From Octopus vulgaris (taxonomy: Eukaryota), in the NCBI GenBank assembly GCA_951406725.2, contig OX597815.1:39060001-39124000 (forward strand): 64,000 nt of DNA. The letters are read 5' to 3'. The notes beneath the pieces were generated by a model. It was not told the DNA's origin and made no database searches. It saw only the letters and a list, made by a program, of their open reading frames with translations. A program made the position numbers and the translations under genes. Positions 1-64,000 of the stretch are shown in pieces (within the stretch, counting starts at the first letter, position 1; each line of letters begins with the position of its first letter).

Positions 1-1389
1 CATACATTCAAAATAGTATTGAAAAAATATATATATATACATATTTTAAACAAAAGCTAGAAGAATGTGTAACAAACTTTTATCTGTTAACTGTATGAAC
101 AACTGGGAGAGCAGCCAGCTCAAACTATTAAAAATACAGCACAGATACACATTCACTATTTGTAACTTACATATGATTTTTTTGTGATACACTATTGTAA
201 ACTTCAATTTAAAGTGAGGGCAGTCAGTTGCATTAGAATTAAGAGGCATCTACTATTCTTTGGAAAAGGACAGTAAATTTGAACTTATGACCACATAAAG
301 ACTGTGACCTCATTGCAAATACAATTTATATATTTTATTTTATTTCCATTTTTTATTAATAAAATTAAGGATATGCCTCAAATTATATTAAAATGGAGAA
401 AAAAATTGAGTGGCTTACATAAATAATGTTGCAACCCAGTACAGGTAGCCAATTAGAATATCTTAAGTGGCAGTAGTTTAATGAATTCTAAATTATACAC
501 AGGAAAATCTTGTTTTTCTGGGTTTTTTAAAAATCTTTCCTTTAGTTAAAAAAAGTAACAGACTGTAAGATATGAATCCATGCCCCTGACTTTAATAATC
601 TGCCCACGGAGTTCATTTTCCAGAAAAAAGAAAAAAACGAACGAGATTGCAAGATCTCAAACTCTTCCAGTTGACAGCATTTTATGGTGAAGATGATGCG
701 CTCTGGTTGCATATGCTATGACACCATTTATAAACATAAGCCACTCTTTTGAATTGTAAGAACAGAGTTAGAGAATGTATCAAGGAGCCTTGCTATAGAA
801 ATATATGTCACTAAATGGCAAGGATCTAATCTGATGCTATGTTAGATTTAGCAAGAATTTAAACCACTTCCTCCACTTTTCTCTCCCATTACTCCCCCTC
901 ATCTATCATTCATTGACATTCATATTATCACCATCATGTAACTATCTAACATACACATACACTTCCTCATCCATTCTCATGTTCTACACCCTTTTGTGAC
1001 TTGCATTCTTATTTTTTTCCATCATTCTCTTGTGTTTGTTATTCCCCATTTCTCTTCTTTCCATCCTTTTAGTCATGCTATTTCTATTCAATATTTTTAC
1101 CAACAACCCTAATGTAGCTGCTTCTGGGATGTTTCTATCTAATTCCCTCATCATCAGCCAACATGTTACTATTTACACACCTCTCTCTCTCTCACTTATT
1201 ACACTTCTGCTCTGACTCTCCTTGTTCTCACCTGCTTGCTTTCCATCACCCTTACCCTCTGCTGTCTCTCCTTCCTATCCCAGCAGACTCACTAGTTTTG
1301 TCAGGGATGAAACAACCTAAGGCAGAAAAAGACTCTCTAGTCTTGTCAGAAACAAAACAATCTCTCTAGTACCAGCTACATAGGATGTT

Positions 1390-2360
1390 CATTTAAGATT
1401 TCATCGTATACCAAAAGAAACTGTCGATGAGATGAGAGAAGTTTATGGTGATGATGTACCATCACATGATGTAATCAAGCACTGGCATTGCCAGTTCAAA
1501 TGTGGTTGGACATCGGTGGAAACTGCTCCTATTCTTGGATGACGACACCATCCATAAAGTGGAAACCACCATTTCAGAGGGTCACCGCATAACTATTCAG
1601 CAACTAGCCCAAAAAGTGAATATAAGTGAAGGGTCCATGGAAAAAATCATTCACGACCATTTGCACACACACAAGTTGTCTGCATGATGGATTCCCCAGA
1701 TACTCACACCTTTTCAGAAGCAGGAACAAGTCAATTGCTCCCAGGCTCTTTTGGCAATGTGCCAAGAAAAGGACTTTTTCAGCAGACTTACACAGGATGA
1801 AATATGGGTCCATCACTATGATCCTGACACTAAAGTCTAGTCAAAGCAATGGAAGGATGATAACTCACCACCTCCAAAGAAGGCTCATGTCCAGACCTCA
1901 ACAGGCAAGGTGATGCTCAGTCTTTTGGGACCAGCGTAGAGTAGTGATGATGGATTTTCTGGCAAAGGGCACCACAATTATTATGCCTCTCTGCTGCAGA
2001 AATTGCAGGAGGCTATCAAAGCAGAGAGGTGTGGCATACTGACCAAAGGAGTCCACCTCCTCCAAGACAACACTTCAGTCCACAATGCACATGTTGCCCA
2101 GATGAAAGCACACTCCTGCAGCTATGAAATCCTTCCTCATTCCCATTACTCTCCCAACCTCACATCATCTGACATCCACCTCTTTCCAACCATGAAGTCT
2201 TTTTTTGAAGGGGAGGCACTTTTTGGATGATGATGAACTTCTTTCTGAGGTAAAGTCTTGGTTCTAGAAACAACCTACCAACGTCTATAGATGAGGTTTT
2301 CACAGTTGCATAAAGCAATGGGAGAAGTGTGTCACTTTTGGTAGTGGCTATGTAGGAGAA
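1390..2360 (+). mobile_element. Decayed mariner (Tc1/mariner) transposase
   Basis: Frameshifted fragments include QDEIWVHHYDP, HLLQDNTSVH and HYSPNLTSSDIHLFP (mariner YSPDLAPSD motif); multiple stops. Boundaries approximate. Confidence 0.85.
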
Positions 2361-3384
2361 ATTTTAAATGAACACCCCCTCATACATGATTAAATGCACC
2401 CAGTGCACCTTGTGAAGTAATTGGTGATAGGATGAGCATCCAACCACAGACCATAACAAAATGGAATAGAGAAGCAACACACTTGCTGATCAGTTCAGGT
2501 GGGCAGTAACTGAATACCAGAAGGGAAAAGCCAACGTAAAATGATGACAAAAATGCCATGGTTAAGAACAAATGACAATAAGGATGACTGCACAACTCTT
2601 ACATTGTAGCTTTCTTTTATAGAATGAAGTGAATACAAAAAAAAAAAAAGCAAAATATAAGCTTACAATCCATTAGATGGAAACCAGAACATTATTTATT
2701 TGACATTTCTAACAGCTACAATAAAAATTATTAAATGAAATTGTTTTTGTGACACCACATGAAATATGACTAAAAGAGATGCCTGTAGAAATAATGGGGA
2801 AATGTTGGAAGTTTGCATGGCACACAGAAAAGGTGCATATTTAATTACAACAACTGTTTCTACTTTGGGCACAAGGCTGGGAATTTTGTAGTGAGGGGTT
2901 AAGCAATTAAATCACCTTTGATATGACTGGAGGGATGAAAGAAAAAGTTGACTTCGATGGGATTTGAACTAAGAATGTAAAGAGTACCACAGGATATTTT
3001 ATCCAAAACAATCTACCACCCTAATACCAAATTTAAGCACAACTTTAAAACTCACTAGACAGGAAAGAGAGACAACACAGGAAAAAGAAGACTCTAGTCT
3101 TGTCAAGAATGAAAAACTGCAAGAAAGCAGATTTTGTCTGATGTTGTAATAATTCTGCCAATTTATCACCCTTTATAATAATGGTAAAAGGCACAACACT
3201 TGATATTTTGAGAGAAGGGCTAGTTGATTAAAATCAATCTCAGGACTTCCTTGGTACTTTATTGACCCCAAAGGAACAAAACGGTAAAGAGCAAGGACAA
3301 ATATAGCAACAAATTTGTTCTATTGATCCTGCTAGCATGACGCTCAATAATAATAATGATAAAAAAAAACAATAATAAAGATAA

Positions 3385-3640
3385 ATGAAAGACAAGGTCA
3401 CTTGCATATTTGAAGCACCTCAAACTTCTTTTGAAGTCATAAAGTCAAAACTCAATGAAAGAAATCTTGTGATTGCCATCAACATATGGGCTGTTGCTAT
3501 AGTCTGCCCTAGTGCATCCATTCTAAAATGGACACGAGCAAGGATTGACCAACTTAATCACACTACCTGAAAGATGATGACAATGCCAAATGTACACAGG
3601 CTCTATGTGAAAAGGGTCGAGAGTGGACATGATTTCTGTT
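3385..3640 (+). mobile_element. Fragment of an R4/Dong-like non-LTR retrotransposon ORF
   Basis: KSKLNERNLVIAINIWAVAIV...LKWTRARIDQL...VHRLYVKR resembles the post-RT region of R4-clade elements; recognised from memory, not searched. Confidence 0.55.
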
Positions 3641-3789
3641 CATATGTATACAGCATGGGAAATATATTTTGATATATGCAAACAGTAATTCAAAGTGAAT
3701 CCTCTGACTTTATAATTATGATCAAGAATATGTAATATCAAAATTGCTTCATTAGAAAATAATTATAACTCTTGTTGAACTCTATTCCC

Positions 3790-3795
3790 TTTATT
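3790..3795 (-). terminator. Candidate polyadenylation signal (AATAAA) for MYPT
   Basis: tttatt on the + strand about 420 nt downstream of the stop, near the end of a repeat-free stretch; the hexamer is common in AT-rich DNA. Confidence 0.3.
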
Positions 3796-4211
3796 CCCAA
3801 TAGTAAGGGAAGACTTCATAGCATGTCTAGTGGATTATGCTGCAGTATGTTATAAATATATCTGGAAATCAATATGATGATGAGGATGGTGATGACAATG
3901 GCAGTGATGGTGATTTTGTGTTGGTGCCAATGCACCTGAGTGTTGTAAATAGAAAAGAGACACAGAGCAATTTGTGAATCACGGAAGCTGTTAAGTATTG
4001 CTGGAACATTCTAAAAGAATATCGTTAAGGTCCAGAGAGGTAAACCAAACAAGGAACACTAAGCGTGAGTCAAAGTACCATGCTGGTTGTCAGTTGTACT
4101 AGAGACTGAAACTTGAGAGATCCATTTAATAATAAGAACTGGTTATCATGCTGGGTTTCACAATCAATTGGAAAGGTTGTTTGATGTTATCTCGAGATAC
4201 ACTGAATTTAC

Positions 4212-4298
4212 CTATCTGGAGAGTTTGGAGATGACCCGAGCCAGAGCTCGATTTTCTTCCTTAACTTTTGCGTTCTCCGCTTTTAACTTTTCATGTTG
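4212..4298 (-). CDS. PPP1R12A: Last coding exon of MYPT: C-terminal leucine zipper (PKG-interaction region) and stop
   Basis: QHEKLKAENAKVKEENRALARVISKLSR*, resembling MYPT1 [24 protein letters not shown]; acceptor tattctttccag; TAG at 4212-4214. Confidence 0.93.
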   Translation of the reverse strand, partial: QHEKLKAENAKVKEENRALARVISKLSR

Positions 4299-4778
4299 CT
4301 GGAAAGAATAAACAAGCTGTAACAGGGGAAAGCAAAACAAACAGGAGAGGAGAAAACAATTATACATAAAGCAAGGATAACCAAAAAAGAAAAACCAGGC
4401 TCCAAACAGGGGAGTGTGATCTACTAACTAAAACTTTAATGCATGAAAGTTGAAACACTTCAGAAGGAAAAGTAATATAACCGTTATTACAAAATATAAA
4501 TAGCAAACCAGGCTAGTTGCCTAAAGCTGTGTGTGCGCATACATATTTATATATATAATGTAATATGTATATGCATTCCCTCACATTCTATACTATGTGC
4601 TTATTTATTTTGGTAGTTTTGACTTTAAGAGTCCCTCCTAGCATGTGGCATTTATGTATAGTAATGCCCTCTATATAATATAAATATATTTAAGAGAAAA
4701 ATTTATGTTTTTTTTTTCTTATGAGGTTTTCCACGCTAACTACTTGATAAATTCTTATAAAGGTTTTATCCTATTTTT

Positions 4779-4820
<42 letters not shown>

Positions 4821-5149
4821 AAGTGTAAACAAAATTTTTGATGTCAAAAAAGGTTTACTGAAAAACTTTAGCAATGGAATTGATGGTTTTTTTTGTTCAT
4901 TCTTGTCTGTCACAAGTGTGGGCTAATCTCCTTAATCTACCCAGCACCTAAAACTATCCTTTTCCTGTTAGGTATTTGACTTCAGGGATATCAACACTTA
5001 TGCTAGTATGATAAAAGGTAGATGGATGTCAGAATAAGAGCTAGACCATGAGACATTAGATAATCTGGAGAAGAGAAGTATAGAAGATGGGAAGTCTCAC
5101 TGTTAGACCTAAGTACAAAGAAGTCCTAGGCTAAATATGTCAAAAATAG

Positions 5150-6620
5150 ACAAACTTGCAGCAGAGAGGAGACCTAGAAGTTTCCAGACAACATGATGGA
5201 AAGTACAGTAAAGGTATACAGCTAACATACAAGCCTGTAGATATTAAAAGAGAGAGGGGGAACTATATCTGATATCTATAAGAGAAACTAGATGTCAGAT
5301 ATGTGTAGCACAGAGGGAAACTGAAAGTAAGGGGTTTGACAGTATTCTAGCATGAGAGAGTTAGAAGTCTAGAGAACTCCAAGCAGTGGCAGTATGAATC
5401 AAGATATCACAGAAGTGTCTTTGAATGTCAGTGGTGCAGTTACCCTTACAGATGGTGCTGAATGTGGAGAATGCATGGAGAAAGAAGAAATATTCCAAGA
5501 AGACCTAACAGAGGGATCATCTATAGAAGTTGACTAAAGAAGGTAGAGGGGCCACCAGAGATAGTTTGAGCTACAGAAAATATTCAGTGAAGTAGGGTTG
5601 CACAGTTAATTAGTACACCATAGTGTTATACACAGTGACTGGCATAGCAGTTTCATCATCAACTGCTTCAAAGGCAAAGAAAATTTTCTAGAAAGGAGCA
5701 ACTGCAGAAATATCAACTGATGGACTATGAAAAGTCACTGATAAAGCCTTCTTTCTAGTAAGACAGCTGCAAGAGAAACTTAGCAAAGAGCAAGTAACTA
5801 TACCTAACATTCATGGATCTAAAAGGTTTGACAGGGTACAACACTTTGTGGTATAGAAGTTTTCAAAAAGCTACAAGCAGATGAATAACTTGTGAAAGCC
5901 ATACAACCCATATAAAGAGAAGCTTTCAGCAAAAGGAAAGCAATAATTACAATTAATGATTTTAATGAACACGTGAAAGTCCATCAGAGATTGGTTTTCA
6001 GCCACCTACTCTGTTATAATTCTACAGGTCATAACAATGGAGTTTAAAAGAGCAGCTGTCTGTGGAAATGATGTATGTCAAAGATAAATTCTTTCAAATA
6101 TTCAAAAGGCTCCACTGAAGTATTTTCACACCTAAGTAGTGAAATAAGAAATAGAGGTGAGTACTTCAAGATCATAGCAGCTAGGATTAAAATAGTGGCG
6201 AAGTTTATGAAACAAAAGAGTGATTCAATCCATGAGTAAAGAGGGAAATTTAATGTACGATACATGTATGCAAGATATGATGGTGTCAAATGCTAACAAA
6301 ATGGGTAATGAGCATTGAGGATGGAAAAAATGAGGCAATTGTGCTCCACTGGATGTATAATATTAGTAAATATGAACAGAATTCAAATGAGTTGAGACAA
6401 AAATTCCATCAAAAGAAGAATCAGATGAAGCCTCAAAAGAGGAGACTGCAACTGTACTGTCTGTATGAAAAATGACAGTTGAGTAAAAAGGTTCGGAGCT
6501 ATATAAGTAGTAGGGACCTGTAGAAGGCCAAATTTGATTGGGGAAGAAATGGCTGATCTCAGAATAATAAACTTCACTAAGGAGTGATGAGTAATGGCAA
6601 CTAATGGTAAGATATTATGT
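5150..6620 (+). mobile_element. Highly decayed RTE-like LINE reverse transcriptase remnant
   Basis: Purine-rich segment with eroded RT motifs (KRFDRV near 5821; VKVHQRLVFSHLL near 5973, cf. GVHQGSVLSPLL). Boundaries approximate. Confidence 0.5.
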
Positions 6621-9325
6621 GGGAGAGGCCCTGTCCCATGAATTTACATATAGAAAAACAAACATGTAAATTATGAGATAGAAGAGCAGGGAGCATTAGT
6701 AGGAAAGATAATAGCATGTCTGGACATATTTCTGCTGACTCTCTGTTTCCTGCAGTTAAAAGTTACTTTTATGGATTATACCCCAAATACGGACTTTTGC
6801 TTTCTTTTTTTTTAACTCATTTTTGGCAGATTTCGGCTCTATTCTCCTTCAACCAACTAAAATTTTCATGTAGAGAAAACAGAAATAAATATAAACAGAA
6901 ACTTTTATGATTTTTAAAAGTATAACTTGACTACATTAAACAACAAATAACAAAGGATTTCTATTGTAAATTTTTTTAAAAATAAAAATCAAGAATTTTG
7001 CAGGTGTTCTAATTTATCTTTATCAGAAGCAGCCATATTATATGTATTTAGAATAGAGAGAGTGTGTGTGTGTGTGTGTGTGCGTGCATGTGATTCTAGC
7101 AGTAGGAGTCATATGCTTTAACTTTAAATTGCATGGCTAAAGAAAGATAAACTTGTAATCCATGAAAACTTTTAGCTTCAGCCCAATTGTATCAAGTGAC
7201 AGAATTAAATTACTTAGGCACTACTTGTGATGGTATCGAATACTTTTCCACCTATTTGATACCATAACAGAAAAATATATTCAATGTAAACCCCCAATAA
7301 ATTTAAAATCATTAATGCTCCAGTCACTGCCCCCAGCCCTTCAAGCCATCAATAAAGTATATAATAGTGAAGACAAGGCATATATAAGTAATTACTAAAA
7401 TTGCAAGTATGTTCATCTATAAAATATGCATTCAATTTAATCCACTTCATTGGTGTATAAATAAGTCAACTTTTATTTGTACAAATGCTGTTTCAATTAG
7501 CAGCAGCTCTTGATCAGTGAACATTATAAAACTAATAACTTTACTGATTTGAGCAAGAAGATATTTAAAAGATACTAGCAGTTTGTCAAGAATTTTTATG
7601 TGGACACACTGGTTGGGGAGTCAAAATTCAGTGTAATAAACCAGTCTCTAAATTGTTTTAATGGATTTAGAACATTATGCTAGAAGACATAATATAGTGC
7701 TTTTCGGATTATTTTATCCAAATTCTGACAAGCTACTGCTTCAAATATAATTATTAGATAAAGTTTATCACACCAATAGACTACATAAAAGAGATAAATT
7801 ATCTTAAATATACCAATAACAAATCATTGATATTTGAAAAGTTCAGATGCACTGTTGGTATACAAGAAAGTTAATAATGGAAATTATAGAGAATATTCAT
7901 AGAAGTCAAATAACCACAGGCTAATTGAGGTCAAAAGTTGCTTGAATAAGAAACTTTGCAATTACTTAAAGAGTTTCATTTATGTTAAAATAAATTATTT
8001 GTAATATTTGTAATCTTAGTTAAAATAAATTCTAATTGCCAGAAAAATATTGAGGATTGAATTCAATAAGTCAAAATTTGTTGTATACATTGATTAAGAA
8101 GGGAGCCAGTTAATTGTTTATCTTTGGATTAAAATCACACTGTGCACTCAGAAGCTAAAAGACCATAGAATAGTTATATTTACTTTGAAAATTTACACTG
8201 CATTAGCTTCATAGTTGAGTAATGAAATTAGAAATCAGAGTGGCTTATCTTCAGGCTTCGGTGGCAAGGTTATCAGAGAGCTACCATGCAAACATCGTGC
8301 TAATTATATGGAGCAATTAAAATCAAATTGTATGAAAGTAGTCAGGAATATTATTATAACGGAAAACTATAGGGTTCACTCCAGACCAAAAAAAAGTTTT
8401 GGCTACTCATGCAAGGGAAAGAAATGTCCAGAACTCTGTTAATTTTAACAGAAGTTTTGATAGTCAAGATAAAAAAGACATTCCTACAATTGAGATAAAC
8501 AAAAAAGAAATGGGGAAAAAAACAATTTGTTTTAATTTTTATTTTAGATGAGAAATAGCTTTAATATTAAAAAAATAATTCCATTTCCTTTTCCTGACTC
8601 AGGAAAATTTTTGGAAATATTTAGTACAACTGTTAATAAATCACAAGGAAAAAAAAAAAAAAAAAACACATCCCAGTCCGGGTGAAATATTGAAATTTCC
8701 CTTTTTCAGTTGCGATGCTGGGTAAAAATAACCATACAAAATTTGTGAAAAACTTCAAAACAAAAAATAAGATCATTTTAACAAATATTTGTAGTTTATT
8801 ATTAAGGAAAAAAACAGAAAGCATTAAACAAATTATACCAAAGATTAATCCCTTACTAATTGAAAGTAGATATAAAACAAAGAATGAAGATAGAGAGACA
8901 ACAAATACAACTTGATCTAATGTAGAGGATGAAGATGTAAAGCAATTGGAATAATGATGAGGATAAATAAAACATATGATGGATATCATATTGAGATACA
9001 AGGATGTTATAAGCAGTATGAAATTTGGTGGAAAGATATATTAGGATATATATGCCACAGTTTTTTTATTCATGCTAACTAGTGGACACTTACATAGTAA
9101 ATGACCAACTGATACTAACTAATAGTTTTAGTTAAATACTTGTATCTGTACAGAAAAAATAAAATAGGATAAAAATAATCACAATGAGGAACAATTTGCA
9201 TTGAATATTGTCATCAAAGACGAAAGAAACTGGTCACTTTAGAAATTGCACAAAAGAATTTAGTAAGATTTACAGAAAAGATTATAATATACAATATTAA
9301 GTGAATTTGTAACTGATCTACATAT

Positions 9326-9805
9326 TCATGGCTCTGGGATTGAAATTCCCTGTGCACCGGTGTACCCTGTAAGTTTCATATTCAGTTTTGGATGCTGGTA
9401 GCACAGGGCCTGGAATTTTTCAGCATCAAACTGCATATTATCATCCTCAGCCCATCTGTAAATTGAGTCCAACTCCTGCTGCAGGTGTGCAACATCGCTG
9501 GGGTTCTGTATTTTCTGCGAGACTTTCGTATCATCTGCATAGCTTGCCAGAGTTGCTATCCGGGCATTTGAGAGCATATCTGAGAGGGCCACTATAAAAA
9601 GCAGTGGTCCCAAGACAGTGCCCTACGGAACACCACTCACTATTTGTGTGTTCATAGAGGTGGCTCCATTAGCCTATTTTCAGGAAGTCATGTAACCACT
9701 CTGCAAGTTTTCCAGCTATGCCAAGGTCATGCAGATTGTGGCATATCATACCATGATCCACTTTGTCAAAAGCTTTTGCAAAATCAAGGTATATTACGTC
9801 CACAT
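9326..9805 (-). mobile_element. CR1/L2-type LINE reverse transcriptase fragment
   Basis: DVIYLDFAKAFDKVDH, GVP*GTVLGPLLF and SYADDTK motifs across a frameshift and stop. Confidence 0.85.
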
Positions 9806-10575
9806 TTGTCATAATGTTGTAAGTATTATATGTGTATTCATGAATATGGATGTATGTGTATGTTCCAGTATATATGTATATGATTGTTCCAGTATATATG
9901 TATATGCCTGTACGTATGTTCAATTGTACCTATTTATGTATTGATGTACATGTATAGGTGTATACATTTTGCTTATGTATATACATGTGTATGTATATAT
10001 AGATATATATTTATATGTATATATTAAATTGTACATGTATCCTGTTTCATTTATATATTTATATTTTGAAAGTACCTTATAATCTCTGACAAGGCCCATG
10101 GATATATATATATAAGTGCCCCATTTTTAACTGCCAACAACCTCAATATAATTGACAAGTATAGGCACAGAAAATTACTTTTTTCCATAAGCTGAAACAG
10201 CTGTAAGTGATTTTAATGATTCTAACAATTTATGTTAATGTTTTTTTAATAACTATTTGTATTCTTATCTTAAATGTATTGAATTTTATACTGTATATAT
10301 GTATGTTATTATGGTTGTAGTTTTGTTAATCAAATAAGACAACATGCTAATATCCTAAAGCTGATAAACCAACTAATGTGTTTCTCCATTTTCTTATTTG
10401 TAATATAAATCAATGGTAAAATATTTCTTTACCTTCACCCATTTAATACAATGAGTTCATTGCATTGCAATTAAAAACACTTGTGTATTAATAATTTGGG
10501 TAGTATACCAACAGTATATTGGACAAGTATTATCCCTTAGAGGGTTGGATCCACAACCCCTAACTTATTTAGTGG

Positions 10576-10618
<43 letters not shown>

Positions 10619-10636
10619 TACATAATATATATATCT

Positions 10637-11220
10637 CGTCATCCCATAAGTTCTGTCCGAATTTTGAATACAGAAAACAAGTGATCAAATGATATTTGAT
10701 TAAAATTTAATCATCAATGTACTTTCCCTGATTATCTATGACTTCTGTCCATCTATTTACAAGCTTTTTAATCCCTTCAATGTAAAACACTTTTGGTTTC
10801 AAAGTGAAGAACTCTGAAATGTATCAAGCTCCTCCTGGCTTGCGAAAGTTGTCCCCCAAATGATTCTGTAAACTACAAAATAAATGGTAGTCTGAAGGAG
10901 CAAGGTCAAGAGAAAAAAGTGGAAGAGGAATTTTTTTCCCAACCAAGCTCTTTAAATCGTCTGTGATGTGATCTTTGCAGTGTGGGGCCGCGCATTGTTC
11001 TGGTGAAACATCACTCCTTTTCGATTCACTAAAGCGGATCTTTTTTTACTTTAAAGCTTGGTTCAAACACTCTAAATGCTGACATATATATAAAATAGTT
11101 TGAATTGCAGAAAATGACTAAGCATTTTTCTGACATTTCATTCCATCTGACGCTATCTAGCCGATTTGGTTGTTTGTTTTTTAAATGTTAACTAATACAT
11201 GCTGGTAAACACACCTTAAC
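10637..11220 (-). mobile_element. Decayed mariner element (C-terminal transposase part)
   Basis: Minus-strand SLDLAPSDYHL motif near 10881-10913; begins next to a TA tract. Right boundary approximate. Confidence 0.75.
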
Positions 11221-11414
11221 AGACATATTCATATAAATTGTTAATGCTAAAAACTGAAATAAACTTTGGAATCGAGTTGTCAATTTAGTATTTAATTTAT
11301 CATGGTATTATTATTTTTTAAAGATATTTCTAGCAAAACTAGTTAAAAGCTTTTTCTTTCTTACACTAAAATAAAAATATCACAAATCTTTCTGCTAAAG
11401 CTATAGTCAATATT

Positions 11415-11599
11415 TTACTCTTTTACTTGCTTCAGTTATGTGACTGTGGCCATACTGGAGCACCGACTCCAGGACTTATCCTTTGTAAGCCTTGTACTTA
11501 TTCTATCAGTCTCTTTTGCCAAACCAGTAAGTTACAGGGACATAAGCACACCAGGATCGGTCGTCAAGTGATATTGGGGAGACAAACAGACACACAAAT

Positions 11600-11642
<43 letters not shown>

Positions 11643-11803
11643 CGATGGGCTTCTTTCAGTTTCCATCTACCAAATCCACTCACGGCTTTGGTTGGTTTAA
11701 GGCTATAGCAGAAGACAGTTGCCTAAGGTGTCACGCAGTGGGACTGAACCCGGAACCATTTGGTTCATAAGCAGGCTACTTATCACACAGCCACTCCTAC
11801 GCC
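11415..11803 (-). mobile_element. tRNA-derived SINE, family A (internal CA/TA microsatellite)
   Basis: Head GGCGTAGGAGTGGCTGTGTGATAAG...GGTTCAGTCCC (A/B-box-like), tail (AGTAAAAG)n; closely similar to copies at 38230 and 57685. Confidence 0.85.
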
Positions 11804-13454
11804 TAATTTTTATTAAATTTATGTGGTCACATCATAAGCCTCAGCCTTTTATGTCATTTGTATTTCTCTTAATCTCATAGAAATTCCTCTCACATACCCC
11901 ACTATTTATACTTTGCAACAGAGTCCTTTAACTGGAGAAGGAGCAGATCACCTTGACTTACTGTAGTATGTTATAGACACCTCTATCTCTCCCATTCTAG
12001 ACAAAAGGCTTTTCTATCAATGTGCAAGAGATGTGCAGTGAAGTCAACCAATCTTAGAGAAAAACCACTCTGAATTAGAAACTAATTTAGAGTAAAGAGA
12101 ACTTTTAATCCTGCATGACAGCCTCACTTATGTTAGCAGCACTATAAATAAAGCCAGTTGCTTCTGTAGGTGGTTGTCAAAAGCAAGAATATTTGGTTGA
12201 AAAAACCCATACTCAACAGTACAGTATACTGTTTGTTAACACAAACTGGAGTCTCTATGTAGTTACTTGACCTACTAACAATAGCAGGTAAATTTCCCTC
12301 AAACCTCATCCTACACTCTTTAAAACACAAAAGAAAAGAAAAGGTAACATTGACTATTGTAGTCCTAGAAACACTGTTTGAGAACAAGATATGATGGGGT
12401 CACAGTTGTAACACCACTGAATAGAAATCTGCTGGATCAAGGAAAACATGAAGAGACACAACAAGAATAAAAATAAAATTGGTCTAGTTAGGTTCTTGAT
12501 TTCAGGCCTGTCTTTATTGATGCAATAAATGAGGAATCTAGTAAGATATTTGAAATGCTAAAATATAGAGAGACATATGGGTTGTGCATATGAAGTGAAA
12601 TGTAAAGTCTTCAAAAGTAATATGAGCACAAGATCAGTACACAGTGATGAGGAGTTTATTTTATGTTATATCTTTCCACATATTTTAGCATTCTTTTTAT
12701 TTGTTAAATCATCCAAATAAGAGGAATTCAATAAAAAGGAACAACAGACAGTGATTTGGTCTGATCTACTCCATGTCAACTCCAAGCCCATTGACAAATT
12801 TTTTGCACGTTCCATTAAAAAAAAAAAGAGAGACAAAGGCAATTGGTGATAAATTAATACAGCAAGCTTGTCCAACCTGTGCCATTTATAATATGAATTT
12901 CTATGAGGACTTGTATACAGCAACAAGAGAACACAATATACTGAAAAGATAAAGTGAGGATTGAACCTGCAACTCAAAATTAAAGTTGAGGTCTAAATCA
13001 TATAGGCCCTTTTACAAATTTTCTTCTAATGTTTTAGTTGTACATATAGGCATGAACAACTGATTTTAGAAAAACAATATTTCTTAAAAGTATGGCATCA
13101 ACCCCTGTGAAATGTCATTGCAAAACTAAGGGGAATGAAACTGTACACTATATATAGTTTGGCACCCAACTGGAGAATTGATTAAAAATAAAGATTTCTG
13201 TATTTAACAATGTAAGCATTTCTCCAACTATAGTCATTTAGAAAAACAAATATTGTTAATCATTCAGTCGTGGCCATGCCGAAATACTGCCAGAGATTTT
13301 CTTCAAAAATTCCTCCTCTTCACAGTAGCACTTAATATTCCCTTTATATTTTTCCAGTTTCTGGAGAAAGTGACATTCATCAAAGACACACTAAATCTTA
13401 TGAAGAAGCAACCGAACAATTTTGTTCACTTCACAATAATCTTGGTAAAAAGAA

Positions 13455-13650
13455 ATAATCCTTTCTACTATAGGCACAAGGCCTGAAACTTTGGGGAAAG
13501 GGCTAGTCAATTACATCAACCCCAGTGTGAAACTGGTACTTATTTCATCAACCCTGAAAGGATGAAAGGCAAAGTCAACCTTGGCACAATTTGAATTCAG
13601 AACTAAGACGGATGAAATGCCACTAAACATTTTGCATGGCGTGCTAAATA
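13455..13650 (-). mobile_element. SINE family B copy
   Basis: Reverse-complement match to the element at 54866-55086 (ttgcctttcatcctttc core, gccttgtgcctatagtagaaagg tail). Further decayed copies near 2855-3000, 3130-3290 and 19800-19980. Confidence 0.75.
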
Positions 13651-13915
13651 ATAATAGTAGTTTAGAAATAAGGATGTGAACTGACATATTTTACACAGCA
13701 CACTGAAAATTCTGCAGAAAGTTTCAGTCTTGAGCATTTAAAAAAATAAAATATATTGTAATAAATTTTTGCAATAAAAATATTACGAGTAACAGGGGCT
13801 GAAATTAATTAGATATTTCTCCCCCACCCCATCCCCTGGTAAATTATCATCTAATTATTTTTCAACATTACAGTCAACTTCAACAAGATTTTATCAATGT
13901 AACATTTCTACTTAC

Positions 13916-13966
13916 GACCATTGCAGACTCAAGTTCAGACAATTTCCTCTCCAAAGCCCGTTTTTC
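13916..13966 (-). CDS. PPP1R12A: Penultimate coding exon of MYPT (51 nt, phase 0-0)
   Basis: EKRALERKLSELESAMV, resembling MYPT1 ERRALERRISEMEEE; acceptor attttattgacag, donor GTC|gtaagt. Confidence 0.93.
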
Positions 13967-14209
13967 CTGTCAATAAAATAATGTAAATACTGAAAATGAC
14001 TGACAGACAGACAGAAAGAAAGGAGAGGAACAGAAGATTTTTATTCTGAAATTTTGAGTTCATACTGAAATACTTTTCTATTGAAAATTTGAGATAATCT
14101 AGAAAATCAATGTTAAAATACAGAAGCCTTTTTGATAAGGATCAACGTAAAATTTTGAAGAGATGAGTCATCGGTATTATATTTAGTGTTACTTATTGGC
14201 AGCCAAACA

Positions 14210-15850
14210 AGATGATGGTCGTGAACCCCCTCCATTTGATAGATCGGTACCTCCAATGCTTCGATTAATCATCACGCGGGACCAAGTCAAACGTGTTATT
14301 CAAGGCCTCGATGTCAACAAGGGTCACGGCCCTGACGGCATACACCCACGGGTTATCAAAGCGTTGGCTCCGGTCATCTGCGAGCCCTTAACACGACTAT
14401 TCAATATGTCATTGGCGACGGGTGTTATACCTGCAGACTGGAGAACAGCGATAATCTGCCCAATTTTCAAGAAAGGGAGCCGCGAAGACCCGCTTAACTA
14501 CCGACCGGTTTCCCTTACATCAATAATCAGCAAGATGTTCGAAACCATCCTTAAGAAAAGTATGATGCTCCACCTCCTAAACACAGCCTCGATCACTGAT
14601 TCCCAACACGGCTTCATGCCGAAGAGATCATGCTTGACCAACTTACTAGTAATGGAAGAATTGGTGACGCGCATCCTCGATGATAGTGATGCTGTTGACA
14701 TCGTTTTATTGGACTTTGCCAAAGCTTTTGACTCGGTAAACCACCGTCTACTACTTGTCAAGCTTCAAGCATATAGTTTCCATCCGGATATTGTACGATG
14801 GGTTGGTGCCTTCCTCTCAGATCGCTCCTTCCAAGTTCAAGTAAATGGTTCGCGGTCCGACGTCTCCAGTGCGAGCAGTGGCGTGCCTCAAGGTTCAGTG
14901 CTTGGGCCCTTGTTGTTCTTAGTCTTCATAAATGACTTGCCCGACGACCTCATGCAACACACCCTTCTATTTGCCGACGATATCAAACTGGTCGCTCCTC
15001 GCGGTAGTATAGAGGATCTTCGTCGGTGCCTCCACCAAATTTGGAAGTGGTCTAACGATTGGGACCTGTGTCTGAACGTGTCAAAGTGCTGTCATCTGCC
15101 TGTCGGCTCTACTCCTGCAACTCAACTTGATTTCGAGCCGGGTCGTCTGCTGCTGGAGAGGACCGATCAGGTAAAGGACCTGGGTATCTTGGTGGATTCC
15201 TCCTTTTCGCCTTCGGCCCAGTGCGTCCATGCTGCCAACAAAGCGCGCGGAATTCTGATTTTGATTCGACGGTCATTCGGAATGCTCACAGCAGCCATAT
15301 TCCTGTCACTCTATGTCACGCTGGTGAGACCCATATTGGAGTATGGGATTCAAGCCTCTTCTCCTTATCTCCTCAAAGACATACAGCACCTCGAAAGAGT
15401 CCAGAGGCTGGCTACCCGCATGGTTCATGGTCTCAAAAATTTGTCCTACGAAGAAAGGCTGAGGACGCTCGACCTTTATTCTCTTGAAAAACGCCGCCGC
15501 CGTGGTGATCTCATTCTCGCCCACAACATCATAAGCGGGAAGTGTAACCTCTCGAAAGAGCTGTTCTTCACTCCTGCTCCGGAGCGTCGGCTGCGGGGTC
15601 ATTCCGAAAAGCTCTACCTGCGATGATTTCATCTCAATCGAAGGAGAGGAGCTTTCTCCGTCCGGGTTGCAGATCCGTGGAACAAGCTGCCAGACGAGAT
15701 GGTGAAGATGCCGACGACCGCTTTGTTCAAAGCCTCCCTGGACCTCAAGTGGCCTGAACTTTTTACATGAACACCACCCTGTACTTAACTCCATGTCCCC
15801 CTACATGGCCTTGCTATTTGCTTTTGAGCCAAATTAACTAACTAACTAAC
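14210..15850 (+). mobile_element. Young 5'-truncated CR1-clade LINE (RT + C-terminal region + 3' UTR + (TAAC)n tail), antisense in a MYPT intron
   Basis: 476-aa ORF with GPDGIHPR, NYRPVSLTS, DFAKAFDSV, GVPQGSVLGPLLF, FADDIK. A single TGA at 15624-15626 interrupts a frame that continues (FSVRVADPWNKLP) to TGA at 15768-15770. Ends in aactaactaactaac. Much richer in GC and CpG than flanks. Confidence 0.95.
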
Positions 15851-16295
15851 ATGGCAGCATGTTGAGTGACATCACTGTTTATTTAGCTAGTTGTAAAATC
15901 AGTGTTCTTGCGATCATGTAAGCTGTAGTCTGTAATTTTCATGGACAGGAAGTTGGAACAAAGTGCCAGTGTGAAATTTTGCATTGAACTTGAGAAGTCT
16001 GCTACAGAGACCTTGAGCATTCTTTGACAAGTTTTTTGCACTCACCCTATTTGCCCGATTTAGCACCTGCGGACTTCCGCCTTTTCCCTAAGAACAAATC
16101 ACAGAAGGTCCTCAACTCACTTACAGAAAATGAATTGCAGGCAGGATTCCAAAAGTGGCAGGAAAGCTGGGACTGGTGTACTGCTGTATAAGGTGACTAT
16201 TTCGAAGGAGACGATGTTAAACTGAGGTAAGTTATTCTAAGTTGTCTTTTATTAAACATATCTAGTCTGAAAACCTCTTGATACCATCTCATACC
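15851..16295 (+). mobile_element. Internally deleted mariner-derived element (probably the one the LINE inserted into)
   Basis: YLPDLAPADFRLFP motif near 16048; 3' part similar to 48780-48990. Confidence 0.7.
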
Positions 16296-16808
16296 AAAAC
16301 TGAATTTACATTTTGATTTAGTAATCCAAGTACCCAAATGATTGGGAAATATTCTTAACAAATTTTACCATCTAATACTGACAGTGAGAAAAAACAAAAC
16401 AAAAGAAAAATAATAACTATGTTAAACTCTCTCAACTAAAATGGCTCCTTAAAGATAATAAACAAAAAAATTATGAAGCTTTCAAACAACTGTAGGAGTC
16501 AGAGTGAATAAGTAACAAATATATGGGCTGATACAAGAATATTTTCCAATGACATCAAAATTACAGCATAAGGCATAAATAAAAAAGATAACCCAATTAG
16601 TGTTATTTTTCAAAGTGACAACAGCAAGTATTACTGGAAACACTAACAAAACTGTTTAAAAGAAAAATTTATTTGAAGTGATAAAAAAATATCTTGAAGG
16701 AAAATATAATAAGGGTCACTTAAATGGCTTGATTACACAACTTAAACAAAACACTGGTGTGTTTACAACCAAAAAGGAATAGTCATAACAACAGAACTGG
16801 TTACTTAC

Positions 16809-16955
16809 CCTTTTCTGTTGGTTTGACTCAATTGAACTACCTTCATGTAATCTTCGAAACCTTTCCAGTTCTAATTTCATCGCCGAAAGTTCCCGTTTGC
16901 TCGTATCAAGCTCTTTCTTTAACCTATTTGTGTCGTCTTTTTCATTTTCATAAAG
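16809..16955 (-). CDS. PPP1R12A: Internal coding exon of MYPT (C-terminal coiled coil; 147 nt, phase 0-0)
   Basis: LYENEKDDTNRLKKELDTSKRELSAMKLELERFRRLHEGSSIESNQQKR; acceptor ttattttatgaatag, donor AGG|gtaagt. Confidence 0.92.
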
Positions 16956-17109
16956 CTATTCATAAAATAAAGCAGCACTTATTAAACACAATCTTGAAAT
17001 GATTAGAGTTACTAAAAAAAATCAACAAATGTTTACATGTTTCTTTTCTTCTAACTTATTTTTCAGAGATTCCTATCTAGCCACTAGCTCAGGAATGAAA
17101 TTTGCTTAA

Positions 17110-17330
17110 CCCTTTCGTTACTGTATTTATTTTGAGATGCTCTGTGTTTCTTCCAATTATTTTAAATATAACAAAGAATCTAGTAATTTAACTTAGTTAT
17201 CATTAAGCTAGTGTTTGGAACATAAACTGTGACTAAGATTTGGTGGAAGATTTGAATCCAAAACTTATGAAAACAAGACATTTATACTAAAGAGCCAGAG
17301 CCGGTTTCAGCCGGGTTGGTAATGAAGGGG
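17110..17330. mobile_element. piggyBac-type MITE (TTAA target duplication)
   Basis: ttaa|ccctttcgttac ... gtaatgaagggg|ttaa; a related copy in opposite orientation lies at 39889-40112. Confidence 0.8.
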
Positions 17331-17612
17331 TTAAAGGGGTGCAAACACAAGTCCAAAAGTCTGTAAACAAGGATTTATGTGTTTCATTGTTCTCTGAAAA
17401 GAAACCTAACTTCAAGCTGCTTTTATACCAATCACTTTTTACGCAATTTTCTAAACCTGAAAAAAAAAAAAAAAATGGGAGTGCAAATTTTGATTTTGCA
17501 CCCTGCAAACAATTTTACAGGGTGCACTTGCACCCCCTGTAACTAGCTACCATTAAGAGAGCACAAGCAAGCAATTGGCAATATTCAGTGGTAAATATCA
17601 ATCAATACTTAC

Positions 17613-17771
17613 TTTTTTGTAATCTATGTCTAATGAAGGTGTTGATTTACTCAAACCAGCATAAGAACTTGGTCGATCGGAGCGACTGTGGCGGTCTGTG
17701 ATGGACGGAGGGATGTCGGATGTTGACACGCACCGGCTGCTAGTACCACTGTTTATTCGACTGTTAAGGCT
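17613..17771 (-). CDS. PPP1R12A: Internal coding exon of MYPT (Ser-rich region to DYKK; 159 nt, phase 0-0)
   Basis: SLNSRINSGTSSRCVSTSDIPPSITDRHSRSDRPSSYAGLSKSTPSLDIDYKK; acceptor ttgtcctcttttcag, donor AAA|gtaagt; joins the next exon to give DYKK-LYE, the start of the MYPT C-terminal coiled coil. Confidence 0.92.
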
Positions 17772-18174
17772 CTGAAAAGAGGACAAATGTTTATTAACAG
17801 CACTATTATCTTCACAGGGATGCATGACTGACTGCAGTTTCAAAATATGACAATGTAATGAAGTGAACATAGTAATGACAAGAAAATATAAACAAAACAA
17901 AAAAAACATATGAAGCCAATAAAACAAGATTGATCCACTTGTATGAGCAATGCAATGTTTATACTTACTGAAAAAAGATATATAATACATGATAAATATG
18001 ATACAAATAATATATGTAAACACAGGAATAGCTGTATGATTAAGATTTGGTTTATAACCATGGTCTTTCGGGTTCAATGCTACTGGGCAACATCATGGGT
18101 GTCTTCTATTATATATAACTAAGTTGATCAATGTCTTGTGAATGAAATTAGGCTGGAGGAAACTACCAAAACTC

Positions 18175-18221
<47 letters not shown>

Positions 18222-18240
18222 GCGCACGTGATCACATTAA

Positions 18241-18438
18241 CCCATTATTCTGTCAAAAGTAAGGTTTATTTATTCTCATTGTTTTGAATTAATCTGCATT
18301 GCCTTGTAGCTTTTGATGAGGCAACTTAATTTTTAGAATGATATTGTAAGGTTGGTGTAAGAGGCCAGATCTGGCCAGTTCAAACATAATGCAGGTAGAG
18401 TATTTTGGCCAGATATGGCTTGTTTAAATGCTAAAGGG
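18241..18438. mobile_element. piggyBac-type MITE (second family)
   Basis: ttaa|ccc ... gctaaaggg|ttaa; homologous to 38120-38781 and to the ends of 41089-43100. Confidence 0.75.
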
Positions 18439-21007
18439 TTAAAACCACTTAGGCTCCAGTGACGCAATTATGTCCTACATAACGTCCATGACAAGTTATG
18501 CATAAAGACCATGGAAAAACTACCTTACATGAAAACAAGGTTTGGCATCAAAGAGGGCATCTAACCGACCATAGAATATTACCTTAAGTGGTCACACCCA
18601 CCTTGCTACCATTGGAAAAGTAGACGCAAAATTAGTGATGATTGACATGCACACACGTACATTCACGTATACCTACATACATAACATGCAAATCTTTTTA
18701 TATTTTTGTCTGCTTTCTCTACTGGCATGGCTTGGACAAGTAGTCACAGTCCAAATAAGTTAATCGAAGTTAATACCTTCTTTGACATGTAGGAAGATTA
18801 TGTCTCGTCAGCACATTCTGGCTTTTGGCATGATTTCTACATCTGGATGCTCTTTCTCACACTGACCACTATACAGAATATACTAGGTGCATTTTATTGT
18901 GGAACCCACAGTAGAGAAGTGCCATGCCCCTGACAAGACTAAAGATTCATCTTGATCCTACATTGTCTATGTTCAATTCACCAACCATTTTGTGTACTGG
19001 GTGCATTTTATTGTGGCACCAAAGAGTGAAAGAGTGAGTGATGACAGAAAATGAGCTTAAGGTGAGATAGTAACAAATGCGAAAGTATGACAAGAGGAAT
19101 AGAATTATTAGCACAAGAGGGAGCTAAATGAGAGAGTAACAAAAGACAGAGCTAGAGAGAGAGAGAGAGTAATGAGAGAATAGTAATGCTAAAGGTTAAT
19201 GAGAGAGGAAATGATGGTTATGGAAGTAAAATAGCTAAGAGAAAGCTTCGTTTCATAAGGCATTGTGATAAAGGAAAGTGGTAGAATGATAAGATGGCAG
19301 GGGTATTGAATAGGGAAAGATACAGCACTAACTCAAATTTGTGTGTGTGCGTGTGTGGAAACTGAATATTTTACAGATTTTCTAACTTTTATTTCGATGC
19401 ACAAACTATGCATCGTTATAGCATTGTTTTATGATGTTAAAGCTACACAACCATCTGAGTGTCAGTAATATAATAAATTCTGGATTTCTCTAGCTGCAAA
19501 GTGATCTAACAACCCATTGTAATGATCAACATACAGTGAAGATTAATCTTCAAACTCTTCTATTATGGCCTGGAGACAAACAGAATTGGGTTGGGAACTG
19601 AACTGTGAGATCTCACCCAACAGGCATGCAAAATCTGTCAATGTAATCAATGCTGATTGCACTTCTATACGTGGCTTATATCACCACATACACACACATA
19701 TACAACTATTATAAGTTTCAGCCACTAGAATGTAGCTATGGTAGAGCACCACATTGAAAGGTTTTTTTTAGTTGCTTGTACTGACCCTAGTAGTTATGTC
19801 GCTTTCAAATTTAGGCACAAGGCCAGCAATTGCAGGGGAAAGGTTAAATCGATTACATCAACCCTGAAAGGATGAAAGGTAAAGTTGACTCCAGTGGCAT
19901 TTGAACTCAGAACATGAAGTCAAACAAAATGATACTAAGCATTTTGCCTGGCATGGTAATGATTCTGATAGCAGGCCACCTTAAACCCCAGTGGTTATAT
20001 TAAAATCTGGTACTCATCACTGTTGCCAAACAGTGAATTAACAAGGTATAAACACAAAGTACCATCTTCCAAACAGCGTCAACACAAATATAGACACAAA
20101 GACAGCCATATGCATGCATACACACACACACACATTGAGCTTCTGCACAATGAGTTTCCCATAACCAATTTACTGACAAGGAACTCATCAGCTCAGGGCT
20201 ATAAGAGAAGACGTCTGCCCAAGACGTAATACAGTGGGACTGAAGCCAAGCTAAGTGAAATGCTACTGATATAAAACAATCATACTTGTCTATCATTCTG
20301 AAATATTAGATTCAACAATGTTTAAGACTAACATGAATTACAGGAACTGTTCAGGTGTGAAAAAATAATCCAGTGTACCAACACAGAATACACATTTCTA
20401 ACAGGTGTTTGAATATTTCTGCAGGGAAACAAAAATTAGACATACTACATATAGCTATGTACGTATATATGCATGGACAGACACAGGCAAATGTGTACAC
20501 ACAACTATGCTGTTATTGAGGATACTTAATATCAAATTCAGACAATTCTCAATAAAGCTGAAATGTCTTAAATTTGAAAATTAATTCCAACTACAAATTA
20601 CTACTAATTGATAGCATGCACCATTACAGTATTGAACAATAAAGTAAATTTGAAAGCTCTGTAAGTCTACAAAATTAATGAATTGAGTTAAGAGTGTGTG
20701 GACAAAACATTTGATGAATAACTGTACTTGAGCAGGGTAATCCTATAAAAATAATAGCCATTATCAATTTGCTAACTGAGCTACATTTTCAAACTCATAA
20801 TTATTATAAGAAGCAATCACAGTCAGTACACTGATATGGTTTGATGAATATTTAACAGGACAGCTTAACAATAAAACAATAGTTTGAGGGCAAAATGACA
20901 ACTTATAACAAGCTGGTATAACTAGGTCAACAAAAGAGGGATTATAATCTGGTTAGTAACATCAAATATTTAACTAGTTAATACTCATATAGTTCTATAT
21001 CTAAGAG

Positions 21008-21150
21008 ATGGGGAATTATGTACATTATTTACATTTGACAGATATTTGTCCTCATCTTGTATGTTAATACAACATTTTGGCTGGTATACCCTCCAGCCTT
21101 CTTCAGTCTGATGAAGACTGGAGGGTATATCAAATAATGTAAATAATGGT
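21008..21150. mobile_element. Collapsed copy of the palindromic Penelope-like repeat
   Basis: ggaattatgtacattatttaca...ctccagccttc followed by inverted ctgatgaagactggagggtatatc; homologous to 29920-30385. Confidence 0.65.
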
Positions 21151-24055
21151 TAATAATCACTTTACAATATGTGATGTATAAATGGCTTCCTAGGTATACT
21201 TTCATTATCAGAAATATTTTAGAGTCACAAAATCTGATAGTACAAAATTATTTTGCAAACACGTACAAAAGAACTGAATACTATACTAGATCAATTCTAT
21301 AAACTTCATTGATGTAATTAATTATGTTTTGTTGAAATATTTGTGACTAAAACAGGTTCTATTGCTAACTTTAATAGCACAACTGTTTGTAAAAAAATGG
21401 TAGAAATTATATTTCCCATAGAACCCTCTCAAATATGTAGAAAAGATCAAGGAGAAATATGATTTATCAACTACTATCACTGACACTTACGCAACTACAT
21501 ATATCTACACTTAAAGAATTACAGAAAGCATCACACACTTGTTGAATTTATAAAAACGATGTGAACATAGTTGGTCCTGATTTGAAGGAATTTCTGAGTT
21601 AAAGGTCTAATTTTGGGAGACTGATAAAAATTACAAAGTTTCTTCACAGTAAGGAATCCTTGCAGAATTCAAAGCTTTCTGTCAACCTTGGATTGATGTT
21701 TACTCTTTGACACATTTTAAAGCCTAAACATACAATTCAGACTGCTGCCTTAATAAAAGGCTGAAATTACAATATGGTGTGTGTCTCATCTTTGTATCTA
21801 GTTTTCAGAAAAGAACTTTCAGAACAAGTCATTGTCCCTATCTCCCAACTCTATGTTAAATCAAATAGCCTAATTACATTTCTAATATCTCCCACCTCAC
21901 TCTCATGCATAGGTACTACCTCATTTTCCTAAACTCTGACTTCTTTCACTAATAAACCAAGAATGCTCCAAAACTGACCTCTTGCTAAAGAAAAAAAAAC
22001 AAAAAAACAGTCTGATGTTTTATAAACAGAAAATGTTTGGTCTCTTTGAAACAAACGTTTCAGGCAGATGGCTCTAATCATTATCAATGAATCCTGAAAT
22101 AACTAAAATGAGATAATACTGTAGATTCTTTAACACTAACAGTATGAAAAGAGAAATTTGAGATGCAATGGCTATTTTCAGCCCTTCAACCAAATGTTTA
22201 GTAGTAAAACACTAACTACAGTTGAAAATAATTTGTAGGCTTCCCTTGATGATGGTGGTGATGATTATAATGAACATCAACAGGCAGATTTTTCAAGTTA
22301 GCAAATTTATTTACTAATGTTTCTCTTTTTTCTTTTTATAATTAAATTGATAAGCTTGTTGGTTAACAAATGTTCTTCCTTACTGTCAGCTTATGTTCGT
22401 TTACATTCTTCTACTTTAACACTATAGGGTTAACAAATTAGAGAGAAAAAAATGAAAAGTGTGAGGGAAGAGAGAGAATGTATATTAAATTTAGAAAGAA
22501 CTATAAACCAAGTTGTAACAACAGTGAAACAAAGATTACATTTATAATGCAATGTGAAGCATAGTTTCTTAAGTATTATTGCAAATGTTTGAAACTAATT
22601 TCTTATTCAGAAAGGTTTAACCAGTGTCCAGATAGTATTTACATTAATGAAGAGAGATTTATTCATTTTATAACGAAAAGAAAAAGAAATTCAAATTACA
22701 AGGGAATAAAACATCACTTTGTATCATCATTTTTGAATAGTTTGAAGAAAATGAGTAGCAGCCAAGGTCCTTTTGCAATGACACTAGGATTATTTGAGAA
22801 TGGGGAGAAGAATTTGAGATCCTTATGTTGGAGAGCTAGCCTAAATGTTTACCATGTAATAGACTATATACTTAAAACATTCCACAAGTAATAGGGGCTA
22901 TGTTAGACCAGGTTAGAGCATTTGTTTGTAATTCTCATAATCACAAGTAATTCTCATAATCACAAAATGTTCCAGTTGATATGATCAACAGAGCAACCTG
23001 CTCATGAAATTAGCATGAAAGTCACTGAACACTCCATACACTCATACCCTTAACGTAGTTCTCAAGGAAGTTCAGTGTGACACAATGTGACAAGGCTGTC
23101 CCTTTGAAATATAGGTACTACTCAAATCTACTAACTGAGTGAACTAGAGCAACATGAAATAAAGTATCTTGCTCAAGGACAAAATATGATCCAGAAAATA
23201 GAGAATGGAGTGGGTTTTACAACACAACCAACTCAACAAATCTTTGCAACTGTGTGTGTGTGTGTGTGTGTGTACACATCGAAGCCAAGAATTTCATAAC
23301 GAGATACATTCTTGAGCAACCACTAATCCAATATAAAACCCAAAAGAACTATTGTTGCAGTAAAAGTGGACAAATCACTAAATAATGAAAATGAACGTAT
23401 TGTAGCTCAAGAAACGTTAGAAATATTTTGGAGCAGGAAGTTTAAAAAGTAGCTATGGTGCAATTGTCTCAGCTCCTATCATCTAATTATAGAGGAGGAA
23501 AAATACAAAAACAGGTGTTATCTGTTGAAATAGAAATGTGTGTGTGTGTGAGCGCACACCATTTCCTGACAATGTATACAGTGAAAGTAATGGTCTATGA
23601 AATGAATGATTATTGGCTTAATGTCTACAGTTTTGCTAATGTGTTATACATATCTACAGGCCAAGGGCATTAGTGCATCAAGACTAGCTGGGGGAAGAAA
23701 TGCTATTAAAAGATTGCTATTTAGTAGTTTAGTTCTCCAGAAGTTGAGTGTGCATGCAATTTGAGTATGAACTGTAACAATAAAGGTAATAAGTGATAAT
23801 TAGAGTACATTGTAAACTTCATCTGTGTGCACACTACACACTAATCTTATTTCCTTTCTATAATAATAATGATGATGATTGCTATAATCTTAGAATTCTA
23901 GAGGGCATCACTGAGGAGGTATCATTTAAAAAAAATTTTTTTTTTTTTTTATAAATCAGTTTAGAAATAAAGTTCACATAAATTTCGCTTAAAACTGACA
24001 ATCAATGAAAAGGATTGTCCAAGAGAAAAGCTTTGTAGAGATTTTAGAATGTCCA

Positions 24056-24103
24056 CACTGTCATCTTGCAGACGTCGGCATGGACATCTGCAAGATGACA
24101 GTG
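24056..24103. repeat. Short inverted repeat (21-bp arms, 6-nt loop)
   Basis: cactgtcatcttgcagacgtc-ggcatg-gacatctgcaagatgacagtg; one mismatch, which is a G-U pair on the minus strand. Confidence 0.9.
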
Positions 24104-27100
24104 GATGTAGGTAATATTTATTAAAAAGATTTGCAGAAAGGTTACTGTCCTAAGTCATACTTTATATAGATGAATGTTTGCACACCCATCTTACTTTTAT
24201 TGAAGAAAATACTAAGATTTAAATTACAACCTCAGCAGCTGGTTGTCTAGAAAAGTTAACAGGTTTTATATGAAGATTGATTAAATATAATGATATACTG
24301 TTATATTTTCCTAACATTGGTAAAACCCAAGGAACAAAGTATATGAATCCAAAAATTCCATCTTAAATGCTGGAACTTCAGTTTCACAAAAGGAAAAAAA
24401 AAAACAGTTGAAAGTTTATACCACAAATATTAGTAACATTTTAAACAGAGAAAAGTTTTATAACACTATGACCTACTTGACACACATAGGATTAATATTT
24501 GTTAGCAAATCAAACAAACAGACAAAATGACTATAAGGGGGAAAAAAGATGTTGCCTTGCTATGTTTCTTCTGCTTATTATCAGCGCTTTGCTGGGTAAA
24601 TATTTGTTTATCTCTTTTCAAAAGACTGACAATATGCTAAACTAATACAATTTTAAAATACTGGAGTATAAAAATATATGAACCAATCAAAAGATGAGAA
24701 AAATTAACAAACAAAAATTCCAAAAGAACTTAATGAAAAAATACTTTTATTTCAAAGAGAACTTGTTCTCCTTGTGGCAAAAAGTAGTTTGAATCATTGT
24801 GTTAATCTAAGAGAAAGCTCCTTTAATTAATATTTTAAACTAGTTTACATTTTATCAAGAACAAGATATGTTAGTTAACCAACATTTGAGAGAATTAGTT
24901 AAAAATCTAATCTAATAAACTTTGAAATAGAACCTAACAGAACAGGGGGTAAGCTTGAAGATTTTGTGAATTCATTCAACAAGTTGTTTTTAAATTAATA
25001 GCAATAGATGTAAATACCAACCTGTATAATTAATAAATTATCTTAGACGCATAATTGGATCCATCTACATTTTCCAAGGCAGATTATGATGGAGTGTGTT
25101 GAGCCATGTAACCAACAAGTCTCGAGCATTTAAGATTAAATTTCAGTGGGGAGAAAGATAGAGACTAGGCGGTTATAGTTTTCATGTTTTGTAAGTGCTA
25201 TTAATGATGGTAATTTTAGGGAGTTGTATTATTGAGAAAGTATGACAACTAACAAAAATTGGTAAAAAGACAGAAGAGGGGAGGAAAAAAACTAAAAAAA
25301 AAAAAAATAATAATAGTGGAAAAGGCAACTTGAATTTCAATTGTACTAAATAATTGAAAAATATCAATGTTTATACATTAAAAAAAAAGTAATTGAGAAC
25401 CAACCATGTATACATGTAGCTGCCAGTTTAGTACAGGTTAGTGAGGGAACCAAATAGCAATCAAGAAGCACGCAAAATAAATTTATCTAGCAAAACGGGA
25501 AAGAAAAAACTGAGATCCCATGCAAATTAGTTTCTTCAAACAAAACATTAAAAAAGGGGGAAAAAAATAAGGTAGGGGGCTAATTTAGAATTTGTTACAT
25601 TCAGAGTTGACATTTAATTTCTGAAAATTCTTGTTTTAAAAGTAAATCAAAGAAAAGAAAATGAGGCAGGTTATTGAAGATGCACATCACAATGGAATCA
25701 GTCAATAATCTGACAAAATTTTCAAATAACAGAACCAAACTGGTGTATAAACATTTTGCTTATAACTAAAAAGTAAATTATGCTTAATAAAATTCATAAT
25801 AATCTGACATACATAAGTAGAGTGTGTTAGTAATATTGTCTCAAGCAACAAAATACAAAAAGAAAAGATCATCCTTGACATGGATTATTTTTCTTTCAAA
25901 TAAGCCATTTGCTGTATGATATAAATGTGCATGTGTGACATTGCTGAAGTATTGATAGAAGGGTTAGGAAACTACAGATGAAATATAAATGAAACTAGGT
26001 ATGGAAAAAAAACATAAGTTGCAAGCATACATATACAATGCTATAGTTTATTAAATATCCTTTACCTACAAATAACAGATGGAAATAAAAAGACTTTCGG
26101 TGGATCTGACTTAACTGTCAATATGATATACAGCTTCATTAATTTTTTTTTTAAATCACAGTGATAAAAATTACAATGTCCTCATAGGAGCACTACAATC
26201 TTCTGATCTTACAAAGCTTTCAGTAGATCACTTTCTGTAGCAGTCGTTTAAGAATACTTAAAGATGGCCCTCAAAAGATACCTGTCACACTTCTCAAAGT
26301 CTGCTCTGAATCTACTTAAATTTCAGTGTGCAATAAGATATCCGTTCCTTCCTCACAAGAATGAAATTACAAGAAGCCTATTAAGAGTGGTTGATACTGA
26401 TTAATCAACATCCACATATACAGAACACTAAAACAGTCATGATTTCTACAACACAATAGAAAACTGATAAAACAATAGACAAAAACGAATCAGGGGTGGG
26501 AGAGAAAATACAAATTGATTTTAAAGAGCATATAAAAAGTGTAGAAAAATAAAGAAGATTTCCAGAGAAACTATGCAAAATAAAATTATAGATTGTAATT
26601 TTTTTTTTTTAATTTCTTAGATGAGAAAAGCATATTCAAGACCCTTTCAAGTCCTCTGATACAAGTGGAAAGTTATTCTAAGATCAGAGCCCTAGCCTAA
26701 ATTCTTGAAACATGGTGACACAAAAGGATCAAACAATTACCACATATAAAATAAAACAATGATGAGATTAATTTAACCTTACTGCATCAGTGTTGCCTGT
26801 ATATTTCTATTCTCTAATTTAATGAGTTATGTTTCTGGTTCTTTTTTAAAAGAAAAAAAAAAGCACACCTAAAAGAATATTAATGTATATTAAATCAGCA
26901 TAACTTTTCATATTTGTGTTACTAAGGATGCTAGTAATACATGTAATTATGAAGAGTTCTATGTCTGACTAGATTACCAGCCTATGTGTGTAAAATACTG
27001 AAACACTTATTTATTACTAATGACATAAGCAGGCATTAATAAGAGTTACAGGTACTTTCTCATTCAACAGACTTTTAAGTAGTTGGTAGCAAGAAAATAA

Positions 27101-29919
27101 CGTGAAACCAAAATATACAGAATTATCAGACGGTTATTGCTATATGAAATTTCTTTGGTATGTAGGTAGATGGAATTGATTCTGGGAGTGAAACATATTC
27201 ATTAGAACGCAAGGAGACTAGAGATGGTCTACAATTACGAGATTCAATAGCTTAAGAGCAGAAGCAGGGGTATTATCATGAAAAGAGGTAATATCAAATG
27301 TTTCAAGCAGAGCCCTTCACTGACCTACATTAAAATCCTGTTACATATCTAAGATGGTTTTGCCACTATACACACATGGCTATACCTCTAATTAGCAAAG
27401 ATTCATAATAACCACTAGCTCAAAGATTTACTGCTTCTCTACTGTCTTCAAAACCAGTTCTGCCTTTCAGAATTGCAAACAGTGTGCCGCCTAATGAACT
27501 TGCTTCCCTTCCTTTTGATATCATTACTCTCTAACCATGTACAACGAAACACCACACAGAACACCACCTTAAACATCTTAATCCATCTCCTCAGGTGGAT
27601 ACACCACCAGCCCAAGTTTTCAACACAAGCATTAATCTGCGAAACTTCAAACTTCTTCAAGAAATCTTTTTGTATACATAAAGGAGTGCCATAATGTATG
27701 GCAATGAAAAGTGAATAAGATTTGTTGAACTCGCTCAAGTAAACTTAATTGTATTTTCTTTTTTAATGTTCATTCAACAGTAGTCAACATCTGCACAAGA
27801 GAATGGTAGATAAAGTTGATGCTTATGTAAATGCTTTGTGTGAACACATAGGTAGGGTGAGGAGAAAGTTGAAAGATTAAGAAGACTGTTTAATGTAGAG
27901 TGTATGATGAAGAAAATGAGAGTAACAACGTTAGGAAGAAAATATATGTGTACCAGGTATTTAGTAGTGTAGCACAAACAACTTCGGAGAAGAGGCAACA
28001 AACTGATGGTAGGTGAGTGAAGTGGAGGCTATCATGACTTTAAAAAAATTTGCTTATCAAGAGAAATTTTCTTGTATGTGAAGTAAGTGAATCTGGATTC
28101 CACAATATTACAAAGAGACATCAAAATCTAAATGTCTACCATCTTCATTTAACATCCACTTTCCGTGCTGGCATAGATTTTATATATATATATGGCGTGA
28201 GTGCGATGATTTGAAAATTTTAGGTCAGATATTGCCGAGGCAGTGATCAAAGTGCCTCGTGTAAATATCTGCTCCGATCTGGCTGTTCTTACTGACGAAT
28301 CTATCGGCCTATGGAAGACTAGCTTGATTTAATTTAATCAGGTTGGTTTACCATTAAACAATAGATGAAACGGTGCATCGTATAAGAAACTACAGGGTAA
28401 ATGTTTTTTTAATTTTCTCCTGGTTTGCGGAATTAATATTGTTTTGCGGTTGAAGCTTTGGCTGTTATTTCTAGTGGGTGAATGGCCTATTATGGCCGTT
28501 CCTTGATTGTTGATATATATATATATGTATATAATTTACACATAATGGCACAGAGGAATGATTCTTCAGGAACTGAATAGAATAAGGAAATGAAATTTAT
28601 GTGATGTGTGCTCTTTAATATTAAGCTGCTTATAGGAAAGAAAAGAAAAAGAAATAAGCATTTAGTCTATACCAGAATCATCTGTTATTACCAAAGATAG
28701 TAAAAATGTAGAAGAGCAAAACAAGGTAAGATTTAAGGAAATTCAAAGTACTTTCTCAAATATTTAAAAAGTGGATTTGGGGAATCATTTTCTGAATTTA
28801 GAGTGAATTTTGTGTTTATTTTTAAACAACTTCATTGCACTACATCAGTGGGTCACAACCCCTTAGATTTATTTCGAAATAAAATTTTACCTATGAAAAG
28901 GATTAAAAAAAAAAAATACTGTTTTGTCAATTCAGATTGAGAAAATATAAAATACCATAATTTATATATAAATTTAACTACATCAATTTGATAAGACAAG
29001 CATTCAGACATGGTAATATATGGAGATTTTAATTATAAGTAGTGGTGGGGGAGATAATGTACTCTCTGCAAGGTAGTGAATATTCTATTTTAGTGCCACC
29101 TAGCACCAGAGCAGGTAAGAAAAGAAAGAAATTAAAAAAAGAGGAAGATTTGGTGGATTGTCAAATGCTAATTTGAAAGATTAACAGTTTGTGATAATGA
29201 AACTGAGACCACTTCTAAAAAGAAAAGAAAGAAAAAGCGAAATTATAGATTCATTATGAGAAATTGCTTTGATGTCAAATACTATCTCTATAATGAGATT
29301 GTAATAATTACAATTACAATAATGAGCGAGTAAATTATGTGTTAGAGAAATATCTAAAGCAGTTTCAAAACGTATTTAGCATGGAGACAAACTTGTACCG
29401 AAAGCAAGTTTTTCTCACATTTATGTCTATTTTGCAATCAACTGAAATTTCTTTCAGCCTGTCTCTAAAGTCAAAAAGTCAGTGTTAGTGAATTCAGCCT
29501 GTCTTCCACTAAATGGAATTGGTCAAGAAAGAAATCCAACTGTTAAATTTTGGCTCCAACACTCAGACATATATAACCTACACAACTATCATAACACATG
29601 CCAGCATGAAGAAATGGCTACACCTGTAGTCTCTAAGATTATGTGAAGGATTCAAGATATGCTAATGCAAAACATAGATAACCAAACAGCAACACAATCA
29701 AATATGTGTATGCATGTGTAGACAAATATAGGTGAATAGTATTAATGTTTTTCGTGTCATTTAGCATTAACAAACTAAAAAAATATTAGAAAAATAAAAC
29801 TGATTCTTCTTAGTGTATTAAATAACTGAACAAAAACAGAATTTCAACAATGTCAATAAAGGTTAACATGAAATTAGAATACAACAATCTATAGTCTATA
29901 TTTTTGAGATGAGGAATTA

Positions 29920-30385
29920 TGTACATTATTTACAATGGACAGATAGGTGTCCTAACCTTGTCTGTTGTTATCACAACATTTTGGCTGATGTACTCTCCAG
30001 CCTTCATCAGGTGTTCTGGTGGAATTTCAAACCCAACCCTTTATTTGACTAATGGGGTACTCTGTTATCGTTCCTAAGGTTTCTGTTTTTGCTGATATTA
30101 TTTTTTTCTGTATATATTATTTCCCAAGTCCCTGCCTGGGATTGAATTCAGAATTTGAGGGTTAGTAGCCCATGCTATGCTTCAATCCCAGGCAGGGACT
30201 TGAGAAATAACATCAGCAAAATAGAATACTTTAGGAATGAGAACAGAGTACTCCATTAGTCAAATAACGGGCTGGGTTTGAAATTCCACCAGAACACCTG
30301 ATGAAGACTAGAAAGTACATCAACTAAAATGTGGCAACAACAAACAAGGTGAGGACACCTATCCATCCATTGTAAATAATGTACA
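29920..30385. mobile_element. Long palindromic Penelope-like terminal-repeat element with degenerate hammerhead cores
   Basis: Arms 29920-30146 and 30181-30385 are imperfect reverse complements around a 34-nt spacer; each arm carries CTGATGA followed by a stem-II-like segment. Confidence 0.75.
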
Positions 30386-33300
30386 ACAATATATATTTAA
30401 AATTCTAAATTTTAAATAATTGGAGACATAACAAATCTGTATAATGCAAAATTTCTTGATCTGGTTGTTTGGCATATAAGTCCTTCTTTCAGATGGCATA
30501 TACTTGGAAAAGGTGACTTATGATAGTTTAAAGTAATTAGAAACTTGGGTTACAGGATTTAAAAAATGAAGTAGTTTTGGCAATCATGTCTTCCCCAAAA
30601 GAGCAAAACAATCCATATGGAAACAATTCACATGGAAATGACAGGTTTGATTTCTAAAGATTTTTATTATCATATGATGATGTTAATAAAACTAATGAGT
30701 AAAGTTCTAAAAATAAGAAATTATTCATATATTCCTCATCTACTTCTAAATATAAATAAATTACAAATGCTAAAGCACCATATATTTGTGCATTTACTTT
30801 TCAGTCCTTAATTATTTCTGACCCACAATTCATAGAAAACAAGAATGAAAGTTTATCATCATCATTATTATTATTATTAGTATTATTAATATCCAACATC
30901 ATAGAGTCAGTCTGAGCCAATGAGGAAACATTCCCTCTCAGATGCCAAGTCAATATCTATCTTAATTTCTTGTATTCATATACAAACCTAGAGCTAGGTA
31001 ATATCACATTTAGATTCCTTCTTTAAAGAGAATACCTAACCAAAAATATCATGTATATTACGTAATTGAAATAAAAATCTGTAAAACTGTACAAGGGCAA
31101 CTGAAGAAAAGAGAGACTATGAAATAATCACAGAAACCCTTTTAACTATAAAAGGGAAAATAATCATTCAATTGATCAAAGATCCACCAACAAAATATTT
31201 ATAAAAGAAAATGCTAACTTGGAGAGTAATATAAATTCCTATTAAATATATATATATATCTTAACACATACACACACACAAACACACGAAACCCACACGT
31301 TTTAAAACTGTTAAACAATGCTTAAGTGTATAAGTTTCTTTTTGAACAAAGATACATATTCAACAGAGAAATCTAATCAACTCTTACGTCAATGTTTTGC
31401 AGAGTTAAATTTAAATTCTTATGTAATTATTCTCTGGTATCAGTTTACACAAGTTTATATATAAACAGCATTCTAAGAAACAGCTGAATATAGGGTATTA
31501 ATCTGAAGCATCTGAAATAAGGATAATAGTCCAATGATAAATAACCTTCGTGTGTCTAACTCATTCTTTAAATCCAGAAAGCTTTACGACATGTTTTAAA
31601 ATTAAATAAGGAAAACAAAAATTTTATATGAAAGTTAAAGCAATTACTTTTTTTTTACAACAGAATTCTTCATAAATCCTATTACATACAGTAAAGATGG
31701 TACAGACAACTGACTAATTCAATACAATAAACTATTACTTACCAGTATTATACAATGTCGCTTAGCTCTCAAATTCATAACCAGAGCCAGCAAAGAAATT
31801 TGCAAGAAATAGTAACCAAATGACACTCCATCATAAATGAAAAAACGCATCAGGCAATGTACTCTCAGGTATACTACGTCTCAGGAAGACAGGGAAGCAA
31901 GATAATATTAGCTAGGAGACCTTTTATCATAGGCATTCAAAAGCTAATCAAGACGAGAGTTAAACAACAACCAAATCATAAGAACATTATACAATAACTG
32001 CCGTGGTTTAATCATTTCCTCCAAAATTTTTCCACAAGACAGAAATCAGATAGGTTTTATATAGCCACAACACAAGAATACTTTCATGACTAACAACATA
32101 AGGATGAACCAATATAGATAAATGGCAGACTGAACTATTTTTCTTAAAAAACAGTCTAGTACATGTTTATATTGAGACTTAACTAAAACAACTCAGACAA
32201 ACTAGAAATAAATTTTGAAATTGGTGAATATGTCTTGAATATAAACAACCTGCATATTAATATATTTTAAACCAATGAGAAAGAAGAACAAATTACTACA
32301 TTAAGATTAGTGCATATCATTTAAGCTAGCTTTACCAAAAGATTTTATTTGCCCAAATGCTTTATGAATTTCAAAATGATTTTGGTTTCTCCATATGATT
32401 TAATAGTCTGCTCCATTACTTCTAGTTTACATTTTTACTTGCCAAGATGATTGAATTTGACTACTGAAAACAGAACAACTTAAACCCCACCCCACCCATG
32501 CAATAAGATGGAAATATTAAAGTATTGGAATATAAGTCAAGGACCATGGACTGAAGTTCTATCAGAGAGTACCAAGAATAATGACAAAGCAGAATTTCAG
32601 AGATGCCACAGCTAAATATTTCCTGTGATTTGATATTTTATGTGGTTGCACTCAACAAACAAGTTAGCAAATGCCACTGGATCACTGGCAAAGTTACTAA
32701 GATTAATATTGAATAAAATTCTGTCGACTAATGTGAAAGGTAACTTATTCTATAATCATACAGATAGTGAAATAGGCGCAATGGTTGATTAAATACATAA
32801 TCTACACCGACTACCTCCTCAAGAATTTGCATGATGCTATTAAGAGTTTTATCTTGATCGAAGGATTTAGCTCAAATACCATTTATTTGAAGAGAGCAAT
32901 AAGGACAATGTCAGTGTATCAACATTAGGAAAATTACTTCAGTGATTAATTGAAATCTAGAATTACAGAACAAAATGTAAAATACAATAAAGAGAGAGAG
33001 GGGGAGATAGAGAATGTGTGCATGTGTGTTTGTTTCAATATGAAATATGATTTGTGGATGACAGCAGATCAAGCGCTATGGGCAATTGGCAACACTAAAG
33101 AATTATGAGCAATGGTAGCTTCTCTGAAAAGAGGAGAATACTTCCATAAATATGAAAAAAATAGGTAGCACTCCAATCCAATAAGCCTGAGGGAAGAGTC
33201 CTACACTGAACTAATTCCGTTTTTAAATCTCCTGGAAAATGTTAGTTTGGTTTCTTGAACATGAGTAAAAGAAAAGAGAAAAAAAAAAATGAAAAATGCA

Positions 33301-34492
33301 AATTCTCTAACACTGGATTACATTCAACATGTTGAAGTCAATGTTATGTGATATAAATCTAATATACTAAAAGCATTAATTTTGATGAATCATTTGCTGA
33401 AAGGATAAAGCTTCATTTTCATTGCTTGCTAATGTATTCAATGTACACAAAGACGAAAATTTTCAATAAAGTGACGGAAACAATTCAGAAATAGATGAAA
33501 TTTGCACTATACATTAAGAAATAAACAAGAAAGATTGACTTGAAAGAAAAAAAGAAAATTTTAAAAATTGAAAAGAAAATATTAGAAAATTCTTAAAATA
33601 CAAAGTGACCTGAAAGGACAATAATAGTTATTCTAAATGTTTTGGTCTCAAATTATATGATGATGATGATGATGATTTCCAATAAGGAGTCCAATCCACA
33701 AATTCTGAGGTTGAGGGTGTGACTGATTAAATAAGCTACCATATTTGATGACATGAAAGACACACAGGCACATTAGATACACCCCAATTTTAGAAATGCA
33801 TATTCATGAAAAAAGCTTAGTGCATCAAAGCGTGTAATATTAGCTTATAGAAGGCCCAACTTCCTACATAGGGCCTTGGGTGATTATTTTTGAGACTTTC
33901 TTTTAGTATGTGTTGTGGTGGGGATAAGTACATCTTATGTTCACTGTTGTTTTGATTAAGCTCCACATGAATAAAAGGAAAAACCATCTAAGCTTTGAAT
34001 ACAAAGAACAAGGCTGGACATTAATGTTGTTCCTTCTTCCGAAAGATTGCCATTATTACTGTATACTGACAAATCACTTATTAGCATATATTACAGTATA
34101 GAAATGATTACAAGTTTGTCAGGGAAGTGTATATAACTGATAATTTCTGGCTAAAGTGTACTGGAAAGGAAAGTCAGTTTTGGTTGGATTTCATCTTGAA
34201 AGAAAAGGTCACTAAACGTTATGAGGAATTTAATACATCACAACTGTTTTGCCATCATCTTGGAGACAAAAAGAATTCTTCAACTGGCCATTTCACAGCC
34301 TTCTTAACGCAATAATTAATTTCAGCGTATAATAAATTGTTTACATGTCCATATTGATATGCACGCTGCACATTATGCAATTGTATATTCACAAACCATT
34401 GCAGATGAAGAAAGCTAGCTCATCAGATCAATGGAATATCAAATTGTGAGTGTATGTGTGTGTCTGTGAATGGATAGACAGATAACATAGTG

Positions 34493-34790
34493 AGGATGCA
34501 TGGCCTAATGGTAAGGGCGCTGTACTCACAATCGTGAGATTGTGGTTTCATTTTCTGGACTGGGTAGTGCATTGTGTTCTTGAGCAAAACACTATATCTC
34601 ATATTGCTCAGCAATCACTGTGAAACCTGACATGTGGTGCAATGTGCACCTGTTCAGGTAACGTTAATTTGAGAGGAGTGAGTGAGCTAATGTACAGCAC
34701 ATACATTTCATTAATATAAAGAAATTATTTGAGAAGGTCATTTAACAAAAACTGAATATTCATACAATGTATTTGACAGAAGTATCCCTC
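34493..34790 (+). mobile_element. Decayed tRNA-derived SINE (third family)
   Basis: A-box-like TGGCCTAATGG, tRNA-like head, then ttgtgttcttgagcaaaacact; a related motif occurs inverted at ~22990-23180. Confidence 0.55.
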
Positions 34791-37700
34791 ACATATAACA
34801 GGGTTTCTCAGTCTGGTACAAAGCCACAAATTTTGTGATACATGTGTGTTTACTTAATAAAGCTTAGCACTTGACTGGTATACTAACAATCCAAATGAGG
34901 AATCTCAAATAGTCCCTTAACCTGCTCCAAATAGCCTAATTTAATTCACATCAGCCCCCATCAGCTCTGAGAGAGAGAGAGAAAGAGAGACCATAGATTC
35001 AGTCTGAAAGATCAAAAATGGGATGGTTATGGTTGGAACGTCTGATCAGTAAAAATAAACCAGAACTTTAAAAAAAAAACTGAATTCTTGGCTTTTACTG
35101 AGTCCAGTTAGCTGAAAGTCAACCCCAGCAGGATTTTAACTCAAAATAACAAAAGCATTACAAGGAATTTTGTCAAGTTTTCCAAAATATCTATGACTCA
35201 AGAAAAAAATTTCTATCAAAAGTATACATTATGTTTAAAATTATATAGTTACAATCTATGGCAATATGGAGAAACAACCTTATTTTCCCCTCAGGTCAAA
35301 AGTAACAAAAACTGGATCGTAACATAAATTTATACCATTACTTAAAAGTGATATGTACAAAAAACTGTTTCATAAACTAGATATAAAATAGATAATTAAA
35401 CAAAAAAAATTTAAGTGGGGGTGGGTGGGGTTTCACTTTTGAGTAATGGCTAAAATGATGCTACACTACTGTGTTGAAGAAGTAACACAACAAAAAGACT
35501 GAAAGAAAGTATTTCATGATTGAATATATTTGGTTCTTGGTAAATTAACAGCATACAATTGATTTGCCACAATATTAGTACCACTTGCTGGTTTCATGTT
35601 CTTGCCCTAATGACATATGGCAAGTCTTTTATACGACTAAATTTTTACTAATTACCAGTTACTGAAAGGAGACAAACAACTGAATTGCAGAAAATGCATG
35701 CATAAAAGCTAGCAGAATCAAAAATAGTCCAACATATGGAACAGAAGGAAAATATCTGGTTCATTCCCTGCTGTTACTGACAATTAAAATATTTCATCTG
35801 TTTACTAACATGCTAACTATCAGATGTTACATTACATACTAATAGCATATAATAGAGTTGCAGGTTTCATGGCAATCAAGCAAGCTTTCAGGTGTTTCTT
35901 AGCAATACACCTATATATTATACAAGCCTAGCACACTTATGGTTCCCTCAAACTGAACAGATGACTTAAGGAGAAATAGTCTAAATCTTCCAATTTTTAT
36001 TGATGGGAAAATCAAATTGTGTCTTCTCCAAAAGCAAATTCAGTATTAGAAAAAAAAGACTGTAAAAATGTGAAGTGAGTTTTTAATTGTTGATTTCAGA
36101 AGGAATTATGCACTGCTGACGTATCTTTTTTTTTTATACAACACAGTTATTGCAATCTCAATGCTTGAGCAATTATAAAGTTAGTATTGGAAAAGTGAAA
36201 ATAAAATGATGAAGATATAGAATGATTAAGTAGGATAATCCATACAAATATATCTTAAAACTGTGTATAATAGCAGCTGATATTTTCAAAGTGGCCAATA
36301 ACATGAACAGGTAAATTACCAGTTGAATTAACAATGCAACTTTAATTTCATCATGAATAACACCCAACATAGATTTGAAAGAAAAAAAAAATTATGCAAT
36401 TAGAGCTCTCCAGAAACTAAGATGCTTTAACAATTTTAAAAATTGGGAAGCTGCATTAAAAATTTGAATTAAAATCTAGATTAAAATGTATTTATTTACA
36501 CATGGTAGCAGGTGAAACATTATAAAAAGAATTAATTTAAGTAATACTTTATACATTGTCCAAGGAAAGCTAATATATAAAATAAATAAATCTTTTCTTT
36601 TCTCTTTTTTTTTTTTGATGAACATATACAAAGTATCATTAACATTAATCTAGAAATGTTTTATTAATAATCAGGTATCATTTGTAATTTTCAAAACTGA
36701 AAAATTTTTCTTACTGAGATGTTTATCACTTGATGCACTATAAAATGCAGTGCCTAAAGCCTTCTGATGATATTTATTTAAGATTTAATAAAAAATCTGC
36801 CAAATTTGAAAGCAATTATTTTGAAGAGTGCCAGCAAGAAGTACAAATATTGGTGATGACTAGCAAAAAGTAAATCGCAGTGTGGAACTTATGAGTAATT
36901 AGTGGGAGAAGAAATTGAGGATAAATGAAATGAGATGACACAGCAGTAGAATTAGTAAGGGGTATACTATGGATAGATTGTGAATAAATGAGGAATCACA
37001 AGAAAACTTGGAAGGAGGCTCAGTTAGCCTGCAGGAGGTATCCTGTAAAAGAGAAAAAGTTTTAGTTAATGTTAATGGGTAGATACCATGAGAGAAATAA
37101 AATGAGTGTGAGGAAGGGGATTACAAGGAGGGTAGTAGTCACAATTAGAAAAGGAGGAAGATAGAAAACATGTGGAGGAGCAGTGTTGCAAATAACCTGC
37201 AAGGAAAGAGAAAAAAAAATGCCAAAATATATATATATTAAAAGAAATCAATGGGATACAAGGAGCTTCAGGATCATCAAAATTTGGTTAGAAGAGATGT
37301 CCATTTGTCAATAGCATTAAACACAAACACATACCAAAAAAAAAGAAGGAAAAAAATCAAAAAATACAATAAGAGTTGGACACACTAACTGAACCCTGGA
37401 AAACTTACCATTTTAACATTTTAGATTAAAACTCTAAAAATCCTTGTAAGATTGATTAACTGTAAACATAATATAACTCCCTTACAAAAATAAAAGATGA
37501 ATAACAGGAGTAAAAAATTTCCTTTGTAATATACCTTGCCTTATGGTACAAATTTTATCTCGAATCAAATGTTAATTTTTCTCATAATTGGACAGGAGCA
37601 ACACATTTGTAAAAATAAAATCAGAAGATAGTCTATATGATATGTTACTGCATGTAGAAATTATACAGCAGTTGTTGATATAACCTAAACTAAATTATTC

Positions 37701-38119
37701 AGCCTGTTGTGAAAACCATTTACTACAACCTTTGTAAATCAAACCAGTAAATTGTGTTACCAAGAATTTGTAATTATTCTAGGAGTGGACTGACCGGAAC
37801 AACAGACTTAGTTATTTCATTACAAAAGAAAAACCAGATTCACCTTTTAGTATTTTCTCTATTAACTAATGTTTCATGTTAAATTTATTGTATCACAATA
37901 CTAAAACATACTGAAGTGAATAATGGCTAAGCAACGTAGATGTTAGATTAACCATAATGGTTTCTAACACAAATCATTATCAAAGTCCACTGAAATTGTA
38001 CAGGGAGCTTGCAAATTACATCTACATAAAAATATACTGATAACAGGTAAGCTAATTTGCATATAACTGTTTGAAAGTCAGCAAGAATGAAATAATAATA
38101 AGTATATTTTTATGTTTAA

Positions 38120-38448
38120 CCCTTTAGCATTCAGATTATTCAAATGTAATGCTTATTTATTTACATTGTTTTTGAATGAATGCATTATCTTGTAATGTTG
38201 ATATTTCAATGATGTTTTTTTATATTATTATTTTACTTGCTTCAGTCATTTATTATTATTTTACTTGCTTCAGTCATGTAACCATGTTGGAGCACTGCCT
38301 TTAGATGAACAAATTGGCCCCAGGACTTATTCTTTGTAAGCCTAGTACTTATTGTAGCAATCTCTGATGTCAAAGCACTAAGTTACAGGGACGTAAACAC
38401 ACCAACATCGGTTGCCAAGCAATGGTGGTGGTGGTGGGGGGGGTACAG

Positions 38449-38501
<53 letters not shown>

Positions 38502-38781
38502 AGCTTCTTTCAGTTTTCATCTACCAAATCCACTCACAAGGCTTTGGTCAGCCCGAGGCTATAGTAGAAGACACTTTCCCAAGGTGCCACACAGTGGGAC
38601 TGAACCCAGAACCATGTGATTGGAAAGCAAGCTTCTTACCACACAGGCATGCCTGTGCCTATATGTGGTTATTTATTTTTAGAATGACATTGTAGGATAA
38701 GTGTGAGAGGCCAGATCTAGTTGGTTTGAACATAAAACATTAGTATTTGGACCAGATACAGTCAGTTTAACTGCTTAAAGG
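38120..38781. mobile_element. piggyBac-type MITE interrupted by a family A SINE (~38230-38661, minus strand)
   Basis: ttaa|ccctttagcattcagatt ... cttaaagg|ttaa; the two halves align to the 18241 MITE on either side of the SINE. Confidence 0.8.
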
Positions 38782-38887
38782 TTAAAACGAATATGGTTAA
38801 TAACTAGGAACCAAGTTATTTTAATGTCCCTCATTTGGCTGAGAACCTGGATTATATACTCAAAACTTGTTCTCAAACAATATTATA

Positions 38888-39410
38888 TTGGGTTGTCTGG
38901 GAAGTTCGAGCCGATTTTTAAAGGCAAGAACCAAATATGAACCACTTTGTTGCATGTGTCTCCATCTTTCTTTTAACCTGAAAATATCCTCTTCCCAGAA
39001 TTGAGGTGGTTTTATGGCAAAGAATTCATCAAGGTATCTTTTTACATCATCCAACGAATTAAAATTTTTACCATAAAGACTATTCTGCAGAGACCTGAAT
39101 AAGTGGAAATCCGAAGAAGCAATGTTGGTGAATATGGAGGGTGGGGTAACATCCCAGCCAAGCTGCAGCAATTTTTGTCTTATTTCCAAAGCATCAAGTG
39201 CCGAAAATGAACTTTCTTATCTTCCATATTAAAGGGTTACAGAATTAACACAAGTTATAGGAACATAAATCTTCTTCCACGAAAAAGATGGCTTAAACTG
39301 TACTCTAAATGGAGGTGTAGTCAAATCCTATTTTATGGACTCAACCATGTTCTAAAATAAGTCGAAATGTAAACTACTATAAATCGGCACACACTTTCTG
39401 GACAACCCAA
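38888..39410 (-). mobile_element. Internally deleted mariner with both TIRs and TA duplication
   Basis: ta|ttgggttgtctgggaagt...gccgattt and aaatcggc...actttctggacaacccaa|ta; ORF IRQKLLQLGWDV...SSDFHLFRSLQNSL...LKERW is a mariner C-terminus. Confidence 0.9.
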
Positions 39411-39498
39411 TACTTTAAAAAAAAAAAAAAAACTTTAGTACACTGAATTTTAAAACTGATATAAACAGCTTTTCCATATCAACATTGTGGTCAACAGT

Positions 39499-39770
39499 CC
39501 ACTTGAGAATGTGGGAATAAATTTAAATGCCAATAAACTAACAAACATTTCCATTTAAATTATTTAAGTTCGCAATACTTCTTTTCTGAGAGAGCACTGA
39601 AATATCATGACTTTCATAACAAGAAATATGACATGCTTACCACTTCAGAATATGGAAATGAATTTAAATGCCAATAAATTAACATTTCCATTTAATTTTA
39701 AGTTCTCAATACTTCTTTTCTGAGACAAATATTATGACTTCCATAACATGAAGCAAGCATGATATGTCTA
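39499..39770. repeat. Diverged tandem duplication, ~141-bp unit x2
   Basis: ccactt-agaat...atttaaatgccaataaa...caatacttcttttctgaga occurs from 39499 and again from 39640. Confidence 0.8.
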
Positions 39771-39888
39771 TCACATGTTGCTAATGAAGATATTAAAAAT
39801 TAGCCTGTCACTCCTTTCCTGCTACAAACATCATCAAGTTTTTCACAGTCAATTTTTGTCTGATTATTCCCTATGAATAAATGATTAA

Positions 39889-40112
39889 CCTTTTTAATAC
39901 CAACCTACCAAAGGCTGCCTGCCCATCACTGTATGATACAAACTTTCTGTTTCAAAGTGATCAAAGTAAAACCCTTCCATCCAAATTTCATGCTAATTTA
40001 TGTTTCAAACACCAGTTTAATAATGACTAATAAGTTATTTTGCCAAATTTTTCATTGTTTTCAAAATTAAATACAACAAAGTGTTATTATAACAAATATG
40101 GTAGCAAAAGGA
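39889..40112. mobile_element. piggyBac-type MITE (family of 17110-17330)
   Basis: TTAA on both sides; body is a diverged reverse complement of the 17110 element. Confidence 0.65.
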
Positions 40113-41088
40113 TTAAATCAATTTAAATCCAGTTGTGAGTCTGCCAAACTCAAATGATAATTAATCTGAAGGAAAATACAGAATAGTCTCATTCAATATC
40201 AATTCATGATTTTCATTCACCTGGCAGTTTGGCAAGAATAACCTGTCTATTGTTTAACATTTGACTATGGTCAGTAAAATGTTAAACACCTGTATTGCTC
40301 CATGAATTTGATCAGTCCTATAAATAGGCCTATAAATAATCTTGTTGCAGGTGTTTTATGTCAGTTTAGTTTTACATGGTATATTTCAACAGATCATATA
40401 TATATAAGATTGATATGTCTAGAGCTAATAAGCTGCTGAAGATGAACTTGAAAAGAAATCTGAATATGCTGAGTAAAATTGTAGTTCACAACTGGAAATT
40501 GTTGCAAAGCATTTGACTAGCTACCATCATGGGCTTAATTGAACGAAACAGATCTACAGCAAAATGTAATGGATTAGGTAAGGTCTGGTAACTTCCTAAT
40601 TCTAGAAGTGCCTGAACACATTTCACCTACTTCCTGAATTTATTTTCGCTGCACTGAAACTTATCTTTTACACACACATGTGGTTCAAATTTGTTATATA
40701 TTTACTTACAGAGCTATCACTTTCAAAGTTATAACTTATTTCTTTCAAATGCTTATATAATATAGTTAAAAATACTTTATTATTTATTTAGTAATTACTT
40801 TATATCATAATTTATGTATAAATTGAGCTTTATAATTTATGAGTAAATTATATAACCATACTGTACCTCAGTATTCTAATTTCAAATGTCAGTGGCAACT
40901 TTATTTCATCCCTTTATGGACAGACAATGATAGAGTAGCTATTTACTAGAGTAATTTGTCCTTTTGCAATTTTCTATTCAGTTTTATATTTTACTTTAAA
41001 TCATTTTGATGTGTTAGTAAAGCAGGAAACAACCTTGCCCGATATGATCTCTGACATGGGTATAAAATGCAAGATTATAATGGTTTAA

Positions 41089-43100
41089 CCCTTTAATGTT
41101 TAGACCAGCCAAAACTGGCCAAAAATTATTCCCCTTTATTCATTTGAACCAGCCAAATCCAGCCATATTTGATTCCTCTACAAAATCGCTAAAAAAGTAA
41201 ACAAATCACATTACTGAATTCTCAAAGTTTTCCCACCTTTATTCAAGGGAAAATATGGTGAAATTTTTGAGACTACTTGGGGAGGGGGGCTCCAATGTTT
41301 GAAGAGAAGTGTATATCTTTGTTTTTAATGACATGGTGTCAGCAGGTAGCAATTCCAACTTCAAAGGTTTTACTCTTGATGATGTACAAAATATAAATGA
41401 AAACTGATTTGTCTTCAGATGAATCACATTGACATTTACTCTTTTACTTGTTTCAGTCATTTGACTGCGGCCATGCTGGAGCACCGCCTTCATAAATAAT
41501 TTCCTTACAATTAAATATACAGGATTTGAAAAAAAAATTTTTTTAAATAACTTAATTTGATGAGTGATAAAATACTATCTAATCAACAAATATAAATTTC
41601 AATATTTCCAATGGATTTAGTAAAATCGCCCAACTCACTGAACTACAATTTATGAATTTTTATTGTACAAGGAAGATTTTGATAATGAAAGTGATGAAAA
41701 TGATATTGAAAACATTATGGCAACATGGTTGAAGATACTACATCAACCACAATTCCCGATTTCACAGTAAAGACTAGTCCACAATACAGTCTACCTCCCG
41801 ATGCTCAACCATTGGACTATTTTTAATTTTATCGAAAAGTTTTTTTGAAACTGTCACGGAGGAAATAAATCTGCTCAATGTATAATTTCTATCCATGGAA
41901 GACCCGATCCACTATGGTAATCAACTGATACTGCTGAAATGCAAGTTTTTTTTTTTTACTATAAACATTATGTTTGGTATCAAGCAGCTTCCTCAACTGT
42001 GGAACTACTGGAATCCTCATACACGGTATGGTGAACCATACATCTCCAGCGTTATGTCTAACTATAGTTAATTCATATATTTATTATGTAAAAAGCCACA
42101 AGGTACCTCTGCTATCAAAGGACTATGACCATTTAAAATTTTGAGTTGACATTGCATCGCGGTTAAGTGAAGGCTTTTCTTCCAGAAAACACAGAACTGG
42201 GAGAAAAGCAAAATTAACTGAGGTGGATGCCAACAGAGAAAATATTGACTTCCATAAAGTGGAAAAAACAAATGGAAGGAAAAAAATTTGCAGACTGTGC
42301 TCACAGCAAAAAAGAAAAACTACGAAAGGATATCAGGTCGAGACCTCGTATATATGTTTGTTTTGCACAGTGCCCTTGTGTAAAGGGTATTTTGGACAGT
42401 TTCACGATAGAAATATGGTATAACTATATTTTGTTGTTTGATAGTAATACTATCATATATTCCTTTCATTTCATTACAAATAATAAGTGAAAGTAAGAAA
42501 TACGTATTAATTTTCAGTATGTTACACATCTGTATTCACCTTTGCTTCACCTGTTAATGACCTTTTTTTATTAGATGCATTCTGTTATGTAAATGTATTC
42601 ATTAAATTGTATAAGAGTACATAGCCAATGGTATATTGACTAGTAAAAGAGTTTTGTACTTTATTTTCATTGAAAATGTTTGAATGAAATATAGAGAAAG
42701 AAAAAAAATCTTGTACTGATTATACTTGTATTTTAAATAATGTACCACATCTTGAAAAGTGACAAAATTGTTGGCAGTTGATAACTGGAATAATTTTAGT
42801 AACAAATCAAACAGGTAAAATGCATTAAGAATTTCAATTTTAGTATTTAACTATAATGTTATTACTTTTACACCTGTTTTACTTGCCCATAAATGTCATA
42901 TTTAATCAGCAAAATCAGCGAAAATTACATAACTATAATCCACTAGTATATAAGCACCCACTGACAAAATTTAAAATCTGTATGTAAAAAAAAATTAAAG
43001 TCACAAGCAAATATTGTGGACACCCCACTTGAACCTGAATAATTCAAAATAACAAACAAATAAGCATTACATTTGACAGATTAATCTGAACATTAGAGGG
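41089..43100 (+). mobile_element. Internally deleted piggyBac element with TIRs, TTAA duplication and transposase remnants
   Basis: ttaa|ccctttaatgtttaga ... tctgaacattagaggg|ttaa (14/16 match). Remnants: LPPDAQPLDYF (~41791), IMFGIKQLPQLWNYW (~41967) and a C-terminal Cys-rich domain CRLC...ETSYICLFCTVPLC (42223-42423). No DDD catalytic core is visible. Confidence 0.88.
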
Positions 43101-44469
43101 TTAAACTCTTCATTACACATCAGTTACCTGGGACAAGTTATAACTTCTGGTTATGCCATCTTAAATATTTGCTTTGTGTATAATAATCACCCTTAATTTC
43201 TACGTTTAAAAATCTCTAGGCAAAAAGAGCATATTATACACAATTAAATATGTTCAGTAGCAATAGTTGTGCTCAATGAAATGGAAGAAATACTCAGTAT
43301 ATACAGAGTTATGTGCCTACTATGAACACAATGCAATTGTTAGCTGGAGGAAAGTTATTGATTAACAAGCCAGCATCCTATTGACTCCAAAAGTTACACT
43401 TATGGTTTCATTTGGTGCAGGTTAAGTGAAGTAAATAACCCTCTGGATAGGATACCAGCTTATCACAGATAATCATTCTTGTAACTTCTATGGAAACAAA
43501 CTACAATTTATGTATTCCTACTATTTGTTTTTACAATGCTGAGTTGTTCCTGTTTAGAGTTAAATAGACAGGGACATTAGAGAGTTAAATCACTTGGATA
43601 CCAACATAACAGAATTGATGAAATTATATAATTTGTTGCCCACTCAGCTGAGCTTCTTGTATTCTACTGACTGCCATTTACTCTCTTTATATTTTACGTA
43701 ACAACCAACTGATTGTAACAGCCACAATAAATAACTAACAATAACAGAATTAATGGTATTATAGTAATTAACATAATAGTACAAAGTAGATAGTTAACAT
43801 AACACATTCAAATACCTATGTAACACGGTAACAGAGTCGTAAATATTGTTTGATATTTCCTATTCTAAATTTCTGACAAGAACAATAAGAGTATCTATAT
43901 ATGTCTGAAGTGGGGAAATAACATATGCATTTGAAAAACTATCTGAAATATATCCAAACAATGTATGTTACAACAGGGTTTATTTGTCTTGGTGTACTAT
44001 AAAATTTAGGTAGAGGGTAAATAAGGCAAATGTGGTAATTCTGTTGAAAGATTTCTAAGGTGAAAGCATAATGCCATTTACATTCATCAAATACAATCAT
44101 GTTAAAGATGTGAACCTTCTGCAATTCATAACAAAGAAATAAAAGAGGAGTGGAACTATATAGAACCAACGTGACATAAATAGTTACTTACATTCATTTG
44201 GCATTGAGAGATATAGAAAAACAATGAGTTACATAATGCTACTATGTTAAAAGAGATCAGCTGTAATGATATTTAGTAAAGTGCAATCACTGCTTATAAG
44301 CTGTAAAGGTTTTGAAAGATATCAATTTCAAAATGCTAGTAAGATAAATTCCAATCAGCTAAGAAAGAATTAATGTTGTATTTTTCTAATATATTTTTCA
44401 ATTGCCCAAATGATTTAGGCAAATATACTGCTCTAAACATGAGAAATAACTGTGATTAAAAACTTTAAA

Positions 44470-45900
44470 AATACAATTTGTCTGCTCCAATTACATGTAA
44501 TTGATAGCAGGTTTAAATGGATATGGGACAGGGCGTAAGGAAGGATCACAAGTATTGAAATTTCGTGAAACCAGTGACCTGTCTATTTGCAACACCTGCC
44601 TATCAAGTAAAGACACATGCCATATATACTTTACAATAACCAGGAAATGAGATAAAGATTGTTATGGACGCTAAGCCTTTCCAAGGTGAAGAACATACCA
44701 CTCAACACAGTAATTATCAATGACTTCAGAGAAAGAGATAGACTGACCAGAACAACAAAAAAATTTGGAAAAGGAAGATATGGAAGGTGAACAAGCTCTT
44801 GACCAGATGTGGATCCAGAGATGTACTAGCTGATGTGTATGACAGAAGGAAAAAGGAAATAGAGACTTATAAAGAACAACCTGAAGTTTCTACAATATAA
44901 CCTAATGCATAATTATTGCCAGACTGAATGAAGGTGATATGGTTGTGGAACAGTAGATAGAACCATAATAGCTAATAGACAGGCCTGGAAAGACTGAAAC
45001 AAAAAAGGGGCAGCAGAGAACAATACGAGGTGATTAAGAAAAAGCTAGATATCAGGTGTACTTAATAAAGAGGAAGAATCAGAAAACAAAAATTCTGTAC
45101 ATATTCTGTAATATTAGAGGGATAAAGTGTTCCAAATTGTAAGGCAGAGAAATATACAAAACTGAAATGGAGATAAGTGTGAAAAGAATGATAGCAGCAC
45201 ATTTGCCATCAACAATGCCTAAAAGCAATATAGAAAATATTAAAGGTAACTGAATGAGCAGAATGCTTGAGGAAGTGAAGCACCTCAGGTAAACCCAACA
45301 GAAGGATCAGTCATTGGAATTGACAGCTGAATGATCAAAAATGAGATAAAAGATACAGAGGGAAAAAAGGCAGTTGGATTATCAAGGATAGTCACTGGGA
45401 TGCTTATATATTTGGTAAAGTAGGTCCATATCCTAGTCACTTGCTCAGTTAATCAGGCAACACAAGATGTCATACCCAACAATTTACACAGTTTATCGTT
45501 GTAAACTGCTACAAAGGTAAAAGTGAAGTTCTAGAACGAAACCGCTACAGAGGCATCAAAATGTTGGACAAGGTTATGAAAGTTACAGAGAGTTATAGCA
45601 CAACTGATTAATAAAGAGAATTAGCATAGCTAATACACTACTCAGGGATGTGCCATGACAGGGTGCTACCAATGCTCTCTTCCTAATGAAAGATTTACAA
45701 GTGCTTAACTAAGGATACATCACTCTGCCTAGACTTAGTCAATCTGGAAAGAGTTGTTCACAGGGTATCATTTCTATAGTCCAGAAATCACTAAAAAAAT
45801 TAAATGTAGAAGAATGGGTTTTGAAACTTGCACAAGTCATGTACAGAGGTGACATTAACAATCAATGCAGTGAGGTTAACAGTTACTTTGAAGGCATAAA
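44470..45900 (+). mobile_element. Decayed RTE-like LINE
   Basis: YRGIKMLDKVMKVTES at ~45547 and eroded downstream RT motifs; many stops. Boundaries approximate. Confidence 0.65.
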
Positions 45901-46655
45901 CCTAAGTAGAGGTACATTAGGAAACAGCAAAATGTATTATCCTTAGACTGAAGAGATTGTCCAAATGTTTGCAACAGAGCACTCTCCACCAAGGGCGCCA
46001 AAGAGCAAGGTGTTGTCACCAACCAATGTTACAAATTAGCCTGTAGCTACCAAAAAGAGTATGGCATGGCATTTTATTGTGTCACTGAATATTCAGATCA
46101 GTGTCGTAAAAATACGGTTAGAACATTTGGTTGCATGGAGAAAAATGAATACTCGGTGTAATCAATTTTTTACATATCTGATTTTTGCTTCTTAATCTAT
46201 CAATTGTAGCTAATAATGACCAAGATATAAAGAGGGTTGCAGTTCTTTAGTCCTTTGATGAAATTTGTACAAAAATAACCATGCCCATTTTTTGTTAAGA
46301 CTGTAAAAGTGATTTGAGGAAAATTTGGCAGATGTTGCTAGAAGATAGAGTAAAAATATAGAGGCTCTCACAGCTCATAAAATAGGGGTCTGAATATTTT
46401 GTAGATGGCAATATAGAATGCAAGTGAATTAATGCTGAATTTCAAGTCTTATAGAGACATCTAAGTACAACAGTTGAAACATTTGAAATCAACTTTATTA
46501 TTATTAATATTAATGTACCAAACACTAGTAAGCTGTAAAAGATTGGCTTTAAAGTTATTGTAGTTTTCACAAGCATCTCACCCTTGATAGGACGCACAAT
46601 AATGTTGATATCAAATATTACAAACCATGTGATTAAATACTTCAAGTGAGTACTC

Positions 46656-47424
46656 ATATATATACACACATATGCATACATACATACATACATACACACA
46701 TATGCATACATACATACATACATACATATACATACATACATACATATATACATACAATACATACACATACATATATACATACACATACATACATACATAT
46801 ATATATATATATAAATACACACATGCATACATACATATATATATATACATACACACATGCATATATATATATATACATACACACATGCATATATATATAC
46901 ATACACACAGGCATACATACATACATATATACATACACACAGGTATACATACATACATATATATACATACACACATACATACATACATACATATACATAC
47001 ACACATGCATACATACATACATACACACATGCATACATACATACATACATATATATATATATACATACATAAATATAATACATATATATATATACACACA
47101 TGCATACATACATATAATACATATACATACATATACATACATATATATACACACACACACATACATATACACAGACATATACATATATAGATACACACAG
47201 ACATATACATACATACACACATACATATACACAGACATATACATATATATATAGATACACACAGACATATACATACATATATCATCATCGTCGTTTAACG
47301 TCCGTTCTCCATGCTAGCATGGGTTGGACGGTTCGACCGGGGTTCTGGGAAGCCAGAAGGCTGCACCAGGCTCCAGTCTAAATTTGGCAATGTTTCTACA
47401 GCTGGATGCCCTTCCTAACGCCTT

Positions 47425-47480
<56 letters not shown>

Positions 47481-47483
47481 GAC

Positions 47484-47524
<41 letters not shown>

Positions 47525-47529
47525 GACAT

Positions 47530-47572
<43 letters not shown>

Positions 47573-47577
47573 GACAT

Positions 47578-47620
<43 letters not shown>

Positions 47621-47625
47621 GACAT

Positions 47626-47680
<55 letters not shown>

Positions 47681-47728
47681 TATACATACATACATATAAT
47701 ATATATATATATATATATACACAGACAT

Positions 47729-47765
<37 letters not shown>

Positions 47766-47787
47766 CATACACAGACATATACATACA

Positions 47788-47828
<41 letters not shown>

Positions 47829-47951
47829 CATATACATACATACATATATATATATATATACACACACAGACATATACATACATACATATATATATACACA
47901 CACAGACATATACATACATATATATATATATATATATACACACACAGACAT

Positions 47952-47994
<43 letters not shown>

Positions 47995-48319
47995 GAAATA
48001 TACATACATATATATACACACACATATACATACATATATATACACACACATATACATACATATATATATATACACACACATATACATACATATATATATA
48101 TACACACACATATACATACATATATATATATACACACAGACATATACATACATATATATATACACACATATACATATATATATACACACATATACATACA
48201 TATATACACACATATACATACATATATATATATATATACACAGACATACATACACACAGACATACATACATACATATATATATACATATATATGTACACA
48301 TATGTGTAGATATATATAT

Positions 48320-48366
<47 letters not shown>

Positions 48367-48391
48367 TATATATATATATATATATACATAT

Positions 48392-48422
<31 letters not shown>
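46656..48422. repeat. Compound (TA)n/(CA)n/(CATA)n microsatellite array, ~1.77 kb
   Basis: Directly visible; it produces all the Y/I/H/T/V/C/M-rich pseudo-ORFs. Interrupted at 47281-47427. Confidence 0.98.
47281..47427 (-). mobile_element. 3' end of an RTE-related retroposon with (GAT)n tail, embedded in the microsatellite
   Basis: atcatcatcgtcgtttaacgtccg...catgctagcatgggttggacg; related ends at ~28140 and ~60400. Confidence 0.65.
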
Positions 48423-48424
48423 TG

Positions 48425-48990
48425 CATTGGCAAGCTCGCAGCAACAAGGCAATGTATCACACACAATGTTTCTAGTGGCACGGATACTTTGAAAGTGGAA
48501 GAACACTCTTGAAAGACGATGAGTGATCTGGAAGATAAGCAGTCCAGAAGACCTGCCACGAGTGTCAATCCCGGAAATGTGGAGAAAATTCATCAGCTTG
48601 TGCATGAGGATTTGCGGAGGACAATCGACAATGTTTTGAAGTATTTCAGAGAGGACATTTGGTGAAATTGACCAGATCTGTGGCGTGCAAATAATTGGAT
48701 TCTTCACAACGATGCACCCTGTCACTAAGCTCTCCTCACTCGTGAGATTTTCATCAAAAACAACATAGTATTGATTCCACATCCGCAGACTTCCATCTCT
48801 TCCCTAAAATGCAGCCCAAAAGTCACTATTTTAACACTGTTGTTGAGATCAAGAGTGAACGGCAGAAGGTCCACGATTCACTTACAGAAAACAACTTACA
48901 GGCCAGATTTCAAAAGTGGCAGGAACATTGGAACTAGTGTAATGTTGTGCAAGGTGACTATTTCAAAGGAGATGGTGTTAAAATTCCTTT
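48425..48990 (+). mobile_element. Decayed, internally deleted mariner
   Basis: [34 protein letters not shown] (mariner N-terminal/HTH region) followed by remnants similar to 15851-16295. Confidence 0.75.
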
Positions 48991-49571
48991 AAGTGGATTA
49001 CATTCAGTGACTTTCCATGTCATAGTATAATTCAAACAGGTCCGCATAGTGGCACATACCAGGTACAACAGGACATGCTAGGATAAACAGGAAATCAAAG
49101 CCCTAATACAGTGATGTTGTATACACCAAATGTGAAGTATCCCATGCCAAAGTTTGTCTAATAGTACCAAACATAAGCCTAAGTACAACACAGGTACAAA
49201 CCTGATTATACGAAAATAACATAGCTACATGACTGAGATGTTTTGGTGTTTATTACACCTAAAGTAGTTTTACAACATGCTCAGTCATCATCATGAGTAC
49301 TATGTACTATTGCCTGACATTCATTAACCCTAGGCTAGGTTCATCTGTCCTTTTGACAGGCCTTGTTTTGTGCTAAGTTTTAAATAGTCCTTCTCATCAA
49401 GTAAGCCTAGTAGAATTACCAGTTTAGTCACTGACAACACAATCATTTAACAGGTTATATCACACACACACACACACACACACACAATTTTAGTATCCAA
49501 GTAGATTTTCTTCAGCTAGATGACCTTTCTGTTACCAACTCTCACCTGTTTCCAAACAAAGAAATATTCTG

Positions 49572-49618
49572 CATGGTCAGACATGCCCTTGCATTCTGCA
49601 AGGGCATGTCTGACCATG
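49572..49618. repeat. Perfect inverted repeat (22-bp arms, 3-nt loop)
   Basis: catggtcagacatgcccttgca-ttc-tgcaagggcatgtctgaccatg. Confidence 0.95.
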
Positions 49619-50579
49619 GGGACAAATGACATGGCTTGTATGACAGTAACAATCATTTACAACTATCATACCATGTCAAGGCAAGAACACACACAAACAC
49701 ACAGTCTTCTTTCCGTTTCCATTTACCAAAGCCACTCACAAGGTTAGTCAACCCAGCACTTGCCCAACGTGGCACATAGTGAGATTGAACCCTGAAGCAT
49801 ATGATTGAGAAGCAAATTTCTTAACCACACAGTTACACCTGTGCCTATTTCTCTCTCCCTTTTTGTATGTGTGTGTGTGTGTGTGTGTCTGTATGTATGT
49901 GTGTGTGTTTTCAAACTAACACAGAGACTAACATAGAAGAAAGTAAAAGAAAGGAGTAATTAATATGATGCTCAATGAAAGATAAAGAAAATTGAAGTGT
50001 CTTAGATGCTTCAAGACCAAGTTTTTTTTTTCTTCAGAAAATTAAATGAAAAAAGAGTAAAACAAATAAGAATACAAATATGTATTAGTCTGTCACAAAA
50101 TATCTATAAAAACAATAATTTCAACCAAATATTAGCATAAAATATTGATAAATCAAAGCCTCTAAAAATTATTTTGTTATCTATTGTTGTTATCTATTGC
50201 ATGTATTTTCCGAACAGTATTATTGTTGTTATCTATTGCATGTATTTTCCAAACAGTATTAAGATAATATCCACTTAACACATTGCAGGTTTGCATTTCA
50301 CTTTACAGTCAGCTTTAACTTATTACATGTAACATAAATATTTAATAATATCAAATGTCTTCTACACTTTTCTTCCATTCAGAGGAATTAAACATAAAAA
50401 GAAGCAGGTAAAGTAGTAAACAGAAGAAATATTTTAATGAAGATACCAATGAAAACTTATATACAATAACCATTATGTAAAAGTTAAAGGTTTCAGTACA
50501 TAAATCAGCTGGTATATATATGCAGCAAAAAAAAAAAAAAAAAAAAAAAAGTCAGCCAATCATAAGAACAGTTACATAC

Positions 50580-50783
50580 CAGTGATCCTAAAGAGCCTGG
50601 GTAAATACCACCAGTGGATCCACTTAAACTTGAAAGACTGCTTGTTGAACTAGACCGAGAGGAATAACCGGAACCAAGTGAAGAACCAAGATAGTTATTT
50701 CCATTTTTCGCAAGAATGGAGGATCCAGAATTAGCCCCTAAAGATGATGTCGGCAATCCATAGCGATAGGATCCATATGACAT
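50580..50783 (-). CDS. Putative alternative first coding exon of a short MYPT isoform (68 codons, Ser/Gly-rich)
   Basis: MSYGSYRYGLPTSSLGANSGSSILAKNGNNYLGSSLGSGYSSRSSSTSSLSSLSGSTGGIYPGSLGSL ends at CTG|gtatgt (phase 0), compatible with the phase-0 acceptor at 17771. In-frame TAA at 50790-50792 just upstream of the ATG. Higher GC than flanks and not repeat-like. Confidence 0.75.
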
Positions 50784-50960
50784 AATGAATTATATTATTA
50801 TTATTAGATAGATAGATAGAGACTGCAGTGAGATAACTGTTTTCATAAAATAAATTATCAGTTATGGTAAAGTTGTTGTGGCTGTGTCCAATATGTTACT
50901 GCTGCTTGTTTGAGCTCTGTGTCTGGGCCAAAGTTAGAATAACGCCCACAGCAGCAGCAG

Positions 50961-51261
50961 GGGAATTTCCAGTAGCTGCTTAAGATATAATAGTTATTCT
51001 ATCAGTTCAGACAAATAAGAAGCTAAGAACAAGATAGAGTAGCAGGCAATCAAGGAGATATTAGAGAGATAGTAATATAAACATTGAAAAAGAAAATTTA
51101 GAAGGAAGTTCTTTAAAGTTTATAATTTTGGAAAGGGGAGTGAGAAGCAAAATTCATGACTGCTGTTTCAGGCAACACATATGCTTCCTGCTGAAAAGGC
51201 TCAGCTTGTCTAACACACCTTCCTTTCCAAGGATTAATCTATTTTTAGTATTCTGCAACTG
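50961..51261 (-). promoter_or_regulatory. Candidate internal promoter for the short isoform (MEF2 site, E-boxes, TATA, kB-like site)
   Basis: CTATTTTTAG (MEF2 consensus) 51239-51248; E-boxes CAACTG 51256-51261 and CATATG 51178-51183; minus-strand TATAAA 51119-51124; GGGAATTTCC 50961-50970. All lie within ~480 bp upstream of the ATG at 50783. Confidence 0.4.
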
Positions 51262-52432
51262 GTGAGTGAGTGAGAGAGAAAAGAAAGGAAAGGGGTGGGG
51301 GGAAAAATAAAAACAGAAAATAACCACTTAAAAAAGTAAACAAAATATTTATCATGGTAAATTGTTAGTTCTACTACTACAATCAGTGAAAACAATCAGT
51401 AGAAGTTATGAATTGGTCTTCCTATTTCTGGCCACAGAACACATGGGCAAGTGTGAGCAGACAAGGCTAAATTTGAAGAGAATTTTTCAAAACGAAGAAA
51501 TAAGCTACACTGCCAACAGCACACAAACACTGACATTAGTGATGATTCACTTTGTACTCAACAAGTAGTCCAACATGAATTGTTTTACTCCATTACTAGA
51601 TTAAACTTGTCATACTTAAAAACAGGCAGAAATTATTTAAGTACTTTCTTCCCTTACCCACACTAAATTTAGTTTCTGTTCAACTGATGCATTAAATGAG
51701 ATAACTAAATGCAGTATTTTCAATTAATTGCTAAAATAAAAAAATAAAAAAAACAACAACAACAAATGGAAGCCACACTTTCAGGAATGAAGCAAAAGGC
51801 TTGATAAGAATAACAGGCTGATACAATATTTGGAGCTTTGATTCATTTTAAATAAATACCTTGATTCATTTTAAATAAATACTTTGATAACATTATCTGA
51901 GTGTATGTGTGTGAATACATATCATTACTGCTTCAACATCTATTTTTCCACACTTGCAAGAGTCAGACAAGAGTATGCTAGTGCAGAGTTTACTATGGCT
52001 AGATGCTCAACCTGTTGCCAACCTCTACTTGTTTCCAAGTGAGGTAATAATTTCTCAGCTCATCAAAACAACAAACAATACAGACATGATTATAAAGTGA
52101 ACAGGAAACAAAACACCATTTGAACAAGCCAATTGTTTACAAAAATTACACATGTTAAGATGCCTAAATATACTTTCACAGTGGACTGCAAGAAAATGAC
52201 ACCATAGGTGAAGTCACTGTTTACAATCACATGTATAGACAAGGGAAATACCCTCACACAAACACTGAAAATAATCTTTCAGTTGCCATCTACCAAATGC
52301 ACTCACAAGAATTTGGTCGGACTAAGACTATATCAGAAGGCACTTGCTTAATGTGCCCAAAAACATGGTTGAGAGGGAAACACAAATATGCCTCTCGCCA
52401 AAACATATACACAAACATATATAAATGCACAC

Positions 52433-52477
<45 letters not shown>

Positions 52478-52484
52478 TATATAC

Positions 52485-52843
52485 ATATATATAAAGCTGA
52501 AGTTGTCTGTGTGTGGCAGGTTTGGTAGCCTTCAAATAACACTAACTCTTCTGACCAAAATTGAGAGTATGATAGATGAAGGCGTGCTCTTCATTCCGTA
52601 GAAGATAAAATTCAAATTGGACCATGTTAAGACCAAAAATTATTTACATCAAAAAGGTGATTTTTTTTTCTATGAAAATCCCTACTTTTTACAATTTTTT
52701 GACTGCTGTGTCACCATTTTTCAATGTATTTCAACCAGAAAAATGTTCACTTAAAGAGAATAACAAGCTACACAATGCAAAATTTTTACTTCTTAAAAAT
52801 TCCAATTCTAAAGGGTCGAAACAAACCTGAGCGATACTGCTAG
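52485..52843 (+). mobile_element. Possible non-autonomous Helitron-like element
   Basis: Starts in a TA tract and ends gcgatactgCTAG|t, the CTAG-T 3' terminus typical of rolling-circle elements; the subterminal hairpin is not clearly preserved. Confidence 0.4.
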
Positions 52844-54865
52844 TACATATATATATGTATGTGTGATTGCATGCATGTATACATACATAATACATGCATA
52901 CATACAGTGCCCCAGGGCTCCAACTGTTTTCTTTACCCTGCTCACAGTGACAAAACTGTTCCAGCAGAACTGTGTGCGTGTGCGTGCACACACTACTAGG
53001 CCTTATAACCAATTCCCTACCTCTTTAAGATAAACCCCCTCACCACTAATCATCACCTTTCTAATTGCAGTTCTTCCTTGATATCACTTTTTTCTTTCTA
53101 AAACCTCCTCACTAGTTATCCATTAATACTGATCTATATCCATATTTTCATTGATCACCCTCCTCCACTGTACCACCAAATTATCCTTCCTTTACAACCA
53201 TACATCTTACCCTCATCACACACTACACTCCCCAACCCCCCAGCAATCTACTTACAAGCATGACATCTGTCCCCCTGTTTATTGTATTTCTATTTTTGCT
53301 GCCCCACCACCTGCACTATCAGACTTCCATATTGCATCCACACACTCCTGTTACCTCCTGTCCCATTCAATCTTACCTCATTCACTGAAGGTCCATGAAC
53401 ACCCCCATCACTTTTCAAATCCACACCCACCCAATCTTCTAAAGAGAAACCCCATTCTGCTCCAGCTCCTTTCATACTCTTCTCTCTACTTATTATTGGC
53501 TTTTTTTGATAAATTTGTAATTTTTAAGTTTAACATAGTTTAATTCTTCAAATTTTAACCAATGAATTGCCAGCATTTGAACTCAAATCATTTGCTACAT
53601 TATCGATATTGATAAACAAACATTGAGTTCCTTCTCTCTCTCTCCAATCAGGATTTGTAGTCTTGTAACCTCCATGGCAACTGTACAAGCCTTGATGGCA
53701 TGGAAAAAAAGCACCAAGTACATGTTGTAAAGTGGCTGGTATTAGGAAGAGTAGAAATCTTGTCAAACAAACACTGGTGCACAATGCAGTCATTGGGGCC
53801 ATAAGATCTTGTTCATGAAACATATATGTTAAATTATGATGGTATATAGTGATGACGCTGATCTCAAACCTTCAACTTTATGGAGGAAATGACAAGCAAC
53901 TGCAATGGCTGGTGATATGTGGGTTCTCAAGATGACCACCCTACTCAGTAAAACTGAGTTCTGTAAGGTGTGTGTGCATGCACAATTGGGCATTTTGCTC
54001 AGTTTCCTCATCAAGACACCCACCACCGCCCTTCATCTAACAACAGCTTTTCCTTGATAATACTAATTTTTCTAATTACCCGGAACCATTTCACTTGATA
54101 TATACCCCTCACCTGTAATAGTACCCTCTAAGCCCACACTTGGCACTGACCTTGCACTTCCATTCTTGAGCTACATCACCATCTCACCTTCACCACCACA
54201 TCTACCTCCCTCTTCTTCTTCCACATGCTTGCAACCTACTCAACCACTTATTTCCCTCAATCATTTGCTCACGCTCTCCCTCTCTCCTGTTCCTTCCCTG
54301 TTTACTGTATCATAGTTATTCAGCTACTCTACACCCCCAAGCATCATTGGTCATCCCCACCTTATCCACCATTCATTATATCCATCCACTCCTTATCTCT
54401 ATCCAATCTCAATGGTTGTCACCTATACTTCTCTACTTCCCCTACTTCTTCCTTCATTATATTTACTGCCTCACCCATCTCTCAGGCTTCATAGTTTTTG
54501 CAATAGTGCTGATGCCATGAAAATGTACACAGTACAGGCAGTGAAATGCTTGGTGTTAGAGAAAGGGCATCCAACCATAGAAATCATGCCACAAAGGAGT
54601 ATGAAGCAGTCCGTCGATACACTGGATCCTGTCCAGCTAGCCAATCCATGCCAGCATGGAATATGGACATTAAATGATGATACAAACCCAACATACTAAT
54701 AGCACTAGCCACACAGACACCTTTGGCAGCAACATCATTCCACCACCACCATCATCATCATACATCAATCACATTCACATAGTGTCACTTTTCTTATCTC
54801 CAAGAAAGATTTACATGAAAACTTTTGATAATATTATCTGGAGCTTTTTCATTAATAAAAGGATA

Positions 54866-55086
54866 AAAGTGGTGAGCTGGCAGAATCGTTAGCACACCAG
54901 GCAAAATGCTTAGAGCTATTTCATCCATCTTTACGTTCTGCGTTCAAATTCCGCCAAGGTCAACATTACCTTTCATCTTTTTTTTTGGGGGGGGGCGATG
55001 AAACGAGTACCAGTTATGCACTGGGGCCAATGTAACCAACTAATCTCCTCCCCACAAATTTCAGGCCTTGTGCCTATAGTAGAAAG
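54866..55086 (+). mobile_element. SINE family B, full-length, with 16-bp target-site duplication
   Basis: cattaataaaaggata at 54850-54865 and 55087-55102; head ggtgagctggcagaatcg, B-box-like gttcaaattcc. Confidence 0.88.
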
Positions 55087-56404
55087 CATTAATAAAAGGA
55101 TAGTTCTTAATTGATCTTAGATAAAGAGTTTGGTAATGACTAATTTTGATAATTGCTTGATAACATAATGAATATACACTACTTCCTCTGTAGAAAAGGC
55201 TATTTTCTACAAAAACTTAGTTCTAATCAAAAGCTATTTGGGAAGGAAGAATTCTAAATTTTTTTGTTAACTGAAAAGGTTCAATTTAGAGTTCAAAAAC
55301 AAAGTTGCTATTAATATTATTACAGTTATCATTAAATTAAAGATTTATGATTAATCAAAGGAATCACTGAAGAATAATCAGTGAAGTTTATGTATTCTGA
55401 GTCACAATGAGGACAGGTGGGGTGGGGGAGGGTAAATATGAGACAACATTTAATAAGACTGAAAGACTGACACTGAAAAATTTTACCAACATATATTCTA
55501 CATTGATAAAAGAAAAATCATTATACATAAAAATATCTAATTTACTAAACTGACAAACTACAGAGATAATTTTCAGTGAAATTATTCTAATATGGTGTTT
55601 AACAAATGCAGGCAGATACGTATGGTAAATCGTGACTAAATGAATTGTACAGTAGATTTCAAATACATTCACACACACACACACACAAGTGTGTTACTGT
55701 GTATGTGTCTACACACACAAACACACATACATTCAGCAAGTGTCTTCTATTGTTCCTGGTTGAGCAATGAATGCTTCATGAGTGAAATTTGATAAACTGC
55801 ACAGAAGGTGAGAAATAAGTAGAATCATTTCATGTCAAAGGAATTTTCGTAACTAAATTACACAATGTGAATGGATTTAATTAGAGAGTTAAATATTCTT
55901 TCGCATAGAATTACATTTTACCTTTTCTAGTGGAGAGGGAGCTTTGTTGGTATGTAGTTGTAGTGCATATGGCAGTAAACTATTGAACAGTGTGCCAAGC
56001 ACTCCATGTTAATGGAACATGAGGAAAAAAGAGACCAAAGAAGGCTTGAAATAAAGTGGTGAAGGCCACATTTCAAGTAGAGGCTTGACAAAGAATAGTA
56101 ATATTCTGCAGCACTGCACAAGACTTGTCCACCCATGACAAAACAAGGATCCTAAACAAGTACAAAATTCCCTCACCATATAGCGGTTCACCTATCGAGG
56201 TTTGTTATTTAAGCTTACGTCAATTCCTCCATGGTGTTGGTTTGCATTTATAATAAAATAAATATATATATAAATTATAAAAATAAAAATACACAAAATA
56301 GTACTGTTTCTACTTTGCAGATTTTCACCTATTGCAGAGGGGTTTGGAACATAACGCTTGTGATAGTCAAGGGATTACTGTATTGTGACTAGAAGACATG
56401 ATTT

Positions 56405-56655
56405 GGATCTTTTCCTTTTGATGGACGGAATTTCTAGTTAACTAAACAATTTGAAACTTCGTATACTGGTAGAATGTATCAAAAGAAAACATTATTTTCA
56501 CTTGGCTTTTTTGATAAATTTGTAATTTTTAAGTTTAACATAGTTTAATTCTTCGAATTTTAACCAATGAATTGCCAGCATTTGAGCTCAAATCATTTGC
56601 TACGTTATCGATATATAGTTAACTAGAAATTCCATCCATCAAAAGGAAAAGATCC
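56405..56655. mobile_element. MITE with ~40-bp TIRs and 8-bp TSD (Merlin-like termini)
   Basis: catgattt|ggatcttttccttttgatggacggaatttctagttaacta ... tagttaactagaaattccatccatcaaaaggaaaagatcc|catgattt; an internal fragment also lies at ~53497-53609. Confidence 0.88.
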
Positions 56656-56913
56656 CATGATTTTTTTATATTTATTTATATACACACACATACACCTTTT
56701 ATCTTTTCGTTTGTTTCAGTCATTAGACTGTGGTCATACTGGGGCACTGCCTTGAAGAATTTTAGTCTAACAAATCACCTCCAATAATAATTTTTTAAAC
56801 CTGGTACTTATTCTATTAGTTCTCTTTTATCAAACTTGCCAGGGGGATGTAAACACACCAACACTGGTTACAAGCAGTGGTAGGGTACAAACACAGATAC
56901 ATGTGTGTGTGTG

Positions 56914-56949
<36 letters not shown>

Positions 56950-57684
56950 CACACAGACACACACATGCCCACCAAATCTACTCACAAGGCTTTGATCAAC
57001 CTGAGGTAGCAAACACTTGCCCAAGTGTATACAGTAAGACTGAACCTGGAACCATGTGGTTGCTCCCTTTGCATTTTCACACTCCTGTCATCTACAAATT
57101 GTTATCCCCCTTCCTACCTTCTACCTCCTCATCACTCATAGCCCTCCATATCTTAACTATCATGACCACACCATCCATTTCACTCAACTGACTTCCTCAC
57201 CACTCCTTAGACCAAAAGGCAAGAAGCTACTTTAGACCAATACAACTTAGTTTCATATTGTACAACCAGCTACTCTGTCTCTCATCTCTGTGACCCTAAA
57301 TTTGCTCTTGCCTCTACCTTATCACTCACCTATAGCTTCATTTGCTCTTGCCTCTACCCTATCTTTCTTGATCACATTTCCATATCATACCACTGCTGCT
57401 TTCACCCTCATATCCCTTCCTAGGTCACAAGAGCAAATGTATCACGTCATAGGTTGAGTACTCTCTACATTTACATGCTTATGCTGCCATCCCTGGCCTT
57501 CCTACAGTTTTTGCTCCAGCTCCTATTCCCCACTTAAAAGTTCTATCCATTTTTTTTTCCGTATACAAGGCAACCTAATGTTCTTTGCTGGTTTTATGGC
57601 AGAATCTACAACAGTCAATCTACTGGTGAACTATATGTGAGGCTACCTCCCTGAAGCTAGTACTATGAAAATGCATCCAGTAAT

Positions 57685-58088
57685 ACTCTCTCTTTTACTC
57701 TTTTACTTGTTTCAGTCATTTGACTGCGGCCATGCTGGAGCACCGCCTTTAATTGAGCAACTCGACCCTGGGACTTATTCTTTTGTAAGCCCAGTACTTA
57801 TTCTATCGGTCTCTTTTGCCAAACTGCTAAGTAACAGGGACATAAACACACCCGCATCGGTTGTCAAGCAATGCTAGGGGGACAAACACAGACACACAAA
57901 CGCATATATATATATATATATATATACGACGGGCTTCTTTCAGTTTCCGTCTACCAAATCCACTCACAGGCATTGGTCAGCCCGGGGCTATAGCAGAAGA
58001 CACTTGCCCAAGATGCCACGCAGTGGGACTGAACCCAGAACCATGTGGTTGGTAAGCAAGCTACTTACCACACAGCCACTCCTGCGCC
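57685..58088 (-). mobile_element. tRNA-derived SINE family A, full-length young copy
   Basis: Head GGCGCAGGAGTGGCTGTGTGGTAAG...GGTTCAGTCCC; tail (AGTAAAAG)n; flanked by (cc)agtaat duplication. Older partial copies near 20000-20250, 49700-49845, 56700-57060 and 61590-61745. Confidence 0.9.
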
Positions 58089-58761
58089 AGTAATCAGTGT
58101 AAAGTTTTCACAAATGAGTCAAGAAAGTAAGAGCAGCAGCTACAAATACAAACTTATGTGAACTGTAACCTATCCAACACATACCAACATGAAAGTGGGC
58201 ATAAAACTGATAATAGTGGTGATGATGCAAGGAAGTCAAATAGCAATTTTTAAACGAAGTAATAAGCCATGACGTAAACCTTATTCTACTAAAATACCAT
58301 CTGACTATTACTTTCGTTACTCTCCAAAATACTATTCAGTGAATGTGTAGACGAGATGATTTTTACAAATATCTGGGGAGATTTTTGTTGTTTTGTTTTT
58401 TGTAACTGGTTCCAGTGTGGTCATGCTGAGGACTGCCTTCAATGGTCTTGGTTATTTGAACTAATAACTAGTCTGATATAAAATCGAACGGTTAAGTTCG
58501 AGTTACGTCCCTTTATAGAGTTACCTCCATTCTTATAACCTCACGTCATAACTAGCCAATCCCACCCCTTATCCATCTTACACTACAGCCACCTTTGAAG
58601 CCTATCAAGTCTCTACAGTTGTCACCTAAGTCTTCCCTATTTCCCTTAGTTAACCCATAACACTTGTTCTTCATTCATTATAGTCATCCCCTCACCCATT
58701 TTCCATCTTTCACTCTCCCAGATATTCTTGTGACTTCCATCTCTCCCTCTCTCATGCCTGA

Positions 58762-59005
58762 TGAAAGAGATAGAGAGGAGAATGAAAGAGAGAGAGAGAG
58801 AAGAATGAGAAAGAGAAGGATCAAAGAGTGAGAGAGAAGGATAAGAGAGAGAGAGAGGGATATGAGGGGGAGAGGAATGAGGGAGAAAGGGATGAGGGAG
58901 AGAGGAGAGGAAGAGGCGGAGAGAGAGGAAAAAGATTGGAAGAGAAAGAAAGAAAGGTTAAAAGAGAAAGGGAGAGTTGAGAGAGAAAGTGAGAAAAACA
59001 GATGA
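58762..59005. repeat. Polypurine (GA-rich) low-complexity tract
   Basis: About 240 bp almost entirely G/A on the + strand. Confidence 0.9.
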
Positions 59006-61238
59006 AAGACTAACGAGTAGAAGTGTCTTGAGAAAGAAATCAGATGAAGGGATCCCAAGACTTAGTTTCAGTGGACTGGATGGGCCTTCTCAAGAAATAT
59101 ATATCACCAATCATCCCAGTCTCTTATCATCTCTATGCAGTTCAAGGTCCTAAGATCTGCCCTCACCACTTTATCCCATGTTTTCCTGCGTTTCCATCCA
59201 CTTTTTCATACAGCTATCTTCATCCATACACAATCACATGACTGTACCAATGCAGTCTTCTTTCTTGAACAGTACATCAGGTTCATCTTATGCCCAGTTT
59301 TTCTTCATTCAACACGTTTGTATCATGTTATTCAAGTACACTTACACTGCACATCCAATGGAGCATGCTCACTTCATTTCTTCCCAGTTACAAGTAGCTC
59401 TACATTCAAATGCCAAGTCTCACAACCATGCAGTATTGCACTTCTAATACAAGCATCATATGATCTACCCTTCACTCTGAATAAAAGACTTTTGTTGCTA
59501 GCAGCAATGATACAACTTGTTCCTACCTTGGTAATTGTACTTTACAAGCAACTACCTCTCTAGTAAACCATCCAAGGCTGTTGGAGGATCTATTTCCAGT
59601 GTTCTCAGCTCCAGTGCATATAACACATACAAAGCTTACACATGCCTGTGAATCCAGTACACCTCATGTGTCCATAGCTAATACAGAGTATGGAGTTTAT
59701 ACCCACTACTTTTCTGAATATCAAGCAAAGCCATTTCTCTGAAGAAGGATCCTGTCTTCTTTCCGATTTAGGAAAATCTTCATTTTTGCTAAGTTTACCT
59801 TTATTCTAAGTTTAGTTTCCATGTCTGGAATTTCCTTTCAATTCACCCAATATATATCATTTAATATACTCAGTATTTAAATATTAGCTACTAATGCTTT
59901 CATGGCATGGAAACACAATAATTCAGCAGATTTTAACAATATGCCTTGTGTCTCCAAGCAATTTTTCAGGAGATATGACACACATTATATAAATCTGCCA
60001 AGTTATCATACTAAAGTAGATCATATTTAAATACTGTGTACATTAAATGATATTTATCTCACTGGATAGTTTCTTTTTGCTTTTTTTTTTTTGTTGATCC
60101 AACCTCTCAAGGTATTTTTTTCAGTTCCAGCTCAAAGCTGCAGCCATGCTGGGGCACAACCGTTTGTGCATTTTATATACATATATATGTGTGTGTGTGT
60201 AACTATTTATATATCTCACATGTGCACAATGGTTACCTTATGCTGGTAATATTTTGGCTACTTCCCTCCATAACAGTTTCTCTTGAAGTTACAAAACCAT
60301 CTAGTGTCTCCTGCAAATTTCAACCCCAGGGTAAGGTTTGGTAGGTAAATCATTTATAGCTCTTTTTCTAACCATTTAAAGAAAAAAAAAATCTGAATTA
60401 TCATCATCATCATTTAATATCCACGCTCCATGATGGCATGGGTTGGACAGTTTGATAGGAACAAAGAAGTATCTAAGTCAGAGGTGAGCGTAATACATAG
60501 AAAAAGGGCCAAGAACCGAAGGACTGACTTAACAGGTTTTTGCATTTTTGATTCTGGTCAGCCAAAATCAAGACATTCCAGGTATAACCATCCTATATTT
60601 TAGATTGTATATCAGTGATAGCATTTTCCAATGCATCATCTCTTTTTTTCTAAGATACTATGATGTGATTTGAGGAAAATCTAGCAGCTATATTTAGCAT
60701 TGAGCAAACACAGAAGTTCTCTTGGCTTATTGACATGTCAAAAAATCTGAGAAGTTCGTCCTAAGATGAAATCACATTTTAGCATATCAGCAAAGATGTG
60801 ACATAACACAAAAAAGATAAAAAACAAGTTTTGATCATAAAAGCTAAGAACAAATAAAGAACAAAATACCTGCAAACAAAGTATAGGAATAAACAAATTC
60901 AAAGAGGCGAACACTTTGAGATGGCTCAAGCAGATTATGCCAAACATTCCTTAAGATATTTTATAAAAATACAAAAGATAATGAAGCAGACCTGATAAAC
61001 CAAGGATTTAAACATGACTATTTTCATTTGGTTAATCACTGCAAAATGTAAAAATATCAGTATCTTATATTTTAACAATGAAAATTATCGCAAGATACAA
61101 AGATGTTTTCCAGAGTCCAGTTCAGAAAAAAAAAATGAAGAAACCCACTTAGTTGAAATATCCCATACATGCATACCAACAAATGTTAGATACTATTTTA
61201 CTACAATAATACTGAAGTGAGAAAACAACTTGACTTAC

Positions 61239-61295
61239 TGTGCTGTCATCACTTTCATTCTCTTCCTTTGATACAGAATTGGACTCCTCATCACT
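61239..61295 (-). CDS. PPP1R12A: Internal coding exon of MYPT (acidic linker, 57 nt, phase 0-0)
   Basis: SDEESNSVSKEENESDDST; acceptor ttctcctttttgcag, donor ACA|gtaagt; in frame with neighbouring exons. An acidic stretch also follows the RRSTGV motif in MYPT1. Confidence 0.85.
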
Positions 61296-62532
61296 CTGCA
61301 AAAAGGAGAAAAAAAGAAAACAATGAGAAGCTTGCAATTTACTGAATTAAAAACAGCATAGAAAAATTTCATCTTAGTATGTTCATCACAACCAACATTC
61401 ACTCTTCCATGCTTGCATGGATCAGATAAAATTTATGGAAACAGAGCTTCAACAAACAGATGCTCTTCGTGTCACCCTCACTGGTTCTGCAACAAAGGTA
61501 ATATTTCCCTGTGGTTGGATGTGTTCTCACAGAAGTTCATTTTACAACTATCATGCAATATTAAGACAAAAAGACAGGCAGACAGACATACAGTTAACTC
61601 CTTTCTGTTCCCATCAACCAAATCCACTCACAATGCTTTGGTCACCTGGGGCTATAGTAGAGGACACTTATCCAACGTGTCGCACAGTGGGACAGAACCT
61701 GGAACAATGTGGTTGGAAGGCAAACTACTTAACCACATAGCCATTGTATAAAAAAAGTTTACTAGATCAAGTATGGATTCAGAAATAATCACTACAAGTG
61801 CTTAGTAACTATCTAGCATTAGTGATGGTTACCAGTAGACTCAATTTATGCTGACATTCCATATTTGAAAAATAAATGATAGAGAAATATATGATGAAAT
61901 CTTTCATACCAGAAAAATTTATTTAGAAATCTCTAAAATAGAACTAATTTATGAATAGTTAAGATCATATCAAAGAAAATATTCTGAATAAATAAGGAGA
62001 ATCCTACACATGTAAATACTATCTCCTAACTGTATTTAAAAGATAAAAATGACTGGACATACAATAAAATTATGCACATACAATCATCAGAACTGATATC
62101 AAAACTTCCATGCTTCCTGAGATTCGCTGACACTACACCTGATTTTCTCCCCTCCATACACACGCAAGCATGTATCCGACTCATACACTGTTCGCTTTCC
62201 AGACATTTGTACATTACTACATATACTTTATATGCACTTTTGACAAGCTGTGGTGTACCTGAGCACTGTATACAATAATTTCATTATTTTAAAATTTTTA
62301 TTAGCAAAGGTAACTGTAAATGAAGCGGCTGCCAGCATTGTATATTATAATACTCAGAAGTAACTTAACAAAATCTTCTGTATATCAATGGATGTAAGTG
62401 AAGTTTCAAGCAAACAAACCAGTCACTTATACAAGGAGTGAACAACACCCACTCAATTATCTTTAGTTACAGAAAAATGGAAAACCCCAGGAACTGCTAA
62501 GTAATTTGACATGGTGCAGCATACATACATAC

Positions 62533-62636
62533 CTTTAGATTGTAATTAATAACTCCTGTTGATCTTCTTTCCCGCTTGGCTCGGCGGGCTTTCAAGGCGG
62601 ACGATTCTCTTCTCTCTGAATCTTTTTCTTTATCAG
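62533..62636 (-). CDS. PPP1R12A: Internal coding exon of myosin phosphatase targeting subunit (MYPT1/Mbs family), carrying the ROCK phosphorylation motif
   Basis: Hand translation (2 nt + 34 codons): DKEKDSERRESSALKARRAKRERRSTGVINYNLK. RRSTGV matches the vertebrate MYPT1 Ser852/Thr853 motif. Acceptor ttttattttattcctgaag (AG at 62637-62638), donor AAG|gtatgt, phase 0 out. Upstream exons (ankyrin repeats, RVxF) lie outside the window. Symbol denotes the family, not strict 1:1 orthology. Confidence 0.9.
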
Positions 62637-64000
62637 CTTCAGGAATAAAATAAAATACCTATGAATATCATAGAATCATATGGTATGTTCAGGTTAATTT
62701 AAAACCTAAAGCTACACTGTACTGCTTGAGATTTTCACATAAAGAGTACACCAAGTAATTCCATCTGGATTAGCCAAGAAAGTCCAAACAAAAATTTAAG
62801 ATGAGCAACCTGGACAATAGAGAACACAAAACTATATGGGCTTGATTACCACTGCAGCATTGTCCAGCACTATGGAAGATGAAAAATGAAATTTATGTTG
62901 ATGATACATCAATTTATAACGAAGTTATGTGTACACATGTCAGTATGTGACATGATGTATACATATGCACATATATAGAAACTATATATGGTGTTTATAG
63001 GCAACAGCATTCACAAAATTTTCAACACCCACAATGTCATTTAACATTATTCTCAAGTGAAGAACCATCCTATCCGATCAGACTTTGGTTATAAGGGAGA
63101 GAGAGTGTCCACTCAAAAACAATAAATGAGCAGTTTCATTAGGTCTAAATTCATTCTGATTTAAATTACATATTTTACAACTTTGAGCAAATAATATTCC
63201 ATAAACAGTTTGGTCAGTTCAGAAGTAAACACACTCATTATGGAATTCATAAGAAATCATCTACTTATTGTAGTTTAATCATATAATTTTTGTCAGAAGA
63301 CAAAATATAGTCAGGAAAAAAAAGATCTGGGATGATAAATACAAAGAGGGGAAACGAGGAAACAGTAGTAGTAGGGGGGCTCGTAAATGAAGAAGGTTTA
63401 GGTTGGGTGTAATTAAGTTGGCAAATTGAGGAAAGCAAAGAACACAGCACATCCATGAGCTACATATTCTTCCGTCTCTTCTTTTGCTACAACAAATGCT
63501 GTAGGGAGATAGGATGTTTACCTATTAGGAAGATGACTTCACTTAGGACACTTTATGTTGGTATGTGGAGATTAGTCATTTAGAAAAATACAATCACACA
63601 AATAGCAGAATTTGTTAATCCTTGGTAACAAGGTGTCTCTTTACTAAAAATCGTGAAATAAATCATGTAGAAAGTAAATAAATAAAAATACAAAAAGTGC
63701 AAAAGAAGAAACAAATGCAATCTTTGGCAAACCTTGTAATAATATCTGATAGAAGAAAAGAGAAGAAATACCATTCAATTCATGCAAGCATTTCTGTGAA
63801 ATAACAAATCATAACAAAAATAAGCTACTGCTATGGATAAATAACAGATCACCATACACAAAATAAAGTTAATATACAAATTACTATCAATAAAGAGTCA
63901 AGTTGGCAGTGTTACTAGTGTTGATAAAATGCCTGGTTTCATCTCTTCTGGTTTATTACATTAAGTTCAAATCCTACTCATCTACTTCGCCTTACAATCC

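Follow-up and report, generated by a model that had tools for sequence, protein, structure and literature searches.

Vertebrate myosin phosphatase contains a third subunit, M20, whose role is still largely unknown (PMC13755552, section 12) and which arises from an internal start (PMC13755552, PMC4552530), while a 2013 paper states that no M20 has been identified in Drosophila (PMC3723691). The locus described here raises the question of whether the MYPT gene of an octopus makes an equivalent small subunit from a start of its own. The window, that is the whole stretch of 64,000 nucleotides analysed (Octopus vulgaris contig OX597815.1, positions 39,060,001 to 39,124,000 of the forward strand), contains the 3' portion of a MYPT (PPP1R12) gene on the minus strand; the long-form exons of this gene map up to ~197 kb upstream in window terms. 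A first-pass annotation, made from the letters alone, had proposed that a short frame within a large intron of this gene is an alternative first exon. We show that this octopus exon exists, that it is spliced and that it is conserved within the Lophotrochozoa, and we discuss what its product would do.

A probable alternative first exon within a MYPT intron

The coding part of the exon lies on the minus strand at positions 50580..50783. Its 204 nt form 68 codons with an ATG first (50783), an in-frame TAA is present at 50792-50790, three codons 5' of this ATG, and a phase-0 donor (CTG/GTATGT) directly follows the frame. When the coordinates were re-derived, frame, upstream stop and donor were as first annotated. 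The peptide is of low complexity (34% Ser, 19% Gly, 9% Tyr, no Asp or Glu), starts MSYGSYRYG and carries a conserved core around GSGYSSRSSSTSSL; the GC content of the exon is 0.43 vs 0.33 for the surrounding intron. In the genome search the peptide has a single match and no second, processed copy, and the 68 residues alone give no Pfam match. The bare pattern of an ATG, an open frame of at least 40 codons and a phase-0 GT is also found elsewhere in the intron (e.g. at 53475, 48782 and 20296, among the matches listed), and because such patterns recur by chance within the intron, the frame pattern is weak on its own. The exon is called real because of the junction contigs and the cross-phylum conservation described below.

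Other features of the window are of a different kind. A long (CA/TA)-type simple repeat at ~46600-48470 produces, on both strands, spurious frames that run for hundreds of codons, and two transposon remnants are found on the plus strand, one with a Mos1-type HTH match just under cut-off (1384-2227) and one with a DDE_Tnp_1-like zinc finger (42145-42420). Broken frames at ~9672-9929, 15309-15800 and 38863-39216 look mobile-element-like by eye and have no Pfam match.

The exon is joined to the first shared C-terminal exon

Of 24 sequencing runs, 20 contain the stretch, and four (X1, X3, X5 and X8) were examined. No run is recorded as RNA, 14 of the 20 being presumed to be RNA, and all consist of assembled contigs, from which start, strand and level cannot be fixed. 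In two of the four runs, X1 and X8, which come from two studies, a contig leaves the genome exactly at 50580 with a loose end of 30 letters that is identical to window positions 17742-17771, the start of the predicted acceptor exon, and unique in the window. The junction from 50580 to 17771 that had been predicted from the letters alone is therefore present in contigs, and the first of the MYPT C-terminal exons is joined to a probable first exon of the short form's own. The far side of the junction, with its 30 letters, is one short of the 31-letter bridging rule; a remainder of this length is what a 31-mer graph yields at an exon shared by two paths, and we take it to be in line with another upstream partner of that exon. 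The X3 contig also stops at 50580, the X5 contig passes the donor unspliced into the intron, and depth is zero at 50000-50538 in all four runs. That the joint bridges 32.8 kb and has GT/AG ends points to spliced RNA; the short transcript would lose the intron 17772..50579 (minus strand).

In one X1 contig the 5' leader (50784..50993, minus strand) runs on into the coding part without a break; this contig spans 50991-50580 with no differences and then enters the junction, so that leader, ATG and junction are on one piece. An upstream X5 contig ends at 50993 and the X1 contig at 50991, neither with a loose end there, and the X3 and X8 contigs end earlier, at 50886 and 50866. The contig ends of two studies give a weak hint that transcription starts near 50992. 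There are also longer or pre-mRNA forms, as seen from the unspliced X5 contig and from a separate 350-nt contig of X1 at 51349-51698 (depth 4.6), which could come from pre-mRNA, from DNA or from a farther start.

The leader holds an in-frame upstream ORF of 18 codons (50790..50846, minus strand; ATG 50846) that spans a short CTAT/TAA repeat. Its stop is the TAA located three codons before the main ATG, so that it ends 6 nt before it, and it could cut translation from ATG 50783. In X8 a 4-nt insertion is found at 50804, inside the repeat; this difference in repeat length would shift the upstream ORF to overlap the main ATG and is possibly a natural variant of translation efficiency. The upstream ORF brings in the reading that the transcript is untranslated, or else low-level noise. 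Contig depths are low (3-14), no short record occurs among the retrieved Octopus proteins, and the 68-aa query has no match at E<=10 among 1042 candidate proteins of 120-2000 aa, all of which would suit such a reading. Against it, two studies give the identical junction, the coding part is free of differences in all four runs while the leader carries an indel, and the core of the peptide is conserved across phyla. We consider noise or lack of translation very improbable, and that the short isoform exists is in our opinion highly probable.

Farther upstream, two putative sites, both unstranded, resemble the MEF2 consensus: CTAAAAATAG at 51239..51248, ~250 nt upstream of the contig ends, and a second one at 51663..51672. 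The intron contains five strict MEF2-like sites, two of them at most 700 nt upstream of the contig ends, a clustering with a post hoc P of ~0.0025 for the strict pattern and ~0.07 for a looser one. No TATA, CArG, CA[GC]CTG or TEAD motif is present in 50950-51500.

Composition of the predicted short product

The short form shares its last four exons, all on the minus strand, with the long MYPT1/Mbs/MEL-11 type of subunit. The first exon common to both forms (17613..17771) has 53 codons, is Ser-rich and ends DYKK; it is followed by two coiled-coil exons, one of 49 codons (16809..16955), which covers PF15898 positions 5-42 and alone stays below the curated cut-off, and one of 17 codons (13916..13966), and by the leucine-zipper last exon A, of 28 codons and a TAG stop (4212..4298). 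All downstream exons have AG/GT ends, and the sum announced at the outset, 68+53+49+17+28 = 215 aa, stands. The predicted product thus consists of a low-complexity head, a coiled coil and a leucine zipper, and its mass as computed from the exons (23.4-23.5 kDa) agrees with that of a ~20-kDa subunit.

The long form differs by the RVNF motif, the ankyrin repeats and the RRSTQ and RRSTG sites upstream of the shared part. In the long protein P0001 RVNF is at residue 38, RRSTQ at 555 and RRSTG at 687, and the shared part begins at 718. The short form is without the RVxF PP1 site, the ankyrins and the RRSTQ and RRSTG inhibitory sites, in keeping with the initial claim that ankyrins, PP1-binding and RRSTGV sites are missing, since all of them are upstream of residue 718. 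The exon with the RRSTG site, absent from the short form, is at 62533..62637 (minus strand, 5' border approximate), and the long-form acidic exon at 61239..61295 (minus strand) is the last one ahead of the intron in which the alternative start lies.

A second leucine-zipper last exon, B, lies at G000:C2:39050840-39050929, ~9 kb beyond the window start, and its use also gives 215 aa. The genome has at least two PF15898 matches, both in last exons of this MYPT locus, and no other locus was matched. The two zipper exons are duplicates of each other (..ENRALARV.. in exon A, ..ENGALIRV.. in exon B), and the duplication looks old, as judged from arthropod and oyster records, in which both zipper types occur (28 and 226 of 293 proteins). 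A third ending, without a zipper (P0007), uses an exon ~21 kb beyond the window start.

Over the coiled-coil exon, identity is 100% with proteins of Octopus vulgaris and O. sinensis and 94% with those of O. bimaculoides. No short MYPT record was found for Octopus, the 23 Octopus proteins retrieved with this exon (of 37 candidates) all having 863-1083 aa, and the nine Octopus members of the two largest clusters are likewise of 863-1083 aa. The short form is missed by the octopus gene models examined.

Conservation of the exon

The core test compares the exon core, ungapped, with the best 16-mer of each protein, against two shuffle nulls of 2000 each. A gapped alignment of the whole peptide with shuffles had separated relatives poorly owing to the low complexity, a duck record ranking first, and was abandoned. 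In the core test, an identity of 14/16 was found in three of 126 proteins, from Capitella (P0046), Magallana (P0028) and Mytilus (P0024), the next best value being 11, and this identity was reached by 0 of 2000 shuffles in either null. Matches of 10-11/16 in decapods were dropped, being located in a shared exon and not in a first exon. The search for short proteins with a MYPT tail returned 103 proteins, and the profile search yielded 133 further cluster representatives, none of which exceeds 11/16 on the core. The core of the exon is thus conserved in bivalves and an annelid, well beyond the cephalopods.

In Mytilus P0024, Magallana P0028 and P0164 the segment is internal to a longer gene model and not at its start, and P0024 and P0028 therefore show conservation, not first-exon use. 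P0164 has a start, MSYGSHRYG, that is identical to the octopus one at eight of nine residues and is placed after RRSTG and the acidic stretch, together with a weak core match (equalled by 48 of 2000 shuffles). In the paired records of mussel and oyster, the segment joins the tail where the acidic stretch of the long form does. A start motif, MS[YH]x(1-6)RY[GS], occurs in six of 293 proteins, including a spider record (P0050), P0164 and P0210; the motif was defined on these very sequences, so the shuffle counts of 5-62 in 20000 are optimistic.

The internal position of the segment in these three models suggests another use of it, as an alternative internal exon of the long transcript, which would be a poison exon with a stop in octopus and an in-frame insert in bivalves. 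Acceptor-like AGs at ~51021 and 51251-51257 and the coverage of X1 farther upstream would fit such an exon. However, no loose end or joint is found 5' of the contigs ending at 50991 and 50993, there is no AG between the upstream stop and the ATG, and the only internal acceptor-like site (50649) is out of frame. Moreover, a Met with the start motif heads the segment in every case, the Capitella and spider records beginning there, and a poison exon would not preserve its peptide across phyla. An internal exon is for these reasons improbable, and we retain the reading of the segment as a first exon.

Several other records bear variants of this organization. P0210 and P0287 are short MYPT tails with a Ser-rich MSY/MSF head, P0210 being without the usual DYKKLYE stretch. 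P0103, P0105 and P0107 comprise one long record and two short ones, the divergence beginning behind the RRSTG region and the short heads being of ~8 residues, and from their sequences they appear to be another lineage with a short form. Two alternative N-termini at the switch point, one long and Ser/Tyr/Gly-rich and one of 8-10 aa, seem to be present in the oyster-like P0145 vs P0027/P0028 and in Cherax P0084 vs P0154, which have one locus tag. By analogy, the octopus intron may conceal a second tiny first exon.

Comparison with vertebrate M20

The octopus short form resembles M20/M21 and hHS-M21 in that it is short, is encoded by a MYPT gene and has an N-terminus of its own. Like M20, it has a coiled coil and a leucine zipper (PF15898), in a tail that shares 47-53% identity with the tails of five short PPP1R12B proteins from vertebrates, and is devoid of RVxF, ankyrins and inhibitory threonines; its predicted 215 aa compare with mostly 183-190 aa in vertebrate short records. 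In contrast with M20, which is made from the paralogue PPP1R12B, its tail comes from the sole PF15898 locus found and is identical to that of its long partner, and the two alternative leucine-zipper last exons are another difference from the M20 system. The first exons are also dissimilar, 68 aa rich in Ser, Gly and Tyr in octopus vs 34 aa, basic and Pro-rich, in vertebrates: the octopus peptide gave no alignment with the first exon of vertebrate P0032, and all vertebrate records stay at or below 10/16 on the core. The octopus form is consequently not a strict member of the M20 class, as its gene context is different and its N-terminus unrelated. Nevertheless, the junction, the cross-phylum core and the missing PP1, ankyrin and RRxT sites support the proposal that octopus makes an equivalent small subunit, and it is likely that invertebrates make an M20-like small subunit.

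The first-pass annotation had left open whether this equivalence is ancestral or convergent. Within Lophotrochozoa the shared sequence favours ancestry. For Bilateria as a whole, ancestry is suggested by the shared position of the switch, the first exons being unalignable. In bird, snake, mussel, oyster, shrimp and one further pair, the alternative N-terminus stands in for all of the long form as far as the acidic stretch behind the last RRxTG, this stretch included. In bird and snake, the PPP1R12B records, long and short, part just after the RRGTG site and the acidic stretch, as the forms of octopus, bivalves and shrimp do; the comparison is one of protein records. Ancestry across Bilateria is the simpler reading. 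Convergence on the same switch position is possible, since a switch just here is the natural way to drop all regulatory sites. Fish PPP1R12B reportedly (Dippold and Fisher, in 2014) encodes the small subunit only, which would fit the division of an older two-product gene.

Short forms in arthropods

Similar ankyrin-less forms already exist in arthropod annotations. Two arthropod clusters of the Atlas carry PF15898 alone, under the names 'Myosin binding subunit, isoform S' and 'PPP1R12A isoform X7', and other annotated ankyrin-less forms are Phlebotomus X3, Anopheles 'isoform f', Cherax OTU49_005432 and Penaeus X3. Among 126 Met-started short proteins without RRxT sites, 14 start MS/MA-[YFH] and are Ser/Tyr/Gly-rich (11 from arthropods, one from an annelid and two others). 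Like the octopus form, those of arthropods have PF15898 only, many of them starting MS[YF] and being Ser/Tyr/Gly-rich, and the shrimp short form has the same switch point as octopus. Their heads differ in that they are mostly longer (~155-195 aa, in beetle, butterfly and crayfish records) or reduced to 8 aa (decapods) and are without the lophotrochozoan core (at most 11/16), the octopus-type start motif being found, among named arthropods, in the spider record only. The arthropod forms are automatic annotations, and some of the short records could be split gene models. We found no paper that treats them as M20, and none that deals with M20 in an invertebrate or with a short MYPT form in a cephalopod, in a search that covered few subscription papers.

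Taken together, these comparisons could be accounted for by an internal start that predates the protostome-deuterostome split. One ancestral MYPT gene would have made large and small subunits, the small one would have passed to PPP1R12B, an old MSY..RYG exon would persist in molluscs, annelids and a spider, and the short Mbs isoforms of insects would be the 'missing' invertebrate M20. We regard the odds for and against this scenario as even.

A model for the action of the short subunit

We propose, with a probability of about 0.62, that a transcript from an internal promoter encodes a 215-aa subunit which pairs with the coiled coil of the long subunit and damps myosin phosphatase as M20 does. 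Once the isoform is granted, an M20-like mechanism is in itself probable. Transcription would start at the internal promoter near 50992, translation would begin at ATG 50783 past the upstream ORF, and the first exon would be joined to all later tail exons in one molecule. The last ~100 residues, the same in both forms, are predicted to form a parallel coiled-coil dimer, in which a short chain would replace the second long chain and leave one PP1 per complex instead of two. By analogy with M20 (PMC13755552), less PP1 would mean less self-dephosphorylation of the inhibitory threonines and more phosphorylation of myosin light chains, and the Ser/Gly/Tyr head may be a disordered, phosphorylatable targeting tail. 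Expression in muscle is a guess from this analogy and the two MEF2-like sites.

The pairing was modelled with the last 103 residues, which gave an in-register coiled coil with a score of 0.44, the best of three controls scoring 0.00; at least 98% of contacts agree between runs and pLDDT is at least 84. Of 30 solved pairs, 21 attain this score mark, as against 0 of 23 single chains; on eukaryotes 17 of 29 pairs do, but only one of the seven pairs without an older solved relative, so the pass of our dimer may reflect its likeness to known coiled coils. A sequence search of the PDB with P0026 returned no match at E<=0.01. In vertebrates, MYPT1 dimerises via this C-terminal region, and M20 blocks the dimer and reduces self-dephosphorylation (PMC13755552). 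Counting against an M20-like mechanism, the Ca-sensitising effect of M20 maps to its N-terminal half (PMC13755552), which is the part not common to the octopus form.

The same tail admits a different function, in which the short protein has its main role away from the phosphatase: it would form a homodimeric coiled coil, bind PKG, ROCK, myosin or microtubules, and have its head as the working part. The conservation of the head core from octopus to annelid would be in line with this, as would the facts that the tail is a PRKG1-interacting domain modelled as a self-dimer and that vertebrate M20 binds microtubules and has a Ca-sensitising N-terminal half (PMC13755552). On the other hand, as the tail is identical to that of the long form, mixed dimers would be hard to avoid where both are co-expressed, and vertebrate M20 co-purifies in the holoenzyme (PMC13755552). 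We consider a role mainly outside the phosphatase unlikely, and prefer the model of a subunit that pairs with the long form.

Consequences for myosin phosphatase in invertebrates

Under this model, the small subunit would damp the enzyme that relaxes muscle, and a damper with a tail identical to that of its target would be a simple way of setting tone in particular muscles, such as those of the cephalopod arm, mantle, hearts and vessels. If the short Mbs isoforms of insects are the 'missing' M20, as in the scenario of an early internal start, the long-unclear function of M20 would become testable in the fly by deleting one exon. Should an equivalent be made in molluscs, annelids and arthropods from their single MYPT gene, the three-part enzyme would be an ancient feature of animals rather than something added in vertebrates, and it would be open to study by clean exon deletion in invertebrates.
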